A stretch of 64,000 bases of DNA, taken from assembly GCA_024640315.1 (NCBI GenBank), contig JAHEFF010000006.1:10169-74168 (forward strand). The letters are read 5' to 3'. Source of the stretch: Woeseiaceae bacterium. Its GTDB lineage: Bacteria > Pseudomonadota > Gammaproteobacteria > Steroidobacterales > Woeseiaceae. The notes under the pieces were generated by a model, which did no database searches, had not been told where the DNA came from, and was given only the letters and a program-made list of their open reading frames with translations. How positions within the stretch are numbered: the first letter of the stretch is position 1; each line of letters starts with the position of its first letter. Positions 1 through 64,000 of this stretch are shown in pieces. The position numbers and the translations under genes are program-made.

Positions 1-386
1 GCTTTGAGTCCGGCTGCAACTTCCGCGACTCGTTGCCGCAATTCGTCAAAACTGATTTCACGACGAACTCCGTTTTCACCCCAGAATACGATCGCGGCAC
101 TACTACCTCGGTGGCGAAGCAGGTGTGCCGCAAAGCTGATCTCGCCGTCACCGTAAAAGGTCGCCGTCGTTATGTCGCCAGGCTGCTCGAATACCGTACT
201 GGCTCTTTTTGAAAACTCTACGCCGCCGAAATCGCAAACAGCCTCCCAGAACTCCGCCACGTTTTCGATGGACCATTTGTGCAGGTCCGCGTAATGGTGG
301 TGGCCTTGCGCCGTCATGAATTGGTACATGGCGCTTTGTTCCAACCTCTCCCTGGCGGGCGTCCACAAAATGGGATTACCAGTCAC
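1..386 (-). CDS. acetoacetyl-CoA synthetase (acetoacetate--CoA ligase), N-terminal fragment running off the window edge
   Basis: Not in the ORF track because it is edge-truncated. My translation of the minus strand gives (M)TGNPILWTPARERLEQSAMYQFMTAQGHHHYADLHKWSIENVAEFWEAVCDFGGVEF...AAIVFWGENGVRREISFDELRQRVAEVAAGLK. This is the PLWTP ... WS.E...FW.AVWDF N-terminus typical of acetoacetyl-CoA synthetases. Start set at GTG 386 (in-frame stop near 469). ATG 329 is an alternative. Confidence 0.7.
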   Translation of the reverse strand, partial: MTGNPILWTPARERLEQSAMYQFMTAQGHHHYADLHKWSIENVAEFWEAVCDFGGVEFSKRASTVFEQPGDITTATFYGDGEISFAAHLLRHRGSSAAIVFWGENGVRREISFDELRQRVAEVAAGLK

Positions 387-469
387 ATTCGTTGCCTTTT
401 TTGTTAGGTGGTGCAGTATCCGGACAGAGGCCGGTGAATTCGCCGGTCCCTCATCAGGGGAATCCAATT

Positions 470-1459
470 ATGAAAGATTTAATGCAGGCAGTCTCTATCC
501 GCGAGCCGGGGGCTCCCGAGGTATTGCAGCCTGTGACTGTTCCCGTGCCTGAATTGGGAGAATTTGACGTACTGGTTGAAGTATCAGCGGCGGGGGTGAA
601 CCGGCCGGATATCCTGCAACGACTGGGTATGTACCCGGTCCCCGCAGATGCCAGCCCGCTCCCTGGCCTGGAGGTTGCGGGCAAAGTGGTCGCTCGGGGC
701 AAGGCAGCGAGCCGCTGGCAGGAAGGCGACAAGGTCATGGCGCTGACGCACGGCGGCGGCTACGCGGAGTACTGCCGCGTTAACGAAAACCACTGTCTGG
801 CGATGCCGGGTTCTCTTTCATTTACCGAAGCAGCCGCTGTGCCGGAGACTTTTTTTACGGTCTGGTACAACGTCTTCATGCGCGGCGATCTTCGGGCGGG
901 AGAAACGCTACTTGTCCACGGAGGCTCGAGCGGTATTGGCACTACCGCGATTCAAATCGCCAAAGCAAAAGGCGCCAGGGTTGTCGTAACCGCAGGTACA
1001 GATAATAAATGCCGGTTTTGCGAGGAGCTCGGTGCCGATCACGCGATCAATTACAGAACGAACGACTGGGAGAAGGAAGTCACGGATCTGACCAGCGCGA
1101 CTGGCGTGGATGTCGTGCTGGACATGGTAGCCGGGCCCTACATGCAAAAGAACATGAACGTGCTTGGACGCGATGGCCGCTATGTCATCATCGCCTTTTT
1201 GCAAGGCCCGAAAGCCGACCTGGATATGCGGCAGGTCTTAAGCAAGCGACTCACGATAACAGGATCGACACTTCGCCCACAGACCGTTGCAGAAAAAGCC
1301 GCGATCGCTGCTGAGATTTCGCAGCACGTACTCCCCATGCTTGAAACCGGCAAAGTAAGGCCCATAATCCACGCTACCTTTCCGCTCGTTGACGCTCGTA
1401 TCGCCCACGAACTGATGGAAAGCAGTTCGCACATGGGCAAAATCGTTCTGCAAACCTGA
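470..1459 (+). CDS. NADPH:quinone oxidoreductase (zeta-crystallin / medium-chain dehydrogenase family)
   Basis: Track ORF 392..1459 trimmed to in-frame ATG 470 (MKDLMQAVSIREPGAPEVLQ), with GGGGA about 10 nt upstream. Trimming removes the overlap with the divergent gene. Has the Rossmann motif VHGGSSGIGTTAIQIAK and the C-terminal SSHMGKIVL typical of Qor-like MDR proteins. Confidence 0.85.
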   Translation: MKDLMQAVSIREPGAPEVLQPVTVPVPELGEFDVLVEVSAAGVNRPDILQRLGMYPVPADASPLPGLEVAGKVVARGKAASRWQEGDKVMALTHGGGYAEYCRVNENHCLAMPGSLSFTEAAAVPETFFTVWYNVFMRGDLRAGETLLVHGGSSGIGTTAIQIAKAKGARVVVTAGTDNKCRFCEELGADHAINYRTNDWEKEVTDLTSATGVDVVLDMVAGPYMQKNMNVLGRDGRYVIIAFLQGPKADLDMRQVLSKRLTITGSTLRPQTVAEKAAIAAEISQHVLPMLETGKVRPIIHATFPLVDARIAHELMESSSHMGKIVLQT

Positions 1460-1473
1460 TTCGAGGACCCCCC

Positions 1474-2052
1474 GTGAACCTGACCTGGATCCTGATCGTT
1501 GTTGTCGTCGGCATAAGTGGCGCACTGCTTGTGTTTCGCGACAAGGTTCGTGGCAGGTCAATCCCGGATGACCTGAAGCCGGGCAAACCCTTGCCCGCGT
1601 TCGTCGCGGTTGACGAAAATGGTGGGCCGCTCTCGTCGACTGACCTGCGTGGGCGACCTTCGGTTCTGCTGTTCGTGCGTGGAACCTGGTGCCCGTTCTG
1701 CAGTAAACAGGTTCAGAACCTGACCAGATTCTATAAAGAGATCAACGAATCCGGCGCCCATCTCATCCTGATCACGCCAAAGCCGCTGGAAACCACCCGG
1801 CGCGTCGCCGATTTCTTCGATGTGAAATTCGAGTTCTGGCTGGACGAGTCCCTGGCCATCGGCAGGCAACTCGGGCTCGTGCAGGAAACCGGCGTTCCTG
1901 AAGAATATAGCCGTGAGTATGGGCGCGACACATTGTGGCCTGCGTCTTTGATTGTCGACAGCGATGGCATCATCCGCCATACCGCACTTTCCCGATTTAT
2001 CGCCGATCGGCCCGACCCGGAAAAACTGCTGAGGATTGTCCGGGAGCTGTAA
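1474..2052 (+). CDS. membrane-anchored thioredoxin-fold redoxin (AhpC/TSA-TlpA-like)
   Basis: 192 aa with an N-terminal TM helix (WILIVVVVGISGALLVF) and the CxxC motif WCPFC after LLFVRGT. GTG start 14 nt after the qor stop. Confidence 0.75.
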   Translation: MNLTWILIVVVVGISGALLVFRDKVRGRSIPDDLKPGKPLPAFVAVDENGGPLSSTDLRGRPSVLLFVRGTWCPFCSKQVQNLTRFYKEINESGAHLILITPKPLETTRRVADFFDVKFEFWLDESLAIGRQLGLVQETGVPEEYSREYGRDTLWPASLIVDSDGIIRHTALSRFIADRPDPEKLLRIVREL

Positions 2053-2132
2053 TTTCTACGTGCGGCCGGAAAAGCTTCTGGCGTTCCTCGAAAAACTGTA
2101 AAGTGGCCGGAAACAAGGACTAAGGGGCCCAC

Positions 2133-3770
2133 ATGAGCTTCAGATGTGTAGTGACCACTTTCGTTATCTTTGCGCTCGCTCAGTCAGCAGGCGCCGCATC
2201 CCAAACCGGACGACCGAACATCCTGTTGATCGTTGCCGACGACCTCGGCTACGCCGATCTCGGCGTCTATGGCAGCGATATCAATACGCCCAACATCGAT
2301 CAGCTGGCCGCAGAGGGGATCCTGTTTACCCAGTTTCACACAGCTCCGCTATGCGAACCGACCCGCGCCATGCTCCTGAGTGGCAATAACAATCATGTTG
2401 CCGGTGTTGCCGCTCAGTCCTACGTCGGCGTTGCCGGCGTGCCGTCTGAACATATCCCGGGCGTACCGCTTGCGGGTTACGAGAACCAGCTATCGGATCG
2501 GGTTGTACCTTTCCCGAAGCTGTTACAGGGTGCCGGCTACGATACCTACAGCGTCGGCAAATGGCACCTCGGCCTTGAACTGGAAAACAGCCCGTACGCA
2601 GCCGGGTTCAGCCGCTCATTCAACCTGCTGCAGGGTGCAGGCACGCACTTCGACGACAAGGGTTACTACGAGGGTGGATCGCTCTATCGCGAGGGGCAAG
2701 AGCTCGCAGAGTATCCGACGGGCCGTTATTCAACCGAGTTCTATACTGACAAGTTGCTGGAGTACATTGAAGCGGATCGTGATAGCGGGAAACCGTTCTT
2801 CGCCTTCGCCGCCTATACCTCACCACATTGGCCGATGCAGGTTCCGGATGACTACCTGGATTTGTACGCCGGCCACTATGACGACGGCTACGATTCTCTT
2901 CGCGAACGCCGGTTCGATTCGCTCAAGGAAGCAGGAATTATTCCCCTTGATTCCCAGCTGCCACCGCGAAATGACCGTAATACGCCATGGCAGCAGCTCA
3001 CAGCCGAAGAACAAAGAATCGAGTCGCGAAAAATGGAGCTTTACGCGTCAATGGTGGACAACCTGGATGACCATGTTGGTCGGTTAATCGGCTATCTGAA
3101 GGACAAAGATCTTTACAACAATACGCTGATCATTTTCATGGCTGACAATGGTGCCGCTGCTGAAGATTTTTATAACGGCGGCCCGTACCAGGACTATCTT
3201 CGGGCGACCTTCGACAACAGCTATGAAAAGATGGGCACAGCTGACTCGTTCGTCTCCTACGGGCCACAGTGGGCTGAGGCGGGCTCAGCTCCTTTCCAGA
3301 AGCATAAGGGCTATACGCGCGAAGGCGGAATGGTCGCGCCAATGATCATTGCCGGCCCGGGAGTGGCAGCGTCAGGCGTCATTGACCCGACTTATGCCAC
3401 CGTGATGGATCTCGCGCCCACATTTCTTCAAATCGCGGGCGCCGACTACCCGAACGATGGCTCGGTAAAACCCATGCTTGGGGAAAGCATGAATGACTTC
3501 CTTGCGGGAGACTCCGATGCCATACACGATGATGATTACATCACCATCCTCTCGCATCGCGGCCGGTCATTTGTCAGACAGGGGCCATGGAAGATCGTGA
3601 CAACGACGGGACCATTTGACGAATCCAATTTCGAACTGTTCAACGTGGTGGCCGACCCGGGCGAAATGCACAACCTCGCGGAAGCCGAACCGGAAAAGAT
3701 GGCGGAGCTGATAGGTATCTGGCGCGTGAAACGAAAGGAAATGGGCATCATTCTGCCCGAAGACCTTTAG
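2133..3770 (+). CDS. arylsulfatase (Cys-type, formylglycine-dependent), secreted
   Basis: 545 aa with signal peptide (FALAQSAGAAS). Has NILLIVADDLGYADLG and the C-x-P-x-R FGly motif in APLCEPTRAMLLSG, plus GKWHLG. Paralogous to 57257..58942. Confidence 0.9.
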   Translation: MSFRCVVTTFVIFALAQSAGAASQTGRPNILLIVADDLGYADLGVYGSDINTPNIDQLAAEGILFTQFHTAPLCEPTRAMLLSGNNNHVAGVAAQSYVGVAGVPSEHIPGVPLAGYENQLSDRVVPFPKLLQGAGYDTYSVGKWHLGLELENSPYAAGFSRSFNLLQGAGTHFDDKGYYEGGSLYREGQELAEYPTGRYSTEFYTDKLLEYIEADRDSGKPFFAFAAYTSPHWPMQVPDDYLDLYAGHYDDGYDSLRERRFDSLKEAGIIPLDSQLPPRNDRNTPWQQLTAEEQRIESRKMELYASMVDNLDDHVGRLIGYLKDKDLYNNTLIIFMADNGAAAEDFYNGGPYQDYLRATFDNSYEKMGTADSFVSYGPQWAEAGSAPFQKHKGYTREGGMVAPMIIAGPGVAASGVIDPTYATVMDLAPTFLQIAGADYPNDGSVKPMLGESMNDFLAGDSDAIHDDDYITILSHRGRSFVRQGPWKIVTTTGPFDESNFELFNVVADPGEMHNLAEAEPEKMAELIGIWRVKRKEMGIILPEDL

Positions 3771-4816
3771 GCTGCGCTGGCGATTATCTTCCGCGCCTGC
3801 GCATCCGCCACAACGTTGGTTGGTTGCCCGGTCGCCGCAGATTCCTTGAATATGTCTGTCAGCCGGGGACCGATCGCCGCAATCCGATCGAACACCTCTT
3901 CGTCGGTGGCATCAGCGTAATATTCGCTGGCAACGTTGATAATTCCACCACCATTAATGACGTAGTCCGGCGCATACAGGATGCCGGCGTCGTGCAGTCG
4001 CTGTCCGTCTTCGAGCGTTTCAAGCTGGTTGTTTGCACCGCCGGCAATAATGGCCGACTTCAGTCGCGGAATCGAATGCTCATTCAGGATTGCCCCAAGC
4101 GCACAAGGCGCAATCACATCCACATCCTGTGAAAGAAGCTCATCCAGCCCGACACCTGTTGCACCAAATTCATCGGCGACCCGCTGGACTCTCTCGCCGT
4201 CAATATCAGCAACAATCAACTTTGCACCAGCTTCGTGCAGGTATTGGCAGAGAAAATAGCCGACGTGACCGACACCCTGCACCGCGACAGTCAGCCCGTT
4301 AACGCTTTCATTGCCGAGTTTGAAACGAACTGCCGCTTCTATGCCGGTGAAAATGCCGAAGGAAGTCTTTGGTGAAGGATCGCCGCCTGCCTGACCGCCC
4401 TGCTGCGCAAGGCCGGCGACGTACTTTGTCGTTTTAGCAACCTTCTCCATGATTTCTACGCTCATGCCAACATCTTCTGCTGTCACGTAGTCCCCGTTTA
4501 ACTGGCCAACAAATTCGCCGTAACGTTCATACAGGGCATCGGTGCCAACGAAGCCCTCGGACTTCATAATAACGGCCTTGCCGCCACCAAACTTCAGGCC
4601 CGCCATCGCATTCTTGTAACTCATACCCTGGGACAGCCTCAGGGCGTCATGAAGTGCTTCATCGTCGTTTGCGTACGACCAGAGACGCGTTCCACCCGCT
4701 GCCGGACCCAATGCGGTGGAGTGAATCGCGATGATTGCCTTGAGGCCCGTGTTTGCGTCGTGACAAAAAACGACGCGTTCGTGGTTATCGAACGCGGAAT
4801 CATCAAATGCGGCCAT
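3767..4816 (-). CDS. Glu/Leu/Phe/Val dehydrogenase family protein (leucine-dehydrogenase-like)
   Basis: 349 aa. Contains GPAAGGTRLW, KFGGGKAVI and the NAD Rossmann AVQGVGHVGYFL. Stop overlaps the convergent sulfatase stop by 4 nt. Confidence 0.85.
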   Translation of the reverse strand: MAAFDDSAFDNHERVVFCHDANTGLKAIIAIHSTALGPAAGGTRLWSYANDDEALHDALRLSQGMSYKNAMAGLKFGGGKAVIMKSEGFVGTDALYERYGEFVGQLNGDYVTAEDVGMSVEIMEKVAKTTKYVAGLAQQGGQAGGDPSPKTSFGIFTGIEAAVRFKLGNESVNGLTVAVQGVGHVGYFLCQYLHEAGAKLIVADIDGERVQRVADEFGATGVGLDELLSQDVDVIAPCALGAILNEHSIPRLKSAIIAGGANNQLETLEDGQRLHDAGILYAPDYVINGGGIINVASEYYADATDEEVFDRIAAIGPRLTDIFKESAATGQPTNVVADAQARKIIASAA

Positions 4817-4934
4817 GGTAGTCCTTGTTGCCTTTCGGCTGGTTCGTTACAGGCGATACTTTTCGCTCCGGCGCGCGGATTCTAGCACCGACGCCGCTCA
4901 AGGTCATTTGCGGTATCACCTCAGTCGTACAGCG

Positions 4935-5630
4935 TCAGAACGGTACGTTAACTGCCTTGCAAAGAAACTGCATGTACGGTGTGGCCGCCTTAAATGCGGT
5001 TTCGACTTTCTGTTGAAATCGGGGTTGCAGCGCGTCATCCAGTGACATGGTCTTAACGGCTATAAAGTCCTTGCGCTTGATATCCTCAATCTGCGGATGG
5101 TCCTTGTCGAAGCCGCGCGGCGGTCGGCTGAGCGTCTCGCCGCCCAGGCGGAAATTGCGCCTGAAACTCTTGTCGTCACGACACCGTTCCCACTCAAGCG
5201 GCTTGGCGGAAATCCGCTCGCGAATTCCGCGCAGTGCATCCGGAGCCGGACGCCACATACCTGCGCCCAGGAATACTTCGTCAGGATCGATGTGCACATA
5301 GTAGCCTGGCGCGTGTACATCCCGTGCCTGCTCGTGTCGAAACTGAATCCCGATGTTCGTCTTGTATGGCGTCTTGTTCTTCGAAAAACGGGTATCGCGA
5401 TAAACGCGCATCAGCGAACCACCCATGCGTTTCGGGATTGCAGTGAAGTGCGGAGCAAATTCCGCCAAAGGATCCTGCATAGCCTGTATGAAGCGCAGCG
5501 CTACATCGAGCACCTGCTCTTCGTAGCGCGATTTGTTTTCATTGAACCAGTCGCGATTATTGTTCGCTTTCAGCTCATGCAGAAACTTCAGAGATTCCGG
5601 CGTAAACGACGCATATCGGTTGCCTGCCAT
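4935..5630 (-). CDS. TIGR02453/DUF2461 family protein
   Basis: Track ORF 4935..5711 trimmed to MAGNRYASFTPESLKFLHELKANNNRDWF. YRDTRFSKNKTPYKTNIGIQF is characteristic of the family. Confidence 0.8.
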   Translation of the reverse strand: MAGNRYASFTPESLKFLHELKANNNRDWFNENKSRYEEQVLDVALRFIQAMQDPLAEFAPHFTAIPKRMGGSLMRVYRDTRFSKNKTPYKTNIGIQFRHEQARDVHAPGYYVHIDPDEVFLGAGMWRPAPDALRGIRERISAKPLEWERCRDDKSFRRNFRLGGETLSRPPRGFDKDHPQIEDIKRKDFIAVKTMSLDDALQPRFQQKVETAFKAATPYMQFLCKAVNVPF

Positions 5631-5640
5631 ACTTGCTCTC

Positions 5641-6024
5641 TCAACATTTTTCTGTGCCCGCCTTCGGATGCGGGTACATATCGGTTTCATCCTCGCCAAC
5701 GCGCGGCGCAAGGCAGGCGAAATCTTTTTCTATGAGGATCTTCAATTGACCACCGTCGCCCAGACCTTGTTCCCCCTTGATCGACACCGCTTCTGAATCG
5801 GCCCAACTCTCGATATCCAGTTTAGGTACGCGAACCGTCAACACGTTGTTCGATATATGGGCTTCGGGCTTAACGGTTGCGGGCGAGCTTTCGAGGACAT
5901 AATCGAAAGAGTTGGTGCCCGCAAATCGCACGCGCCCCCGGACCAGGCCATCCGAGCTGACGGTATCGACCTCGGTACGTGTCAGGCGCAGGCGGATCGA
6001 ATCATCGAGCAGACGAAGCTTCAA
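5641..6024 (-). CDS. conserved hypothetical protein (127 aa)
   Basis: Intact ORF with coding-like composition, 10 nt upstream of the DUF2461 gene. MKLRLLDDSIRLRLTRTEV... resembles small uncharacterised DUF proteins, but I cannot name the family with confidence. Confidence 0.55.
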   Translation of the reverse strand: MKLRLLDDSIRLRLTRTEVDTVSSDGLVRGRVRFAGTNSFDYVLESSPATVKPEAHISNNVLTVRVPKLDIESWADSEAVSIKGEQGLGDGGQLKILIEKDFACLAPRVGEDETDMYPHPKAGTEKC

Positions 6025-6137
6025 TTGAAATCCTCTTCATTTTGTTATTTGCGGCATTTAAGCACGAAACGCATGAGGCCAAAAACCAATTAACCGGTGC
6101 GGCCGGTAAATGAGATGATGGCTTGACGGAACGGAAC

Positions 6138-8429
6138 CTACAGGGTTTGTAGCAAATTCTGGACGGGCGGAACATTCGGGTAAACCTTGTCAAGATCTGC
6201 GGCGATGGTCCGGGCTTCTTCTGTGCGGCCCTGGTCACGAAGCATGGTCGCGAGTGCCCAGCTGATGTCGAAGTCACCCGGAAACTGATCTTTAATGCTG
6301 TGCAAATAGTCAATCGCCGCATCCGCTTCACCCAGCGAATTAAGTGCAACGGCATAGACATAGGCGAATCTTGCGTTTTCAGGCTGCAATTCGGCAGCGG
6401 AACGGAGTTCCGCGAGTCCGTCCTGCTGCCGGGCGTCGCGAACCAGCAGCAAACCAAGCGAGTGATGGTACGCGGCCTCGTCCGGGCTGATTTCAAGTCC
6501 TTCGCGAAGCAACGCCTCGGCATCACCATCCCGACTCGTCCGTCGAAACAGGTCGGCAAGATTCGCTCGCGGACTGACTGCTTCGGGTTCCATTCGTAAT
6601 GCTGTACGAAACGCCGCTTCGCCGAGGCTTGCATCCCCTGATTCGACCAGCAGGTTTCCGAGGTTGATGTGCGACTCCGGTCGTTCTTGAATGGCCAGCA
6701 TGGAATCTTTCAGTTCCTGCTCTGCAACCCTGAATGCCCCCTCAAAGCGAATATGCAGCTGCTGGCGCATTGGTGAGATAACGCGGGCCGCTTCAATTCG
6801 AATAGTGCGAATGCGATCTGACAGTAGCGGCGCCGCCCAATCGACCTGTAATTCCTGTTGCAGGCCAGGCAGTGCGCGCAGAGCACCCAGGCGCACAAAC
6901 GGATCAGCGCTTTGTATTGAGGTCTGGATCACCTGGGCGACCTGCTGCGAATACGGTGGTCGCAACAAGCTAAGCGCGGTGCCACGGGCAATGCCCGGAA
7001 AATCGTTGTTGCCGATGGCCGCAATCAAGGGCTGATTGCCGCCACCGGTTCTGCCGGCATGAATTGCAAAGCCGTAGTGATCGCGAAAGTCATCGCCGCC
7101 GTACCAATCACTCACAGTCTCTGCCGCCCATTCGGCGTCCTGATCACTGTGGCACTGGTTGCACGCATTCGGCGAACCGGTGGCAATGGTCAGATCCGGG
7201 CGCGGAATTCTGAAGCTGTGGTCCCGGCGACCATCGACCACCATGAAGTCGCGAGAAACCATGTGGCAGTCAACGCAGGCAACTGATTCAACAGGATGGT
7301 TGTGATGTTCGGAGCTGTCAAACCGCGTCGGCAAATGGCAGGTCGCACAAACTGCACTGGGCTCCGGCCCGGTACGCAGCGTAGCCGAGTGTGGCTCATG
7401 ACAGTCACTACAGGATACGCCGGCCTGGTACATTCGGCTTTGCATGAAAGAACCGTATACGTACACCTCCTCCCGAATCTGACCGTCCGCAAAGTACAGT
7501 CGGTCCTCCAGCAGGGACGGCGAGTGCGTGTCCATCAGGGGTTTATCGAATTCGTACTCAGCAGCCGTGATGCCGCGGCGTGAATGGCAGCGGCCGCAAG
7601 CCTCCGGCTGAATCGGCGGGCGCATGCGAAGCTCGCTACGCGCAGCAATTCCCGTATCAGGATTCATCTGCCAGGTCGCCCGCCCCGCATCATCAAGATC
7701 CGTCAGAAGGCCCGCGCGGCTTCCAAAATCGTCACGTTCTGCCTGCGAGATGTGAACCGATGCGGGCCCATGACAACCTTCGCAGCCAACGCTTATTTCA
7801 GACCAGGTCGTATCAAATGAGTCGGTATCCGCGCTGTAATTTTTTTCAAGATTGGTGGAATGACATTCGGCGCACATGTAATTCCAGTTCTGCTCCCGAC
7901 CGGTCCAGTGAAGCTCGTCCCGGTGATCAATCCTTTCGTCAGGGTAGATATGAAACCAGCGCTGCCCACCGTCTTCGTCCGGCCGGCTGTCCCAGGCAAT
8001 GGGCAGGGTCTGCAACTTGCCGCCCGGAAACTCAACCAGGTATTGCTGTAAAGGGACAACACCAAACACGTATTTGACGGGGAAATCCTGCAGATTGCCA
8101 TTCTGGTCATCCGTCCGAACGTAGTAAGTGCCATTGCGTTCGCTGAACGTACTCGTCGTGCCAAAATAGCGGAACTCGACGCCTGAAAAATCACCCAGAA
8201 CGCTGCTCTCTGTTGCATGTTGCATAGCGAGCTCATGGTGGGAATCTCGCCATGCATCAAACTGTTCCTGGTGGCACGCCGCACAGGTGTCCGAACCGAC
8301 ATAGGACGGCGGCTGGTCGTCGGCCACGACGGAGGGTTGTTCGGCAGGGCCGCACCCGACCAGGATCAGGAGTAAAAGTTGAATAGAAAAATGACGCACG
8401 GGGACCTGCGCAACACTTGATACAAACAT
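6138..8429 (-). CDS. octahaem c-type cytochrome fused to a C-terminal TPR domain, lipoprotein
   Basis: Eight CxxCH motifs: CAACH, CAECH, CEGCH, CGRCH, CSDCH, CATCH, CVDCH, CNQCH. The C-terminal ~300 aa has TPR-like repeats. Trimmed to M30 (MFVSSVAQ...LLLLILVGC lipobox) from track ORF 6138..8516. Confidence 0.85.
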   Translation of the reverse strand: MFVSSVAQVPVRHFSIQLLLLILVGCGPAEQPSVVADDQPPSYVGSDTCAACHQEQFDAWRDSHHELAMQHATESSVLGDFSGVEFRYFGTTSTFSERNGTYYVRTDDQNGNLQDFPVKYVFGVVPLQQYLVEFPGGKLQTLPIAWDSRPDEDGGQRWFHIYPDERIDHRDELHWTGREQNWNYMCAECHSTNLEKNYSADTDSFDTTWSEISVGCEGCHGPASVHISQAERDDFGSRAGLLTDLDDAGRATWQMNPDTGIAARSELRMRPPIQPEACGRCHSRRGITAAEYEFDKPLMDTHSPSLLEDRLYFADGQIREEVYVYGSFMQSRMYQAGVSCSDCHEPHSATLRTGPEPSAVCATCHLPTRFDSSEHHNHPVESVACVDCHMVSRDFMVVDGRRDHSFRIPRPDLTIATGSPNACNQCHSDQDAEWAAETVSDWYGGDDFRDHYGFAIHAGRTGGGNQPLIAAIGNNDFPGIARGTALSLLRPPYSQQVAQVIQTSIQSADPFVRLGALRALPGLQQELQVDWAAPLLSDRIRTIRIEAARVISPMRQQLHIRFEGAFRVAEQELKDSMLAIQERPESHINLGNLLVESGDASLGEAAFRTALRMEPEAVSPRANLADLFRRTSRDGDAEALLREGLEISPDEAAYHHSLGLLLVRDARQQDGLAELRSAAELQPENARFAYVYAVALNSLGEADAAIDYLHSIKDQFPGDFDISWALATMLRDQGRTEEARTIAADLDKVYPNVPPVQNLLQTL

Positions 8430-8545
8430 CGCGGAGCTTAAGGGCAGCCTCTTATTGGTTGGTCTTTCCGGTCTCATCCTGACACCGGGCTGCCGCGTCG
8501 GGCTGGCTGGCGGCAATTGAGCTTCAGCGCGCCAGACAACATTGA

Positions 8546-8758
8546 CTATTCGGCGATGACGTTTTCCGCCTGGGGTCCCTTTTGTCCCTGTGTCACTTCC
8601 ATCGACACTTTCTGACCTTCTTTAAGAGTTTTGAATCCTTCCATCTGAATCGCGCTGTGATGAACAAATACATCCTGTCCACCTTCACGCTCAATGAATC
8701 CAAATCCCTTGTCGTCGTTGAACCATTTGACGGTTCCGCTGATTCTTTCGCCTGCCAT
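8546..8758 (-). CDS. cspA: cold-shock protein, CspA family
   Basis: 70 aa with [15 protein letters not shown] (RNP1) and VFVHHSAI (RNP2). Confidence 0.95.
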
Positions 8759-9008
8759 ATCTACCTCTAGATTAAACCCACCGGTGGCAACCGGTGTTTA
8801 CTTGTGCCCGCTTACTGCGAGCTGCGCACATATTAACCGCAAATTGCCGGAACGCCCAAAATTTTAGGCGTCACCGCATAACAAAATCTGCGATGACGAC
8901 GAATTTACCGGAAAATTTAGGCTTTGCGCGGTAGTTGAAACATAAAGTAATTGAGACGCCAGACCCTAATTGATTAAATTTGGATTCCCCGACGCGCAGA
9001 ATTGAATA

Positions 9009-10181
9009 TCAGCGCTTGCGAATATACTCATCGCTCAGCTTGTTCACCGAGTTGCACCCCATAAGTGCCATGGTCAGACCAACTTCGGACCGGAGTATGC
9101 CCAGCGCGTGCTCGACGCCTTTTTGACCACCTGCAGCCAGGCCAAACAAATAGCCCCTGCCGATACTGCACGCATTCGCGCCCAGTGCCAGGGCCTTAAC
9201 GACATGGTTGCCGCGCCGCACACCCCCGTCGCAGATAATCTCCAACTTGTCCCGCAGCGCGTCGGCGATGGGTGCAATGCAATCGACAGGCGCCGGCGCC
9301 GACTCGAGCTGCCTGCCACCGTGATTCGACAACATGACGGCGGTCGCGCCGGAATCAACAGCCTTGCGGGCATCCGCGACGGTCTGGATACCCTTAATCA
9401 CCAACGGCCCACCCCACTGACTTGCCAGCCATTCAACGTCCTTCCAGCCAAGCGTTCGGTCGAACTGGCTGTTAACGTATGCCATGACACCTTCGTTAAT
9501 CTCAGTGGCGACGCCAGGGCTGCTGGTGACGTTCACCATATCGAAACCGCCGTTGAAGATGGCACGAATGGTCCAGGGAAAATGCCGCAGATAGCTAAGC
9601 ACGCTGCGCACCCTGAGCTTGGGTGGTATACCGAATCCTGTCACCAGGTCACGCTCGCGATTGCCGGCCACTTGCGTATCCACGGTCAGGCAAAGTGCTT
9701 TGTACTCGCTTGCCTTGCAGCGTTCGACGAAATCCCTGGTGATACCGCGATCCTTAAATACATAGACCTGGTACATCTTAGGTCCGTTCGAAGCCGCGGC
9801 AACATCCTCAATTGTCGTCGTCGCTAACGTGGACAAGCTGTAAATGGTGCCAAAATTCTCCGCTGCACGGACAACCGCCGGTTCCTTGTCATGATGAAAT
9901 AGTCGCGAGGCGCCGGTCGGTGCCAGAAACACCGGCCAGTCTATCTCCTGCCCAAGCACTGTAGTTTTCAGATCGATATGGCTGATGTCATTGAGTTGCG
10001 TGGGAAGCAACTCGTAGTCGTCAAAGGCTGACGTATTACGCCGCAGGGAAATTTCGTCGTCGGCGCCACCGTCCATGTAATTGAAAATCGGCCATGGCAG
10101 TTTGCGTTTTGCCAGCTTGCGGAGATCAGCAATGTTATGGCAGTCGGAGAGTCTCCTTGCAGCTATTTTTTCACGTCGCAT
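9009..10181 (-). CDS. FMN-dependent alpha-hydroxy-acid dehydrogenase (L-lactate dehydrogenase LldD / mandelate dehydrogenase family)
   Basis: 390 aa. Has the family motifs SNHGGRQLE, the GGVRRG...KALALGA tail and the N-terminal DYELLP-type region. Confidence 0.9.
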   Translation of the reverse strand: MRREKIAARRLSDCHNIADLRKLAKRKLPWPIFNYMDGGADDEISLRRNTSAFDDYELLPTQLNDISHIDLKTTVLGQEIDWPVFLAPTGASRLFHHDKEPAVVRAAENFGTIYSLSTLATTTIEDVAAASNGPKMYQVYVFKDRGITRDFVERCKASEYKALCLTVDTQVAGNRERDLVTGFGIPPKLRVRSVLSYLRHFPWTIRAIFNGGFDMVNVTSSPGVATEINEGVMAYVNSQFDRTLGWKDVEWLASQWGGPLVIKGIQTVADARKAVDSGATAVMLSNHGGRQLESAPAPVDCIAPIADALRDKLEIICDGGVRRGNHVVKALALGANACSIGRGYLFGLAAGGQKGVEHALGILRSEVGLTMALMGCNSVNKLSDEYIRKR

Positions 10182-10764
10182 GTCGTTTCAGCTTCCCGCG
10201 TTTCCACAAACGATAGATTTCAAGACAAAGAAGAATAGCAAAGTGGATGAGTCCCGGTATGAAATCGAATGCAACGAAAATCCAGTGTGCAAAAACGAGC
10301 AACGCGGCCACGTAGACCCAGCGATGAATCTTCTTCCAGGTTCGCCTGAGCGCCCGTACGGACGCGTCATTGCTGGTGGTCGCAAGAACAATGAATATCA
10401 GGAAGGCGACCCAACCCGTCCACATGGCAAAGTCTGCAGCCTCTTCGACAATCAAAGCGAGACTTGCCTTCCTGTCCAGGTACACCCACGTATGCAGCAA
10501 GGCGTAGCCGAACGATGCGACGCCGAGGTAACGACGGCGGTGAAGCAACCAATTCGGCCAGCGGGCTTTTGAGAACATCAGGCGCAATGGCGTGATCGCC
10601 ATTGCCAGCATCAGAAGCCTGGTCGAAAACTCGCCGGTGATATGGATCACTTCGCCATAGAAAAGTTCTTCGGCCCGCCACGCATTGATCAGCCCAACCG
10701 CCGGGAGACCCAGAAGAAGCCACAGGAAGTACTTCGAATTCAGTATGTTGGTCAGCACTTTCAT
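10171..10764 (-). CDS. ferric-reductase-like transmembrane haem-b protein (MsrQ/YedZ-like)
   Basis: 197 aa with about 5-6 TM helices. Shows conserved His-containing helices (LLHTWVY, VFAHWIF) and overall similarity to E. coli MsrQ as I remember it. Its stop region overlaps the start of the LldD-like gene by 11 nt. Confidence 0.78.
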   Translation of the reverse strand: MKVLTNILNSKYFLWLLLGLPAVGLINAWRAEELFYGEVIHITGEFSTRLLMLAMAITPLRLMFSKARWPNWLLHRRRYLGVASFGYALLHTWVYLDRKASLALIVEEAADFAMWTGWVAFLIFIVLATTSNDASVRALRRTWKKIHRWVYVAALLVFAHWIFVAFDFIPGLIHFAILLCLEIYRLWKRGKLKRHAT

Positions 10765-10831
10765 TCAGCCGACAATATAGAGGCAATTGCACGGGAGAAC
10801 GACAAGAATTGCCAGTAGCATCGACTGGTTA

Positions 10832-10860
10832 TTGACCCGCTCCAGTGCCGCTCTTAATAT
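10832..10860 (+). promoter_or_regulatory. sigma70-type promoter candidate (TTGACC-N17-TAATAT) for the HhH gene
   Basis: -35 TTGACC at 10832..10837, an exact 17-nt spacer, -10 TAATAT at 10855..10860. About 40 nt upstream of ATG 10902, which has AAGGA at 10889. Confidence 0.5.
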
Positions 10861-10901
10861 GCCCGCAATCGCAACCCGCGCCGATCATAAGGATTCACAC
10901 A

Positions 10902-11348
10902 ATGCAGCACCACCTGTCAATTCTCCGGACCGCCCTGGCGGTCTCTTTTCTCTCGGTATCCACTGCTGCGTTCGCAGACGGCATACTGGATGCGAACACT
11001 GCAACGGTCGAGGAAATGGCCGGGCTGCCGCATATGGATGAATATATCGCAGGAGCCATCGTCAGCAATCGACCGTATGCAACGATCGGTGCACTGCATG
11101 AGTTACTTGGTGCCGACCTCGATGATGACCAGTTGACCGAACTGTATGCTTATTTGTTCGTGCCAATCAATCTCAATACTGCCGACGAAACGCATATCCT
11201 GTTGATACCGGGCGTTGGCAAGCGTATGGCGCATGAATTCGAGGAGTATCGTCCATATTCGAGCATCGAGCAGTTCCGGCGTGAAATGGCTAAGTATGTT
11301 GACGAGGCCGAGGTGGCGCGCCTCGAGCAATACGTCACGCTTGATTAG
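10902..11348 (+). CDS. secreted helix-hairpin-helix (ComEA-like) DNA-binding domain protein
   Basis: Track ORF 10845..11348 trimmed to MQHHLSILRTALAVSFLSVSTAAFA (signal peptide). Two HhH-like units: DANTATVEEMAGLPHM and NLNTADETHILLIPGVGKRMAHEF. Confidence 0.7.
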   Translation: MQHHLSILRTALAVSFLSVSTAAFADGILDANTATVEEMAGLPHMDEYIAGAIVSNRPYATIGALHELLGADLDDDQLTELYAYLFVPINLNTADETHILLIPGVGKRMAHEFEEYRPYSSIEQFRREMAKYVDEAEVARLEQYVTLD

Positions 11349-11784
11349 AACTGGTGCCGCATTCTGACGTCCGCCAGGAATGTGACAGACGCTTCTCGAT
11401 TTGTAACGGGAGACGAAAAATGGCGCAACTGGCCGTGTTCGGACCTGGCCCGGTGCCAAAGACAATCGCAGCAATGGCATACCAGACAGTACCGGTCAGC
11501 AACGTTGATCCGTTGTGAAGAGTGACCGGAAAACTACCAGGCCAGCCTGAACATGTTTCGCATCAGTGCAAATCGATATCCGAAAGACCAGAGGTAGGAT
11601 GGTTTCGGGGTGAATCAGCCTTGACCGATTCGGTTCAGCACTGATGCAGTGGCCAGCGCACCAAGTTTCTTCGTAATAGATAAGTTATCCCGCATTCAGC
11701 GCAGGTAAAACTGCGGAATATACCTAGGCCTTTCTTTGATACCATTGCCACCCGGCAGTTTTTCATACAAGAACAAAAGAAGAA

Positions 11785-12810
11785 GTGGACACGAATTCGG
11801 CTGAAAAAAATCGCAGAATCGCGCAGTGGTTGCTGCTCTGCTGCGCGCTTGTCTTTGTCATGGTTGTGCTCGGCGGAGTCACACGACTGACAGGATCGGG
11901 CTTGTCCATGGTTGATTGGCGGCCAATCACGGGGTTTCTGCCACCGATGACTGATGAGGCGTGGCAGAAAACCTTCGAGATGTACCAGGCAACGCCGGAA
12001 TTCCAGAAGGTCAATTCGCAGATGGACGTGCACGACTTCAAAGGCATTTTCTGGCTTGAATTTCTTCACCGCCTGCTGGGTCGCACGATCGGCATTGTCT
12101 TCCTGGTCCCTTTCCTGTTCTTCGTGTGGCAAGGCCATATCCGCCGCAATGAATGGCTAAAGTATGGAACCATGTTTGTGCTTGGCGGCATGCAGGGCGT
12201 GCTTGGCTGGTACATGGTCAAGAGTGGTCTCGTCGACGATCCGCATGTCAGCCAGTACCGGCTAACGGCCCACCTTATTGCAGCGTTCATGATCTACGCC
12301 TATATGTTCTGGGTCGCCCTGTCTTTGCTCTTTCCGCCCTCTGGCGACAAAGCGCATCCCTGGTACGGCAAAATACTGGCACTGACATCATTGATTACAC
12401 TGACCGTCGTCTCGGGCGGATTTGTCGCCGGGCTGAAAGCCGGCAAGGTCTACAATACTTTTCCGATGATGGGCGAATACTGGGTGCCGCCAGGTTTGAT
12501 GGCGCTCGAGCCGTGGTGGAAAAATCTTTTCGACAACATCGCGACCGTTCAGTTTGACCATCGCTTACTTGCAATCACAACGTTCACGCTCATCGTGATT
12601 TTCTGGCTGCGCATACCAAAAGGTGACTTGCCGGAACGGGCCAGAAAGGGTGTGAATGCCCTGCTTCACACGGGAATACTGCAGGTGGCGTTAGGCATCG
12701 CAACGCTACTTCTCGTTGTGCCAATTCCACTGGCCGCCGCGCACCAGGGCGTCGCAATGATCTTGTTTACGGTTGCGCTGTTCCTGACCCACTCGCTACG
12801 GCGACTGTAG
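11785..12810 (+). CDS. ctaA: haem A synthase (COX15/CtaA family)
   Basis: 341 aa, polytopic, GTG start. Contains LGGVTRLTGSGLSMVDWRP and HR..G / HQ motifs typical of COX15/CtaA. Confidence 0.85.
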   Translation: MDTNSAEKNRRIAQWLLLCCALVFVMVVLGGVTRLTGSGLSMVDWRPITGFLPPMTDEAWQKTFEMYQATPEFQKVNSQMDVHDFKGIFWLEFLHRLLGRTIGIVFLVPFLFFVWQGHIRRNEWLKYGTMFVLGGMQGVLGWYMVKSGLVDDPHVSQYRLTAHLIAAFMIYAYMFWVALSLLFPPSGDKAHPWYGKILALTSLITLTVVSGGFVAGLKAGKVYNTFPMMGEYWVPPGLMALEPWWKNLFDNIATVQFDHRLLAITTFTLIVIFWLRIPKGDLPERARKGVNALLHTGILQVALGIATLLLVVPIPLAAAHQGVAMILFTVALFLTHSLRRL

Positions 12811-12866
12811 ATCCAGCCTCACTCCGATCGGCCATACCGACTGGCCTGAACATGGCAGGCCGAAAG

Positions 12867-12882
12867 TGTGACTCAGTTCACA
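12867..12882. promoter_or_regulatory. perfect CRP/Vfr-type palindrome TGTGA-N6-TCACA
   Basis: TGTGActcagtTCACA read directly from the sequence. Lies in the 194-bp intergenic region about 125 bp upstream of the lipoprotein ATG at 13005. Confidence 0.45.
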
Positions 12883-13004
12883 TTTGCCAAAATGCCGGGA
12901 ATCGCAGTTCAGCACTTTGCCTGGCCATTACGTCAAATTCGCAGGAGCGACCCTTATTCACAGGCGTATAAGTTGATGAAATTAAATATAAAGAGCTTAT
13001 TGCC

Positions 13005-13871
13005 ATGTTTAATCGTCCCCTCTCCCTTGCACTGCTGGCTGGCGCCCTGACCACGGGCTGTTCAGACGTTGAGCCACCCTACCTGATGGTGCCAGCGCCG
13101 CTGCAGCCTTTGGCATCGCAACCGGCGCCCGCGCCGGAACCGGAGCCCGAGCCCGAGCCAGAGCCAGTGACGCCGGCCGACGTCGCCGGAACCTGGTACA
13201 GCAGAACCGAGAAAAACGCGGTCAACTGCGACGCTGGCGAATTCATTGACGCACAGACAATTGTCATTACGCAGGACGACACCGAAATCACGATGCTGGC
13301 GTCCACCGGGGACATGTTTGCTGGCACAGTGAACGGCGACATCGTCGAATGGAGCGGCAGCTACCCTGAACGCGGAGGAACGTCTGACTTTACCTCAGCG
13401 ACCCTGGTGTTCTCAGCCGACTCGGGCGCCGGAAACGCAGCGTGGACGTGGTCAAACGGAACAGAGTCCTGCAATGGAACGATGGCTATCAGCGCCAAAC
13501 GAGACGCTGCAACCCAGGAATCCGACAGCAACAGTCGCCCCAAGATCGCGGATCCATTCGAATTTGTCGACAACGTCGCGTTTTTCAAAGGCTCACTGGG
13601 GGTCGGATTAGACCGCGATGACTACTATACCTTCACCGCCACCAGCGACGCCGTAGTGCAGGCCGAGTTATCTCACTTCGATACACTGTCGACAGATCTC
13701 GATCTCATCCTGCTCGATGAGAGTCTTGTCGAGATTGCGATTTCGAGCTACGCCGACCGGTTTGAAATGATCGACGCACCTGTCCAGGCAGGCGTGAAGT
13801 ATTACATCAAGGTCGAATCCCGATCCATATCAGGCGCACAATCGTACAACCTCACCGTCGACATCAATTAG
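13005..13871 (+). CDS. lipoprotein with (Pro-Ala/Pro-Glu) linker and a C-terminal pre-peptidase (PPC)-like beta-sandwich domain
   Basis: Lipobox LAGALTTGC. Linker PAPAPEPEPEPEPEP. The C-terminal DDYYTF...DLDLILLDESL...KYYIKVES...YNLTVDI matches the PPC-domain pattern. Confidence 0.7.
   Translation: MFNRPLSLALLAGALTTGCSDVEPPYLMVPAPLQPLASQPAPAPEPEPEPEPEPVTPADVAGTWYSRTEKNAVNCDAGEFIDAQTIVITQDDTEITMLASTGDMFAGTVNGDIVEWSGSYPERGGTSDFTSATLVFSADSGAGNAAWTWSNGTESCNGTMAISAKRDAATQESDSNSRPKIADPFEFVDNVAFFKGSLGVGLDRDDYYTFTATSDAVVQAELSHFDTLSTDLDLILLDESLVEIAISSYADRFEMIDAPVQAGVKYYIKVESRSISGAQSYNLTVDIN
13122..13166 (+). repeat. in-frame low-complexity tandem repeat encoding PAPAPEPEPEPEPEP
   Basis: ccg gcg ccc gcg ccg gaa ccg gag ccc gag ccc gag cca gag cca, read directly. 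Confidence 0.9.
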
Positions 13872-13899
13872 TCGCTCGATTTCTTTCGCTGTGAACGCT

Positions 13900-13925
13900 A
13901 TTGCGCCACCTTCGGGTGGCGCAAT
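13900..13925 (+). terminator. stem-loop terminator candidate after the lipoprotein gene
   Basis: attgcgccacc-ttcg-ggtggcgcaat: a perfect 11-bp stem with a 4-nt loop, 29 nt after the stop. Only a weak T tract (ttcgtt) follows. Confidence 0.5.
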
Positions 13926-14007
13926 TCGTTAGAATCTCCCACGGAACCTGCATCGGCCAACCGAGCCTCAGCTACGGTTAATACCGATTGGGGATAACGG
14001 TGGATTA

Positions 14008-15420
14008 ATGGAGCATTCGGCCATGAGCAAAGCGAAATCACAGGAAATCTGCTTCGATCCGGAGCTGGTCAAACGCTATGATGGCCGGGGCCCGCGTTAT
14101 ACGTCCTATCCCACCGCACTGCAGTTTGAAGACGCTTTCACGGCCGCTGACTATCGGCGCATTGCAGAAGCCAGCAATGACTCCGACCGACCGCTATCGC
14201 TTTACGTACATATTCCATTCTGCAAGACGCTTTGCTACTACTGCGCTTGCAACAAGATCGTTACGCGAAATGCCGAACGCGTGCAGAAGTATATGCGGCA
14301 CCTCGGTCAGGAAATCGACATGCAGTCGGCTTTGTTTGACCGCAATCGCAAGATTGAGCAACTGCATTTCGGCGGGGGCACGCCGACCTACCTGAACGAG
14401 ACCGAGTTGCGAGCGTTGATGGCGCATCTTCGAACCGCATTTAACTTCGATGAAAGCGACGCCCGGGAATTCTCTATAGAGGTTGACCCACGTACGGTTA
14501 ATACGCAAATGATGGGTGTGCTCGCCGAGCTGGGATTTAACCGGCTTAGCCTTGGCATCCAGGACTTCGACGAGAACGTCCAGCGTGCGGTCAACCGGGT
14601 TCAGTCGGCCGATGATGTCGACGGCCTTGTCTGGGACGCAAGAGACAACCGATTCAAGTCAATCTCCTTCGATCTGATTTACGGCCTGCCGCATCAGTCC
14701 GTTGCGACTTTTGACAAAACACTCGATATCGCTCTCGAAATGCGACCGGACCGGCTCGCAATTTATAACTACGCCCACCTGCCGGCCCGCTTCAAAGGTC
14801 AGCGAATGATCAATGACGCCGACATCCCGGATCCGCAGACGAAGCTGGAGATCCTGCATCACACCATCGATAAACTCGCGAATTCCGAATACGTCTATAT
14901 CGGCATGGATCATTTCGCGTTGCCAGGGGACGACCTCGTCAAGGCCCAGGAGAATGGCACCCTGCAGAGAAATTTCCAGGGCTACTCTACGCATGGTGGC
15001 TGCGACCTGATCGGCCTTGGCGTCAGTGCGATCGGCAGCATCGGAAATGCATTTATGCAAAACACGCCATCGACGATCGAATACGAAACCCTGCTTCACG
15101 AGGGCAACCTGCCGATTAAGCGTGGCCTGGAAGTCGACGACGACGATCTGCTTCGGGCGGACGTCATTAAGCAACTCATGTGCTACGACCGGCTGAATTT
15201 CGCCACCTTTAATGCAAACAACGGCATTGAGTTTCGAGACTACTTCGATGATGAACTAGCGCGCCTCGAACCGCTTGCCGAAGATGGACTGATTGCGTTG
15301 GACGAAAACGCAATCACTATCACGCCGAAAGGGCGCCTGCTGCTTCGCAGCATCGCCATGATCTTTGACCGGCACCTGAGCCGGGCCGAGAACGACGGTC
15401 GATTTTCAAAAGCGATCTGA
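14008..15420 (+). CDS. hemN: oxygen-independent coproporphyrinogen III oxidase (radical SAM)
   Basis: 470 aa. Has YVHIPFCKTLCYYCACN (CxxxCxxC), GGGTP and the RGPRYTSYPTA N-terminal motif. ATG 14023 is an alternative start. Confidence 0.92.
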   Translation: MEHSAMSKAKSQEICFDPELVKRYDGRGPRYTSYPTALQFEDAFTAADYRRIAEASNDSDRPLSLYVHIPFCKTLCYYCACNKIVTRNAERVQKYMRHLGQEIDMQSALFDRNRKIEQLHFGGGTPTYLNETELRALMAHLRTAFNFDESDAREFSIEVDPRTVNTQMMGVLAELGFNRLSLGIQDFDENVQRAVNRVQSADDVDGLVWDARDNRFKSISFDLIYGLPHQSVATFDKTLDIALEMRPDRLAIYNYAHLPARFKGQRMINDADIPDPQTKLEILHHTIDKLANSEYVYIGMDHFALPGDDLVKAQENGTLQRNFQGYSTHGGCDLIGLGVSAIGSIGNAFMQNTPSTIEYETLLHEGNLPIKRGLEVDDDDLLRADVIKQLMCYDRLNFATFNANNGIEFRDYFDDELARLEPLAEDGLIALDENAITITPKGRLLLRSIAMIFDRHLSRAENDGRFSKAI

Positions 15421-15504
15421 TAGACTGCGCCCTGCAGTTCACACTCTGACGACCTGTTTCACTATGTGGAAGTGGTCTGCGCCCTCACCAATAAGAATTG
15501 AATT

Positions 15505-17184
15505 ATGACCAACGTACCTTCGGATATAGAAATCGCGCAAGCTGCGAGCAAGAAACACATTAACGACATCGCCGCGAGACTGGATCTCCAGCCCGACGAC
15601 ATTATTCCCTACGGGCACGATAAGGCGAAGATCAGCTATGACTTTCTGAGCACACTTGACGGCAAAAAAGACGGCAAGCTGATTCTTGTTACGGCCATAT
15701 CTCCCACGCCGGCAGGCGAAGGCAAAACAACCACCACAGTCGGCCTCGGTGACGGCCTGAACGCGATTGGCAAAAACGCTGTCATGTGCCTTCGTGAACC
15801 GAGCCTCGGCCCCTGCTTCGGCATGAAAGGTGGTGCCGCGGGTGGCGGCTACGCACAGGTCGTGCCGATGACCGATATCAACTTGCATTTTACCGGTGAC
15901 TTCCACGCAATCGGTGCAGCACACAACCTGCTGTCGGCAATGATCGACAACCATATGCACTGGGAGAACCAGCTCAATATCGATCCGAGGCGCGTGACAT
16001 GGCGGCGCGTTATGGATATGAACGAAAGGGCTCTGCGTACGATTACTTCCGGCCTCGGCGGTTTTCATAACGGCGTCGTACGCGAGGCCGGATTCGATAT
16101 CACAGTTGCCTCGGAAATCATGGCTTGTTTCTGTCTCGCTAACGATCTCGAAGATCTGCGCAACCGCATTGGAAATATCACGATTGGCTATACGCGCGAT
16201 AAAAAACCCGTTCAGGCACGCGCGCTCAAAGCAGAAGGTGCGATGACGGCACTGCTTCGCGACGCGCTACAGCCCAACCTCGTCCAGACGCTGGAGAACA
16301 ATCCGGCGCTGATGCACGGCGGACCATTTGCCAATATCGCCCACGGCTGCAATTCGGTCATTGCGACCAGGACTGCCCTGAAGCTGGCGGACTACGTTGT
16401 GACGGAGGCGGGATTTGGCGCTGATCTTGGCGCAGAGAAGTTCCTGGACATCAAATGCCGAAAAGCCGGCTTGCATCCCGACGCGATTGTGCTGGTTGCC
16501 ACCACGAAAGCACTGAAAATGCATGGCGGCATTGCGAAAAGCGACCTGAAAGGCGAGAACGTCGATGCCATCAAAAAGGGCTGTGCCAACCTTGGTCGGC
16601 ACATCAGGAACCTGGGCCAGTTTGGCGTACCTGTCACAGTCGCGATCAACCACTTCGTAACTGACACGGATGCGGAACACAAGGCTATCAGGGATTTCTG
16701 TGCGGAATACGGGGTGAGTTGTAACGTGTCTTCACACTGGGAACATGGCGGCAAAGGTGCCATTCCCCTGGCTGAAGCCGTGGTCGATCTTGTTGAAAAC
16801 CAGACATCCCAGTTTCGCCCCCTGTACATGGACGACGTGCCTCTTTGGGACAAAGTTCGGCGTATCGCGCGATCGATTTACGGCGCGGAGGACATCATTG
16901 CCGATAAGAAAGTACGCGCCCAGTTCGCCGAGTTCCAGGAACAAGGCTACGGACACTACCCGATCTGCATGGCGAAGACGCAATACAGCTTCTCGACCGA
17001 TCCGCAGTTGCTCGGCGCACCGGAAGGCCACGACGTGCCAATTCGCGAGATTCGACTTGCGACCGGCGCCGAATTCCTGGTCGTTATTTGCGGTGAAATC
17101 ATGACGATGCCGGGCCTCCCGCGCGCTCCCGCAGCTGAACAGATCAGTGTGACCGACAAAGGGCGCATAACGGGACTTTTCTGA
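15505..17184 (+). CDS. fhs: formate--tetrahydrofolate ligase
   Basis: 559 aa. Contains [33 protein letters not shown] and a C-terminal PG.P..P.A motif. Confidence 0.95.
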
Positions 17185-17195
17185 AGAGACAAAAT

Positions 17196-18515
17196 ATGCG
17201 CAGCAAAACCTGTCAGGCCTTCCTGACCACGATCCTTGTCCTCGTCGCGGCCAACGCCGTCGCAGCCGGTGAAGCGCAAAAGCGTTGGGAGCGAATGAAC
17301 CAGATTCGGCTGGAAAAGTTCGATCTCGTGTTGCCGGAGGTCATGCGGGAAAACAACGTCGACATGTGGATCACGGTCAACCGGGAGGGCTTTGAAGATC
17401 CCTTAACCGAAGACTTCGGCAAGGGATATGTCGGCTCGTATGGATATTACGTGTTCACTGATCGCGGCGATGGCCGAATCGAACGGGCCATTCTCGGCGT
17501 TGGCACCGCACTCGTCGAAGACAACGGCGCCTATGACATCATCGGCGATGCAGCAGAGCTGAAGGCGTTCGTCGAAGAACGCAACCCTCAATCGATTGCT
17601 CTCAATTACGCACGCAATATCGGCGCGGCTGACGGTCTTAGCTACACAAGCTTCCAGAAATTGTCTGAGGAACTCGGCGCGAAGTACGCAGAGCGATTTG
17701 TATCCGCCGAAAAACTGGCCTCGGACTTCCGCTCGCGCCGGGTTGCCTCGGAAATTGCTGCATTTGCCTGGGCCGGTGAGATGTCACGCAATATCGCCGA
17801 GCGCGCTTTTTCAAATGAGGTCATCACGCCCGGAAAAACCACACTCGCCGATGTCGCCTGGTGGATGCGGGAACAGCAATTCGAAAACAGCCTGGGCACG
17901 TCGTTCGGCATGCCGTCGGTCTACATTACGGGCCCGGACGGCTTCGTTGCATTGTCCAATGATCATGTTATTCAGCGTGGCGACTTCCTGGCCATCGACT
18001 GGGGCGTGGGCTACCTGAACTTCTACACCGACATGAAGCGCCACGCCTATGTGCTCAAAGAGGGAGAAACGCGTCTTCCCGCAAGCATCCAGAAGGCTTT
18101 CGATAATGGGCGAGCAGTCCGCGATATTCTAAAGGGCAACATCAAAGCTGGCCGAACGGCTGGTGAAACTTACAATTTGCTGAATGAAAAAATCAATGCG
18201 TCTGGCTTCAAAGTGATGGAGACTTTCAATCAGCCTACAGAGGATCCTGACATCGTCGATGTCATCATAGGTTGCCATTCGGTAGGCAATCTCGGCCACG
18301 GCATCGGCCCATCAATCGCGTGGTTCAACCCCGAACGCATGACATACGTCATTCAGCCGACTAACATGTTCTCAATTGAGCTGTTCGCGTATACCGCCAT
18401 TCCCGAGTGGGGTGGCAAAAAGCTCAGAATACCGCTGGAAGATGACGCAATCGTCACCGAACGCGGCGTAGAATGGCTGTACCCGGTTAATCAGAAGGTG
18501 CTCCTGATTCGATAG
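17196..18515 (+). CDS. secreted M24-family metallopeptidase (Xaa-Pro aminopeptidase-like)
   Basis: 439 aa with signal peptide (ILVLVAANAVAAG). Pita-bread fold motifs DFLAIDWGV, HSVGNLGHGIGPS and SIELF. Confidence 0.8.
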   Translation: MRSKTCQAFLTTILVLVAANAVAAGEAQKRWERMNQIRLEKFDLVLPEVMRENNVDMWITVNREGFEDPLTEDFGKGYVGSYGYYVFTDRGDGRIERAILGVGTALVEDNGAYDIIGDAAELKAFVEERNPQSIALNYARNIGAADGLSYTSFQKLSEELGAKYAERFVSAEKLASDFRSRRVASEIAAFAWAGEMSRNIAERAFSNEVITPGKTTLADVAWWMREQQFENSLGTSFGMPSVYITGPDGFVALSNDHVIQRGDFLAIDWGVGYLNFYTDMKRHAYVLKEGETRLPASIQKAFDNGRAVRDILKGNIKAGRTAGETYNLLNEKINASGFKVMETFNQPTEDPDIVDVIIGCHSVGNLGHGIGPSIAWFNPERMTYVIQPTNMFSIELFAYTAIPEWGGKKLRIPLEDDAIVTERGVEWLYPVNQKVLLIR

Positions 18516-18543
18516 GCACCAGGCCGACAGTGCGAGGGAAAAC

Positions 18544-19608
18544 ATGAAAATCAAATCGAGTTTTTACGCCATTGTCGCGACCTTGTTTTACGCGATACCC
18601 GTGTCTGCGCACCATTCTTTTGCAACACACTACGACGCCAGCAATATCGTCGAGATCTCCGGCGTTCTCTCGGAAGTCAAAATGCGCAGCCCGCACTCTT
18701 TCTTCGCGGTTGACGTTACCAACGAAAACGGTGAAGTCGAAACCTGGGAAGTCGAAGCGCACGCGGTGCCGCTTCTTAGAAGACTCGGCATCAACCGCGA
18801 TACATTGAAAGTGGGTGACGGCGTCACCATTCGCGGCCCCCGTAGCCGGAAACCGGAGAAGCTCCTTCTGTTCGGCGCACAGATTGATACGGCAAGTGGC
18901 GAGTCATTCGAGATGCTGAATTCAATCCGCCGCGCACCAGAGGAAAAGATTACCGACAAGCGCGAAGGCGTGACTGGCGTCGACCGTCTGACCGGCAAGT
19001 GGTTGACATTCATCACGGGCCAGGTCATCGCCGATTCGCCGATGCCTTTGACGGAGGCTGGCCTCCAGGCAAGGCGCGATTTCGACCTGCGCAAGAACTC
19101 CTCATCCGAGTGCGTTCCGCCCAACCTGCCATCGCTGTTGATGATTCCCTATATCTACGATATTTCGCGCAGCGGCGACATGATCAATATTTTTCATGAG
19201 TATTCAAAAGTCCGTCGCGCGGTGATTTTAGATGCCAAAGTCAGCAATATCACGGACCCGATGTACGGTGGCCGCACCGGTCGCTACGAAAACGACACAT
19301 TGATCATCGAATCAACCGGGTTTCCCGCCATGCCGGCAGGCCTGGCGTCCGGCTGGGACCCAAACGGCAATGGCGCGGACATTCCATCCAGCCCGCAAAA
19401 GAAACTGGTCGAGCAATATACGGTCAACGAGGATGGCTCGCAGATGACGATTCGTTACACAGTTTCGGACCCTGTGTACCTGACGGAGCCGTATACCGCC
19501 GAAATCCCGTTTTACCGCATGAAGGATGATGAGCCGATACAAGACTTCACCTGTGACGCCGAAATTGCATCACGATCGACGAGCAATGCCGTTGTGCCAA
19601 AGAACTAA
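18544..19608 (+). CDS. secreted protein: DUF6152-like N-terminal domain fused to a ~220-aa domain of unknown function
   Basis: Signal peptide ending VSAHHSFATHYD, then SGVLSEVKMRSPHSFFAVDV (the DUF6152-type start as I remember it). The remainder has no motif I recognise. Confidence 0.6.
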   Translation: MKIKSSFYAIVATLFYAIPVSAHHSFATHYDASNIVEISGVLSEVKMRSPHSFFAVDVTNENGEVETWEVEAHAVPLLRRLGINRDTLKVGDGVTIRGPRSRKPEKLLLFGAQIDTASGESFEMLNSIRRAPEEKITDKREGVTGVDRLTGKWLTFITGQVIADSPMPLTEAGLQARRDFDLRKNSSSECVPPNLPSLLMIPYIYDISRSGDMINIFHEYSKVRRAVILDAKVSNITDPMYGGRTGRYENDTLIIESTGFPAMPAGLASGWDPNGNGADIPSSPQKKLVEQYTVNEDGSQMTIRYTVSDPVYLTEPYTAEIPFYRMKDDEPIQDFTCDAEIASRSTSNAVVPKN

Positions 19609-20106
19609 TCAGATGTAGATGATGATCGTATTCAGCGTTGCATCACAGTTGATGATGTCGACTCGCTTGGATCTGATCTTGTAGCGGTCTCCGTCCCTGA
19701 CAAGTTCGTGCGTGTACTTGCCAGCGTATGGCGTTTGTTTGTCGCGGTAGTACAGGAAACAGTGAAAGTTCGACGTCACCGTGCAATCACCTGACTTCTC
19801 ATCCAGTTCCCGGACCTGAACATTTGAGATAATGTGTGACGCGCGAACATCATAGTCCTTGGACGCTGCAGCCGGGTGTACGAAATTTCGTCGTCTCACC
19901 TCCATAAGCACGCGATCATCATAGAAAAGCGAGATGTGCGTGTGCGGATCTTCCTGGTCAGGAATCGCCGGCATCCAGTAGGTACCATCCTCTGTGTAGA
20001 GATTGATCCAGGCGTCGAGGTCCGGCCGGTCGAGACAAGCGGCTTCCTGGTAGAGTAGCTGCTCTATTTCGCGGATCTTCTCGTTACTTGTAATGACGGC
20101 GGTCAT
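19609..20106 (-). CDS. aromatic-ring-hydroxylating oxygenase, beta subunit
   Basis: 165 aa with NTF2/SnoaL-like fold and a small-subunit pattern (LLYQEAACLD...W..LYTEDGTYWMP...FVHP). 1 nt downstream of the alpha subunit. Confidence 0.85.
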   Translation of the reverse strand: MTAVITSNEKIREIEQLLYQEAACLDRPDLDAWINLYTEDGTYWMPAIPDQEDPHTHISLFYDDRVLMEVRRRNFVHPAAASKDYDVRASHIISNVQVRELDEKSGDCTVTSNFHCFLYYRDKQTPYAGKYTHELVRDGDRYKIRSKRVDIINCDATLNTIIIYI

Positions 20107-20107
20107 C

Positions 20108-21406
20108 TCACGCGGCCTCCGTCATGTACTCTCGCCAGGCACTGAACTGCGTCCTGACGTCGAGGTCACTGGTTCCCTTGCCGACCATCCGGTCTTCCAG
20201 CTTTTCATCCCGGGCAAAATTTCGGTGCATCTCGATCCAGTCGGAAGCCTGCGACTGCAAACCTTCCTGCATGCGGAAATAGGCAGTGAGATCATCCGGG
20301 CCAACCATCGAACCATTGGAATTTATCAATCGCGAATAAAGCAGCGTTCGTTTCAGCATGGAATCCGGCGCGCCCTTTAGCCGGAATGACCAGGTCTCGA
20401 TGATGGTCTTGTTGTAGGCAATGGGTCGCACGACGCGAATGTTCTGCACCGCGGACTTGATCGTCAACGACGGGTAGTAGAGCGTATTGTGCGTGTTAAA
20501 GGAAAGGATCTCCTGCATCCTCTCTTTGCCATAGGCCTTCAACATCGCGGCTTCATACTCAGGATCCAGCGTGTATTTCGCGTGAATACTCGTCTTGCCG
20601 CCATCGTAGTGGTGGCCGAACCTGAAACCGGTGATGCCGGTTTCCTCAAAGGTTTCATACGATGCGCCAAATGGCGGAATGATTTCAGCTTCGTCGCGGC
20701 GCGGCGAGCCTTCCGGCAGTGTCTTTATATAGTCGAGCGCCGATTCGACCACCGAGCGATGCACAATCATCGGGTGCATTGTGTCATTCAGATTCTCGAT
20801 GAACATCTTCCAGTTACACTCGTGCTCATAACGCAAGACACCACCCGCCGCTTCGACTTCCCCTTCCGGCGCCCGATCACACAAGTTGTCCATGACATCG
20901 GCAGCGCCACCCATCCACGTGCGAAGGTCGGGAGGATTCGGATTCATCGTCGCGAATACGAAGCCGCGAAAGCTCTCGGACGTCATTTTCTGCATACTGT
21001 ATTGCGGATCGTCCTTGTCGAAATCAGTACCGTCATAGCCCTGCAAGTGCGGCACGCCCAATAATTTTCCGTCCAGACGATAGCGCCAGCCGTGATAGCA
21101 ACAACGAAAGGCCGGGATCTTGCCACATGGCCGGTCGACCAGTTTCGCTCCTTTGTGACCACAACGGTTGTGCAGAACGTGCACGTCATTGTCGTTGTCC
21201 CGGACCATGACGACCGGTACTTTGCCGTAGTTGAGCGTCATGTAACTGCCCTTCTCGGGCACCTGGCTTTCGTGCCCGATGTAGATCCAGGCATTCGCCC
21301 AGATTCGTTCCATTTCCAGGTCGAAGATCTCGGGGTCGGTATAAAGACTTCGGTGCACCTTCGTCGGCTGCACCATGTCGGCAATTTGCTGTTCCGTGTA
21401 ACTCAT
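20108..21406 (-). CDS. Rieske non-haem-iron aromatic-ring-hydroxylating oxygenase, alpha subunit
   Basis: 432 aa. Rieske motif CGHKG...CCYHGWRY and mononuclear-iron motif NLNDTMHPMIVH. Confidence 0.9.
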   Translation of the reverse strand: MSYTEQQIADMVQPTKVHRSLYTDPEIFDLEMERIWANAWIYIGHESQVPEKGSYMTLNYGKVPVVMVRDNDNDVHVLHNRCGHKGAKLVDRPCGKIPAFRCCYHGWRYRLDGKLLGVPHLQGYDGTDFDKDDPQYSMQKMTSESFRGFVFATMNPNPPDLRTWMGGAADVMDNLCDRAPEGEVEAAGGVLRYEHECNWKMFIENLNDTMHPMIVHRSVVESALDYIKTLPEGSPRRDEAEIIPPFGASYETFEETGITGFRFGHHYDGGKTSIHAKYTLDPEYEAAMLKAYGKERMQEILSFNTHNTLYYPSLTIKSAVQNIRVVRPIAYNKTIIETWSFRLKGAPDSMLKRTLLYSRLINSNGSMVGPDDLTAYFRMQEGLQSQASDWIEMHRNFARDEKLEDRMVGKGTSDLDVRTQFSAWREYMTEAA

Positions 21407-21420
21407 TGCTGGGTCCTCAT

Positions 21421-23811
21421 TTATTTCTGCAGCACTTCACCACGCGCCACTGCGATCGCCAGCGCTTCGCTGGGGTTCGGCGGCTTGGCTGCGCTGCGCA
21501 ATTCAAGCATTTCCTCATTTGCTTTCGCTGCCAGGATCTCCGCCATGAATTTCCCGGACGAGTACTGGGGCGCCCAATACTGATTCGAATATCCATAATG
21601 CGCCGCTGCTTTTAGTACAAAGTGGGGTTCGTTCATGATGGAACGACCCAATGCGACGATGTCGGTTCGACCGGCGGCAACCAGGGTGTTCGCCTGGTCA
21701 GCCGAGGTAATATTGCCAGCGACAATAGTTGGAATGCCGACTTCATTTCTGATCTGGTCGGAAAACGGCGCCTGGAACATGCGCCCATAGATCGGATCCT
21801 CATCCTTGGTAACCTGACCTGTCGACACGTTAATGATGTCGATTCCGGCATTCTTCACCATCGTTGCCACAGCGAGCATGTCGTCCTCAGACAGCCCGCC
21901 ATCGACCCAGTCGGTTGCCGAAATTCGTACCGACATTGGCTTGTCCGCAGGCCATGCCGCGCGCATCGCCGTAACAACGCGAAGCGGAAACTTCATGCGA
22001 CTGTCGATATCGCCGCCAAACTCATCGTCACGTCGATTGGTGCAAGGACTGATGAAGCTCGACAACAGGTAACCATGCGCCAGGTGGACTTCGATCATAT
22101 CGAAGCCTGCCCGCGCGGCGTTTTCTGCCGACTTCACAAAAAGTTCGGTGACGGCGTCCATGTCCTCGCCCGTCATCTCTCGCGGCACAACACTGTGTTT
22201 GAGATAGGGAAGCGGTGATGGCGCAATGATTTCCCAGCCGCCTGCCGGCAGAGGCTCGTCAATGCCACCTTTCCAGGGAACGCAGGTCGCGCCTTTGCGG
22301 CCGGCGTGGCCAATTTGCGCACAAATCTTCGCCTTGCTGTTTTTATGAACAAAATCAACAATATGACGCCATTTTTCGGTCTGCTCAGGGCTCCAGATAC
22401 CGGCGCATCCAGGGGTGATTCGCCCGTCCGGCGCCACACAAATCATTTCGGTATTCAGCAAACCCGCGCCACCGACCGCGCGCGCTCCGTAATGCATAAG
22501 GTGCCATTCTGTCGGCATGCCGTCTTCCGCACAGTACTGCGCCATCGCAGACAACTGGAACCGATTCTCGACCCGCATGTTGCCGATTTTGAACGGCTGG
22601 AACACTGGCACAGTCGGGTTTTCCGTATCGATGTCATGAAAACCCGTCGTTGCCTTGGCGTGACCGGCGAACCACTTATCCATCCTCTCTATGTAGTCCG
22701 GATCCCTGAGCCTGAGGTTTTCATACGTCACGCGTTTCGCCCGACACATCATATTGAACGTGAACTGCTCGGCTTCCTGCGTGCCACCATAACGGTCGAT
22801 GTGTTCGAACCAGCTGAGGGACACCACAGCGGTTCTCTGCAGGCGGTCGGCCTCATCCTTGCGAATGTTCTGATACATTTCGAGTGCTTTTTGCACGTCA
22901 TTGCCACACTGAGCGAAATATCCGGCGAGTGCGATGGCATCTTCCATCGCCAGTTTCGTACCGGAACCGATGCTGAAGTGTGCGCTGCGCACCGCGTCGC
23001 CCATCAGTACGATGTTCTTGTAGAAAAGACGTTCATTGCGGACGACCGGAAACGTGCGCCAAACTGATCGATTCGTAACAATCGGGTAGCCATCGAGATC
23101 GTCTTTGAACAATTCTTCGCAGTAGGCCCTGGTGTCCTCCTCGGTCGCATGTTCCATACCGGCGGCAGCCCAGCTATTTTCACTTGTCTCAACGATCCAT
23201 GTCGTCGTGCCCTCTTCGTAGCGATAGGCATGCGCCCACCACCAGCCATGTTCGTTCTTGCGGAAGATAAACTCGAAATCATCAATTGGCTTGGACGTCG
23301 CAAGCCAACAGAACTTGTTGGCACGCCAGTCCATCGTCGTGCCAAATTCGTCCTGGTACTTCTCACGCAGAATCGACGTAATACCGTCGCCGGCAACGAC
23401 GAGATCGTATTCATCCGTATGCAAATCATCGACATCGGTGATATCTGTGTTGAACCTGATGTTGACGCCGAGTTCGTCACAGCGATCGTGAAAGATATTG
23501 AGCAGCTTCAGCCGGGACATGCCGCAGAAGCCGTGCCCTTGCGAATTCACGGTCTTACCATGAATCTTTGTGTCAATACCGCCCCAGTAAGCGAACTGTT
23601 CGACAATCCGTTTGTAACTTGCGGCGTCGGCTTCCATGAATCCACGCAGTGTCTCATCCGAAAACACCACGCCGAATCCCCAGGTTGAATCGCGGTCCCC
23701 CCGTTCGATAACCGTAATGTCATGCGACGGATTCGCTTTCTTCATCAGGATCGAGAAATAAAGTGATGACGGACCGCCACCGAGACAAAGAATTTTCAAA
23801 CCATCAGCCAT
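21421..23811 (-). CDS. bifunctional FAD aromatic hydroxylase :: Old-Yellow-Enzyme reductase (2-aminobenzoyl-CoA monooxygenase/reductase / salicylyl-CoA 5-hydroxylase type)
   Basis: 796 aa. N-terminal half: ILCLGGGPSSLYF (FAD dinucleotide fold) and GDAVRSAHFSIGSGTKLAMEDA. C-terminal half: OYE/TIM-barrel NADH:flavin oxidoreductase (HLMHYGARAVGGAGL, EVHLAHGYLL, GRS..N/EP). Confidence 0.85.
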   Translation of the reverse strand: MADGLKILCLGGGPSSLYFSILMKKANPSHDITVIERGDRDSTWGFGVVFSDETLRGFMEADAASYKRIVEQFAYWGGIDTKIHGKTVNSQGHGFCGMSRLKLLNIFHDRCDELGVNIRFNTDITDVDDLHTDEYDLVVAGDGITSILREKYQDEFGTTMDWRANKFCWLATSKPIDDFEFIFRKNEHGWWWAHAYRYEEGTTTWIVETSENSWAAAGMEHATEEDTRAYCEELFKDDLDGYPIVTNRSVWRTFPVVRNERLFYKNIVLMGDAVRSAHFSIGSGTKLAMEDAIALAGYFAQCGNDVQKALEMYQNIRKDEADRLQRTAVVSLSWFEHIDRYGGTQEAEQFTFNMMCRAKRVTYENLRLRDPDYIERMDKWFAGHAKATTGFHDIDTENPTVPVFQPFKIGNMRVENRFQLSAMAQYCAEDGMPTEWHLMHYGARAVGGAGLLNTEMICVAPDGRITPGCAGIWSPEQTEKWRHIVDFVHKNSKAKICAQIGHAGRKGATCVPWKGGIDEPLPAGGWEIIAPSPLPYLKHSVVPREMTGEDMDAVTELFVKSAENAARAGFDMIEVHLAHGYLLSSFISPCTNRRDDEFGGDIDSRMKFPLRVVTAMRAAWPADKPMSVRISATDWVDGGLSEDDMLAVATMVKNAGIDIINVSTGQVTKDEDPIYGRMFQAPFSDQIRNEVGIPTIVAGNITSADQANTLVAAGRTDIVALGRSIMNEPHFVLKAAAHYGYSNQYWAPQYSSGKFMAEILAAKANEEMLELRSAAKPPNPSEALAIAVARGEVLQK

Positions 23812-23822
23812 CTACTTCACCG

Positions 23823-24548
23823 CTACAGCGAGAGCGAGCCAAGACTCGCGCCCCCACATACGAAAAGACATTGTCCCGTGACGAAGCCGTTGTCGGGCGC
23901 CGCAAGAAACATAACCGCTCTCGCGACATCGTCAGCACGACCCAGGCGCCTCACTGGCAAACCTCTGGCAATTTGTTCGGCCTTGTCGCTGTCTTCCGGA
24001 ACAACATCCGTAAACATGTCTGTCAAGATAGGCCCGGGGGCGACAGCGTTGACCGTAATGCCGTGCTGGCCAAGCTCCATGGCCCAGGTCCGAACCAATC
24101 CTATTTGCGCAGCCTTGGTCGCCGAGTAGGACGTGCGTGTCTCGAGCCCCAGCATGGCACGTGACCCGATGATGACGATTCGGCCAAAACCGGCACGTTT
24201 CATGGCATCAAGCACACCCTGCGTCAACACTATGCTTGCTGACAGGTGCAGGTTCGTCAGGTACTGCAGGTCCTCAAGCTGCACATCTTCAATGAGGTTT
24301 GGCCGGATCACACCGGCGTTGTGTACGAGCGTCGTAATGTCGTACTGGCCGGCAAGTTCTGCGATGGCTTCCTTTGTCGCCTCAACGTCGGCAAGGTCGA
24401 CCGGATGATCAATCAGTCGCTCATGGCTGCTTTCTGATCCCCGGCGGGAAAGGTTTAGAACGACATACCCATCCTCCAGCAAATGCTGGCAGATGCTCTT
24501 CCCTATCCCGGCGCTAGCGCCGGTTACCAGTGCAATTTTTTCGCTCAT
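23823..24548 (-). CDS. short-chain dehydrogenase/reductase
   Basis: Track ORF trimmed to MSEKIALVTGASAGIGKS, whose ATG overlaps the upstream stop as ATGA. Has NAG and YSATKAA catalytic motifs. Confidence 0.85.
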   Translation of the reverse strand: MSEKIALVTGASAGIGKSICQHLLEDGYVVLNLSRRGSESSHERLIDHPVDLADVEATKEAIAELAGQYDITTLVHNAGVIRPNLIEDVQLEDLQYLTNLHLSASIVLTQGVLDAMKRAGFGRIVIIGSRAMLGLETRTSYSATKAAQIGLVRTWAMELGQHGITVNAVAPGPILTDMFTDVVPEDSDKAEQIARGLPVRRLGRADDVARAVMFLAAPDNGFVTGQCLFVCGGASLGSLSL

Positions 24549-25336
24549 GCAGCACTCCTGTCGACCAGGGCCAGCACGCGCAGCGGGCTTCCGGAACCGT
24601 TTTTTATTTTTAGCGGCGGGCACACAAGAATCGCTCCGGTCGGTGGCAGCTCATCAAGATTGGCCAGGCACTGCAATCCGTATTTGCCGGCACCATGCAA
24701 CAAATAGTGCGCGGGGTACGGTGGCGACAGATGGGTCGCCTGACCAGCATCTGTTCCCACCGTTTCTGTACCGAAGCCAATGATCTTGCGTTCCTCGACG
24801 AGGAGTTTTACCGCATCTCCGGTCGGACCCGGTGTATGCGCGCCATCATCGCGCATGTTCAGGTATTCTGCGCCGGATCGCTTGGACCAGTCGGTGCGCA
24901 TCAGCACCCAACTCCCCTCCGGTATGACACCGTGTGTTTGTTCCCAGGCGACGATGAATTCCGGCGTCAGCAAAAAGTCTTCATCGTCGGCCGATTCCTG
25001 CGAACAATCGATCACACATACAGGGCGGACAAAAGCGTCGGCCGGAATGCTGTCCACGGCGGCATCGGGAAGATCCTTGCCGGAAATCCAGTGAATAGGT
25101 GCATCAAAATGCGTGCCCGTATGTTCGCTACAGGTAAAGTTGCGCCAGTACCACGCAGGACCTCGCTCATCGTAACGAGACACTTCTTCGACACGAAAAC
25201 GGGCGCATTGCCCAAATTCCGGTGGCAACACGATGACCGGAAAGTCCGGGTCCAGCGTGTGCGTCAGGTCGACGGTTACGATGCTGCCGCTCGTTAGTGC
25301 ACCAGCAAGCGCCTGCAGTGCATTCGTTTCATTCAT
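24545..25336 (-). CDS. cyclase-family metal hydrolase (kynurenine formamidase / isatin hydrolase family)
   Basis: 263 aa. The HTGTHFDAPIHW motif (HxGTHxDxPxH) is diagnostic for the putative-cyclase/KynB fold. Confidence 0.85.
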   Translation of the reverse strand: MNETNALQALAGALTSGSIVTVDLTHTLDPDFPVIVLPPEFGQCARFRVEEVSRYDERGPAWYWRNFTCSEHTGTHFDAPIHWISGKDLPDAAVDSIPADAFVRPVCVIDCSQESADDEDFLLTPEFIVAWEQTHGVIPEGSWVLMRTDWSKRSGAEYLNMRDDGAHTPGPTGDAVKLLVEERKIIGFGTETVGTDAGQATHLSPPYPAHYLLHGAGKYGLQCLANLDELPPTGAILVCPPLKIKNGSGSPLRVLALVDRSAA

Positions 25337-25338
25337 AT

Positions 25339-26595
25339 TTACATGCCCTGGTTGATTTGGGTCAGTTCTCTTTCGAGAACAAATGGGTCCTCTTTGTAGC
25401 GCCGCACAACGTCTTCAGCGACCGGGCCGAGCGTTACATTTTCGATGCCCTGGGTCAGCGCATGAATGACCGTGTCGGCAAGCCGTTGCGGTGTCACTTT
25501 GGGTGGCGGCAACGGCTGACGCCACGATTCCTCCAGCGGACCAAACAGCACATTGATCACTTTGACACCGCTGCCCGCAAACTCGCCACGCAGGCACTGG
25601 CTGAGCGAGAGCGCCGCCGCCTGGCTTGCCGAGGTCGTGCCATATACAGGCCAGTTGGAGAGAGAGTAAACCGACAACAGGTTAACCCAGGCGCAAGCGC
25701 TGTTATCACCGTCTGCGCCGCGCGCTTTCATGCCGGGCCCAAATGCCTGAATCAGCCGCATCAACCCAAAGTAGTTTGTCTCCATCTCGTCGCGGGCCAG
25801 GGTGACGCCGTGCCGCTGCATAACGGATCCCGGACGGACGTATTCAGCAGTATTGATAAGGATGTCTGCCTTGTCTCCCATCTCTGCGGCCAGTTCGTTG
25901 ACCGAAATTGTATCGGTGATATCGAGCGGCATAATCTCGACGCCGGGAATCGCTTCAAGTGCCTCGCTGCCCTCGTACGGCCGCCATTTCTCGGCAATGC
26001 CAACGAAGATCCGGGTAGCACCGGCGTCAGCGAGCGCCTTGACCATGCGCTGGCCGAGTTCGGTACGCCCGTCGGTGACGAGCGCACGACGGTACTTGGG
26101 ATTACAGGTCAGCGCTCGCAGTTGTCGATCGTCTGCCATGTTCGGTGTCTCCTTTTCGGGTAGCGCCAGCATGACGCCCTGCCCGGATTTATCGGTTCGG
26201 GCAATCATTCTCACCCGTTCGAATTCGCCCACGTCGCCATGAATGTGCGCCAGCACGGTCGGCCCGGCATCGAGCTGAATGGTGCCAATGCGCCACGGCA
26301 TTCTTTCGCGGAAATAGGAATTGACGCTGGTTCGAAGCGTTGTCTCGGAAATCAGCTTGCCGCCATCAGGGATGTCCCGCCATTCGAGTTCCATCGACCA
26401 GCACTTCGGGCAAACTTCGCGCGCGGGATAAGTAACGTGCTCACATTCGGCACAAACCTGCAGCGCGAATCGCCCTTCCGCTGCCGCCAATGTAAATGCA
26501 ATCGCCTTGCGACTGCGCGCATACGGCGGCAGCGTCGGCGAGTTCGTGCGTTTTTGCGGGTCCTTCTTGGGCGGTCGCTTGAGCGCGTCAGTCAT
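25339..26595 (-). CDS. DUF35 (Zn-ribbon + OB fold) fused to a degenerate SDR-like domain
   Basis: Trimmed to MTDALKR (ATGA overlap with the upstream stop). N-terminal part: CAECEHVTYPAREVCPKC four-Cys ribbon plus OB region. C-terminal part: Rossmann-like ALVTDGRTELG, with VYGTTSASQAAAL where SDRs carry Y-x-x-x-K. Confidence 0.75.
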   Translation of the reverse strand: MTDALKRPPKKDPQKRTNSPTLPPYARSRKAIAFTLAAAEGRFALQVCAECEHVTYPAREVCPKCWSMELEWRDIPDGGKLISETTLRTSVNSYFRERMPWRIGTIQLDAGPTVLAHIHGDVGEFERVRMIARTDKSGQGVMLALPEKETPNMADDRQLRALTCNPKYRRALVTDGRTELGQRMVKALADAGATRIFVGIAEKWRPYEGSEALEAIPGVEIMPLDITDTISVNELAAEMGDKADILINTAEYVRPGSVMQRHGVTLARDEMETNYFGLMRLIQAFGPGMKARGADGDNSACAWVNLLSVYSLSNWPVYGTTSASQAAALSLSQCLRGEFAGSGVKVINVLFGPLEESWRQPLPPPKVTPQRLADTVIHALTQGIENVTLGPVAEDVVRRYKEDPFVLERELTQINQGM

Positions 26596-27812
26596 GTCCG
26601 CCCCAGTATCGCTGCGCCGGAACAAAGCCCGCGATCGAAATTAATAATGCCAAAGCCGGATACCGCGGCGTATTGCGCGTCGGGAACCGCATTCTGCTCT
26701 GCACCGCCGGTTAGCTGCCTGATCGCCTCGACCAGGCCGAGGAAACCTCCGGCTGCGCCTGCCTGGCCAACCGACAACTGACCACCCGAGGTATTGTGCG
26801 GAAACGTGCCATCGTAAGTGAATGTATTGGACTGAATGAATTCGCTGACAGATCCCTTCTCGCAAAAGCCAAGATCCTCCATCTGCATCGCACTGATGAC
26901 CGGGTAATCATCATACGTCTGCAACAGGTCAACATCCCCGGGACTGATGCCGGCCATGCTCCAGAATTCATCCTTGTCCAGCGCCCAGCCACCACGAATC
27001 TGTACCGGATCGTCGGGATATGAGTTGTGTCGCTCCACGGTGGAGAGAATGTGCGCATACGGCAGGTTTTGTGCCCTCGCATCCTCTTCGCGCATAACGA
27101 GGTAAGCTTCCGCGCCAGCACAGGGCATGACGCAGTCGTACAGCACAATCGGGTCAGCTATCAGCCTGGCGCTCATGTATTCGTCCAGCGTCAGCGGCTT
27201 CTTCATCATCGCGTGCGGATATTTCAGCGCATTGTCGCGCTGGGCGACGCACAGCTTGCCAAAGTCTTCCCGCTTGACGCCATAGGCGTCCATGTAGCGG
27301 CTGGTCATCAGCGAGAAACTGCCGTTCGGCCCACCTGAGCCATACGGATACGAAGCATCCTGGGAAAACCGGCTGAAGGTGGTCAGCATCGCTCGAAATG
27401 AGTCAACGTGATTGGTATCGCCCGAGATACAGGCAACGACGCTGGCATCGCCGGACTGCACAGCCCTGGCGGCACGCCGCAAGGTAATCACGCCCGATGC
27501 GCCACCGGTCGGCACGTGATCGAGCCAGCGCGGCGTAAGCCCGAAATGCTGCGTCAAACCTGCGGCGGTATCAGGAAACAAGGTGAACGACGAAACGCAC
27601 AATCCGTCCACATCGTCGGCACCCAGCCCGCTTTGCTTGCCAAGGTCAGATAACACTCTCGCAAGCCACCAGTGGGCAGGCTCAGGCGAATACCGCTCAT
27701 AAGGAACGCTTGCGGGTGCGGTCACCACCACACCCTCATATCCCGAACGATGTTTGACTGAATTTCGCACTACATCCTTTTTCTTTTCTTGAATTCCCTG
27801 AGATCGGCGCAT
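26592..27812 (-). CDS. thiolase-fold protein of the SCP-x/Ltp type lacking the thiolase catalytic residues
   Basis: 406 aa with the typical SCP2-thiolase scaffold (NTSGGQLS.G...G). By-eye alignment shows GGASG in place of the nucleophile CxxG, YDDY in place of HDCF and GQA in place of GHP. The start is uncertain: 27812 overlaps the ligase gene by 43 nt, and GTG 27770 is an alternative. Confidence 0.8.
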   Translation of the reverse strand: MRRSQGIQEKKKDVVRNSVKHRSGYEGVVVTAPASVPYERYSPEPAHWWLARVLSDLGKQSGLGADDVDGLCVSSFTLFPDTAAGLTQHFGLTPRWLDHVPTGGASGVITLRRAARAVQSGDASVVACISGDTNHVDSFRAMLTTFSRFSQDASYPYGSGGPNGSFSLMTSRYMDAYGVKREDFGKLCVAQRDNALKYPHAMMKKPLTLDEYMSARLIADPIVLYDCVMPCAGAEAYLVMREEDARAQNLPYAHILSTVERHNSYPDDPVQIRGGWALDKDEFWSMAGISPGDVDLLQTYDDYPVISAMQMEDLGFCEKGSVSEFIQSNTFTYDGTFPHNTSGGQLSVGQAGAAGGFLGLVEAIRQLTGGAEQNAVPDAQYAAVSGFGIINFDRGLCSGAAILGRT

Positions 27813-29365
27813 TCTTTTTTCGCGATGCGGTCGCGTGCCATCTGCTTGATTTCACCACGACTCACTTTCTGCGAAGCAGTCAGCGGCAGCTCTGGCACAA
27901 ACGCGATGTAACCAGGCACCTTGAAGTATGTCAGATGCTTCATACAATGATCGAAGATTTTGCGGGCATCCGCGCCTTTCTCATTGATAATAAAGGCAAA
28001 AACCTCATCGCCCCGGATCTCGTCAGGCACCGCACAGACCGCGCAGCCGATCACGTCGGAGCTTTGCAGAAGCACCGCTTCGACCTCGACCGCAGCGATG
28101 TTCTCACCGCTTCGTCGAATGACATTCTTGCGCCGGTCGACGAAGTAGAGAGAGCCGTCGTCACCTTCGCGGACAACATCTCCCGTGTGCCACCAGCCAC
28201 CCTTCCAGCCTTTCTCGGTCGCTTCAGGGTCCTTGTAATAGCCGCTGAAGAATCTCTTCCTGGGGTCGTCGCCTTTTGCTCGAACCAGCAGTTCTCCGGC
28301 TTCACCGGCCGGCACGTCTTCGTCCTGCTCATCCACGACACGGTAGTCCATCGAATCGATTGGCGGACCGATGCAACGACTGCCAACGTGCCGCGGATCT
28401 TTGTACGCAATGGTCATCCCGCCGGCGCCCGACTCCGTCATAGCCCAGGCCTCGATCAACGGTACGCCGAATCGTTTTTCGAACACACCCTGGTGTTTCG
28501 GGTCAGATCCGGGACCAAAACAAAATTTGATCTGCCCCGAAAAATCGTCGCGATCATCTTCCGGCAGTGTGAGCAGAATTGCCGTCATCACGCCCAGGCA
28601 ATGAATGATAGTTGCCTTTTCTTCGCGAACCGTTTGCCACCAGGTGCGCGGGTGGAAACGATCTAATTGGATTACGCAGCCGCCAGAAAGCATCATCGCC
28701 GGGAATGACGTGCACAGCGCGTTCATGTGATTTGGCGGCAGCGGCGTCATCAGCCGGTCGTCCTTATCCATGCTGCAGATTCCACCGAGTCCGACGTACC
28801 AGTCCCCCAACGCCAGAAAATACTCGTTCGACAGCATACAACCCTTGGGTTTACCGGTCGTACCGGAGGTGTACAGCAATGCGGCTTCTGCAGACAAGTC
28901 GGGCCTGGCAAGCTTCGCGGCGCCCACACTGCCAGTCAGGTCGGATTCGGCGATGACTTCGCAAATGTCCAGCCCGGCAAATCGTTCGCCGTACTCGGGC
29001 AGCGCAACGAGCAGCCGGCTGTCACTGTGACCGACGATATGCAGAAGCTCATCGTCACTCGCGCCGGAGTTTAAGGGCACAATGCTGACGCCCAGCGCAT
29101 TCAGCGCAAGCAGGTGAAGATAAACCTCAAGGCGACTGTCGAAGGCCAGCGCAACCCGGTCGCCGGGCTCGAGGCGTCTTGCCGCGTAGCCGACGATCAA
29201 CTGGCCGACCCGGGTTCTTGTTTCTTCGTATGAGTATTCGATCGCGGAGTCTGAATAAGCCTTTGCACTGTCAGCGGGCACACGAAGAAAGGACCGCGGA
29301 CCATACTCCTCAACAGCCCGTTCGAACGCCTGATATACGCTGTGCTGTTCCGCGACTGATCCCAT
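27770..29365 (-). CDS. AMP-forming acyl/aryl-CoA ligase
   Basis: Has LYTSGTTGKPKGCM, TGD and a C-terminal K motif. Trimmed to MGSVAEQ, so that TGATG overlaps the upstream stop by 1 nt. Confidence 0.9.
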   Translation of the reverse strand: MGSVAEQHSVYQAFERAVEEYGPRSFLRVPADSAKAYSDSAIEYSYEETRTRVGQLIVGYAARRLEPGDRVALAFDSRLEVYLHLLALNALGVSIVPLNSGASDDELLHIVGHSDSRLLVALPEYGERFAGLDICEVIAESDLTGSVGAAKLARPDLSAEAALLYTSGTTGKPKGCMLSNEYFLALGDWYVGLGGICSMDKDDRLMTPLPPNHMNALCTSFPAMMLSGGCVIQLDRFHPRTWWQTVREEKATIIHCLGVMTAILLTLPEDDRDDFSGQIKFCFGPGSDPKHQGVFEKRFGVPLIEAWAMTESGAGGMTIAYKDPRHVGSRCIGPPIDSMDYRVVDEQDEDVPAGEAGELLVRAKGDDPRKRFFSGYYKDPEATEKGWKGGWWHTGDVVREGDDGSLYFVDRRKNVIRRSGENIAAVEVEAVLLQSSDVIGCAVCAVPDEIRGDEVFAFIINEKGADARKIFDHCMKHLTYFKVPGYIAFVPELPLTASQKVSRGEIKQMARDRIAKKECADLREFKKRKRM

Positions 29366-30819
29366 CAGTCGGGCACCTCCCAATGCGGGGGTAACAAACG
29401 GCGTTTTCCGTCACTGGACAAGGAAACGCCGGGCGCGTCCTTGTCCTCGCGATCCCACAATTCGCAGGTAACCTGCTTGTGCCTGGTATCGAGGGCCTCG
29501 CAGTAGTTTGAATAGATGCAGACCCTGACCTGGTCTCCGTAACCAAGCCGCATTTTCAGGAACCAGTCCGGATCCGCAATTGACTGTCTTGCAGAGCCTA
29601 TGATGTCAGCCTCACCGGCCTGCAGTATTCGCTCTGCCTCGACGAAGCCGTGAATGCCGCCTGCGACGACTACCGGCGTTTCGTAACCAGCCTCTCTGAT
29701 CGCGCGCCGCACCTGGGCCGTCGCGGGAAGATTGCGGCCGAAAGGGCCTTTCTCGTCAGAAATGTACTGCGGCATGCATTCGTAACCGCTCTGGCCTGTG
29801 TACGGATAAGCCGCCGCCCCTACCTTCGGCTGTTTCGCGTCCTCGAATTTGCCACCGCGCGACAGTGACAGGAAATCCATGCCAGCTCTCGCAAACTCCA
29901 CGCCGAAATATGCCGCGTCATCTGCCACCGAACCCCGCTCGATAATTTCGTCGGCGAGAAAACGGCAGCCCACAACGTAGTCGTCGCCAGTGGCTTGCCG
30001 CACAGCACGGTATACCTCAATCGGCAGGCGCGCGCGACCTGCAAGATCACCACCATAGCCGTCGTCGCGAGTGTTGCGCGCTGAAAGGAATGAGGCCATC
30101 GTATAAGCGTGAGCAAAGTGCAGCTCGACACCATCGAAACCCGCCTTTTGTGCACGCACTGCTGCATCGGCAAAAAGGCGTGGAAGCGTCTGCGGAAGGT
30201 CCCTGATGTGAGGTAAATCAGTATCGGTCACGCGCTCCCGGTAACCCTGTGCATAGCTCTCGTACTCGCGCCGGCTGAGTGCCTCGACGAGAGCCTCATC
30301 CGTCAGCTCCAGAAGTTTTTCGCGAATCTCTTCGTCGGTAAATTTGTTGTAGAAATACGCGCGATGTTCGTCAGTGATTTTAAGGTAACGCTCGAAGTAC
30401 TTCTCGGCTGTCGGCCGGCGGTTGATGCGCAGGAAGTCGATGATCTGAATGAAGAGCTTCGTTTCACCTTCACTGGCTTCGCGAACCGCTTCTACCAGTT
30501 CCTGTAGTCCGGGAATAAAACGGTCATCGCCGATCCGGAGTAATGGCCCGCTGGGGACATCGCGAATACCGGTCGCCTCGACGACAATAACGCCGGGCTT
30601 GCCTTCTGCGTAACGGCGGTACCAGTCGAGCACATCCGACGTGATCATGCCATCTTCCGTCGCGCGCCAGGGTACCATCGCCGGGACCCAGGTTCGTTGC
30701 GACAACCGGGTCGGCCCGATCGCGACAGGGCTGAACAACTTCGATGCAGCAGCCTCTTCTGCTGTCGGCCACGGACCCGGCTGTGGTTTGTATTTGATTC
30801 TTTCTTTTGGTCGCCACAT
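29365..30819 (-). CDS. NADH:flavin oxidoreductase (Old Yellow Enzyme / 2,4-dienoyl-CoA-reductase N-terminal-domain type)
   Basis: 484 aa. Contains GVELHFAHAYTMASFLS and a GG.GR.RL-type motif. A C-terminal Cys-containing stretch (CIYSNYCEALDTRHKQVTC) resembles an incomplete FadH Fe-S motif. Confidence 0.82.
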   Translation of the reverse strand: MWRPKERIKYKPQPGPWPTAEEAAASKLFSPVAIGPTRLSQRTWVPAMVPWRATEDGMITSDVLDWYRRYAEGKPGVIVVEATGIRDVPSGPLLRIGDDRFIPGLQELVEAVREASEGETKLFIQIIDFLRINRRPTAEKYFERYLKITDEHRAYFYNKFTDEEIREKLLELTDEALVEALSRREYESYAQGYRERVTDTDLPHIRDLPQTLPRLFADAAVRAQKAGFDGVELHFAHAYTMASFLSARNTRDDGYGGDLAGRARLPIEVYRAVRQATGDDYVVGCRFLADEIIERGSVADDAAYFGVEFARAGMDFLSLSRGGKFEDAKQPKVGAAAYPYTGQSGYECMPQYISDEKGPFGRNLPATAQVRRAIREAGYETPVVVAGGIHGFVEAERILQAGEADIIGSARQSIADPDWFLKMRLGYGDQVRVCIYSNYCEALDTRHKQVTCELWDREDKDAPGVSLSSDGKRRLLPPHWEVPD

Positions 30820-30827
30820 CGTATCGA

Positions 30828-31607
30828 TTAGTCCCGGGAACCGGTCTCCTGTAATTGCGCTTCGAATGAACCCCTGATGTAGTCCGGTATCCGGATGGAC
30901 TCAAATCCGTCATCCAGCATTTGCACAAAAACGACCACCTGTTCGTTTTCAACGAGGCACTCCTCGTTGCTGACCAACCAGCTTTTGAATGTCATGGACC
31001 GGTCGCCGATCTTGACGGGACGAAGCCAGATCGAAACGGATTCGCCAACCGCAGGGAGCCTCCTGACACGCGTATTGAACTGAACGGTTGGGATGCCGAC
31101 TTTGCGTTCGACGTGCAATTCATTAAACGGCACATCAAGCGTGGCTTCGAACCACTCCTCAATTGCCTGGTTCAAAAGCTCGAAGTACCGTGACAACTGC
31201 ATGCATCCGGTCCGACCCGAGGACCACTCGCCGACAACTTCCGGTTCCGTTATGAAAGCTACGGCGTTTTGCCGGTGCGCATCAGCCGCTAGTTCACTGT
31301 GGGTTTCCAGCGGGCGCATCGAAAAACAGTCGTTGCCGTTCATCCGGCCTGTCACGGACCAGCCACCGGACTTTGAATCGGCGTCAACAGCGATACTGAT
31401 CTGGTCACCGAGCCGGTTTGGTTTCAGAAATTGCGTCTTGATTGCTGTGGGCGTTCCCGCAAATGGCACATCAGCGAAATGGCGAAAGATCATCTCGAAA
31501 TATCGTGGATAAAAGACGATGCCGGCCGGATCCACCTGGGGAAATCGGATCGTCACCACGCGCTCCGCCAGTCGGGGCATTTGCTCGCCTTTACTGTTTG
31601 CAGTCAC
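30828..31607 (-). CDS. tandem hot-dog (4HBT-type) acyl-CoA thioesterase
   Basis: 259 aa with two repeats of the 4HBT pattern (VDPAGIVFYPRYFEM..., LSRYFELLNQAIEEWF...). GTG start at 31607. ATG 31580 (MPRLAERV) is an alternative. Confidence 0.68.
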   Translation of the reverse strand: MTANSKGEQMPRLAERVVTIRFPQVDPAGIVFYPRYFEMIFRHFADVPFAGTPTAIKTQFLKPNRLGDQISIAVDADSKSGGWSVTGRMNGNDCFSMRPLETHSELAADAHRQNAVAFITEPEVVGEWSSGRTGCMQLSRYFELLNQAIEEWFEATLDVPFNELHVERKVGIPTVQFNTRVRRLPAVGESVSIWLRPVKIGDRSMTFKSWLVSNEECLVENEQVVVFVQMLDDGFESIRIPDYIRGSFEAQLQETGSRD

Positions 31608-31627
31608 AACAGCCCTGAACCGCCTCT

Positions 31628-31647
31628 TGTTTTCTTATGTTTTCTTG
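31628..31647. repeat. tandem 10-bp direct repeat TGTTTTCTTA/TGTTTTCTTG in the thioesterase-MarR divergent intergenic region
   Basis: Read directly, 9/10 identical units, 21-40 nt from the thioesterase GTG. Function unknown; possibly an operator or UP-like element. Confidence 0.4.
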
Positions 31648-31780
31648 TTTGCCCGGCAATTATTATAAACTTAAAATAACTCAGTGTAAAAAATCGATCA
31701 TGACTTATTTGAGGTTCGCAATTGCTTTCCCGCCACGATATTATTGGCGCCGCCACTCCTGCCAGAGAACGTGTATCTCC

Positions 31781-32251
31781 ATGAATCAAAAAGAAAAAAT
31801 ACCAAGCAAGGGCGACTCGAGAACCAAGGAATCCATACGAACCTGGCTGCGACTCTTGTCCTGCGAGACGGTCATCGAGCAGCAATTGCGCTCTCTTTTC
31901 AGGACCAATTTTTCGGTCACCCTGCCTCAATTCGACGTACTGTCCGAACTTGAGCGGACAGGCGAGCAGATGACGATGTCCGAGCTCTCAAGAGAACTCA
32001 TGGTCTCTAACGGCAACGTGACCGGCGTCATCGACCGGCTGGAGAAAAACGGCTTTGTCACCAGGACCCGCGCAGAACACGACCGTCGCGTCCAGTATAT
32101 TGAGCTGACGCCAAAGGGCCTTGGCGAATTCAATGAAATGGCCCGACATCATGCCTCCTGGCTCGATGATATGCTTTCAGATTTGTCGATGAACGACATG
32201 GCAAGTCTGCAGCAATTGCTTCTCAAAACGAGGAGCTCTGCCGGTAAGTAA
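31781..32251 (+). CDS. MarR-family transcriptional regulator
   Basis: Track ORF 31637..32251 trimmed to MNQKEKIPSKG. Winged-helix core LPQFDVLSELERTGEQMTMSELSRELMVSNGNVTGVIDRLEKNGFV.R..EHDRR. Confidence 0.85.
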   Translation: MNQKEKIPSKGDSRTKESIRTWLRLLSCETVIEQQLRSLFRTNFSVTLPQFDVLSELERTGEQMTMSELSRELMVSNGNVTGVIDRLEKNGFVTRTRAEHDRRVQYIELTPKGLGEFNEMARHHASWLDDMLSDLSMNDMASLQQLLLKTRSSAGK

Positions 32252-32292
32252 TTTGTCACAACTCCGTCCCCGCCAGATGTTTGGAGATCGAT

Positions 32293-32700
32293 TCACCTGG
32301 CGCGATCAACTGCCCGGGGAATAATGGCGGTCGACTCAATTTCGATCATCGCGTTTGGCTCAACGAGGCCTGTCACACCCACAACCGCCATCGCGGGAAA
32401 ATTCTTGCCCATGACGTCCCTGTAGGTTCGACCGATGCCGGGAAGATTATTCCGGTAATTTTCGAGGTCAGTGACATACCAGGTCATTCGCACGACATGC
32501 TCGGGACCGGCGTCCGCTTCTGCGAGGACCGCGACCGTGTTCCTGAGCGTTTGTTCCAGTTGTTCAACGAAGTCATCCGGAAACTCTCCTTTTTCATTCC
32601 AGCCAATCATGCCGGCCACGTGGACCTGCTGTCCGCTGGCAAGAATTCCATTTGAATATCCGCTTGGCCTTGACCATCCCTGCGGTAGTAAATGCTTCAT
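32293..32700 (-). CDS. ridA: RidA/YjgF-family enamine/imine deaminase
   Basis: 135 aa. GYSNGI...HVAGMIG...PAMAVVGV..L.....IEIE pattern of the YjgF/RidA fold. ATGA overlap with the ACAD stop. Confidence 0.88.
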
Positions 32701-33860
32701 TGATTGTTTCCACTGTAGGTTTGTCTTGCGATGATAATTTTCTGCACTTCGCTCGCGCCTTCATAGATTCGTAGAGCACGAATTTCGCGATAGAGGCTTT
32801 CTGCCATGTTGCCCTTTGTGACGCCCTTTCCACCGTATAGCTGTACTGCCCGGTCGATTATTTTTTGCGCCGCCTCAGTCGCATAGAGTTTTGCCATCGC
32901 CGCTTCGCGCGTGACCCGATCCTGGTAGCAGTCTTTCGCCCACGCAGACCTGTAAACCAGCAGCGCGCTTGCATCGATCTCAGTCGCCATGTCGGCAACG
33001 GCGCTTTCCGTCATTTGCAACGCGGCGAGCGGCGCTCCGAAAATTTGCCGGGTAGTCGTATGTTGCAGCGCTTCATCCAGCGCACGCCTGGCGAAGCCCA
33101 AAGCAGCGGCCGCAACGGTGGTGCGAAACACATCCAGTGTCGCCATTGCGACTTTGAAACCTTCACCTGCAGCGCCAATCATTGCCGAGTTCGGGACACG
33201 GCAGTCATTGAACGAGAGCGTTGCCAGGGGATGTGGCGCAATCGTCTCGATACGCTCCGTGATCGAAAGACCCGGATTATTTGCATCAACAATGAAAGCA
33301 CTCAGGCCTCGGGCACCTGGCGCTTCCCCGGTACGCGCAAAGACGCAATAGAAGTCAGCGATTCCGCCGTTCGAAATCCAGGTCTTCGCGCCATTGAGAA
33401 CGAATTCGTCCCCTGCCGCTACAGCGGTTGTCGCCATCGCCCCAACATCGGAGCCCGCTTCAGCCTCCGACAATGCAAACGCTGCAATCGTTTTGCCTGC
33501 GGCCACGCCTGGCAGGTAGTTCCTGCATTGTTCATCCGTACCGAAAAGCGAGATCGGGCCGCTACCAAGACCCTGCATTGCAAAAGAAAAGTCGGCCAGG
33601 CCTGAGTGATATCCGAGAGTCTCCCGGCACAATGCAAGACTTCTCACATCGAGTTTATCTGCGGCGCCACCCCATTCGGCAGGAACGCAATTTCTGAGAA
33701 TCCCGGCCTTTCCAAGATCAACCACCAGTGAGCGGCATAATTCGTCGACGTCGCCATCGTGGCTGAACACTTGCTGCCCACACCAGTCATCGAGGCCGGC
33801 CTTCAATTTGCGATGGCTGTCCTCCAGGAATGGCCAGTCGAGATAACTTTTGTCACTCAT
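32697..33860 (-). CDS. acyl-CoA dehydrogenase
   Basis: Trimmed to [11 protein letters not shown]; the Arg-rich 41-aa extension in the track overlaps the upstream gene. Has GSDVGAM, WISNGG and the catalytic-base region [17 protein letters not shown]. Confidence 0.9.
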
Positions 33861-33864
33861 TGCA

Positions 33865-34671
33865 TCAGTCGCCTTCGAAGTCCGGTTTTTCCTTGTTGAC
33901 GAACGCTTTGTACGCGCGTTCGAAATCAGCCGTCTGCATGCAGATTGCCTGTGCCTGGGCCTCTGCCTCGATTGCTTCGTCAATCGACATGTCCCACTCT
34001 ACGTTGAGCTGATTCTTCGTCATGCCGTGCGCGAAATTTGGACCGGCTGCGAGTTTTGCCGCCGACGTCAACGAATGCGTCATTAATTCTTGCGGCTCGG
34101 CCAGTGCGTTGAACCAGCCCCAGCGCTCGCCCTCCGCGGCGCTCATCGAACGGCCCGTGAACAGAAGTTCGGACGCCCTGCCCTGACCGATGATTCTCGG
34201 CAAGATTGCACAGGCACCCATGTCAGCCCCGGCAAGTCCGACGCGGGTAAAGAGAAACGCCGTTTTTGATCGCGGCGTCCCATAACGAAGATCGCATGCC
34301 ATCGCGATCGCCGCGCCGGCACCGGCACATATTCCATCGATAGCACCGATTACGGGTTGCGGACAATGTCGAATTGCTTTGACCAGGTCGCCCGTCATGC
34401 GGGTAAACTGAAGCAGACCCTTCATATTCATTTTCGTCAACGGACCGATGATTTCGTGCACATCACCGCCTGAGCAGAAGTTCTCACCGGCGCCGGTGAT
34501 GACGACAGCTTTCACCTCGTTGTTCGACACCAGTGAACGAAACGTATCCCGGAGTTCGGCATAGGAATCGAACGTCAGGGGATTCTTTCGCTCCGGTCTG
34601 TTCAACGTGACTGTTGCGACACCGCTGCCGTCAAGTTGCCACAAAAAATGCTCGGGATTGATAGTAGTCAT
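33865..34671 (-). CDS. enoyl-CoA hydratase/isomerase (crotonase fold)
   Basis: 268 aa. Contains [16 protein letters not shown] and [19 protein letters not shown] (oxyanion-hole motifs). Confidence 0.9.
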
Positions 34672-34678
34672 TGTGTTC

Positions 34679-35434
34679 TCACGTTACTTCGCCGCCTGCG
34701 ATAGCGATCGCCTGTCCGTTCATCGATTCCTGCCTGCACAACCAGATCACCGTGTCCGCGACCTCTTCAGGTAATATCAGGCGTCCCTGAGGGTTGGTGC
34801 TCACCAGGTTGGCCAGCGCCTCTTCCCGGCTACGCCCCGTGGTTCTGGCGATATTGTCGAGGGCTTGCTGCACGATATCGGTATCCGTATATCCGGGACA
34901 CACCGCATTCACCGTAATCCCTTTTCTTGCGTACTCGGCGGCCAGCGCACGGGTGAGCCCGATTACGCCGTGTTTCGCTGCGCAGTATGCCGCTACATAG
35001 GCGGCACCCTTCAGCGCCGCTACGCTTGCCACATTGACAATTCGACCGCTGCCTTTTTCGAGCATGCCGCCGATTGCTGCCCTGGTGCAGTTGTAGACGC
35101 CTGTCAGGTTGACGGCCAGCGTTCTGTCCCACAACTCGTCATCCATTTTTGCAAAAGGCATCGCCTCGGCGACGCCAGCATTATTGACGAGTATGTCGAT
35201 CGTGCCGTTCAGGTTGGTCGCTGCAGCAAAGGCGGCCGCAACTTGCTGCCGATCCGTAACGTCTGCCGCCTGGCTTGATACGCCCAGCTCGGTCGCTTTT
35301 GCAGCGAGCTTCTCGCGGCTTCTGCCAACGATGGTCACCACGGCACCTTTGTCGACGAAGACCCTGGCTATCGCTGCCCCAATGCCGCTGCCACCACCCG
35401 TCACCAGCGCATGCCTGCCCTCATACCAGCTCAA
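34679..35434 (-). CDS. SDR, 3-hydroxyacyl-CoA-dehydrogenase-like
   Basis: 251 aa. Has [12 protein letters not shown] and YCAAKHG. Confidence 0.87.
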
Positions 35435-35480
35435 GCGAAATGCTCCAGCTTGATGGTCGCCAAATGCCCTCTGAAGTTAG

Positions 35481-36977
35481 TCATCCATTTGCCTCCAGTG
35501 CTGCCATTGTCTCGTCAAATACCCTGCCTTGCTCATCAGCCAGGGCCGCGCGATGTAGTCGCCGCACCGCGTCGGCATTTTTTGTCGCGGCTGCTGCACC
35601 AACGGTGGCCAGGTACCGGGTCCGGCCCCGCTCGTAGGTTTCGCCATAGCCCTTTACGATTTCAATGCAACGCGCAACAGACAGCGCATAATCGTAGTCA
35701 TCACAAACTGCCGCCGTCACTTTGTCCAGCCAGTCATCAATAAAGATCTTTTGCTGCTTGTACCTGTACGTCGTGCGTCGAATTCGTTTCATTTTCGACA
35801 GCATGTACAAAAACAGGAAACCCGAAATGCTCGTGGTGGAAATATTGCGGCCCTTGCGAAAAAACGGCGCCAACATTTTCCGAAGCAGAGCCGACCGGAG
35901 AATCATCGACCCAAGGAAAGACGGCAAGGCATCGCAGAACTCCTCGATTCTCGGATGAAAATATTCAACAACACGAACCGGCTGGTCATCCCCTGCGGCG
36001 ACGTGCTTGCGAATCCGATCGAATCTTTCGCGCCGTGTTTTCAGGTCCGCGACGCGAATCGTATCCTCGTATGACATTTGCAGTGCCAACTGCCGGGCAA
36101 CCTCCGCTGTCAGCGCATAGTCAAAGTCTGCGTTGTCGGCCTGAACGAATGCGCCGAGCGCGTCCAGATAGTCGTTGGCATAGCGAATGTCCTGATAATC
36201 CAGCGTTCTCAAGGCGCCATGCAGGGCTATATCTCGAACTGCCTCAGGTAATTCTGCTTTGACACGTTCTGCCAGCGCCCGACCACTGGGGCCACGAGGA
36301 CTCGCCTTTTCAATCGCAATGACCGGGTCCTGCACGGGCGCCTCATTGACCCCGTCGAAACCGGCGGCAAAGCCGCGCAGGTTCGATTCGACCGCTTTGC
36401 CCATTCTCCGAATTGTCTCTTCAAAAGCCTGCCGGTCGAACGGCAGCGCACCACTTGCTGCGATGGCGCCCAGCAACACCGAACTGATCACGCTTCCGGT
36501 TTCGTCAGCGGCCTTTTGCATATCGAAGCAAACGAATTGCTTCGAGGCTCGCACCGCAACATCGGCGACTCTGGATAAATCCATAATGCCGTCACCCAGC
36601 GCTTCCTTCTCCGGCATCGAATAAACCCGATGGCTGCTGGCAATGAGGGTGGTCGCGTTCGGTGTAACAAATCCTTTCTCGATGGCACGCCCGGTTTCTG
36701 CCATTTCGCCGGCAATGACCAGGTCGACATCACCCGGAACGGGATACGGTGTAAAGACAGGCAACTGCCCGGCAACACGCGCGGCTTCCTGTGGAAACAT
36801 TTCGACACAATAGACTGTGGCCCCGGTTCGCTGCGCCACACCGGCAACATACGTCGATTGGGCTATGTAGCCATTCGCCTCTGCCGTTTCGACCAGCCAC
36901 CCGGTAAGGACGCCGCCGCCCTGGCCGCCGAGCGCCAGCATCGCGACTGATATCGGCCGCTCGCGATTCGTATCCAT
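35481..36977 (-). CDS. iorB: indolepyruvate (arylpyruvate) ferredoxin oxidoreductase, beta subunit
   Basis: Trimmed to MDTNRERPISVAMLALGGQGGGVL, a start 1 nt overlapping the iorA stop. About 498 aa, the long proteobacterial IorB type. Confidence 0.85.
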   Translation of the reverse strand: MDTNRERPISVAMLALGGQGGGVLTGWLVETAEANGYIAQSTYVAGVAQRTGATVYCVEMFPQEAARVAGQLPVFTPYPVPGDVDLVIAGEMAETGRAIEKGFVTPNATTLIASSHRVYSMPEKEALGDGIMDLSRVADVAVRASKQFVCFDMQKAADETGSVISSVLLGAIAASGALPFDRQAFEETIRRMGKAVESNLRGFAAGFDGVNEAPVQDPVIAIEKASPRGPSGRALAERVKAELPEAVRDIALHGALRTLDYQDIRYANDYLDALGAFVQADNADFDYALTAEVARQLALQMSYEDTIRVADLKTRRERFDRIRKHVAAGDDQPVRVVEYFHPRIEEFCDALPSFLGSMILRSALLRKMLAPFFRKGRNISTTSISGFLFLYMLSKMKRIRRTTYRYKQQKIFIDDWLDKVTAAVCDDYDYALSVARCIEIVKGYGETYERGRTRYLATVGAAAATKNADAVRRLHRAALADEQGRVFDETMAALEANG

Positions 36978-39109
36978 CAGGCGGCCCTCAATCGTCGCCG
37001 ATCGGCCCGATTTTGCAGCCAACCGATGAATTTTTTCCGCAGGTTCCACAGGAACACATCGAAAGCACCGGGATTAAATATGATCTCCGCCTTGTAAAAT
37101 GACGGGCAGAGCACTGCTTCATGGGCGACCTCGCCGCAATTGCCGCAACCTACGCAGCTATTGTCCACAAAGGACACGGGCTGCCGTTTCAATGGATCCG
37201 GGTTTGGTTTGACGGTCAACGACGGACAACCACTCAGACGAATACAGGCGTGATCACCCGTACAGGTATCCTCGTCAACGCCAAATCTTTCCCTGACCAC
37301 TCGCTTGCCGTCACCGACTGCTTTTGCGAATAGTGGTTTCTCCCGACGCTGCTTGTTGAGCATGCATTCGGACTGCGCCACCAGCACCTTCGGCCCCGTA
37401 CCTTTCTGCGTCACCGCCTCTTTGAGCGCCTTACGCATCTCGCCAATGTCGTAAGTCCGAACAGTCTTCGTCCACTTGACGCCAATGCCCTGCACCGCTT
37501 TCTCAATCGGGTGCTGCGTGCTTCGACCCTCGGCCTCGCCCTTGCTGGAAAGCAGGTCCTGCCCGCCAGTTGCCGCCGAGTAATTATTGTCAACGACGAT
37601 TGTCAGGCCATCACTTTGGTTGAATACGGCATTGCCAATGCCGCTGGTCAGGCCGTTATGCCAGAACCCACCGTCGCCCATGATTGAAATTGCAGGCCTG
37701 TCGCTTTCCGTATTGAAAGCGGAAGCTCCCGCGGCGCCAAGGCCGTAACCCATCGTGGTATTGCCGATATTGAACGGCGGCAGGATCGAAAACAGGTGGC
37801 AGCCAATGTCAGCGCTGACATGAAATTCACCCATCTCCTGCTGCAACATCTTGAGACTGGCAAACACAGGCCTCTCGGGACAACCCGTACACAGACCTGG
37901 CGGCCGCGGCGGTACGTACCCGTCTATCTCGCTGATGAAGCCGGCAATCTGCTGCATCGGGTCTTCGGGCGGCTTGAAGAAAACCTGATGCTGTTCGAGG
38001 AAACCGACTAGGCCACTGCGCAAAACCTGGATCGTATATTCACCCGCCATTGGAAATACGTCTTTGCCGACCAGGACCGTCGACGAATCCGCGCGGCGTA
38101 ACATACTGCCGACAGACTGCTCGATATAATTTGGCTGACCTTCCTCAATCAGCAATACCGCGTTCTTGCCACGACAGAACGATACAACCTCATCGTCAAT
38201 CATCGGATAAGTGACGTTCATTACGTAGATCGGTATGTCGGAGTTGCCGTAGGTATCAGAGAGTCTCAGGCGCTCGAGCGTGCGAATCAGTGAATTGTAC
38301 AAGCCACCTTGCACAATGATGCCCACATCATCCCGGCCACCTTCAAAGTGCTCGTTCAATCCGTTGGCTTTGATGTATTCAATCGCTGCTGGCCAGCGCT
38401 TGTGGACCTTCTCCTGTTCATGCACAAACGACGCTGGCGGCAGAACGATACGCTCCAGATCTCGCTTTGGATTCTCCAGGGCGTCCCGCAAAGACGGCGA
38501 TGGCCGAACGTTGTCTTTCGCGATAAAGCGCCCGTGAACGTGGCAGGAGCGAATGCGCATTTGCAGAAACACCGGCGTGTTACTCGCTTCTGACAATTCG
38601 AACGCTTGCCCGACGGCTTTGACAATGCTCGGCACATTGGGCCGGGGATCAATGAGCCACATCTGACTCTTCATAGCGAACGCGTGGGTACGCTCCTGCA
38701 TGATGCTGGAGCCCTCGCCATAATCTTCACCGACGATGAATACAACACCGCCCGTCACCCCGCCCGATGCCAGGTTCGCCAATGCGTCGCTGGCCACATT
38801 GGTACCGACTGTCGATTTGAATGTCACGGCGCCACGCAGGGGGTAGTTGACAGACGCCGCCGCCATCGCCGCGGCAGCGGCTTCGTTGGCACTGGTCTCG
38901 AAATGTATACCGAGTTCGCCGAGAATTTCCTCGGCGTCTGACAGGACGTCCATCAGGTGTGAAATGGGTGAACCCTGGTAGCCACCAACGTAGGCAACGC
39001 CGGACTCCAGCAGCGCCTTGGTAATCGCAAGAATACCTTCACCGGCGAATTCCTCGCCGGCTCCGATCCGCAATTTTTCTACTTCTTTTCGGAAGGAGCG
39101 TTCAGCCAA
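36977..39109 (-). CDS. iorA: indolepyruvate (arylpyruvate) ferredoxin oxidoreductase, alpha subunit (TPP, 4Fe-4S)
   Basis: 710 aa, TTG start giving (M)AERSF. Has the TPP motif GDGGFWHNG and ferredoxin-type Cys clusters CTGC.ERP and CVGCGNCGEV. Confidence 0.9.
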   Translation of the reverse strand: MAERSFRKEVEKLRIGAGEEFAGEGILAITKALLESGVAYVGGYQGSPISHLMDVLSDAEEILGELGIHFETSANEAAAAAMAAASVNYPLRGAVTFKSTVGTNVASDALANLASGGVTGGVVFIVGEDYGEGSSIMQERTHAFAMKSQMWLIDPRPNVPSIVKAVGQAFELSEASNTPVFLQMRIRSCHVHGRFIAKDNVRPSPSLRDALENPKRDLERIVLPPASFVHEQEKVHKRWPAAIEYIKANGLNEHFEGGRDDVGIIVQGGLYNSLIRTLERLRLSDTYGNSDIPIYVMNVTYPMIDDEVVSFCRGKNAVLLIEEGQPNYIEQSVGSMLRRADSSTVLVGKDVFPMAGEYTIQVLRSGLVGFLEQHQVFFKPPEDPMQQIAGFISEIDGYVPPRPPGLCTGCPERPVFASLKMLQQEMGEFHVSADIGCHLFSILPPFNIGNTTMGYGLGAAGASAFNTESDRPAISIMGDGGFWHNGLTSGIGNAVFNQSDGLTIVVDNNYSAATGGQDLLSSKGEAEGRSTQHPIEKAVQGIGVKWTKTVRTYDIGEMRKALKEAVTQKGTGPKVLVAQSECMLNKQRREKPLFAKAVGDGKRVVRERFGVDEDTCTGDHACIRLSGCPSLTVKPNPDPLKRQPVSFVDNSCVGCGNCGEVAHEAVLCPSFYKAEIIFNPGAFDVFLWNLRKKFIGWLQNRADRRRLRAA

Positions 39110-39330
39110 GTCTCGACACCGTTATTGCCAATATCCGGCACCATGATAGACCACTGTCGGGTTCGCGCGGTCTTTGTAGCGTAATCGACGTCAAAGCGGT
39201 CCAGGTACATGGGTGCGATCGCTTCACCGCAGATGCCTGGAAAGATCGGGATCAGCATAACATTTTAAGGTTAAAATATCAGTCGACTGCCATCGTCATT
39301 ATCCCGCCCTGATCGCATAAGGCTTTGTTT

Positions 39331-40632
39331 TTACTTACGTTCGTCAATGACACGAACCGCCTTGCCTTCCGATCGCGCCACTTCACCGGGTTCGCAGACG
39401 TCGATTGTGGCGCTAACACCGACATAGTCCTTGATACCTTTTTTCAGTTCTCTCGCAACCGCGGCAGAATCGGCATCGGCAGCCTCGACCGTTTTTTCAA
39501 CCTGCACCGTGATGACATCGAGCTGGCCGTCCCGGGCAACTCGAATCTGGTAGTGCGGAGCCAATGCGCTGACCGCCAGCACCCGCTCCTCGATCTGCGT
39601 CGGGAACACGTTAACGCCTCGGATGATCAGCATGTCATCACTGCGGCCTGTGATCTTGTCCATGCGGCGCATGGTGCGCGCAGTGCCCGGCAACAATCGC
39701 GTCAGATCGCGAGTGCGGTAACGAATGATCGGCAACGCCTCTTTAGACAGCGACGTAAAGACGAGCTCACCCATTTCGCCATCCGGCAAAGGCTCTCCGG
39801 TTTCCGGATTGATAATCTCGGGATAGAAATGATCTTCCCAGATCGTGGGCCCGTCCTTCGTTTCGATACATTCGTTGGCCACGCCCGGGCCGATGACTTC
39901 GGACAGGCCGTAGATATCGACTGCATCGAGGCCACAGCGTTCTTCGATTTCCTTGCGCATTGCATCACCCCAGGGTTCGGCACCAAAAATACCGACCTTG
40001 AGTGAGCACTTCGCACAATCCAGTCCCTGGCGCTCGAACTCGTCCGCAATGTTCAACATGTAAGAAGGTGTCACCATGATGATGTCGGGCTCGAAGTCAT
40101 GGATGAGCTGCACTTGCTTCGGCGTCTGCCCGCCCGACATCGGTATGACCATCGCCCCGAGTTTCTCTGCACCATAGTGCGCACCGAGACCACCGGTGAA
40201 GAGGCCATAACCGTACGCCACGTGAACTTTGTCGTCCGGACCACCGCCACTGGCGCGAATCGAGCGCGCAACGACGGTCGCCCAGGTCTCGATGTCATTC
40301 CTGGTGTAGCCGACTACTGTCGGCTTGCCGGTGGTTCCACTGGACGCGTGTATGCGAACAACGTCTCGCTGTGGAACGGCGAACATGCCAAACGGATAGG
40401 CCTGGCGCAGGTCATCTTTAACCGTGAAAGGAAACTTCGCGAGATCTTCGAGCGAACTGAGATCAGCTGGTGAAACGCCTGCCTGCTCACACTTGACGCG
40501 GTAAGGCGCAACGTTTTCGTAGGTATGTCGAATCGACCATTTCAGTCGTTCGAGCTGCAGGCCTCTTAATTCATCGACACTCGCTGTCTCAATGGGCTCG
40601 AGCTCGCCAGGATTGGGGACACGATTGACCAC
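39331..40632 (-). CDS. paaK: phenylacetate--CoA ligase family (arylacetate-CoA ligase)
   Basis: 433 aa. Contains SSGTTGKPTVVGYT, the YGLSE region and a C-terminal IDERK-type tail, which matches PaaK architecture. Confidence 0.9.
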   Translation of the reverse strand: MVNRVPNPGELEPIETASVDELRGLQLERLKWSIRHTYENVAPYRVKCEQAGVSPADLSSLEDLAKFPFTVKDDLRQAYPFGMFAVPQRDVVRIHASSGTTGKPTVVGYTRNDIETWATVVARSIRASGGGPDDKVHVAYGYGLFTGGLGAHYGAEKLGAMVIPMSGGQTPKQVQLIHDFEPDIIMVTPSYMLNIADEFERQGLDCAKCSLKVGIFGAEPWGDAMRKEIEERCGLDAVDIYGLSEVIGPGVANECIETKDGPTIWEDHFYPEIINPETGEPLPDGEMGELVFTSLSKEALPIIRYRTRDLTRLLPGTARTMRRMDKITGRSDDMLIIRGVNVFPTQIEERVLAVSALAPHYQIRVARDGQLDVITVQVEKTVEAADADSAAVARELKKGIKDYVGVSATIDVCEPGEVARSEGKAVRVIDERK

Positions 40633-40644
40633 AATTCTCTCCGT

Positions 40645-43026
40645 CTAGTAATGCAGGGTTACTTCTGATTGTTTGTTGGCTTCTACTTCATCGGCATAGA
40701 ACCACACCCTTTTCCTGTCAAACCGATAATACATCTCAAACTGGTCGTCGTAATGCGCTCCTTTTGTACCGTCGGGCGAAATAAAGGCGCTCTGGCCCGG
40801 CGGCGTGACTTCCCAGGCAACGATCGCATCACGTTGCATCACGATCATGTTATTTTCCGTGCCACGGTTCTGCTCCATTGGGGCAACCATCAGTTCGTCT
40901 TCACCTGCCTGCGGTATCCCGAGGAAGTTGCGCGTGGAAAACGGGCGCTTCGCGACCGGCAAGCGAAGCTCTGCCAGTGCCTGCCCCTTTTCTTCCGTCA
41001 GCTGCCTCACCGCATCACGCAAGGCGGCTTCAACGACGTCATTGGCGGATTCGCCATTCAGGATATCGATTTTGGCTCTGCCCTCGAGCGCTTCGACTAT
41101 CGCCTTGAGCCCGGCCGGTATATTGGTGCCGGCGCCGGTCGGCACATCTGCCGTGGGATAACCCGATGCCGCGAAATACGGGTAGGCAGCGCCAAGGTCG
41201 TCGCTCAGAACCCGCTCGTTCAACGCCCCAATGAATGTCCGGAAGATAGCCGTTGCAGCCTCATCGTAAAAACCGTCCGCATCACCATCGCGCGATGACC
41301 GATTCCAGGCTTGCAAGATGTCATTGGCTTCGCGCAAACGCGCATTGTCGGACGAGCTGGCAGCAACTTCGATCAACGGCAGGAAGTAACGAGCGTATAT
41401 ATCTGCATACGAGCTGCTCTTGATTACCGCCCAGGCTTCGTCCGCTGTGAATTTATCCTTCCCGGACAATTCCTGCTGCAGGAACTCGACGCGATCCGCA
41501 GCAGACCAGCTGTAGAAGAAAAAGTCCGGGTTCATGACGCCATGACCCGGCTTGTTGTTCCAGTTAGCAAGAAAATCCGAGACCGGGTTCAGCACATGTG
41601 GATTCGCCAGCTGAACAGACTGGCGACCTTGCCAGTCCATGGTGCCGTCGCCTTTAACCGGAAAGCGGTTGTCATGTCCGGCAGCACGCTGCGGGAACTG
41701 GCCACCGTGAAAGTAACCTATATTGCCATCGACGTCGGCGAAATACATGTTGACGTTAATCGCCGATTTTTCCGCTTCGACTTTCCACTGCTCCCAGTCG
41801 GGAACCCATGTTGCATAGAGCCACGCCAGGAGCGTATCAAGCTCGCCACCGTCCCACGACCGGTGCTTCGCGTAGGCCACCCTGGCGTCATGATCCAGCC
41901 GAATGATCGGGCCATGCACCGAGCGGTAGACCTCGTGATCTACGTCCTCGCCGTTACGCACCTTGATTCGCTCAACGCGATGCTCGAGGTCAACATAGTC
42001 GCCATCGTAAAGATACTGTTCGGGATTCGCCGGATTCAATTGTTCAGCAAATATGTCGACGATATCGCTGGCACCCCAGGTGCTTCCCCATGAAATGGTC
42101 TTGTTGTGCCCGAACATGACCATCGGATAGCCGAATGGTGTGTTGCCGACCACGTCTATGCCGGGACCATGCATTCCGACCGAGTAAACGTAAGATGGAC
42201 TGAACCAGCCGAACTGTGGGCCGTTGATCAGGATCGACCCGCCGTCGACCAGCTTATCTCTGCCAATAACGTAGCAATTGCTGAAACCGGACGTGACCGG
42301 AGCGGCAAACACGTTTTCTAACTCAAGTCCCGGCACTTCGCTCATGCCCGCCGAAGCAAGCGAATCGGGAGCACGGCGCGACCAGTCTGCTCGTGGAATC
42401 GTGGTCGGTGCATTATCCGTGAATCGTGGATTTAGCAAATCAAACAGGTCGAGAGCAGCTTGGCGACCGTGTTGTTTTTCCAATGCCGCCAGTATTGCGG
42501 CGTTCTCGAGTTCGGTATTGTAGTCCCCGTATCGATTATTCATCGTGCCGATAAAGATCATAGCGACGTCGTAGGCGGTCCAGTCTGCCGGCGAGAAATC
42601 GAGGTCGATAAACTGCTTCGGCATCAGCGTATCGGGCGACTTATAGATCTCGTTTAGCCACGAATTGACACCTGCAGCATATCCCTCGAACACGTCGAGA
42701 TCGTTCTGCTTGAGCTCATTCAGCTGGCGTTGGATCGACGCAGGATCAAAAAGCGCCCGCGTGTTTTTATCGTAATCGAGGTGCTCCGGCCCGAGCACTT
42801 CCGCCACCGTGCCCTGAGTACTCCGCCGCGACATCTCCATCTGGAACAGACGGTCCTGGGCAATCGAGTACCCGTAGCCGTAATAAAGACCGAAAGTATC
42901 GTCCGCATAGATGTGCGGCGTTCCATAGTCGTCCCGGACGATACGCACATAATTTGGATTTCTTGCTGTATTGACAGTGCAGGCTGCCAGCACGAGCAAC
43001 GTAGCTATTGTGATTATTTTCTTCAT
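40645..43026 (-). CDS. penicillin/AHL-acylase family Ntn-hydrolase, lipoprotein
   Basis: Trimmed to MKKIITIATLLVLAAC (lipobox). Has RDDYGTPHIYADD, AQDRLFQME and the beta-chain N-terminal nucleophile context GFSNCYVIG. Confidence 0.9.
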   Translation of the reverse strand: MKKIITIATLLVLAACTVNTARNPNYVRIVRDDYGTPHIYADDTFGLYYGYGYSIAQDRLFQMEMSRRSTQGTVAEVLGPEHLDYDKNTRALFDPASIQRQLNELKQNDLDVFEGYAAGVNSWLNEIYKSPDTLMPKQFIDLDFSPADWTAYDVAMIFIGTMNNRYGDYNTELENAAILAALEKQHGRQAALDLFDLLNPRFTDNAPTTIPRADWSRRAPDSLASAGMSEVPGLELENVFAAPVTSGFSNCYVIGRDKLVDGGSILINGPQFGWFSPSYVYSVGMHGPGIDVVGNTPFGYPMVMFGHNKTISWGSTWGASDIVDIFAEQLNPANPEQYLYDGDYVDLEHRVERIKVRNGEDVDHEVYRSVHGPIIRLDHDARVAYAKHRSWDGGELDTLLAWLYATWVPDWEQWKVEAEKSAINVNMYFADVDGNIGYFHGGQFPQRAAGHDNRFPVKGDGTMDWQGRQSVQLANPHVLNPVSDFLANWNNKPGHGVMNPDFFFYSWSAADRVEFLQQELSGKDKFTADEAWAVIKSSSYADIYARYFLPLIEVAASSSDNARLREANDILQAWNRSSRDGDADGFYDEAATAIFRTFIGALNERVLSDDLGAAYPYFAASGYPTADVPTGAGTNIPAGLKAIVEALEGRAKIDILNGESANDVVEAALRDAVRQLTEEKGQALAELRLPVAKRPFSTRNFLGIPQAGEDELMVAPMEQNRGTENNMIVMQRDAIVAWEVTPPGQSAFISPDGTKGAHYDDQFEMYYRFDRKRVWFYADEVEANKQSEVTLHY

Positions 43027-43035
43027 TTTTTCAGG

Positions 43036-43068
43036 AAAAAAAAGGGTGCATTGCTGCACCCTTTTTAT
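43036..43068 (-). terminator. strong intrinsic (bidirectional-looking) terminator after the TBDR gene
   Basis: aaaaaaaa-gggtgca-ttgc-tgcaccc-ttttt. On the minus strand the GC stem is followed by eight T. It sits 21 nt after the TBDR stop, and its T-tract ends 9 nt before the acylase ATG. Confidence 0.7.
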
Positions 43069-43088
43069 ATACCAGCTTTCACCGTGGA

Positions 43089-45347
43089 TCAGAAGTTCAC
43101 CAATGCAGTGACACCGACTGTCATCGGATCACTCCAGACACCGATGGACCCCGGACCAATGCGATACGAGTGCTTGATATAAACCTCGTCTGTAAGGTTC
43201 TTGCCCCACAGCGTCAATTCATAGCGGTCCTCGGGAGATACCCAGCGAACGCTCGCATGGAGCAGGTTGGCTTCCTCGATAATTGTTTCGGTATTGGTCA
43301 CAAAGTCGACATGCTGATCGTCCGTATGACTGTACTGTGCGCGGAAATTCCAGTCGCCGTTGCGGGATGTCATGTCGTAGTTGGCGACGATATTGTAGGA
43401 GTTCTTCGGTGACTGGCGAAGCGGAAAACCGGAGAAATCCTGCGGTCCGGTAGCTGTGTTCAGCGTCAGGCCGCTAACTTCCGAATCGAGGTAAGCGTAG
43501 TTACCGGAGAGCGAGAAATTCTCTGTCGCGACCCAGTAGAAATCGACTTCGAGACCCTTGATGTCCGAGCTACCGATGTTAGTCGTTTGGAAAGTGCCGA
43601 ATGCCGACCCGGGTACCGGGCCAAAGCGCACAACCTGCAAATCGGTGTAGTCCATGAGGAACAACGACGCGTTGAGCCGCAAGGTGTTATCGGCGAAGTC
43701 ACCCTTCATGCCGATTTCGTAGTTGATGACGTCCTCTGGTTCAACCGGATTGCTTGCGGCCGCCTCGACACCCTGCGAGCCTGCAAACCCGCCGGACTTG
43801 TAACCCGTCGATACGGTACCGTAATACATCACGTCACCGCCCGGATTGAATTGCGCCGATACCATCGGAGAGAAATCCGTCCAGCTGTTCGAAGTCGCTA
43901 TGCCGAATGTTTCCGCGATAATACTGAGGCTGCCGCCGACACCCGCACATTCCGGGAAGTTGGGGAATCCCGCAGCCGCGCGGTCCGCCTCGTCCATACC
44001 GCAGTTGACTGCGGTCGCGGCATAGTCACGTTCATCCCGGGTCCAGCGTCCACCGAACGACAGTGTCCAGGCGTCATTGATGTCCCAGTTTGCATGACCA
44101 TAAGCCGCATAACTGGTGGTTTCGTTTTCGGTCTTTGTGTACTCATTGCCGAGCGTGGTCTGGCCATTCGCCGTCGTATAATTGGCAAGCTTGAACTGCT
44201 CGGGACGCCAGGTTTCTTCAGTCAAATAGTAGAGACCGCCCACCCACCGAACCGGGCCGTCGCCCGTCGATGTCCAGCGGAATTCCTGGGAGAATGTATC
44301 GATTTCCTCGTCGATGGCATCGACGACGTCGACACCCCAGTTGCCATTCGGTACGTCAGAGCCGCCTCCGGCGGGTGCGCCGATCGAAGGCATTTCCCAG
44401 CTCGACTTCGTGTTACGAACACCGGTGATCGTTGTCAATATGCCCGATTCGAAATCGATGTCACCCTGCAGGCTAAGGCCGGAGCCTTCGCGTTTTGAAA
44501 AACCAATCAATGGTGATGCGTTCGTGCCGGGTCGTCCTGCACCCAGGGCAGTTGCGGCACCGATGTAGTCGAAATTACCGTTTGCGATTGGAGCTCTGCC
44601 CATGTCGGTACGCTCGTCGTCCCAGGTATCGGCTGACATGAACCACTCAGACGAATCGAGTTCGAGAAGCAATTGCCCGCGAATGGACGTAAAGTCCTCG
44701 TCCTGCACATCCATTTCGCGATGCGTATTCCGGACAAACCCGTCATGCTCACGGTGATTCACAACGATCTTGCCTGAAAGCGTCTCCGTCAGCCCACCTG
44801 TGATCAGGCCCTGGTAACGCAGAATTCCTTCATTGCCGACTGTTACTGCAGCCTTGCCGCCTAATTCATTTTCCGGCCGCGAGGTGACGACATTGATGGC
44901 ACCTCCAACAGCATTTCGTCCGAACAGGGTTCCCTGCGGGCCCTTCAGGACTTCGACGCGGTCCAGGTCAAACAGGTCGAAGTTGATGCCTGCCTGGCGA
45001 CCGATGTAGACGCCGTCGAGAAACAAAGCAACGGAGTTATCAAGCCCGGCGCCATCGTCGACAGACCCGACACCACGCATCGAAATGTATGCCTGACCCG
45101 GTGCGAACTCGGCGAAAGCCATTCCGGGCGTATTGAGTGCGACGGTCGTAGCATCAAAAATACCTGCCGCTGCGAGCTCTTCCGAGCCGATCGCGGTTAC
45201 CGCGATTGGCACATCCTGGATACTCTCTTCGCGATGCGTCGCGGTTACGACGATTTCTTCGAGCTGCTGTGCCATGGTCGGCGCCGACAATGTCAACGTT
45301 GCAGCACATGCCATCGACAGGCCTGTTATCTGGTTCTTCCCAATCAT
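43089..45347 (-). CDS. TonB-dependent receptor
   Basis: 752 aa with signal peptide, plug motifs (EEIVVTATHREESIQDVP, RVEVLKGPQGTLFGRN) and a C-terminal aromatic residue (..LVNF). Confidence 0.92.
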   Translation of the reverse strand: MIGKNQITGLSMACAATLTLSAPTMAQQLEEIVVTATHREESIQDVPIAVTAIGSEELAAAGIFDATTVALNTPGMAFAEFAPGQAYISMRGVGSVDDGAGLDNSVALFLDGVYIGRQAGINFDLFDLDRVEVLKGPQGTLFGRNAVGGAINVVTSRPENELGGKAAVTVGNEGILRYQGLITGGLTETLSGKIVVNHREHDGFVRNTHREMDVQDEDFTSIRGQLLLELDSSEWFMSADTWDDERTDMGRAPIANGNFDYIGAATALGAGRPGTNASPLIGFSKREGSGLSLQGDIDFESGILTTITGVRNTKSSWEMPSIGAPAGGGSDVPNGNWGVDVVDAIDEEIDTFSQEFRWTSTGDGPVRWVGGLYYLTEETWRPEQFKLANYTTANGQTTLGNEYTKTENETTSYAAYGHANWDINDAWTLSFGGRWTRDERDYAATAVNCGMDEADRAAAGFPNFPECAGVGGSLSIIAETFGIATSNSWTDFSPMVSAQFNPGGDVMYYGTVSTGYKSGGFAGSQGVEAAASNPVEPEDVINYEIGMKGDFADNTLRLNASLFLMDYTDLQVVRFGPVPGSAFGTFQTTNIGSSDIKGLEVDFYWVATENFSLSGNYAYLDSEVSGLTLNTATGPQDFSGFPLRQSPKNSYNIVANYDMTSRNGDWNFRAQYSHTDDQHVDFVTNTETIIEEANLLHASVRWVSPEDRYELTLWGKNLTDEVYIKHSYRIGPGSIGVWSDPMTVGVTALVNF

Positions 45348-45421
45348 TCTATTACCCCGAAAACAATTTTGATTACAATTTGGACTGCCAATATTTAATA
45401 GTTAAAGCAATCGACCAAGAA

Positions 45422-45451
45422 ATGATACGGAATGCGTCAACGCGCAATCAA
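45422..45451 (-). promoter_or_regulatory. sigma70-type promoter candidate (TTGATT-N18-TATCAT) in the AT-rich 209-bp region upstream of the TBDR
   Basis: Hexamers read on the minus strand. This is the only clearly AT-rich intergenic stretch in this part of the window. Confidence 0.3.
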
Positions 45452-45556
45452 CTATGTATCAGATTGGAATCGACGCTTGACCTTAACTCGTTATTAATCA
45501 GTAAATTAGAATATAATTGTTGCAACTGTAACGACGCTGGTTACGCTTGTTTTGCG

Positions 45557-47032
45557 CTAGGGCCGCGCAGCGAACTCGAAAATCTGCTCGAGCGCCCTGG
45601 CGACCGCGAGCAGATCCCGGTCCGACCCTTCCGGGCCGTCGATTTCGATGCCCACGGGCAAGCCGCCAGCGGTCAGACCGATTGGCAGGCTGATTCCCGG
45701 CAATGCGGCAATACTCGCCGGATCCGTATTGTGAATGTAGGTCGGAAACGTCGGTACCTGTTCGCCATTCAGCTCGACCGATTCCTGGCTGCCTTCGATC
45801 GACCTGGCGGGCAACAAGGTCGTTGGAAAAATCATGCCATCGAGATCATTCTCATCGAAGTATTTGCGAAACATGCTGCGCATTTCTTCTCGTGCAGACA
45901 GGGCGTTCCTGTAAACCGGTTCCGGCACCTGCCCTTCGACGGTACCGAGCATTTGAAACAAGCCCTGTACATCGGGGCTTGCTGCAGCCGCACCTATCGC
46001 CGCGAAGTCCTTGCCGGTTTTGTACCGCTCAAGATAAGCCGGAAGATCAGCCACAACCTCGTACAAAGCGATCGGAAACGCACTTTGTGTATTTAGCCCG
46101 CCAACATCGCCAGGCTCCACGTCAACAAGCGTTACCCCGGCATCGCGCAACTTGCTGAGTGCCGCTTCGACGGCTGCTGACAGCGACTCATCGACATTTT
46201 CAAAGTAATAGTCTCGGGCAACACCGAGGCGTATATCCGTCGGCGATTTCATTGCAATGCTCGCGCCGCCCGGTTCGACGACCTGGTCCATAAGGATCAC
46301 GTCGGCGACATTCCTTGCGATGATTCCTACTGTGTCGCGGGTATGCGATATCGGCGTGACAGCGGACGAGTCATAGCGATCCGTGCTTGGGCGAAATCCG
46401 ACAACGCCCGTCAGCGCAGCCGGGATGCGCACCGAACCGCCGGTGTCGGTGCCAAGACCAGCCGGCGCCAGTCCGGCAGATATCGCAGCAGCCGTGCCAC
46501 CGCTGCTGCCGCCGGCAAACAAAGACGTATCGAACGGATTCGCAACGGCTCCATAAGCCGCGTTGTCGCTGGTGATACCGAATGCCAACTCGTGAAGATT
46601 GGTCTTGGCAAGAATGATTGCCCCGGCGTCGCGCAAAGCAGCGACCGCCGGACTATCGGCAGCGGGCGTAAAATCTGCCAATCCGGGCGTGCCGGCAGTA
46701 TTCTTCAGTCCTGCGACGTGAATATTGTCCTTTACGACCAACGGGATACCGTGCATCGGTCCCAGCACATTGCCCTGGCTTCGCATTTCGTCGAGTTCAA
46801 GCGCACGTTTCATCGCGCCGTCTGCATCGATGGTAATGAAAGCGTTCAAACCATCGGCCTCCGTCGCACGACGCAGTAGTTCAGTAACAATCGCAACGCT
46901 CGTGGTTTCACCCGCTCCCAGCATGGCAGCCAGCTCCGTTGCAGCCGGATAGTCGGGCACGGGTTTCATCACCTGTTCCTCGGCACAGCCGAACATCAGC
47001 GCTGCCATTGCCAGTAAAGAAATATTCTTCAT
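45557..47032 (-). CDS. amidase-signature family amidase, lipoprotein/periplasmic
   Basis: 491 aa. Lipobox LMFGC and amidase signature GGSSGGTAAAISAGLAPAGLGTDTGGSVRIPAA. Confidence 0.9.
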   Translation of the reverse strand: MKNISLLAMAALMFGCAEEQVMKPVPDYPAATELAAMLGAGETTSVAIVTELLRRATEADGLNAFITIDADGAMKRALELDEMRSQGNVLGPMHGIPLVVKDNIHVAGLKNTAGTPGLADFTPAADSPAVAALRDAGAIILAKTNLHELAFGITSDNAAYGAVANPFDTSLFAGGSSGGTAAAISAGLAPAGLGTDTGGSVRIPAALTGVVGFRPSTDRYDSSAVTPISHTRDTVGIIARNVADVILMDQVVEPGGASIAMKSPTDIRLGVARDYYFENVDESLSAAVEAALSKLRDAGVTLVDVEPGDVGGLNTQSAFPIALYEVVADLPAYLERYKTGKDFAAIGAAAASPDVQGLFQMLGTVEGQVPEPVYRNALSAREEMRSMFRKYFDENDLDGMIFPTTLLPARSIEGSQESVELNGEQVPTFPTYIHNTDPASIAALPGISLPIGLTAGGLPVGIEIDGPEGSDRDLLAVARALEQIFEFAARP

Positions 47033-48588
47033 GAATTCTCGCCTGTTTCACTTCTGACCAATTGCGCAGAATACGCAGCACGATCAATTTGTGCTCGAGC
47101 ACTATTGTCCGCGACGGATACCAGGATCGTCACAGCAAATGCAGCAGCAACTGAAAATAATGTGGGATAGGCGTACGGAAATATCGCCACCTTGTTACCC
47201 AGCACATTGACCCAGACCGTCGGGCTAAGGACCACCAGTACAATAACCACAACGAGCCCCGTCACGCCGCCTGCAACAGCACCCCGGGTCGTCAGGCCTC
47301 GCCAGAAAAGCGCAAGAAATATTGCCGGGAAATTAACACTCGCGGCAATAGCCAGCGCGATCGTTGATAACACTGCAACATTGACGTTCTTGAACAGAAC
47401 GCTCATGCCGATAGCAATTGCGCCAATAATGACGGTGGCAATTCGCGACACCCTGACTTCGGCGTCGTCGGAAATATCGCCCTTGCGGATGACGCGGGCA
47501 TAGAAATCATGGGCCACGGCGGCCGATGCAGACAGGAGAATTCCCGCAACGACGGCGAGAATAGTGGCGAATGCGACCGCCGCAATAAGACCAAAGAAGA
47601 TCTCGCCACCAACCAGCCGCGACAGGTAAATGGAAACCATGTTGACGCCACCACTGATCCGCCCTGCGTCGTCGACATACTCCGGCTGGCCAATCAGCAA
47701 CGCGATCGCTCCTATCCCGACGATCATGATTGCAGCTTGAAAATAACCAATAATAACAACCGCATAGCCAATGGATCGACGTGCCTGCCTGGCGTCGGGC
47801 ACAGTAAAAAAGCGCATCAACACGTGCGGCAGGCCCGCTGTTCCACAGATAAATGCCAGGCCCAGCGACACAACGCTGATCGGGTCACTGTAGAGAACCC
47901 CCGGCTGAAATATACCTTTGCCCCTCGGATGCGCGTCGCTGGCACTCCGGAAAAGCGAATCGATGCTAAAGCCGAACTTCGATAAGACGAGCACCAGCAG
48001 CACGGTACCTCCGGCGAGCAACAAAACCGCCTTGGTGACCTGAACCCATGTCGTCGCCAGCATGCCGCCGAACACCACGTAAATCGTCATCAGCGTGCCG
48101 ACAATCAGTACCGCACCCAAATAAGGAATATTAAAAAGCGTTTCGATCAGGGAGCCGGCTCCGACCATCTGCGCGATCAGGTACGGTATCGCCACCGTCA
48201 GCGTTCCGGCGGCTGCAAGCACTCGCATTCGTTCCGGCTGCAGGCGAAAAGCAACAACATCTGCAAATGTATAGCGACCGAGGTTGCGCATTCGGTCCGC
48301 AAACGCGAAAAGAATGAATGCCCAACTGACGGTAATCGCCACCGTGTAGAGCATCGCATCGGCGCCGCCAATGAATGCGAGGCCGGTCAGGCCGAGAAAC
48401 GTCGCCGCCGACATGAAATCGCCTGCCAGCGCGAGACCATTCTGGAAGCCGGTGATTTTTCCGCCCGCCGTGTAAAACTCACCGGCGGAATGCGTTTTCT
48501 TTGCGGCCCACCAGGTAATGAACAGACTCAGCGATACGAATGCAACGAATACGACGATCGCCGTGACGTTTGTGCCACCGCCGATCAT
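47029..48588 (-). CDS. sodium:solute symporter (ActP-like monocarboxylate permease)
   Basis: 519 aa, about 13 TM. FYTAGG...GLALAGDFMSAATFLG is typical of ActP-type SSS. ATGA coupling on both sides. Confidence 0.88.
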   Translation of the reverse strand: MIGGGTNVTAIVVFVAFVSLSLFITWWAAKKTHSAGEFYTAGGKITGFQNGLALAGDFMSAATFLGLTGLAFIGGADAMLYTVAITVSWAFILFAFADRMRNLGRYTFADVVAFRLQPERMRVLAAAGTLTVAIPYLIAQMVGAGSLIETLFNIPYLGAVLIVGTLMTIYVVFGGMLATTWVQVTKAVLLLAGGTVLLVLVLSKFGFSIDSLFRSASDAHPRGKGIFQPGVLYSDPISVVSLGLAFICGTAGLPHVLMRFFTVPDARQARRSIGYAVVIIGYFQAAIMIVGIGAIALLIGQPEYVDDAGRISGGVNMVSIYLSRLVGGEIFFGLIAAVAFATILAVVAGILLSASAAVAHDFYARVIRKGDISDDAEVRVSRIATVIIGAIAIGMSVLFKNVNVAVLSTIALAIAASVNFPAIFLALFWRGLTTRGAVAGGVTGLVVVIVLVVLSPTVWVNVLGNKVAIFPYAYPTLFSVAAAFAVTILVSVADNSARAQIDRAAYSAQLVRSETGENS

Positions 48589-48881
48589 CGGTGTTTATCC
48601 TGCTCGAGTGCCTCGTCCGCCTCAAGCCGATTCACCACACGGACATAGACCATTGAAAGCACGATTGACATCGCAATGATCAAAAACCCGACCGCCATGC
48701 CCCAGGGAAGCGCGATGCCCATGAAGGGTGCCGCATACGCTTCAGCGAAATAGATGCCGCCGATTCCCCAAACAAGGTAGGCGCCGATCAACAAACCGGA
48801 TAGTCCCCAGCGCCACCGGCTGCGGCGGACGAGAAGTCTCTGAAATTCCGGATCCTTAAGTAGTTCCGTCTCTCCGCCCAT
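48585..48881 (-). CDS. DUF485 (YjcH-like) inner-membrane protein
   Basis: 98 aa with two TM helices and FQRLLVRRSRWRW. It is the usual partner immediately upstream of ActP-type symporters. Confidence 0.85.
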   Translation of the reverse strand: MGGETELLKDPEFQRLLVRRSRWRWGLSGLLIGAYLVWGIGGIYFAEAYAAPFMGIALPWGMAVGFLIIAMSIVLSMVYVRVVNRLEADEALEQDKHR

Positions 48882-48894
48882 TGATCCCTCGCTT

Positions 48895-49341
48895 TTAGTT
48901 ATTTTTTGTCAGCTCGGCTGCCAGCAATGGTAGCTCATCGGCCAGGCTGTTGAGGATAAGTTCACGCGCTGCGGCGGGATCAGGTTCAGGATCGTCTCTT
49001 AACGAGGCCACTTCCGCTTCGGTAAACGGCTCAAACCGGTCGGGCAACTGACCCTCACTGTAAGTCTGTAACAACCAGTTCATCAGCTCGGCGATTTCGC
49101 TGTCACTCAAAGCAGACCTCGACACACCAGGCACCCGGATCAGGAAGTCCCTTCCCTCTTGCGAGTGAAGGAAGTAACCGGAGAAATCTTTAATCGGTGG
49201 CACCCTGCCTTCGAAGCCAGCGGCCTCCGGCAAATGACATCCCTGGCAATGCAACATGAAATTTACCTCTGCACGCCGGTCATCGGCGAGCGCACAGCTG
49301 CCCAGCAGCGCAACGAGGACTGTCAGTCGGGCTAGGGCCAC
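48895..49341 (-). CDS. monohaem c-type cytochrome (paralogue of 49332..49832)
   Basis: 148 aa, GTG start, signal peptide. Single CQGCH, followed by LPEAAGFEGRVPPI...GRDFLIRV, which is shared with the neighbouring cytochrome. Confidence 0.75.
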   Translation of the reverse strand: MALARLTVLVALLGSCALADDRRAEVNFMLHCQGCHLPEAAGFEGRVPPIKDFSGYFLHSQEGRDFLIRVPGVSRSALSDSEIAELMNWLLQTYSEGQLPDRFEPFTEAEVASLRDDPEPDPAAARELILNSLADELPLLAAELTKNN

Positions 49342-49832
49342 TTGTCGCCGTGCTTGCTGACCAACTCACTTCTGAGCTGACCGGCACCTGCCGGACTCTT
49401 CTGCGTAATGCCAGCCTGAACCTTTTCGACTTCTTCCGCGGCAAATGGCTCGATCCCGGATGAATCCGCATCATTTAGCTCGAAGACGACGTAGTTAAGC
49501 GCTGCCGCAATATCATCTGCTGACATTGCGCCCGTGTTGCCTGCCATAACACCGAAGTATTGCATGCCGTCGACCTTTATCGTGCCCATGAGACCGTAGG
49601 TCACCACGGTGATGAGATAGTCACGCCCACCCTCCAGTCCCGCAATCGTTGCCGCCCGATTCCTGATCGGCGGAAAAGCACCGGGCACGCCAGCGCCATC
49701 AGGCAGATGGCAAGCCGAGCACGTCGCGAAAGCGTCGGCGCTGTATTCGCCTGAACTTTCGTCCGCAACCGACAAGCGCCCGATCGAAATCGCAAGCCAG
49801 CCCGCTACTACAATCCAGAGAAAGCGTTTCAT
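49332..49832 (-). CDS. monohaem c-type cytochrome
   Basis: Trimmed to MKRFLWIVVAGWLAISIG (ATGA overlap with the light-chain stop). Single CSACH, followed by LPDGAGVPGAFPPI...GRDYLITV. Confidence 0.8.
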   Translation of the reverse strand: MKRFLWIVVAGWLAISIGRLSVADESSGEYSADAFATCSACHLPDGAGVPGAFPPIRNRAATIAGLEGGRDYLITVVTYGLMGTIKVDGMQYFGVMAGNTGAMSADDIAAALNYVVFELNDADSSGIEPFAAEEVEKVQAGITQKSPAGAGQLRSELVSKHGDKWP

Positions 49833-50353
49833 TCGTCGAGCGCCGCGCCGATGACAATCGCAGTCGAGCAGTGATAAGTATTGCTGCTCGTGCCAAGGCA
49901 CCAATTGAGGTCATTGGAAACGCGCGGGTTGTATACCGGCCGATCACCTTCATTCCGCTGACAGAGGCAGTTGCCGCAGGACGACTTACCGCAGCAGTCG
50001 TTGTACGAAATGATATAGCTCTTGCCATCCACCGGGTTCTCGCAGGTACCGATCCAGGTAATCGGTGACATTTCGGTTCCTGGTGGGCAGGAATTCATCG
50101 AACCACCGCAGCAGCCGCAAAGAAAACCATCGATCGCACAGTAGCGCCAGTACTCGCAGCTTGCAGGATCACCCTCTTCCCGGGGAGCAGGGTTTTCCTG
50201 CGATCGGGCAACGGGAAGAAGCGGTACGGTGACGGCACCACCGACAACCACGCCTGCCACTTTGCCAAGGAAACCGCGCCTCGACGTTTTTTGCGAAATA
50301 CTGCGTGCAGTATTTTCCGCTGTCTTATCAAGCCATCCATCCAGCCATTTCAT
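49829..50353 (-). CDS. mauA: TTQ-dependent amine dehydrogenase, light (small) subunit
   Basis: 174 aa. Tat-like leader SRRGFLGKVAG and Cys-rich core CEYWRYCAIDGFLCGCCGG..CPPGT..SPITWIGTCENP..DCCGK..NDLNWCLG. Both TTQ tryptophans are conserved relative to MauA/AauA as I recall them. Confidence 0.9.
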   Translation of the reverse strand: MKWLDGWLDKTAENTARSISQKTSRRGFLGKVAGVVVGGAVTVPLLPVARSQENPAPREEGDPASCEYWRYCAIDGFLCGCCGGSMNSCPPGTEMSPITWIGTCENPVDGKSYIISYNDCCGKSSCGNCLCQRNEGDRPVYNPRVSNDLNWCLGTSSNTYHCSTAIVIGAALDE

Positions 50354-50373
50354 GATTTCAGTCCTCAGTTCTC

Positions 50374-51510
50374 TTATTCTGCGCCGTACAGCATCAGCAC
50401 CGTTTCGGCGGCGAAGTTGTTGAGTGTTCTCTGGTACTCGCCACTTTTGGCAGTGTATATATCCAGTTCGAGATTGACATTCGTGACCAGCAACAAAGGA
50501 TCGTCATCGTTTGTCATTCCCATGCTGATGGCAGGCAGCTGCAATTCGATGCGGTCGACGCGACGTTTATTCTCGACGTCAAATACCCACACCTCCGTGC
50601 CCGGGTCCTTGTGCGACCCTTCGTAGCCATCAGGATGCATCAATACATACATCCGGCCGTCGGAATCTCTCTCGGTCACCTGGATGCCGCCGGGTCGCCA
50701 TCCCTCGTCACCGTCGCCAAGCAATGACCATTCCCGACCCACTTCCGGTTCCGAGCCATTCAGATCAACAGGAACGACGCGACCAAGAAAAGTCGGAAAA
50801 TAGGCAACACCATCAATCATTACCGCTTTCTCCATGATCGGATCGTTGTTCGCGTCGAAGAACACGCCGGTCCTGGCAGTTGATGCCTGCTCACCGTTTT
50901 CATCGAGTTGTACGCTCATCATTGAACCATCGGTGCACAACGACGCAAAAGCGCGTCCCGCCATCGGGTAAACCAGCGAGCAACCCGGAATTGGTATTTC
51001 CGCAAGGAACTCACGATTGACGATGTCGACCACTGAAACCGATGTCGCCGGCGTGAAGTTATAAATCAACGCCAGCTTTTCGTCGTCCACCAACTGGAGG
51101 TGGTAATTCGTCGGCATGGCGCTTGCACGTTTTGGCGGGATCACAACCTCGCCAATCGGCGCCAGATTGTCCTTGCCATAGATCGTCAGTACGTCCGTGC
51201 GTTCACCGCGCGACCCCCGTGAACGAAAGGTCTCGAGAATGTACATCTCGGGCCGGGTGGTCGCCTGGGTGAACTGCGCTATGAATGCGCCATTGAATAT
51301 GCCTTTAACGCGCGTCGCCGCATCATCCGATTCCGCATCAAGCACGTAAAACTTGCCATCGCTCATGTGAAAGAAAGCCACGTCGTGGGCAATAATCCAG
51401 TGTGCCGGCCATGGCGCCGGCAAGGTCTGAATCACGCCCGTTGGTTCGGGCTGAACCTGCCCGAACGCCGACGACGAGAATATCACTGTCAATAATATTA
51501 ATTGTTTCAT
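50374..51510 (-). CDS. mauB: TTQ-dependent amine dehydrogenase, heavy (large) subunit, 7-bladed propeller
   Basis: Has RGERTD, GWRPGG and overall colinearity with MauB. Start chosen at MKQLILLTVIFSSSAFG (51510, 4 nt after the ALDH stop). The track start 51528 is the alternative. Confidence 0.87.
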   Translation of the reverse strand: MKQLILLTVIFSSSAFGQVQPEPTGVIQTLPAPWPAHWIIAHDVAFFHMSDGKFYVLDAESDDAATRVKGIFNGAFIAQFTQATTRPEMYILETFRSRGSRGERTDVLTIYGKDNLAPIGEVVIPPKRASAMPTNYHLQLVDDEKLALIYNFTPATSVSVVDIVNREFLAEIPIPGCSLVYPMAGRAFASLCTDGSMMSVQLDENGEQASTARTGVFFDANNDPIMEKAVMIDGVAYFPTFLGRVVPVDLNGSEPEVGREWSLLGDGDEGWRPGGIQVTERDSDGRMYVLMHPDGYEGSHKDPGTEVWVFDVENKRRVDRIELQLPAISMGMTNDDDPLLLVTNVNLELDIYTAKSGEYQRTLNNFAAETVLMLYGAE

Positions 51511-51514
51511 GATG

Positions 51515-52933
51515 TTATGCCGCTGCATTGATTATCTTGATCGAGGTATATGCCGCCAGTCCCTCCTCGGCGAACTCAACACCAAGGCCCGAGCACTTAA
51601 TGCCGCCAAACGGAACATGCGGTTGAATCTCGGCATGCTTGTTGATGAATACGGTGCCCGCTTCAAGTCGCGCCGCGACCCTTGCACACTCATCCGCATC
51701 CGATCCCCATACCGATGCATCGAGACCGAAGTCGAGTGCATTTGCACGCTCGATCGCATCGTCGATATCGGTGTAGGTGATGATCGGCAGCACAGGCCCG
51801 AACTGTTCCTCGTCCACCAGGCGAACGCCGTCTGATATACCGGTTACGAAAGTCACCGGGTAGAAATAGTTGGGGCCTCCTGTCGGCTCGCCGCCTGTGA
51901 CACAGGTGCCGCCATTCGCCTTGGCGTCTTCGACCAATTCGATGACACGCTTGAACTGGCGCTCATTCTGCAGTGGCCCGAGAATGCTGCCCTCATCCAT
52001 GCCGTCGCCCATCGGAATATTCGCCGCAAACCCGGACAATGCTGCCACCGTCGCGTCGAGATCATCCTCGTGTACATAAAGTCGTTTCAGTGCCCCACAG
52101 GTCTGACCCGAGTTGATCATCGAGCCAAAGAACAGGCCTTCCGCAAACTTCGCGGGATCTTCCCCAGGCAGCAAGATGCCGGCATCGTTGCCGCCAAGCT
52201 CCAGTGTCACTGGCGTGACGCCTTCCGCCGCGCTGGCCATGACCTTTTTGCCGGTCGCGATGGAGCCGGTGAAGACGATCTTGTCGATACCTTCATGGGT
52301 CGTCAGTTCGGCACCAAGTTCGTCGCCACCGGAAACCACGTTGACCAGGCCCGGCGGCAAGACTTCGTTAAACAACTCAATCATTCGCAACGTGCTAAGC
52401 GGCGTGAACGGAGACGGTTTGATGACGACTGTGTTGCCCGTTCGAATCCCGGGAACGATATGCCAGATTGCGATGATCAGGGGCCAGTTCCACGGAGTGA
52501 TCGAGCCAACAACACCGAGCGGGACTCGTTTCTGGATCACATGCCGTTCATCACTGTCCTCGATGACTTTGTCGGGCAAACTCAATGAACCGGTATATCC
52601 CGCCCAACCGGCACAACCACCCATTTCGAACCTTGAACCAATGCCACCAAGCGGTTTGCCCTGCTCTTTGGTCAGTAACACCGCAAGCTCATCGGCGTGC
52701 TCGGTACAAACGCCGGCAATCGCATTGCAGGCGTTCACGCGTTCTTCTTCGCTGGAAAAGCGCCAGGACTTGTAAGCCTTGGCTGCTGCAGCAATTGCCT
52801 TGTCCAGGTGTTTTTTTGTGCCTACAGGTGCCTGACCGACGACCTCTTCTGTGTTTGCGGGGTTTCGAACATCCACGTAGGAATCCGCGGTTACGGTCTC
52901 CCCACCAATTGTCATCTCGTATTTCTTACTCAT
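51515..52933 (-). CDS. NAD(P)+-dependent aldehyde dehydrogenase
   Basis: 472 aa. Contains FTGS...GKKV, LELGGND and GQTCGALKRLYV (catalytic Cys). Confidence 0.92.
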   Translation of the reverse strand: MSKKYEMTIGGETVTADSYVDVRNPANTEEVVGQAPVGTKKHLDKAIAAAAKAYKSWRFSSEEERVNACNAIAGVCTEHADELAVLLTKEQGKPLGGIGSRFEMGGCAGWAGYTGSLSLPDKVIEDSDERHVIQKRVPLGVVGSITPWNWPLIIAIWHIVPGIRTGNTVVIKPSPFTPLSTLRMIELFNEVLPPGLVNVVSGGDELGAELTTHEGIDKIVFTGSIATGKKVMASAAEGVTPVTLELGGNDAGILLPGEDPAKFAEGLFFGSMINSGQTCGALKRLYVHEDDLDATVAALSGFAANIPMGDGMDEGSILGPLQNERQFKRVIELVEDAKANGGTCVTGGEPTGGPNYFYPVTFVTGISDGVRLVDEEQFGPVLPIITYTDIDDAIERANALDFGLDASVWGSDADECARVAARLEAGTVFINKHAEIQPHVPFGGIKCSGLGVEFAEEGLAAYTSIKIINAAA

Positions 52934-52946
52934 TTCGCACCTCGTT

Positions 52947-53960
52947 TCAGTGATTCAAATAATCTTCAGCAAGCTCGCAGGCTGCCGCCAGGATCATCGG
53001 CGTTAGCTCTCTCGCTGTTTCCGTCTCTTGGCGGGTATGTACCCACCCAATGTATGTAAAGCCGCGCGCCAGGAAAAAGAGCGGCAGCATTTCCAGTTCT
53101 TCATCGGTCAGTCGCCGACGTTTTCTGTAGCCGGCAATCAGCGCATCTTTTGCCTGCTGGAAGTACGATTCCTCTTGAATGAAATAGAGGGATGTCGCAA
53201 GTTCAAAAAGGTGCCAACCGAAACCGGCATCATCGAAATCGATCAGGCGCACTTCGTTGCCATCGACCATGACATTTTCCGGCGCGAAATCCGCATGGAT
53301 CATGCTGTAGTTATCCGGTGATTTCGCCAGGGCACTGAGATCCTGAAAGACCCGGTCGCGGCCGCGTTGCAGCATTTCGGTCTCTGATTTCGATGCGGCC
53401 GCCAGGTTCCAGAATTGCCCCCAGAAGGGATTCTCGCCTGCCAGTCCTTCGGCATCCCAGGCGTGGCGGACAAATCCCTCCGGCAACCGCCATGACGTTG
53501 CCTGGTTGTGAACTCTCGCCGCAAGTTCGCCAATGGCGCCGTAAGTCGATTCGACCTCGGCGATATCCGCGACGCCCTCTTCAACCGAGCCGAGTTGCTT
53601 GCCGTCGATCCATTCGAACAGGTCGATTTGCAGCGTGCCCGGCAGAGTGTCGCCCGAATAGTCGACAAACAGATCGCCCGACAGCGCCGGAATGACATTC
53701 GGCACCAGGACACCTGATTCCGACAGCGCCTGCATCCATTGCAGCTCGGAGCGCAATTCGTCGTCGGTGTGGTAGCCGTGCCGGTGCAAACGCAGCGCCG
53801 CCCTGAAGTCGTCCTTTTCCACCTTGAATACCGCATTTTCGCGATGCTTGATCAGCTTGAGCGAAGCACCGCTGAGACCCCATTGTTGCAGCGCGTCGTG
53901 GCCGGCAAGTTCGAGTCGTCTCACCCGTTGCTCAGGCGTCAGTTTAAAGAAATCAGTCAT
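52947..53960 (-). CDS. APH/homoserine-kinase-type-II fold small-molecule kinase (amino-alcohol kinase candidate)
   Basis: 337 aa. Catalytic loop HADFAPENV (HxDxxxxN) and metal-binding IDFDD. Confidence 0.85.
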   Translation of the reverse strand: MTDFFKLTPEQRVRRLELAGHDALQQWGLSGASLKLIKHRENAVFKVEKDDFRAALRLHRHGYHTDDELRSELQWMQALSESGVLVPNVIPALSGDLFVDYSGDTLPGTLQIDLFEWIDGKQLGSVEEGVADIAEVESTYGAIGELAARVHNQATSWRLPEGFVRHAWDAEGLAGENPFWGQFWNLAAASKSETEMLQRGRDRVFQDLSALAKSPDNYSMIHADFAPENVMVDGNEVRLIDFDDAGFGWHLFELATSLYFIQEESYFQQAKDALIAGYRKRRRLTDEELEMLPLFFLARGFTYIGWVHTRQETETARELTPMILAAACELAEDYLNH

Positions 53961-55237
53961 ACCGCCGCCATCACTTCGTCGAGAGTTGCTGCCAGAAAAT
54001 CCGCGTTATCTTTGGAGAAACACAGTGGCGGTCGTAGCTTCAGCACGTTGTCGTGCTCACCTATCTTGCTCATCAGCACACCCTTGTGGCGCATTGCATT
54101 GACGATAGTCCGCGCCTTGTCTGCCGCTGGCTCCTTAGTCTCGCGATCGTTGACCAGGTCTATACCGAAGAACAGGCCACTCCCGCGAACGTCGCCGATC
54201 ATGTCGTGCCGGCTTTGGAGTTCTTTGAATTTTTCAAGCACGTAGTCACCGACTTCAGCTGCATTGGCGACAAGTCCTTCGTCGTCGATGACGTCCAGAA
54301 CTGCCATTGCTACGGCGCAGGAAACAGGGTTGCCGCCGAACGTATTGAAATACATCTCGTGACGTCGATAGTTGTCGAGCAATTCTCCCCTTGCGACCAC
54401 CCCGGAGACAGGGTGGCCGGCACCCATGGGTTTACCGAGTGTGACAATATCCGGAATAACGCCGCTTTCTTCATAGCCCCACCAGCGCCCGGTACGACCG
54501 AAACCCGACTGGACTTCGTCCGCGATATAAACGCCACCGGCCGCGTGAACGTAGTCGATCGCTTTGCGCATATAGCCGTCCGGAATGTTTGGCAAGCCTT
54601 CGTTCGCAAAAATAGGACAGGCAATCATGCCTGCGAGCTTGATTCCGTTGGCTTCCAGGGAGTTGATCGCTGTTTCGATCTCGTCGGCATACACATCGGC
54701 CAGCGCTTCGCCTTCCAGGCCGTCGGCCGCACGATATGAATCGGGCCAGGACACCATGCGAATATTGTCGCCATAGCCACCAACCGGTTCGAATATGGAG
54801 CTGAGCTGCGCAACTGCCGTTGTATTGCCGTGGTAGGTCGCGTTGGTACAAATAAAACCCTCACCACCTGAATTTACCCGGGCGATCCGCAGAGCAAGAT
54901 CGTTTGCTTCACTACCCGTGCAAGCGATCGCGACGCGATCGAGGCCGTCATCAAACTTGTTGAGCAGACATTCTGCGTAGTCGAGTATGTTTTCGTGCAA
55001 ATAACGCGTATGCGTGTTGAGCGTACCTGCCTGCGCGCAAAGCGCTCCGACAACACGTGGATGGCAATGACCGACACAGGGCACATTGTTATAGCAGTCG
55101 AGATATTTGTTTCCGTCCGCATCGTGCAACCAGACGCCCTCGCCCCTGACGAGGTGAACCGGGGCGTCATAGAACAGGGGGTTGCCCGGCCCGAGGAGCC
55201 GTTCCCGTCGCTCGACCAGTTCCTGCACATTCGTCAT
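53957..55237 (-). CDS. class-III aminotransferase-fold PLP enzyme, AGXT2L-like (O-phospho-amino-alcohol phospho-lyase candidate)
   Basis: Trimmed to MTNVQELVERR; the 68-aa Arg-rich extension in the track overlaps the SDR gene. Has IADEVQSGFGRTG and PDIVTLGKPMGAGHP (PLP lysine). Confidence 0.87.
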   Translation of the reverse strand: MTNVQELVERRERLLGPGNPLFYDAPVHLVRGEGVWLHDADGNKYLDCYNNVPCVGHCHPRVVGALCAQAGTLNTHTRYLHENILDYAECLLNKFDDGLDRVAIACTGSEANDLALRIARVNSGGEGFICTNATYHGNTTAVAQLSSIFEPVGGYGDNIRMVSWPDSYRAADGLEGEALADVYADEIETAINSLEANGIKLAGMIACPIFANEGLPNIPDGYMRKAIDYVHAAGGVYIADEVQSGFGRTGRWWGYEESGVIPDIVTLGKPMGAGHPVSGVVARGELLDNYRRHEMYFNTFGGNPVSCAVAMAVLDVIDDEGLVANAAEVGDYVLEKFKELQSRHDMIGDVRGSGLFFGIDLVNDRETKEPAADKARTIVNAMRHKGVLMSKIGEHDNVLKLRPPLCFSKDNADFLAATLDEVMAAV

Positions 55238-55238
55238 G

Positions 55239-56051
55239 TCAGGAAGATCCCTCCAGGTCCTTGATGCCTTCCATTTCTTCAAGAAACACCGGGCTCTCCG
55301 GCAAGGTTGAACCGCCGTCGATACAAATCGTCTGCCCGGTGATGTAACGCGCCTCGTCGCTGGCGAGATAGAGCATGCAATAAGCGATGTCCTCCGGCGC
55401 ACCCATGTAGCCGCTCGGAATATATTTCGCCATCTGTGCAAGTCCTTCCTCGTCCGCCAGCAATTCCATCGCAGCGGTCCGGATATACCCCGGCTCTACA
55501 CCGTTGACGGTTATGTTCTCGCGCGCCAGCTCCAGCGCCGCCGTTTTAATGAATGCGTTCATGCCACCTTTGGATGCGGCATAGTAGGAAGTGCCCGGCA
55601 TCGCCACTCGCGGACCGGTAACAGACGACGTAAACAGGAGCCGGCCACCGCCACGTTTCCTGAAATGCGGGATCACGGCTTTTGAAAACCGGAAGCAGGC
55701 TTTCAGGTTCACCGACAACACGGTTTCGAGATCCTCTTCGTTGTAGGAATCGACCGGTCCGCCGAGGAACGATGCCGCGTTGTGCAACATGATGTCGACA
55801 CCGCCCCATTTGTCGACGGTTTCAGCTACGGCGCGGTCGACGCTCGCGACATCACCGATATCGATACCACACAATTCCGCTTCGCCACCGGACGCGCGAA
55901 TGTCATCGACAGTTCGCTGTCCGTTTTCCGGTGTGCGATTGACCACCATGACCCTGGCCCCGGCGCTGGCAAAAACCCGCGCAATTCCGGCGCCGATGCC
56001 CTGACCGGAACCCGTCACGATCGCTATTTTTCCACTGAGATCTGCAAACAT
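55239..56051 (-). CDS. short-chain dehydrogenase/reductase
   Basis: Trimmed to MFADLSGKIAIVTGSGQGIG. Has NAAS and YAASKGG. Confidence 0.87.
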   Translation of the reverse strand: MFADLSGKIAIVTGSGQGIGAGIARVFASAGARVMVVNRTPENGQRTVDDIRASGGEAELCGIDIGDVASVDRAVAETVDKWGGVDIMLHNAASFLGGPVDSYNEEDLETVLSVNLKACFRFSKAVIPHFRKRGGGRLLFTSSVTGPRVAMPGTSYYAASKGGMNAFIKTAALELARENITVNGVEPGYIRTAAMELLADEEGLAQMAKYIPSGYMGAPEDIAYCMLYLASDEARYITGQTICIDGGSTLPESPVFLEEMEGIKDLEGSS

Positions 56052-56055
56052 ACTG

Positions 56056-57252
56056 TTAATCCGTAACGGCGGCGGCCGCACCAAATGTTTTTGACTGCAT
56101 CAGTACCGGCGGCAATATCAATAGCAGGCTGAGAACGAAGAGGCCTGCACCGAACCAGTTGACGTTGATGTACTCGCCTTCCGAAATGACGGATGCGGCA
56201 AGTGCGGGACCAATCGCAAGTCCGACCATCTGCATGGCGACGGCATACACAACAACCCTGCCACGCCGGTCGAAACTGGCCATCGCGCCGAGGAGAAAGG
56301 GATGGGTCATGTTCCAAAGGAAGTTATAGACACCGACAGCCAGTGCAAAGACGATAAATTCGAAGGTGCCGAAAAGAAAATACAGACAAAGTGCACCGCC
56401 AAGAATACCGACTGTCAATGGAATCGAACGACCGACCTGATGGGCAATGACTGCCGCAAGTAATGCGCCACCGATGCCGGCAAATTGCGAAATCATGAGC
56501 CCGTTGGCAACCGCCTGCTCGCTCAGGCCGCCGGAAACGCCGATGAGGAATAAATACGCCCAGACAACGCCCTGCGCCATGAAATACGCGAGCATTGCGA
56601 ATAGCGCCAGGCCTTTCATTTGCGGCGACAGGTTGACCGCGTCCGCCTCCACATGTGCGTCGACCTCACCCGATACCGGGAAGTTTCTGATGAATGGAAC
56701 TGCCGCGAGCGGAAACAGCGCGAAGAACCAGATCACACCGTTAAAGCCGAACAGCTCATACGCGGTTGGCATTGCCCAAAGCACAATAGCGCCATAGGTG
56801 AGCACCCACATAATCAGAAAGCCAAAGTTTCGATCGGGGTTTTTGGTTAAACCCACAGCAGCAAAACTTAGTGACACAAGACTGCCGGCACCCAGCCCTG
56901 CGATGAACCTGAGTGCAACAAAAGCGTTGAGGTCAGTGCTCACCGTGCAGAGAAGGTTTGCCAGAAACATCACAAGCAGCGACCAGAAAACGACTTTTCG
57001 CCAGTTCACACGATGCGCCACAAAAGTCATCAGTATGGTCGTTGCGGCGAGGCCAAACATTTCTGCCGATGCGACATACCCTGCGCCCTGATCGTCGAAT
57101 CCGAGATACACGACCAGGCCCTGCACAAATCCCGGCTGCACGATAAATACTTCAGGCGCGATGACACCGACGAGGAACATGCTGAACAAGGCGCCTCGTG
57201 AATTGAGGTCCACCGGGTGGTCGTTAGCGAAAACCCTGTTAAGTATCGCCAT
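56056..57252 (-). CDS. MFS transporter
   Basis: 398 aa, about 12 TM. Paralogue of 61417..62589 (shared QPGF[VI]QGLV.YLG and SAEMFGLA). Confidence 0.85.
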   Translation of the reverse strand: MAILNRVFANDHPVDLNSRGALFSMFLVGVIAPEVFIVQPGFVQGLVVYLGFDDQGAGYVASAEMFGLAATTILMTFVAHRVNWRKVVFWSLLVMFLANLLCTVSTDLNAFVALRFIAGLGAGSLVSLSFAAVGLTKNPDRNFGFLIMWVLTYGAIVLWAMPTAYELFGFNGVIWFFALFPLAAVPFIRNFPVSGEVDAHVEADAVNLSPQMKGLALFAMLAYFMAQGVVWAYLFLIGVSGGLSEQAVANGLMISQFAGIGGALLAAVIAHQVGRSIPLTVGILGGALCLYFLFGTFEFIVFALAVGVYNFLWNMTHPFLLGAMASFDRRGRVVVYAVAMQMVGLAIGPALAASVISEGEYINVNWFGAGLFVLSLLLILPPVLMQSKTFGAAAAVTD

Positions 57253-57256
57253 CGTC

Positions 57257-58942
57257 CTAGTAGCCGCTTACCCAGTCGGGAATAATCACGTTGTTCGCCT
57301 TTGAATACTCTTCCCACATTGCTTTTAACGCGGCAACGGTCTCCGGATGATCAAGCGAGACGTCATTCGATTCGCCCGGGTCTTCATCAATATTAAAAAG
57401 CTGCCAGTCGTCATTGCCATATGGCGCAGGCATGTGAACGAGTTTCCATTCGCCGCGTCGGATAACGCGTTTGCCAAATAGTTCCATCCCCGTCACCCGA
57501 TCCCTGGCAGCCGAACTCTCACCGCGCAGAATTGGCAGGAACGATTGCCCTGTCATCGGCTCGATGGGTCGACCCTGGTATTCATTGCCCGGATGCCTGA
57601 CGTCGGCGATTTCGAGAATTGTTGGCGTAATATCCTTGATGAATACGAATTCATCGACGAGTTCCGGCTCCCCGACCAGGCTCGGTAAACGGACAAATGC
57701 GGCAACACGAGTACCACCTTCTGTCGGGAATGCTTTGTGCAAGCGAAATGCTGGTGAGCCCGCATTCGCCCAGTTCGGCCCGTACAGAACATAGGAGCCC
57801 GGTCGTCCCATCGCCTCGTAACTAAAGTCATGGGTCGAATCTATTGTCTTGCGGATATCCGGAAACAGATCCATTGACCAGGTTTCATCGAGATCATGGC
57901 CCTCCGGACCATTGTCGGACAGGAAAATGATCACCGTATTGTCGAGTTTGCCGCTCTCTTCGAGGTAATCGATCAGGCGCCCTGTATGCCGATCGACTTC
58001 GTTGATCATCGCGGCATAGATCTCCATCGCTCGCATTTCTGTCTTTTGCTGTGCAGTGGTTAGCTCGTCCCACGGCCTTTCCTTGGGCGAACGAGCGCTG
58101 CGACGTGCATCAGCCGGGACAATTCCCATTTCCTTCAGGCGTTCGAGACGGGCATCTGCAATCGCGTCATAGCCTGAATCGTATCTCCCCGCCTGCCGCG
58201 CAATCGCATCATCCGGCGCCTGCAGCGGCCAGTGTGGTGCGGTAAACGACAGATAGCCGAAGAAAGGTTGCTCCGGCTCACTGTCATCACTCAGGTACCG
58301 GATCATCTGATCAACGTAGTATTCTGTTGAATAGTCAAAATCGCCCGGCAAGGCGTCCAGTTTGACGCCGTCTTGCGAATAGTTTGCCTTGACGTCGGGC
58401 GAAGGCGCGTAGGCCGGCCGCATGTCCCCGAAGTGACTCGCGCCACCGGTATCAAGAACGAAAGATCGCTCAAAACCGCGATACGCAGCACCTTTGCCAA
58501 CACCGGATCCGAGGTGCCACTTGCCTGTCATGTAGGTGCGGTAGCCGGCGTCTTGCAGCAACGTTGGCAACGAAACAACGCGCTCGTTCAGAAAACCTTC
58601 ATAGCCTGGCTGCCCTGTCTGATTGGGAGCCAGTTCCTCGAGCATATTTCCAAGCCCGGCAAGATGTGAATCAACACCGGTCAGCAGCATCGACCGACTT
58701 GGTGAGCATGTGGACGCGGCATGAAAGTTGGTAAATCGAATGCCTTCAAGTGCGAGACGATCGAGATTTGGCGTTGCGATCTCGCCACCGAAGCTGCCGA
58801 GATCAGAAAAACCCATATCGTCGACAACGATGAGCAATATGTTGGGCCGATCCGGAGCGGCGTCAGGCGATACCGTTTCCGGGCCCTCGCCCATACAGGC
58901 GGCCAGAAGAAGAATGATCGATAACTGAATTAGACGTCGCAT
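57257..58942 (-). CDS. arylsulfatase (Cys-type), lipoprotein
   Basis: 561 aa. Lipobox ILLLAAC, NILLIVVDDMGFSDLG, the FGly motif STCSPSRSMLLTG, and GKWHLG. Confidence 0.9.
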   Translation of the reverse strand: MRRLIQLSIILLLAACMGEGPETVSPDAAPDRPNILLIVVDDMGFSDLGSFGGEIATPNLDRLALEGIRFTNFHAASTCSPSRSMLLTGVDSHLAGLGNMLEELAPNQTGQPGYEGFLNERVVSLPTLLQDAGYRTYMTGKWHLGSGVGKGAAYRGFERSFVLDTGGASHFGDMRPAYAPSPDVKANYSQDGVKLDALPGDFDYSTEYYVDQMIRYLSDDSEPEQPFFGYLSFTAPHWPLQAPDDAIARQAGRYDSGYDAIADARLERLKEMGIVPADARRSARSPKERPWDELTTAQQKTEMRAMEIYAAMINEVDRHTGRLIDYLEESGKLDNTVIIFLSDNGPEGHDLDETWSMDLFPDIRKTIDSTHDFSYEAMGRPGSYVLYGPNWANAGSPAFRLHKAFPTEGGTRVAAFVRLPSLVGEPELVDEFVFIKDITPTILEIADVRHPGNEYQGRPIEPMTGQSFLPILRGESSAARDRVTGMELFGKRVIRRGEWKLVHMPAPYGNDDWQLFNIDEDPGESNDVSLDHPETVAALKAMWEEYSKANNVIIPDWVSGY

Positions 58943-58951
58943 CGCAGGATC

Positions 58952-58982
58952 GGAACGGGAGCACGGATAGTGCCCCCGTTCC
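58952..58982 (-). other. GC-rich intercistronic stem-loop between the TBDR and sulfatase genes
   Basis: ggaacggg-a-gcac-ggata-gtgc-c-cccgttcc: 8+4 bp with one mismatch. No T-tract. It ends 9 nt before the sulfatase ATG. Confidence 0.4.
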
Positions 58983-59002
58983 TTCAGTCTTTCTGCCCTC
59001 GA

Positions 59003-61345
59003 CTAGAACGACAAACGTGCGGTAAGACCGAACATGACCGGCGGCGCATAAAACGTTGTCACGCCAAGGTCACCGAGGTCCAGCGAATACATTTTGTAGG
59101 TCTCATCGGTGAAATTCCGGACCCACGCCGTCGCACTGAATCGCTCTGAGTCACTCATATAAGTGAGACGGGCATTCGAGACGTTGTACGCTTTCTGCAC
59201 CGTGCCGGTTCCGTTCGTTACCTCGAGGAACTGGTCATCGTTCCAGTTACCGTCGATCTGGGCCGCAATATTGCCCCCCAGGGCGTCGAAGTTATAACGG
59301 ATCAGGTAGTTGAAGCTGAGTGGCGGCGCATTCGGAAACTCGACATTGTTGATGTCAGCCGGCGAAGGTGCTCCACCAACCGGCGAATTAACGCCGGCAA
59401 TTCTGTCAACTTCGGTATCCATGACGGCGGCACCAAGCATGATGTCCCAGTTGTCCGTCGGGAACAGGTACCACTCGATTTCGCCGCCGACCGCCGATGC
59501 ATCGGAGTTGCCGACAAACGGACCGCCACCGGCCAGCGAGAATGCCTGGTAGTCTTGGTAGTCGTAGTAATAAACCGTCGCATTCAGGCGCGAACGCTCA
59601 AAGTCGGACTTGAATCCCGCCTCGTAAGCAAGTACGACTTCCTCATTGTGACGGAAGTTAACCTCCGAGATATTGGCGCCGACACCAGTGGACCAGTTGC
59701 CGCCCTTGATGCCACGGTTGACGGAACCGAAGATAATGGTCGCATCCGAGAGCTGGTAATTGAGCGCAAGACGTCCGGCCCAGTCGCCATAGTCAATCTC
59801 GTCGACACCCGGATTCAGGGCTGCTCGTGCAGCGCTGGACTCGACAAGCAGGGCGGTCGGATTGAAATTATCCCTGAAGAAGATCTGCTGATTGATATCC
59901 TTGTCGTCCTGCGACCAGCGGAGGCCCGCGGTCAGAGTCAGGCTATCCGACAGATCGAAATCCGTCTGGCCGAATATTGACCAGTTCCTCGAATTGAGCA
60001 GGTACAACTGGTCGCTGACGGCACCTTCAAAACCGTTGAACGGATTAGCGGTCGGTATACCCGTTTCGACACCACCTGCCGCGAGCACCTTGCCTGCAAT
60101 CAGCAGGTTGCCGAACGCGGGAGCACCGGTCACCGTTGTACCGTTGTCACCTTCGATGTCCATATAGAAGGCGCCAACCTGCCAGCGTGATTTGTCAGTG
60201 TCGCCGGACCAGCGAAGCTCCTGCGACCATTGTGAGTAGTCGATAAAAGTCTGGAATGTCAGGATCGGCACAGCAAGTGCGTCTCCGTCTTCGTCATAGA
60301 ATTTATCGATGCCCAGGTAATTGGTAATCGAGGTGAACTCAGTCCCGTTGTCCATCGAGTAGTCAAAGCGCGCAGTCAGGCTGGTCTGCTCACGATTCAG
60401 AATACCGGGATGCTCCGCGTAGTTAAGGTGCTCGTCCGTAATCTGGCCGAACAAATCGATGACGCCGGGGCTGGTTACGGCCCTGCCGTACTGGTCCGTC
60501 GGGCACAATCCGTTTGCATCCAGCTCGCAGTTCTCGAAGACGTAGCCTCCTGTCGGGACGTCATTGTCCTCGGCATACTTAACCCAGAAGTTGCCCTGCA
60601 ACTTGTCGGAGAAATCGACCTGCATCGTTGCACGGAGGCCGTACCCGTCCGCACCACCGATGTCCTGTCCGCTGCCCGGGAACAGGAGCGGCCCGCCACC
60701 CGGCAGGAATGTATCGACGGACTCAACGTAGCCATCCATCTCCGACCAGCGGCCGGCAACCCTGGCGCGGACGTTGTCGCTCAGGCTCCCGCCTACCGCG
60801 AATTCGAGACCTGTGCGGCCGTAATCACCCACCTCGGCCTCGACATAGCCATTGGTATCCTCGTCGGAGGCATCCTGGCTGATGTAATGAATCAGACCAC
60901 CCGTCGCGTTGCGGCCAAACAGCGTGCCCTGCGGGCCACGCAATACCTCGACGCGCTTCATGTCGAACATCTGCCCGCTTATGCCATTCATTGATGCCAC
61001 ATAGGCATCATCCATGTATACGGCGATCGGCCCTTCCAGGTTATCGGTGAAAGAGTTCTGCGAGATACCGCGAATGTTGAAAATCGTCAGGTTCGGCGAC
61101 CAGGCATTCAATGACAGCGCCGGAATCTGCTGCGTGATTTCCGTGAAGTCCTTGATGCCAAGCGCATTCAGCTGATCGCCGGTCAGCGCCGTTACAGAAA
61201 TCGGAATCTCCTGGAGATTCTGTTCCCGTTTCTGCGCCGTAACGACCACTTCCTCAAGTATCTGGGCCGAGCCACTTGCCGGTAATCCGACCGCTGCAAT
61301 TGCCGCGAACAATATCGACGGCTTCCATAGGTTGTTAACTTTCAT
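59003..61345 (-). CDS. TonB-dependent receptor
   Basis: 780 aa with signal peptide, plug motifs (EEVVVTAQKREQNLQEIP, RVEVLRGPQGTLFGRN) and a terminal ..RLSF. Confidence 0.92.
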   Translation of the reverse strand: MKVNNLWKPSILFAAIAAVGLPASGSAQILEEVVVTAQKREQNLQEIPISVTALTGDQLNALGIKDFTEITQQIPALSLNAWSPNLTIFNIRGISQNSFTDNLEGPIAVYMDDAYVASMNGISGQMFDMKRVEVLRGPQGTLFGRNATGGLIHYISQDASDEDTNGYVEAEVGDYGRTGLEFAVGGSLSDNVRARVAGRWSEMDGYVESVDTFLPGGGPLLFPGSGQDIGGADGYGLRATMQVDFSDKLQGNFWVKYAEDNDVPTGGYVFENCELDANGLCPTDQYGRAVTSPGVIDLFGQITDEHLNYAEHPGILNREQTSLTARFDYSMDNGTEFTSITNYLGIDKFYDEDGDALAVPILTFQTFIDYSQWSQELRWSGDTDKSRWQVGAFYMDIEGDNGTTVTGAPAFGNLLIAGKVLAAGGVETGIPTANPFNGFEGAVSDQLYLLNSRNWSIFGQTDFDLSDSLTLTAGLRWSQDDKDINQQIFFRDNFNPTALLVESSAARAALNPGVDEIDYGDWAGRLALNYQLSDATIIFGSVNRGIKGGNWSTGVGANISEVNFRHNEEVVLAYEAGFKSDFERSRLNATVYYYDYQDYQAFSLAGGGPFVGNSDASAVGGEIEWYLFPTDNWDIMLGAAVMDTEVDRIAGVNSPVGGAPSPADINNVEFPNAPPLSFNYLIRYNFDALGGNIAAQIDGNWNDDQFLEVTNGTGTVQKAYNVSNARLTYMSDSERFSATAWVRNFTDETYKMYSLDLGDLGVTTFYAPPVMFGLTARLSF

Positions 61346-61416
61346 TTTTCTTTCCCCCCGAACCGGGTTGTTAGGTTCATAAACAAAATATCAATCAAAT
61401 ACAAAAAACTATCCCA

Positions 61417-62589
61417 TCAGAAATTTTGCGCCTGCCGTTGGGCCAGTATGCCCGGTAGTATAACGATTGCAGATATGACGAAAAGCACCACGCCTGTTGT
61501 ATTGACGAGATCGTAACCACCTTGTGTCAAAAGCTGAGCCGCAACATACGGTCCGATCGCGTAACCGACGAATTGCATCGAAACGCCATGGACAACGATG
61601 CGCCCCCGATGATCGAATTCCGCAAGTGTCGCCAGCAGGTACGGCATGCTCAGGTTCCACAGAAAGTTAAATCCACATACCGCCAGCCAGAAACCCGCTG
61701 ACTCCAGATGACCGACGAGCACATAGATGCTGGCAGCACCGCCGAAAATCCCGACCATGAGCGGCTTCAGCCTGCCGAAACGAGACTCGAACACAACGGC
61801 AAGAAATGCGCCCGCAATACCGAGAAACTGTGACGCGACCAGCGCATTGGCAACAGCCTGTTCTTCCATCCCCGCCTCGAGGCCAACCAGGAACAGGTAG
61901 GCCCAGACAATGCCGACTGCGACGTTATATATAAGTATGGCGACGAGCGAGATATTCTTGATCGCCGACTTGTAGTGCTTTTCATTTCCGGAATCGATAT
62001 GCGCCGCACCGGAGTCAGGTAAAAACCGGATGAAATACATTGCCGATGCACAAAAGAGCCCGAAAAACGCCAGCACACCATTCATACCAACGAGATGATA
62101 GGCGCTTGGCATTAGCAGCAGGCCGACCGCACCATAGATCAGCACCCAGCTGACAATGAAGCCGAAGTTCCTGTCGGTTCGTTCGGTCAGTCCAGCCATG
62201 GTAAAAGTAAGAGAGATCAAGCCACCGGATCCGAGCCCCGTAATGAAGCGGATGATACCAAGCGTCTGCGGGTCGCTTTGGCCCATCGAGGCGAAATTGC
62301 CAAACATACATACGGCAGCACACAGAACGAGAACGTTTCGCCATGTGACGCGCTCGGCGAACAGGCTCAGTAACACGGTCGTGGTTGCGAGGCCGAACAT
62401 TTCGGCAGCGGCAATCTGGCCGGCCTGTTGCTCTGTCATTCCGAGATATTCAACCAGCCCCTGGATAAAGCCGGGCTGCAGAATGAAAACACAAGGACCG
62501 ACGACGGCGAGGTAAACAATCGCGACAATACAGCGACGACTGTTGACGTCGATTACCGCGTTCTTGTCACCGGTCAGGACTGCAAGCAT
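61417..62589 (-). CDS. MFS transporter
   Basis: Track ORF (TTG 62679) trimmed to MLAVLTGDKNAV, with AAGGA 6 nt upstream. About 12 TM. Paralogue of 56056..57252. Confidence 0.83.
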   Translation of the reverse strand: MLAVLTGDKNAVIDVNSRRCIVAIVYLAVVGPCVFILQPGFIQGLVEYLGMTEQQAGQIAAAEMFGLATTTVLLSLFAERVTWRNVLVLCAAVCMFGNFASMGQSDPQTLGIIRFITGLGSGGLISLTFTMAGLTERTDRNFGFIVSWVLIYGAVGLLLMPSAYHLVGMNGVLAFFGLFCASAMYFIRFLPDSGAAHIDSGNEKHYKSAIKNISLVAILIYNVAVGIVWAYLFLVGLEAGMEEQAVANALVASQFLGIAGAFLAVVFESRFGRLKPLMVGIFGGAASIYVLVGHLESAGFWLAVCGFNFLWNLSMPYLLATLAEFDHRGRIVVHGVSMQFVGYAIGPYVAAQLLTQGGYDLVNTTGVVLFVISAIVILPGILAQRQAQNF

Positions 62590-62672
62590 GTCTGTCCTTG
62601 CTAAGAGGCACCCTGAATCGCTCGCAGGGCGAATACAATCTGATGAGATTCTATGAGTTTGGCTTAAAAATA

Positions 62673-62701
62673 TTGACAATTCACGGCAATTTTTTGATAA
62701 A
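62673..62701 (+). promoter_or_regulatory. sigma70-type promoter candidate (TTGACA-N17-GATAAA) for the AraC-family gene
   Basis: A consensus -35 and a 4/6 -10, 34 nt upstream of ATG 62735, in the 145-bp divergent region. A second ATTGAC copy occurs at 62701..62706. Confidence 0.3.
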
Positions 62702-62734
62702 TTGACTCAAATCTATTTTAAGCGTTAAACATAG

Positions 62735-63802
62735 ATGATTCCCAGGCAACCCACCGTTACCAGCAGGACCGAGCCGACGATCTCCTACCCCTTCGTCACG
62801 GCACTTTGCGATGCGGTCGGTGATGCCGAGCCGGTTGTGCGGGATGGCTTGCAGCACTTCGAACTCACTGAGCTGGCCGAGGATGTAACCCGTGTGCCAC
62901 TAAAGCGTTACATCGGGCTTTTCGAATGGCTGGCCGACAAACTGGATCGGCCGTACCTGGGACTGGAGCTTTCGCAACAAACCGGGCCCGAAACCCTGGG
63001 CGCTATCAGCTACATGTTTCTGGGTTCACGAAACCTTGAAATGGCGATCAGGAATTTCAGCAACTATCTCCTGGCGGTGCAGGACAATTCCCATATGTAC
63101 CTGGGTATCGATGGCGAATACGCCTTTCTCGATTATGGCATCCTTGATCACCGCATCACCCACCGCCGCCAGGATAGCGAGTATTCGATCGGTTACGTCT
63201 GGCGACTAATCCAGATTTTCGCTGCCAACTCGATTGGCCTGACCATGGTGGAGTTCGAGCACGACCGGCCAAAAGAAGGCGACAGTCCGTTTCGCCGCTT
63301 CTTTGGCGCTCCGGTATTATTCGGCCGCCGCGCAAATCGGCTGCACTTTCGAACAGAAGCGCTGTTGACGCCGTCACGCTCGGGCGACCCGCACCTGTTC
63401 CCCATCCTTGAAGCGCACATGCGGGACCTCGTTGCCCGTGCCGAGTCGATAGAGTCATTTTCAGACCAGGTCAGATCCCGGCTTAACCACGATGCACTTG
63501 GCAACGGCTTGCGGGCTGCCGCGATTTCAGCACAACTTGGCATTTCGCCAGCCACATTACATCGCCGACTAGGCAATGAGGGAACGAGTTTCAAGAATCT
63601 CCACGACGAGGCAGCCAAGGATCTCGCGAGCTTTCTGATGTCGCAGAAAAGCCTGTCCGTTGCAACCATCGCAAGGCGACTCGGCTATGCAGAGACTGCT
63701 TGCCTTACGCGCGCATTTCATCGTTGGTTCGGAATGTCGCCACGGAACTATAGAAAATCCCTGCAGCAAGAAACGAAACAACAGACCGGGGCAGGTTCTT
63801 AA
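62735..63802 (+). CDS. AraC-family transcriptional regulator with an N-terminal ligand-binding (Arabinose_bd-like) domain
   Basis: 355 aa. The C-terminal double HTH reads ISAQLGISPATLHRRL...SVATIARRLGYAETACLTRAFHRWFGMSPRNYR. Confidence 0.88.
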   Translation: MIPRQPTVTSRTEPTISYPFVTALCDAVGDAEPVVRDGLQHFELTELAEDVTRVPLKRYIGLFEWLADKLDRPYLGLELSQQTGPETLGAISYMFLGSRNLEMAIRNFSNYLLAVQDNSHMYLGIDGEYAFLDYGILDHRITHRRQDSEYSIGYVWRLIQIFAANSIGLTMVEFEHDRPKEGDSPFRRFFGAPVLFGRRANRLHFRTEALLTPSRSGDPHLFPILEAHMRDLVARAESIESFSDQVRSRLNHDALGNGLRAAAISAQLGISPATLHRRLGNEGTSFKNLHDEAAKDLASFLMSQKSLSVATIARRLGYAETACLTRAFHRWFGMSPRNYRKSLQQETKQQTGAGS

Positions 63803-64000
63803 CCACGGGAAATAGTGCCGTCTTCCAGCCACTCGTCAAAGATTGACAGGACAGTATCCGCGAAAGCTTTGTCATTGATGTGAGCATCGATTTCAACGAG
63901 CCTGACGGGTTGCCTGACCAGGCTACGGATGGCTGCGGCGAACGACTCGAGTCCTTCCTCATCGCGAAACGGTCCGCCCTCTTTGTCCCATTCATCGATG
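63799..64000 (-). CDS. hypothetical protein, C-terminal fragment entering from the window edge
   Basis: My translation gives ...DEWDKEGGPFRDEEGLESFAAAIRSLVRQPVRLVEIDAHINDKAFADTVLSIFDEWLEDGTISRG*. Composition is coding-like. The stop overlaps the AraC stop convergently. The track ORF 63705..63995 is in a different frame. Confidence 0.45.
   Translation of the reverse strand, partial: IDEWDKEGGPFRDEEGLESFAAAIRSLVRQPVRLVEIDAHINDKAFADTVLSIFDEWLEDGTISRG

Follow-up and report, generated by a model that had tools for sequence, protein, structure and literature searches.

Two described systems lie closest to the locus considered here, and both center on a TTQ amine dehydrogenase. In the methylamine dehydrogenase (MADH) mau clusters of the Paracoccus/Methylorubrum type, the enzyme is built from subunits homologous to those described below, the light chain likewise carries a Tat-type leader, and mutants establish that mauD and mauE are essential. 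We used 14 MADH loci (among control loci L103–L128) as a positive control for the search methods applied in this study: all 14 yielded MauE and MauD, encoded between the two subunit genes, and also a dihaem ORF of the CCP_MauG type 1.3–1.8 kb downstream, and 11 had amicyanin directly after mauA. The aromatic-amine dehydrogenase (AADH) cluster of Alcaligenes faecalis is ordered Aldedh, orf-1, aauB, aauE, aauD, aauA, orf-2. Neither CCP_MauG nor a copper protein was found within 10 kb on each side of this cluster; the A. faecalis enzyme is known to use azurin.

The stretch of DNA analyzed here, hereafter the window, comprises 64 kb from a marine Woeseiaceae bacterium. Its sequence indicates a real operon for a periplasmic quinoprotein (TTQ) amine dehydrogenase, with TTQ formation itself predicted. 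The locus is a gene-order variant of the known aau-type system rather than a new kind of system, since most of the seemingly missing helper genes are absent family-wide and close relatives carry mauE and mauD at a distance of a few kilobases. The genes of the operon and its listed neighbors, every one on the minus strand, are as follows:

53957..55237, minus strand: class-III aminotransferase-fold protein (PF00202, E 6.6e-76)
52947..53960, minus strand: small-molecule kinase of the APH family, paired with the aminotransferase-fold protein (PF01636, E 4.8e-26)
51515..52933, minus strand: cytoplasmic NAD(P)-dependent aldehyde dehydrogenase (PF00171, E 7.6e-132)
50374..51510, minus strand: TTQ amine dehydrogenase heavy (propeller) subunit, 378 aa, Sec-type signal peptide (PF06433, E 1.2e-32)
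49829..50353, minus strand: TTQ amine dehydrogenase light subunit precursor, 174 aa, twin-arginine leader (PF02975, E 4.3e-53)
49332..49832, minus strand: cyt1, Thermus c552-type class-I cytochrome c with a single haem and His/Met ligation, 166 aa, CSACH
48895..49341, minus strand: cyt2, orf-2-type monohaem cytochrome, c552-like, 148 aa, CQGCH
48585..48881, minus strand: DUF485 membrane protein, usual partner of ActP-type symporters (PF04341, E 8.1e-13)
47029..48588, minus strand: sodium:solute symporter, ActP or monocarboxylate type (PF00474, E 1.4e-96)
45557..47032, minus strand: amidase, indoleacetamide-hydrolase type, lipoprotein-like signal peptide (PF01425, E 7.6e-98)

Both subunits score well above the curated cut-offs of their families: 113.7 bits against 21 for the heavy chain (PF06433, Me-amine-dh_H) and 179 bits against 25 for the light chain (PF02975, Me-amine-dh_L). 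The heavy-chain ORF in full spans 50374..51528, with a likely start at the Met at 51510, and the resulting 378 aa match the call in locus L001. A 20-nt spacer containing GAGGA separates it from the light-chain gene. The light-chain leader is recognized by the TAT signal model (17.6 bits, cut-off 16.7), and the protein aligns without gaps to AADH 2agl_D (E 2.1e-46). W100 and W151 fall on the two tryptophans that form TTQ in A. faecalis AauA, and both are unchanged in 27 relatives; the catalytic Asp is present (D119, equivalent to Asp128-beta of AADH), D75 aligns with Asp84-beta, and the Thr172-beta position is occupied by Ser (S163). All 14 cysteines of AADH are present, whereas the MADH light chain has 12. 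These results fully bear out the observation of the initial annotation, which had described a TTQ-type dehydrogenase with a Cys-rich, 174-aa light chain bearing a Tat-like leader and a heavy chain ending 20 bp before it with no ORF between; loss of the two Trp positions on proper alignment, which it had named as grounds for refutation, was not seen. The absence from the window of two accessory genes reported as essential in the MADH system, mauD and mauE (bioRxiv 10.64898/2026.03.05.709764), might suggest a decaying or non-functional aau remnant. But this is scarcely credible for a locus whose ORFs are all intact and tightly coupled, whose light chain is found with identical sequence in four independent metagenome assemblies, and whose cysteines, two TTQ tryptophans, and catalytic Asp are all invariant across the 27 relatives at 65–89% identity.

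Profile, structural, and tree comparisons assign both subunits to the aromatic-amine dehydrogenase (aau) lineage. The light chain scores 161 bits to AADH versus 136 bits to MADH, which, together with the 14-Cys pattern, upholds the earlier impression that it is the nearer to AADH; the heavy chain agrees, with AADH 2h3x_A as its best PDB match (181 bits versus 109 for MADH). Neither chain reaches its NCBIfam equivalog cut-off for MADH (TIGR02658, 124.9 versus 454.45, for the heavy chain; TIGR02659, 162.9 versus 196.85, for the light chain). In a heavy-chain tree with MADH as outgroup, the window falls in the AauB clade, and the Woeseiaceae crown group is recovered in 196 of 200 bootstraps. The heavy chain is 54% identical to that of Woeseiaceae locus L099 and only 31% identical to characterized AauB, so that the substrate preference suggested below is drawn from context. 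The resemblance to the A. faecalis cluster extends to the catalytic residues (save for the Thr-to-Ser replacement), an upstream aldehyde dehydrogenase gene (found before aauB in Photobacterium too), a downstream orf-2-type monohaem cytochrome, and the lack of mauG or a cupredoxin in the cluster. Unlike that cluster, the window has its subunit genes side by side, contains no aauE or aauD at any point of its 64 kb, and lacks an orf-1 (Phenol_MetA_deg) porin-like gene; it has an additional c552-type cytochrome, cyt1, and the operon adds the kinase and aminotransferase-fold pair, DUF485–ActP, and the amidase.

The helper genes so consistently recovered from MADH loci were sought in the window by several means. 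Pfam scans of its 53 large ORFs returned no MauE, CCP_MauG, or copper-binding domain; MauE, MauD, and MauG HMMs, run with filters off against a six-frame translation, gave best E-values of only 0.0045, 0.35, and 0.17, respectively; and azurin and amicyanin queries found no match. For mauE and mauD, the absence extends 48.9 kb from the dehydrogenase genes in one direction and 12.5 kb in the other. With the MADH controls positive, these empty searches sustain two statements made from the window at the outset: that it holds no MauE, MauD, dihaem ORF of MauG size, or cupredoxin, and that maturation factors, if any, are unlinked. The description of a stripped-down TTQ system fares less well. The absences are real, but they are not special to this locus: no MauG-HMM match, MauG-size dihaem ORF, or cupredoxin was found nearby in any of about 99 aau-type loci, the A. 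faecalis cluster included. Nearly all these loci encode a monohaem cytochrome behind the light chain, and in most it is of the orf-2 type (89 distinct sequences across the loci), its gene often overlapping that of the light chain. These absences and the dedicated cytochrome are therefore the family norm, and the aau ancestor already had a cytochrome gene behind that for the light chain. The sole departure from the characterized order is that no mauE or mauD lies between the subunit genes. Even this is shared: 68 of 94 heavy–light pairs in related loci are arranged BEDA and 26 of 94 are adjacent (BA), with several apparent origins of BA. Of the apparent absences, only this one is unusual.

We consider it probable that this is an aau-type (aromatic/aralkylamine) TTQ operon in which the enzyme passes electrons to the cytochromes and from which mauE and mauD have moved out, probably acting in trans. 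The window's clade consists entirely of BA loci and nests beside a BEDA locus (L017). Among relatives in this clade, gene positions show the pair as detached from the operon and moved out, not lost. MauD and MauE are convergent and lie directly after the cytochromes in loci L014, L095, and L097, and in L095 they stand at the end of a paaABCDE operon; on the L094/L096 contig they are about 12 kb away; and in Woeseiaceae MAG L099 they are 4.7 kb downstream (MauD 297 bits, MauE 87 bits). In Woeseiaceae MAGs L092/L093, they occur in an island that is syntenic with 21421..40632 of the window at 66–88% amino-acid identity. The slot that holds mauE and mauD in this island is taken in the window by a Rieske dioxygenase (19609..21406), so an outright loss has to be weighed, with the seven light-chain disulfides made by housekeeping DsbA/DsbB. 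MauE and MauD form a DsbB/DsbA-like disulfide pair, and MauE can stand in for DsbB in E. coli, making the two systems functionally equivalent oxidants (bioRxiv 10.64898/2026.03.05.709764); a true loss would also accord with the failure to find the pair in the 64 kb or within 10 kb on each side in crown relatives L009–L013. We nonetheless regard it as unlikely. Each better-sampled member of the window's clade has a dedicated pair within 0.1–12 kb, the window's relatives keeping MauE with its CGC motif and MauD with its CPVC motif; MauD orthologues of 60–65% identity are annotated in Woeseiaceae MAGs; and BA pairs elsewhere usually stand beside, or in the same genome as, a cluster with E and D. 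Relocation, then, is the reading that we prefer: in this clade the two genes are no longer tied to the structural genes and, for the window, they most likely lie beyond the 64 kb, from where their products would serve the 14-Cys light chain in trans.

The operon would operate as follows. A Sec-exported propeller subunit and a Tat-leader light subunit would assemble into a periplasmic alpha2-beta2 enzyme, in which TTQ formed from Trp100–Trp151 would oxidize a primary amine to aldehyde and ammonia; the likeliest substrate is an arylethylamine. Electrons would pass singly to the co-translated cyt2 (orf-2 type) and cyt1 (a c552-type His/Met carrier) and then to a terminal oxidase; family membership and gene context suggest this path via dedicated cytochromes, the role of the orf-2 protein being putative. 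The aldehyde would be oxidized by the adjacent cytoplasmic aldehyde dehydrogenase, and the resulting acid would enter arylacetate-CoA genes further along the window.

The cytochrome genes are closely coupled to the light-chain gene. Its stop codon and the start codon of cyt1 overlap in ATGA, and cyt2, which starts with GTG, overlaps the cyt1 stop by 10 nt; at 25% identity (E 3.6e-12), the two are paralogues, just as the initial annotation had them. Cytochrome c552 of Thermus thermophilus (PDB 1C52, 2FWL), a soluble donor to terminal oxidases, is matched over its full length by the cyt1 family profile (E 1.5e-41), and Met96 of cyt1 is unchanged in 16 homologues. Against A. faecalis orf-2, cyt2 shows 32% identity at E 1.2e-22; against Photobacterium ORF155, the identity is again 32%, at E 2.2e-27.

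Orf-2-type cytochromes can be described as Thermus c552-like proteins without the loop that bears the axial methionine. The cyt2-family profile matches c552 (E 3e-20) over residues 10–49 and 70–128 only; cyt2 and all orf-2-type proteins are missing some 20 residues at c552 positions 50–69, a segment that includes Met69, the axial haem ligand. No conserved Met or second His was found in the 89 orf-2-type sequences. Cyt2 lacks the usual Met ligand and is perhaps no simple electron carrier. One could go further and propose a different maturation route, with cyt2 in place of MauG performing the oxidation that finishes TTQ, in which case the cytochromes would serve maturation no less than electron uptake. 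The lack of a conserved sixth haem ligand is consistent with such a role, as are the regular position of the orf-2-type gene after the light-chain gene and the contrast between aau-type loci and the MauG-bearing MADH controls. Yet this case is purely correlative, and the protein has the fold of an electron-transfer cytochrome; tandem BA pairs occur without an orf-2-type copy of their own; and the MauG absence covers the loci only, so that an unlinked CCP/MauG-family gene could reside elsewhere in these genomes. We therefore judge the proposal highly improbable and retain cyt2 as a putative electron acceptor. Cyt2 may also be a lipoprotein, as its LLGSC motif suggests.

The neighboring genes are in part conserved. 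The kinase and aminotransferase-fold pair is present in related loci, the latter gene accompanying the dehydrogenase genes in L010, L011, L095–L097, and L099; its longest ORF extends to 55441, with a likely start at Met69 (55237), and its product is similar to the aminotransferase portion of PRK06148 and PRK06149, which model fused kinase–aminotransferases. The DUF485 gene keeps its position in L010, L011, L013, and L099. The top NCBIfam matches of the aldehyde dehydrogenase are aminobutyraldehyde and phenylacetaldehyde dehydrogenases, each under its cut-off, and the symporter falls below the cut-off of the ActP subfamily model (705.7 bits versus 750). The amidase exceeds that of NF005688 (569.7 bits versus 532), and this indoleacetamide-hydrolase-type enzyme forms part of an aromatic context that includes a PaaK-like ligase, IorAB-like genes, and a penicillin amidase. 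Together with the paa operon adjoining the L095 cluster, this context underlies the suggested arylethylamine substrate. Apart from the two cytochromes, the sole CxxCH ORF of the window encodes an octahaem TPR protein (6138..8516).

The dehydrogenase-region genes form a tight run on the minus strand, from an aminotransferase-fold protein through to an amidase.

Genes of the dehydrogenase region (window coordinates, strand, product):
53957..55237, minus, aminotransferase-fold protein
52947..53960, minus, APH-family kinase
51515..52933, minus, aldehyde dehydrogenase
50374..51510, minus, TTQ heavy subunit (Me-amine-dh_H, E 1e-32)
49829..50353, minus, TTQ light subunit (Me-amine-dh_L, E 4e-53), with a twin-arginine leader
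49332..49832, minus, cyt1, one of two paralogous monohaem cytochromes
48895..49341, minus, cyt2, the other monohaem cytochrome
48585..48881, minus, DUF485
47029..48588, minus, ActP-type symporter
45557..47032, minus, amidase of the indoleacetamide-hydrolase type, scoring above the indoleacetamide-hydrolase cut-off, with a lipoprotein signal

The junctions are as the initial annotation described them: a 20-nt spacer, carrying GAGGA ahead of the light-chain ATG, separates the heavy- and light-chain genes; the light-chain stop and the cyt1 start overlap in ATGA; and the cyt1 stop overlaps a GTG start of cyt2 by 10 nt. A promoter and terminator scan of 43000..57500 returned nothing exceeding shuffled expectation.

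When compared with solved structures, the light chain scores 161 bits against aromatic amine dehydrogenase (AADH), in a gap-free alignment, and 136 bits against methylamine dehydrogenase (MADH); for the heavy chain the scores are 181 and 109 bits, respectively, and both subunits fall well under the NCBIfam MADH equivalog cut-offs. Alignment with AauA of Alcaligenes faecalis indicates that the window light chain keeps W100 and W151, the two TTQ tryptophans, as well as D119 (the catalytic Asp) and D75 (Asp84-beta). It also shares all 14 cysteines of AADH, against 12 in the light chain of MADH. These tryptophans, aspartates and cysteines are invariant among 27 relatives at 65–89% identity. In a heavy-chain tree rooted with MADH, AauB of A. 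faecalis and all marine relatives, including the window sequence, form one clade. The earlier suggestion that the enzyme is AADH-like is therefore upheld by bit scores against the structures, by the tree and by the cysteine pattern; on alignment and phylogeny, the protein is shown to be a TTQ-family member of the AADH clade with its predicted catalytic set intact. Identity to the characterised A. faecalis enzyme reaches a modest 31% in the heavy chain and 48% over the full-length light chain, so any substrate preference is a provisional assignment.

Pfam scans of all 53 large window ORFs found no MauE, CCP_MauG or copper-binding domain, and MauE, MauD and MauG HMMs, built for the analysis (from 62 sequences for MauD), gave nothing significant against the six-frame translation of the window with all filters off. 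Azurin and amicyanin queries had no match in the window. As a positive control, the same procedures were applied to 14 MADH-type loci, none shorter than 12 kb. MauE and MauD were recovered in all 14, as was a dihaem ORF of 349–421 aa (the one scanned, from control locus L109, matches PF03150 at E 2e-46), and amicyanin was detected in 11; in the control loci L113, L114 and L115, MauE, MauD and MauG are present and no amicyanin-like ORF was found after mauA. With the controls positive, the reported absence of MauE, MauD, MauG and cupredoxin from these 64 kb is confirmed as real. Weak candidates within the window were discarded. A redoxin at 1474..2052, considered as a distant MauD, reaches only E 0.35 and 6 bits against the MauD HMM, and a 58-aa match to the MauE HMM at 45855..46028 (E 0.0045, 13 bits) lies in another frame within the amidase gene. 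The octahaem ORF at 6138..8516 was rejected as a MauG substitute, given its eight CxxCH motifs, its c7-type and TPR domains and its distance of 41 kb; it encodes a 792-aa protein in which c7/c554-type haem motifs are fused to a C-terminal TPR region, and is unrelated to the dehydrogenase operon. The 0.5 kb gained beyond the window edge holds neither MauE nor MauD, and both the window light chain and the AraC protein at the edge were found only on indexed contigs of 5 kb or less.

Most of these absences are a property of the family. That family comprises more than 5000 protein clusters, and at least 597 species genomes, most of them from marine Gammaproteobacteria, have a relative. The window itself belongs to Woeseiaceae and shares 91% identity with a MAG of that group. 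The A. faecalis locus, read directly, has the order Aldedh, orf-1, aauB, aauE, aauD, aauA, orf-2, AraC, an unassigned ORF, hemE, where orf-2 is a 166-aa CAGCH protein (L091:10660-11160), and no MauG or copper protein lies within 10 kb on either side. Every one of about 99 aau-type loci is without a MauG homologue, a dihaem ORF of MauG size and a cupredoxin, and a monohaem cytochrome directly follows the light-chain gene in nearly all. A dedicated cytochrome, with neither mauG nor cupredoxin, is thus the norm of the aau lineage, and not peculiar to this locus; how TTQ is completed in aau-type enzymes without a linked MauG is a question for the whole lineage. As in all aau-type systems, maturation of the cofactor must depend on unlinked factors. 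The original reading is partly supported: the AADH-like assignment and the unlinked maturation both stand, but the "stripped-down" system mostly dissolves into the family norm, leaving the relocation of mauE and mauD as its remainder.

The missing mauE and mauD between the subunit genes are the one real departure of the window locus. MauE and/or MauD lie between the subunit genes in 68 of 94 heavy–light pairs, and the other 26 pairs are adjacent; the characterised mau and aauBEDA orders are therefore not universal, with about one quarter of the pairs in the sampled marine aau-type loci adjacent. Adjacent pairs are scattered over several places of the heavy-chain tree, and many occur in tandem or in the same genome with a cluster that has both genes (L022, L037, L046, L048, L050, L073; also L068 with L023, and L078 with L060). 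In the tandem loci L037, L046, L048, L050 and L073, an adjacent pair without its own MauE/MauD or cytochrome precedes a pair in the heavy–MauE–MauD–light (BEDA) order, and apparently shares the MauE/MauD and cytochrome of that second pair. Two other loci (L041, L071) carry two adjacent pairs and no MauE/MauD anywhere in the locus.

The window sequence falls in an all-adjacent clade (bootstrap 67%; Woeseiaceae crown 98%), the sister of which is a BEDA locus. In L014, L095 and L097, MauE/MauD are convergent immediately past the cytochromes; in L095 (1631-10603), a paaABCDE/hydratase/thiolase operon that ends with these two genes converges on the TTQ dehydrogenase operon, an arrangement that connects the genes for maturing the light chain with phenylacetate catabolism. 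The distance is about 12 kb on the L094/L096 contig; they lie 4.7 kb downstream in the Woeseiaceae MAG locus L099 (MauD 297 bits, CPVC; MauE 87 bits, CGC), the operon of which has nearly the window's gene set but one orf-2-type cytochrome and no cyt1. In two more Woeseiaceae MAGs, MauE-MauD sit right behind the gene of a 796-aa FAD/FMN oxidoreductase. The aromatic-acid island of those MAGs is syntenic with window positions 21421..40632, at 66–88% amino-acid identity; a comparison of window 19609-23811 with L092:6957-10612 shows that the same slot in the window is taken by the alpha and beta genes of a Rieske dioxygenase, where synteny stops. Within the window's clade, mauE and mauD are detached, not lost, and MauE/MauD are evidently able to work from a distance, in agreement with MauE being regarded, in recent work, as a DsbB-like oxidase of general use. 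The likeliest arrangement is that this genome keeps MauE-MauD outside the 64 kb. The main rival is outright loss, with DsbA/DsbB substituting, made plausible by a report of MauE taking the place of DsbB in E. coli (bioRxiv 10.64898/2026.03.05.709764). Among the best 120 of 7919 MauD homologues, none lies on the 3.86-Mb contig that carries L009, which does not decide the matter.

Cyt2 is the closer counterpart of A. faecalis orf-2 (32% identity, E 1e-22; E 2e-27 against the Photobacterium equivalent), and cyt1 is a more distant paralogue. Sixteen cyt1 homologues give a profile that covers Thermus thermophilus cytochrome c552 from end to end (E 1.5e-41), and the Met of a GVMxG motif is invariant among them, so cyt1 is an ordinary His/Met electron carrier. 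The cyt2/orf-2 profile (43 homologues) matches c552 at E 3e-20 in two pieces, skipping residues 50–69, a stretch that includes Met69, the axial ligand of c552. This HMM match settles the predicted c552 fold, and a deletion of about 20 residues takes out the axial-Met loop. Neither a Met nor a second His is conserved in an alignment of 89 orf-2-type sequences; the sixth ligand would therefore be something other than the known Met, or none. Most aau-type clusters have the orf-2-type gene behind that of the light chain, and the second gene past the light chain in most BEDA loci is instead one for a dihaem c4-like protein. The more interesting lead belongs to the whole aau lineage, in which a linked MauG never occurs and the gene conserved alongside encodes a c552-like cytochrome lacking the Met. 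That aau-type TTQ is completed without any MauG, with the orf-2-type cytochrome as oxidant at a haem site that loss of the methionine-ligand loop may have left open, and that the light chain here also folds without MauE/MauD, strikes us as very improbable.

Translational coupling links the enzyme to two c-type cytochromes, both exported. A periplasmic alpha2-beta2 dehydrogenase would oxidise an arylethylamine to its aldehyde, electrons would pass via cyt2 and/or cyt1 to an oxidase, and the cytoplasmic aldehyde dehydrogenase could convert the aldehyde to arylacetate. The ActP-type symporter, lipoprotein amidase, penicillin-amidase homologue, PaaK-like ligase and IorAB-like genes fit a funnel to arylacetyl-CoA, and this large, uncharacterised family probably feeds arylethylamines into arylacetate catabolism. 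The penicillin-amidase homologue (40645-43059) and the amidase (45557-47032) flank a TonB-dependent receptor, which suggests periplasmic release of arylacetate from amides beside amine oxidation. The kinase and class-III aminotransferase-fold pair (52947-55237) that accompanies the dehydrogenase operon is also found in L010, L011, L095-L097 and L099. Its members resemble the two halves of fused PRK06148/PRK06149 proteins, and presumably represent a kinase and a phospho-lyase converting an amino alcohol to an aldehyde.

Follow-up and report, generated by a model that had tools for sequence, protein, structure and literature searches.

A Woeseiaceae-like marine-sediment gammaproteobacterium appears, from its DNA sequence, to host an amino-alcohol kinase/phospho-lyase operon that also encodes an amine dehydrogenase. 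The locus lies in the 64-kb stretch of DNA that we analyzed (the window). Its gene content suggests, with good probability in our judgement, an operon that breaks down primary amines in two compartments, with a periplasmic TTQ route and a cytoplasmic kinase/lyase route that would converge on one aldehyde. Each enzyme belongs to a known kind, and we found no description of a kinase/lyase pair and a TTQ dehydrogenase in one operon.

The preliminary description had read four tightly coupled genes here, and the sequence bears this out. ORFs for an SDR, a class-III aminotransferase-fold protein, an APH-fold kinase and an aldehyde dehydrogenase (ALDH) all lie on the minus strand (Table 1). The SDR and lyase genes are separated by 1 nt (TGA-C-ATG), the lyase and kinase genes overlap in ATGA, and the TGA of the kinase gene is followed by 13 nt, including GAGG, before the ATG of the ALDH gene, all as first described. 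The motifs quoted at that time are likewise present in the translations, namely YAASK in the SDR, IADEVQSGFGRTG and PDIVTLGKPMGAGHP in the lyase, HADFAPENV (catalytic HADFAPEN) and IDFDD in the kinase, and ELGGND and GQTCGA in the ALDH, and the catalytic motifs of the four products are intact. The tight coupling extends past these four genes. On the 5' side (higher coordinates) it takes in the MFS transporter and the sulfatase, each across a 4-nt gap, and on the 3' side (lower coordinates) the TTQ heavy chain (4 nt from the ALDH stop if its start is at 51510), the light chain, two cytochromes c, DUF485, the SSS symporter and the amidase. The light-chain stop overlaps the start of the first cytochrome gene as ATGA, and overlapping or near-abutting junctions span the array from sulfatase to amidase. 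The amidase gene, which overlaps the SSS gene by 4 nt, is the final gene of the array and a variable accessory, missing in one related locus (L003). All gene functions at the locus are inferred, and identities of 32-46% to characterized enzymes should be enough for the reaction type but not for the substrate.

Table 1. Predicted features of the locus, in order of decreasing coordinates in the window.
Feature	Position	Strand	Basis
AraC-family regulator, QhpR-like, divergently transcribed	62735..63802	+	NCBIfam QhpR 219 bits (cut-off 250)
TonB-dependent outer-membrane receptor	59003..61345	-	Pfam Plug and TonB_dep_Rec
Lipoprotein formylglycine sulfatase, close to P. aeruginosa arylsulfatase PAS	57257..58942	-	Pfam Sulfatase 3e-55
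MFS transporter	56056..57252	-	Pfam MFS_1 3e-18; 4-nt gap to SDR
SDR, predicted NADP(H)-dependent amino-ketone reductase / amino-alcohol dehydrogenase	55239..56051	-	Pfam adh_short_C2 3e-59
Predicted PLP-dependent O-phospho-amino-alcohol phospho-lyase (class-III aminotransferase fold, ETNPPL/A1RDF1 clade)	53957..55237	-	Pfam Aminotran_3 4e-76
Predicted APH-fold amino-alcohol kinase	52947..53960	-	Pfam APH 5e-26
NAD(P)+ aldehyde dehydrogenase, non-acylating type	51515..52933	-	Pfam Aldedh 8e-132; ELGGND, GQTCGA
TTQ amine dehydrogenase heavy (beta-propeller) subunit, AADH-like, Sec signal	50374..51510	-	Pfam Me-amine-dh_H 1e-32
TTQ amine dehydrogenase light subunit, twin-arginine signal (SRRGFLGK)	49829..50353	-	Pfam Me-amine-dh_L 4e-53
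Monohaem c-type cytochrome (CSACH), periplasmic	49332..49832	-	Pfam Cytochrom_C 3e-5; one CXXCH
Second monohaem c-type cytochrome (CQGCH)	48895..49341	-	One CXXCH
DUF485 small membrane protein and ActP-family sodium:solute symporter (SSS; carboxylate uptake)	47029..48881	-	Pfam DUF485 8e-13, SSF 1e-96
Lipoprotein amidase (amidase-signature family)	45557..47032	-	NCBIfam 'indoleacetamide hydrolase' 570 bits (above cut-off 532)

Among solved structures, the two top relatives of the lyase were both of the structurally characterized phospho-lyases, A1RDF1 (5g4i; 414 bits, 7e-123, 46% identity) and human ETNPPL (6tor; 360 bits, 2e-106, 43% identity), whereas every other class-III enzyme in the PDB scored at most 209 bits (next family, 1e-60). 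The PLP lysine lies within GKPMGAGHP. The lyase also matches the C-terminal half of the NCBIfam kinase-lyase fusion PRK06148 (1e-153), and lyase and kinase both match the fusion families PRK06148/PRK06149. The best solved relative of the kinase is 6ef6 (1e-51, 32% identity), which we take to be the aminopropanol kinase of the M. smegmatis RMM system, and its second PDB match is amicoumacin kinase (5e-18). For the SDR, the best PDB matches are 6ci8/6ci9 (3e-59, 42% identity; 6ci8 is from M. smegmatis), presumably the RMM aminopropanol dehydrogenase. The SDR has a TGxxxGIG motif, and an Arg after β2 aligns with the Arg of 6ci8, while its score lead over an uncharacterized mycobacterial paralogue is small (204 versus 181 bits), which counts against our reading. 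The solved relatives, the PRK06148/PRK06149 families and the lyase-kinase adjacency support the scheme already put forward in the preliminary description, in which an APH-fold kinase would feed an AGXT2L-type PLP phospho-lyase alongside an amino-ketone reductase and an aldehyde dehydrogenase.

The module is also embedded in a TTQ amine-dehydrogenase array, as had been noted, and the type is aromatic-amine (AADH), not methylamine. The heavy subunit matched Alcaligenes faecalis aromatic amine dehydrogenase at 2e-52 versus 2e-30 for methylamine dehydrogenase, the light subunit matched the AADH small subunit in the PDB at 2e-46 with 53% identity, and both are nearer to A. faecalis AADH than to methylamine dehydrogenase. 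The SPITW and NDLNWC tryptophans and the Cys framework of the light subunit align with AADH, and these tryptophans are taken to be the two that would form TTQ. The second cytochrome is the predicted electron acceptor of the enzyme. A homologue comes after the light-chain gene in all TTQ-bearing loci examined in which that position is present, among them the loci of Pseudomonas akapageensis (L048), of the alphaproteobacterium Croceicoccus sediminis (L076) and of a gammaproteobacterial MAG (L065). These three loci also carry mauE and mauD, two genes for TTQ maturation. Neither was found in the Woeseiaceae loci or anywhere in the window, which also shows no dihaem ORF of the MauG type; with no mau maturation genes at the locus, dehydrogenase activity would depend on genes elsewhere, a point against our reading.

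In the pathway that we propose, R-CH(OH)-CH2-NH2 would enter through the adjacent MFS transporter, which is predicted to bring the amino alcohol or the amino ketone across the inner membrane, or would be made from an α-amino ketone by the NADP(H)-type SDR. The APH-fold kinase would phosphorylate the hydroxyl group of this β-hydroxy amine with ATP, and the PLP phospho-lyase would eliminate the phosphate, with hydrolysis of the enamine/imine giving R-CH2-CHO, NH4+ and Pi. This branch would require no B12, no amino acceptor and no microcompartment. In the periplasm, the AADH-like TTQ enzyme would convert R-CH2-CH2-NH2 to the same R-CH2-CHO and pass electrons to the two monohaem cytochromes c. Both routes would meet at R-CH2-CHO, as the established chemistry of ETNPPL-type 1,2-elimination and of TTQ amine dehydrogenases implies. 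The ALDH, predicted to be the sink for aldehydes from both branches, would convert R-CH2-CHO to R-CH2-COOH and would take the TTQ-derived aldehyde as well. Its top NCBIfam matches are aminobutyraldehyde dehydrogenase, phenylacetaldehyde dehydrogenase StyD and BADH, all under their cut-offs, and it matched 8yen in the PDB at 1e-113. The free amines would probably be released from conjugates by the TonB-dependent receptor, the PAS-like arylsulfatase and, in this genome, amidases, and if R is aryl, the arylacetate would go onward via PaaK.

Three candidate substrates had been suggested at the outset: ethanolamine, 1-amino-2-propanol and an aryl-ethanolamine such as octopamine. The AADH type of the TTQ enzyme and the neighboring genes tilt the guess towards the third. 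Gene context, namely the PAS-like arylsulfatase, PaaK and the amidase of the indoleacetamide-hydrolase type, favors an aryl R (octopamine/phenylethanolamine type, paired with tyramine/phenylethylamine) over aminopropanol. The sulfatase matched 1hdh at 6e-159, carries a CSPSR motif and an LAAC lipobox, and recurs close to the kinase gene in 7 of 82 loci, which span several lineages. Of the 82, 11 carry an orthologue of the TonB receptor (at least 40% identity), frequently paired with the sulfatase, and 17 have an MFS relative no more than 10 kb from the kinase, with relatives defined by at least 50% identity to the adjacent transporter or at least 45% to a paralogue at 61417-62679. PaaK scored above its NCBIfam equivalog cut-off, and in one relative (L005) PaaK and IOR stand directly 3' of the SSS gene. 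Rieske dioxygenase and aryl-CoA genes are located at 19.6-39 kb of the window, and on a Sphingobium plasmid an AraC-lyase-kinase-SDR group lies beside protocatechuate 4,5-cleavage genes. The AraC regulator has a homologue (63% identical) at the same position in L002. As a point against the aryl reading, the aromatic neighbors PaaK, amidase and acylase differ among relatives.

Somewhat doubtful, in our view, is the alternative that the same chemistry acts on small aliphatic substrates, in a counterpart of the mycobacterial RMM/Aut pathway that has no shell. Aminoacetone would then pass through 1-amino-2-propanol, its phosphate ester and propionaldehyde to propionate, ethanolamine would yield acetate, propylamine or ethylamine would be the substrate of the TTQ enzyme, and transport of the acid would fall to the ActP-like symporter. 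The RMM locus carries the identical enzyme set, and 6ci8 and 6ef6, to which the SDR and the kinase are closest among solved structures, are presumably its aminopropanol enzymes. The symporter also falls in the ActP subfamily (706 bits, NCBIfam cut-off 750), and a carrier nearest to acetate/propionate-type ActP would fit small aliphatic R and aryl R alike. However, C2-C3 amines pass porins, so that a TonB-dependent receptor and periplasmic lipoprotein hydrolases would be unexpected, the TTQ enzyme is of AADH and not MADH type, and the kinase is just 32% identical to 6ef6. Nor would orthology of the SDR tie the operon to a small substrate, given the R. erythropolis orthologue of the RMM enzyme, which is noted for making double-chiral amino alcohols and presumably also reduces aryl amino ketones.

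In a species-representative genome collection, at least 580 of 600 candidate stretches encode a kinase relative. The lyase gene lies directly upstream of the kinase gene in 67 of the 82 loci examined (67 of the 77 with upstream sequence), and an SDR orthologue (at least 55% identity) adjoins the pair in 25 of the 82. Microcompartment shell genes were found in none of 84 related loci. A tblastn search of the window for BMC-H/BMC-P homologues with PduA and EutN sequences as queries returned only noise, at E values of at least 0.8, in line with the initial remark that the window holds no shell gene. Lacking a microcompartment is the rule for the module in Proteobacteria and not an oddity. Of the combination for which the preliminary description knew of no precedent, the shell-less state proved ordinary, while the TTQ linkage held up: translational coupling of the module to an AADH-like TTQ enzyme and two c-type cytochromes is the less ordinary feature.

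No TTQ dehydrogenase lies within 10 kb in 72 of the 82 lyase-kinase loci, and the branches can thus run independently, with a linkage that could be regulatory only. This count and the abundance of unrelated catabolic genes in the window speak for a reading that we consider unlikely, in which the kinase/lyase and the TTQ dehydrogenase are independent pathways of a catabolic island with regulation alone in common and no common aldehyde or ALDH. Against it, the ALDH gene sits between the two modules with gaps of 13 nt and 4 nt, and Woeseiaceae MAGs keep the full array (MFS-SDR-lyase-kinase-ALDH-TTQ_H-TTQ_L-cyt c-DUF485-SSS), including DUF485 and SSS 3' of the cytochromes, at kinase identities of 66-81%. 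The pairing also recurs, rearranged, in three to four other lineages, one alphaproteobacterial: the lyase-kinase pair, a TTQ dehydrogenase and a cytochrome lie within 10 kb in altered gene orders in L048, L065 and L076, and L034, another gammaproteobacterial MAG, has only a partial heavy-chain gene at a contig edge.

Convergence of the two routes on one aldehyde is independent of the R group, which would also suit another functionalized β-hydroxy amine, a substrate class that we regard as improbable: 5-hydroxylysine (as for PHYKPL), 4-amino-3-hydroxybutyrate or 5-amino-4-hydroxyvalerate, the last formed from 5-aminolevulinate by the SDR, with the TTQ enzyme acting on lysine, GABA or 5-aminovalerate, respectively. 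The ALDH matches include succinate-semialdehyde and aminobutyraldehyde dehydrogenase families, and the fused PRK06148/PRK06149 families presumably include hydroxylysine-type enzymes. However, the array contains no lysine, GABA or glutarate catabolic gene and no amino-acid-type transporter, and we know of no TTQ dehydrogenase that uses omega-amino acids. That the PLP enzyme is an ordinary omega-transaminase and the APH-fold protein a kinase of unrelated function, such as one that acts on antibiotics or proteins, can practically be dismissed: public records name the pair no more precisely than 'aminotransferase class III' with 'phosphotransferase' or 'Ser/Thr kinase RdoA', but the two phospho-lyases lead the PDB transaminases, racemases and decarboxylases by about 150 bits or more (about 45 orders in E-value), the genes overlap and are adjacent in most loci as counted above, and the pair is known as one fused polypeptide family.

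Compared with known systems, the operon has the same four predicted activities as the RMM/Aut microcompartment pathway for aminoacetone/1-amino-2-propanol in Mycobacterium smegmatis and Rhodococcus, whose enzyme set likewise includes a class-III 'aminotransferase' and an aldehyde dehydrogenase; the Woeseiaceae SDR and kinase are 42% and 32% identical to 6ci8 and 6ef6, taken to be M. smegmatis RMM enzymes. Unlike that system, the Woeseiaceae module has no BMC-H/BMC-P shell genes, lies in a marine gammaproteobacterium and is joined in an operon with a TTQ dehydrogenase. While the RMM/Aut ALDH resembles CoA-acylating Eut/Cut enzymes, the Woeseiaceae ALDH matches ordinary non-acylating families, and a GabP/APC permease and a GntR regulator contrast with an MFS transporter plus TonB-dependent receptor and an AraC-type regulator. 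The closest characterized relatives of the lyase, Arthrobacter aurescens A1RDF1 and human ETNPPL/AGXT2L1, have in common with it the GKPMG(N/A)GHP lysine motif and an NVLK(L/M/I)(R/K)PP segment, and the predicted reaction is the identical 1,2-elimination of phosphate and ammonia. Their substrate is O-phosphoethanolamine, whereas the SDR beside the Woeseiaceae lyase implies a secondary alcohol or amino-ketone substrate.

A route by amino-alcohol kinase and amino-alcohol O-phosphate phospho-lyase was reportedly defined biochemically in Erwinia and Pseudomonas by Jones, Faulkner and Turner in 1973. This route is B12-independent and shell-less and turns ethanolamine into acetaldehyde and 1-aminopropan-2-ol into propionaldehyde in Proteobacteria. 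Pseudomonas loci with AraC, APC permease, lyase, kinase and divergent ALDH genes plausibly encode it, and to our knowledge the literature holds no link between the route and these genes; unlike the Woeseiaceae operon, it has no SDR, TonB-dependent receptor or amine dehydrogenase. For both TTQ subunits, the best solved relatives come from A. faecalis aromatic amine dehydrogenase (aau), in which a small monohaem cytochrome c gene presumably also lies 3' of the light-chain gene. The Woeseiaceae version differs in that it has no mauE/mauD-type gene between the subunit genes, encodes two cytochromes c instead of a cupredoxin, and forms part of a kinase/lyase operon. Tyramine/octopamine catabolism in Pseudomonas aeruginosa employs a tyramine dehydrogenase, an 'octopamine hydro-lyase' (EC 4.2.1.87), for which we know of no assigned gene, and a 4-hydroxyphenylacetaldehyde dehydrogenase. 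Its lyase is described as a single hydro-lyase, whereas a kinase and a phospho-lyase are predicted here. The two pathways would share their logic, in that an amine dehydrogenase and a β-hydroxy-amine lyase lead to one arylacetaldehyde, which a common aldehyde dehydrogenase oxidizes.

Four minus-strand open reading frames were found at 51515-56051, as the preliminary description had stated, and every peptide motif quoted there was recovered in the translations. The families claimed for the four proteins, namely an SDR, a PLP enzyme, an APH-fold kinase and an ALDH, agree with Pfam at E-values from 5e-26 to 8e-132. The gene junctions were likewise borne out by reading the DNA: the SDR and PLP enzyme genes are 1 nt apart (TGA-C-ATG), the PLP enzyme and kinase genes share an ATGA overlap, and between the kinase and ALDH genes TGA is followed by 13 nt including GAGG and then ATG. 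The module had also been described as embedded in the array of a TTQ amine dehydrogenase, and the TTQ subunit genes indeed lie in the same tight minus-strand run. The sequence comparisons support reading the four genes as a module for amino-alcohol deamination, and the observation itself is confirmed. Since a signal peptide was found in none of the four translations, this branch is cytoplasmic.

Features of the amine operon and of its surroundings in the window, in order from the divergent regulator
Feature	Position	Strand	Remarks
AraC regulator	62735-63802	+	Divergent; resembles QhpR, regulator of quinohaemoprotein amine dehydrogenase
MFS paralogue	61417-62679	-	First gene of the same-strand run
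TonB-dependent receptor	59003-61345	-	
Lipoprotein sulfatase	57257-58942	-	CSPSR formylglycine motif; 6e-159 to P. aeruginosa arylsulfatase PAS (1hdh)
MFS transporter	56056-57252	-	Followed by the four-gene module
SDR	55239-56051	-	270 aa, counted from the ATG of the preliminary description
Class-III aminotransferase-fold PLP enzyme	53957-55237	-	426 aa
APH-fold kinase	52947-53960	-	337 aa
ALDH	51515-52933	-	472 aa
TTQ dehydrogenase heavy subunit	50374-51510	-	After the ALDH
TTQ dehydrogenase light subunit	49829-50353	-	Twin-arginine signal
Two monohaem cytochromes c	49332-49832, 48895-49341	-	
DUF485 protein	48585-48881	-	
ActP-family symporter	47029-48588	-	No specific model reached its cut-off
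Lipoprotein amidase	45557-47032	-	'Indoleacetamide hydrolase', 570 bits, passing the cut-off of 532
Lipoprotein penicillin-acylase-family hydrolase and second TonB-dependent receptor	40645-43059, 43089-45347	-	Similarity of the hydrolase to PvdQ only weak
Aromatic-acid/CoA catabolic island	19609-39109	-	Rieske dioxygenase alpha and beta, CoA/AMP-ligases, beta-oxidation-type genes
HemN (oxygen-independent coproporphyrinogen oxidase) and formate-tetrahydrofolate ligase	14008-17184	+	Equivalog cut-offs passed; housekeeping, outside the catabolic arrays
ORF of ~800 aa	6138-8621	-	Eight CXXCH; multihaem cytochrome unrelated to the finding

The PLP enzyme matched the Aminotran_3 fold (Pfam PF00202, 4e-76) over residues 27-420 and, as had been proposed, resembles an AGXT2L-type lyase rather than a transaminase. 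Its top match in the PDB was the Arthrobacter phospholyase A1RDF1 (5g4i; 7e-123, 414 bits, 46% identity) and the second was human ethanolamine-phosphate phospho-lyase, ETNPPL (6tor; 2e-106, 360 bits, 43%), and these are the two structurally known phospho-lyases of the fold. All transaminases, racemases and decarboxylases of the fold scored at most 209 bits, with a racemase and dialkylglycine decarboxylase as the next matches at that value, and an ordinary transaminase was rejected based on this difference. The Schiff-base lysine lies within TLGKPMGAGHP, which aligns with GKPMGNGHP of 5g4i and 6tor, and the C-terminal NVLKLRPP segment also aligns with both structures. In addition, PRK06148 and PRK06149, two NCBIfam families of fused proteins, are matched in their N- and C-terminal parts by the kinase and the PLP enzyme, and this 'Rosetta-stone' relationship is an independent indication of joint action. 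By every sequence criterion applied, the PLP enzyme belongs to the ETNPPL/A1RDF1 clade of phospho-lyases, and it is predicted to free phosphate and ammonia from an O-phospho-amino alcohol with no need of an amino acceptor.

The kinase (APH match, Pfam PF01636, 5e-26) retains the catalytic HxDxxxxN and metal-binding DFD motifs as HADFAPEN and IDFDD, which are invariant in an alignment that includes the sequence of 6ef6. Its best PDB relative was 6ef6 itself (1e-51, residues 23-336, 32% identity), which we take to be the (S)-1-amino-2-propanol kinase of the M. smegmatis RMM microcompartment, whereas the next match was at 5e-18. The kinase thus appears to be specifically related to the M. smegmatis aminopropanol kinase type, but an identity of only 32% does not fix its substrate. 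The best PDB relatives of the SDR were 6ci8 and 6ci9 (3e-59, 42% identity), presumably the (S)-1-amino-2-propanol dehydrogenase of the same microcompartment, by a small margin of 204 bits for 6ci8 versus 181 bits for 3pk0, an uncharacterised mycobacterial SDR. The ALDH is of the ordinary non-acylating type, with ELGGND and GQTCGA, and its top family and PDB matches are all non-acylating NAD(P)+ enzymes, including ALDH1/2, with 8yen as the best PDB match. The top families were aminobutyraldehyde dehydrogenase (ABALDH), phenylacetaldehyde dehydrogenase StyD and betaine-aldehyde dehydrogenase (BADH); as no specific model gave the ALDH a score above its cut-off, these families do not identify a substrate.

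The operon is much longer than four genes. Between the sulfatase and the amidase, successive genes lie -14 to +20 nt apart, and the gaps are 60-71 nt at the two genes upstream, the MFS paralogue and the TonB-dependent receptor. When 44.8-63 kb was scanned for promoters and terminators, site numbers were no higher than in shuffled sequence, so the operon boundaries are drawn from gene spacing only. Beyond the amidase, a gap of 209 nt precedes the second TonB-dependent receptor, the acylase, PaaK (710 bits versus an equivalog cut-off of 646) and subunits of indolepyruvate-oxidoreductase type. This receptor/acylase pair, which lies between the amine operon and PaaK, occurs in the Woeseiaceae loci L001 and L002 and is absent from L003 and L005. 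Within the catabolic island, the Rieske dioxygenase, the CoA ligases, the beta-oxidation-type genes and a salicylyl-CoA 5-hydroxylase-like protein (1040 bits, cut-off 1078) fall in the stretch 19.6-35 kb. Also encoded in the island are an OYE flavoprotein, thiolase-like and ChsH2-like proteins, an acyl-CoA dehydrogenase, an enoyl-CoA hydratase, SDRs, MarR and IOR alpha/beta-like subunits next to the bona fide PaaK.

The subunits of the TTQ dehydrogenase fall into the heavy beta-propeller (PF06433) and Cys-rich light (PF02975) families. The heavy chain matched Alcaligenes faecalis AADH at 2e-52 (181 bits) versus 2e-30 (109 bits) for methylamine dehydrogenase, and the light chain matched AADH at 2e-46 (53% identity, 161 bits) versus 153 bits (3c75) and 136 bits (P. 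denitrificans-type chains) for methylamine dehydrogenase. SPITW and NDLNWC of the light chain, whose tryptophans we take to be the TTQ-forming pair, align with SPISW and NDVNWC of the AADH structure 2agl, and the cysteines keep the same framework. Only 20 nt lie between the two subunit genes (49829-51510), and the same layout lacking mauE and mauD was found in L001-L005, L010 and L012. MauE from the Pseudomonas akapageensis locus (L048) had no match in the 64-kb window or the Woeseiaceae loci, while MauD from L048 had none in the Woeseiaceae loci and one marginal match in the window (E 0.001, 22% identity, 1585-1989). Neither a MauG-like dihaem ORF nor a cupredoxin gene was found in the 64-kb window. 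MauE and a MauD-like redoxin lie between the subunit genes in L048 (1932-3110) and in Croceicoccus sediminis (L076, 3496-4649), and only a MauD-like gene was detected there in the gammaproteobacterial MAG locus L065 (1895-2341). The TTQ enzyme is predicted to be of the aromatic-amine type, agreeing with AADH in all respects considered except the cis-encoded maturation genes.

Homologues of the kinase at 66-99% identity are plentiful in marine metagenomes, and the named ones are Woeseiaceae, which makes a Woeseiaceae-like gammaproteobacterium the probable source. The long Woeseiaceae contigs (kinase homologues of 67-80%) keep the order TBDR-MFS-SDR-lyase-kinase-ALDH-TTQ_H-TTQ_L-cyt c-DUF485-SSS, with variable sulfatase, amidase and acylase. 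A kinase-alignment scan with one genome per species found a relative of the kinase in at least 580 of the 600 candidate stretches listed, of which the best 80 loci were kept; the following counts are over 82 non-redundant loci. The lyase gene directly adjoins the kinase gene upstream in 67 of the 82 loci (77 have sequence there), as it does in the window. An orthologous SDR lies beside the pair in 25 loci, an ALDH (identity 45% or more) within 10 kb in 16, a TTQ dehydrogenase within the same distance in 10 and a PAS-like sulfatase in seven. The absence of shell genes that had been reported for the window was upheld and extended, since BMC-H/BMC-T (PF00936) and BMC-P (PF03319) genes were found in none of 84 loci nor in the window by tblastn with PduA and EutN sequences, which gave chance matches only (E of at least 0.28); the shell Pfam families were also absent among the genes called in L001-L004. 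The bare lyase-kinase pair occurs in many Pseudomonas species, Halomonas, Marinobacterium and Sphingobium, and on 92 plasmids (e.g. NZ_CP034782.1 and AP027342.1, loci L085 and L086), which are mainly from Rhizobium, Agrobacterium, Ensifer and Sinorhizobium. As the pair is widespread without shell genes, the shell-less module is common and not itself novel, and public labels for it are generic ('phosphotransferase' or 'Ser/Thr kinase RdoA' with 'class-III aminotransferase').

The Woeseiaceae-type TTQ arrangement is also present in L012, labelled Thiotrichales, and rearranged forms were found elsewhere. L048 has H-MauE-MauD-L-cyt c, divergent ALDH and AraC genes, and then APC permease-lyase-kinase; L065 has H-(MauD)-L-cyt c-TBDR-MFS-SDR-lyase-kinase; the alphaproteobacterium of L076 has H-MauE-MauD-L-cyt c, SDR and SnoaL-APC permease-lyase-kinase, with TonB-dependent receptors, an AraC regulator and an ALDH in the vicinity; and another gammaproteobacterial MAG (L034) has a partial heavy-chain gene at a contig edge. 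Recurrence of the pairing in rearranged form across classes favours a functional link over chance adjacency, and the 72 of 82 loci without a TTQ dehydrogenase indicate that each module can stand alone. Unbiased clustering of neighbours in the 82 loci returned regulators (LuxR, AraC, TetR), chemoreceptors, FAD oxidoreductases and SnoaL-like proteins, and no substrate is named by any of these.

Several further neighbours were observed. A SnoaL-like protein recurs beside the module in several lineages, and some of these loci also carry a large FAD/NAD(P)-binding oxidoreductase of ~650 aa (the two together at L001:2489-4956, L041:1951-3939, L072:1399-1908 and L076:6773-7339); the window has neither. 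In L076, a histone-deacetylase-family amidohydrolase of the acetylpolyamine-amidohydrolase type (17163-18332) is encoded after a TonB-dependent receptor, in the vicinity of the lyase-kinase and TTQ genes, and it is possibly another deconjugating enzyme, like the amidases of the window. Near Pseudomonas lyase-kinase pairs, a dCache-type methyl-accepting chemotaxis protein (L048:12627-14771, L054:4907-7072) may direct taxis towards the amine substrate of the pathway, and on a Pseudomonas sp. MPC6 plasmid, the pair has IS elements and three MFS transporters on its flanks. In L070, L073, L074, L075, L078 and L079, kinase homologues (42-44%) stand beside class-III PLP enzymes of 26-30% identity to the lyase; these may be other pairs with different chemistry.

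TTQ amine dehydrogenases oxidise R-CH2-NH2 to R-CHO, and ETNPPL-type lyases release Pi and NH4+ from R-CH(OPO3)-CH2-NH2 to give R-CH2-CHO. Based on the predicted activities, the TTQ dehydrogenase acting on R-CH2-CH2-NH2 and the kinase and lyase acting on the beta-hydroxylated R-CH(OH)-CH2-NH2 would yield the same aldehyde, which would explain why a single ALDH gene sits between the two modules, in translational coupling. The same converging logic is known from the classical physiology of P. aeruginosa for tyramine and octopamine. The SDR would feed in alpha-amino ketones or interconvert them with amino alcohols, the substrate of the cytoplasmic branch would enter through the MFS transporter, and the cytochromes c would accept electrons from TTQ. 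Capture and deconjugation of precursors could be assigned to the TonB-dependent receptor and the lipoprotein hydrolases, and acid uptake to the ActP-family symporter.

The group R could well be aryl, a reading that we favour tentatively. The dehydrogenase is of AADH type, the amidase is of indoleacetamide-hydrolase type, a TonB-dependent receptor is used, and the PAS-type arylsulfatase recurs with such a receptor in several lineages. Furthermore, PaaK directly follows the array in L005, an aromatic catabolic island lies in the window, and the module has a Sphingobium plasmid context. A C2-C4 alkyl R, with aminopropanol or ethanolamine as the substrate, seems somewhat less likely: the characterised proteins closest to the SDR and kinase, which we take to be aminopropanol enzymes, and the ActP-like symporter point to it. 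Identities of 32-46% do not fix specificity. The Rhodococcus orthologue of the RMM SDR is noted as a producer of double-chiral amino alcohols, aryl amino alcohols included. Other functionalised skeletons take whatever likelihood the aryl and alkyl groups leave.

Within the aryl reading, a bolder and, in our view, unlikely proposal is that the operon is the missing genetic basis of aryl-ethanolamine catabolism (octopamine, phenylethanolamine and noradrenaline-type compounds). The orphan 'octopamine hydro-lyase' would then really be an ATP-dependent kinase and a PLP phospho-lyase, in Woeseiaceae wired to a periplasmic TTQ AADH, a TonB-dependent receptor and deconjugating arylsulfatase/amidases. 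If so, Woeseiaceae could draw on animal detritus for biogenic amines, whether free, sulfated or acylated, and both amine classes would pass through one arylacetaldehyde into the phenylacetyl-CoA route. The aryl reading, should it hold, would also assign genes to orphan enzyme activities.

Woeseiaceae are core members and among the most abundant bacterial groups of marine sediments, and their diet is poorly known; the operon suggests that their substrates include amines, perhaps conjugated biogenic ones. Recognising the lyase-kinase pair as a B12-independent, shell-less module for amino-alcohol deamination would correct many annotations. The conserved fusion with the AADH-type enzyme suggests a design principle in which periplasmic and cytoplasmic deamination converge on one aldehyde. 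The chemistry of the operon is established, and its arrangement is neat and testable, in an ecologically important clade.

In the literature searched, which was incomplete, we found no description of the kinase/lyase and TTQ dehydrogenase combination, and nothing on point for the genetics of bacterial amino-alcohol kinases and phospho-lyases or for Woeseia amine metabolism. The module would work like both the RMM/Aut pathway for aminoacetone and 1-amino-2-propanol of Mycobacterium smegmatis and Rhodococcus and the kinase/phospho-lyase route of Erwinia and Pseudomonas. Shell genes, a feature of RMM/Aut, were however found neither in the window nor in the 84 loci searched, and the transporter and regulator of the locus are different. 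The RMM/Aut ALDH has been described as EutE/Cut-like and CoA-acylating, and by that description it is set apart from the non-acylating ALDH found here. Judged from its gene content, the locus is not an RMM locus. Taken together, the four-gene module itself is of a known kind, and what appears new is that it is joined, in a conserved operon, to an AADH-type TTQ dehydrogenase with cytochromes, a TonB-dependent receptor and deconjugating enzymes.
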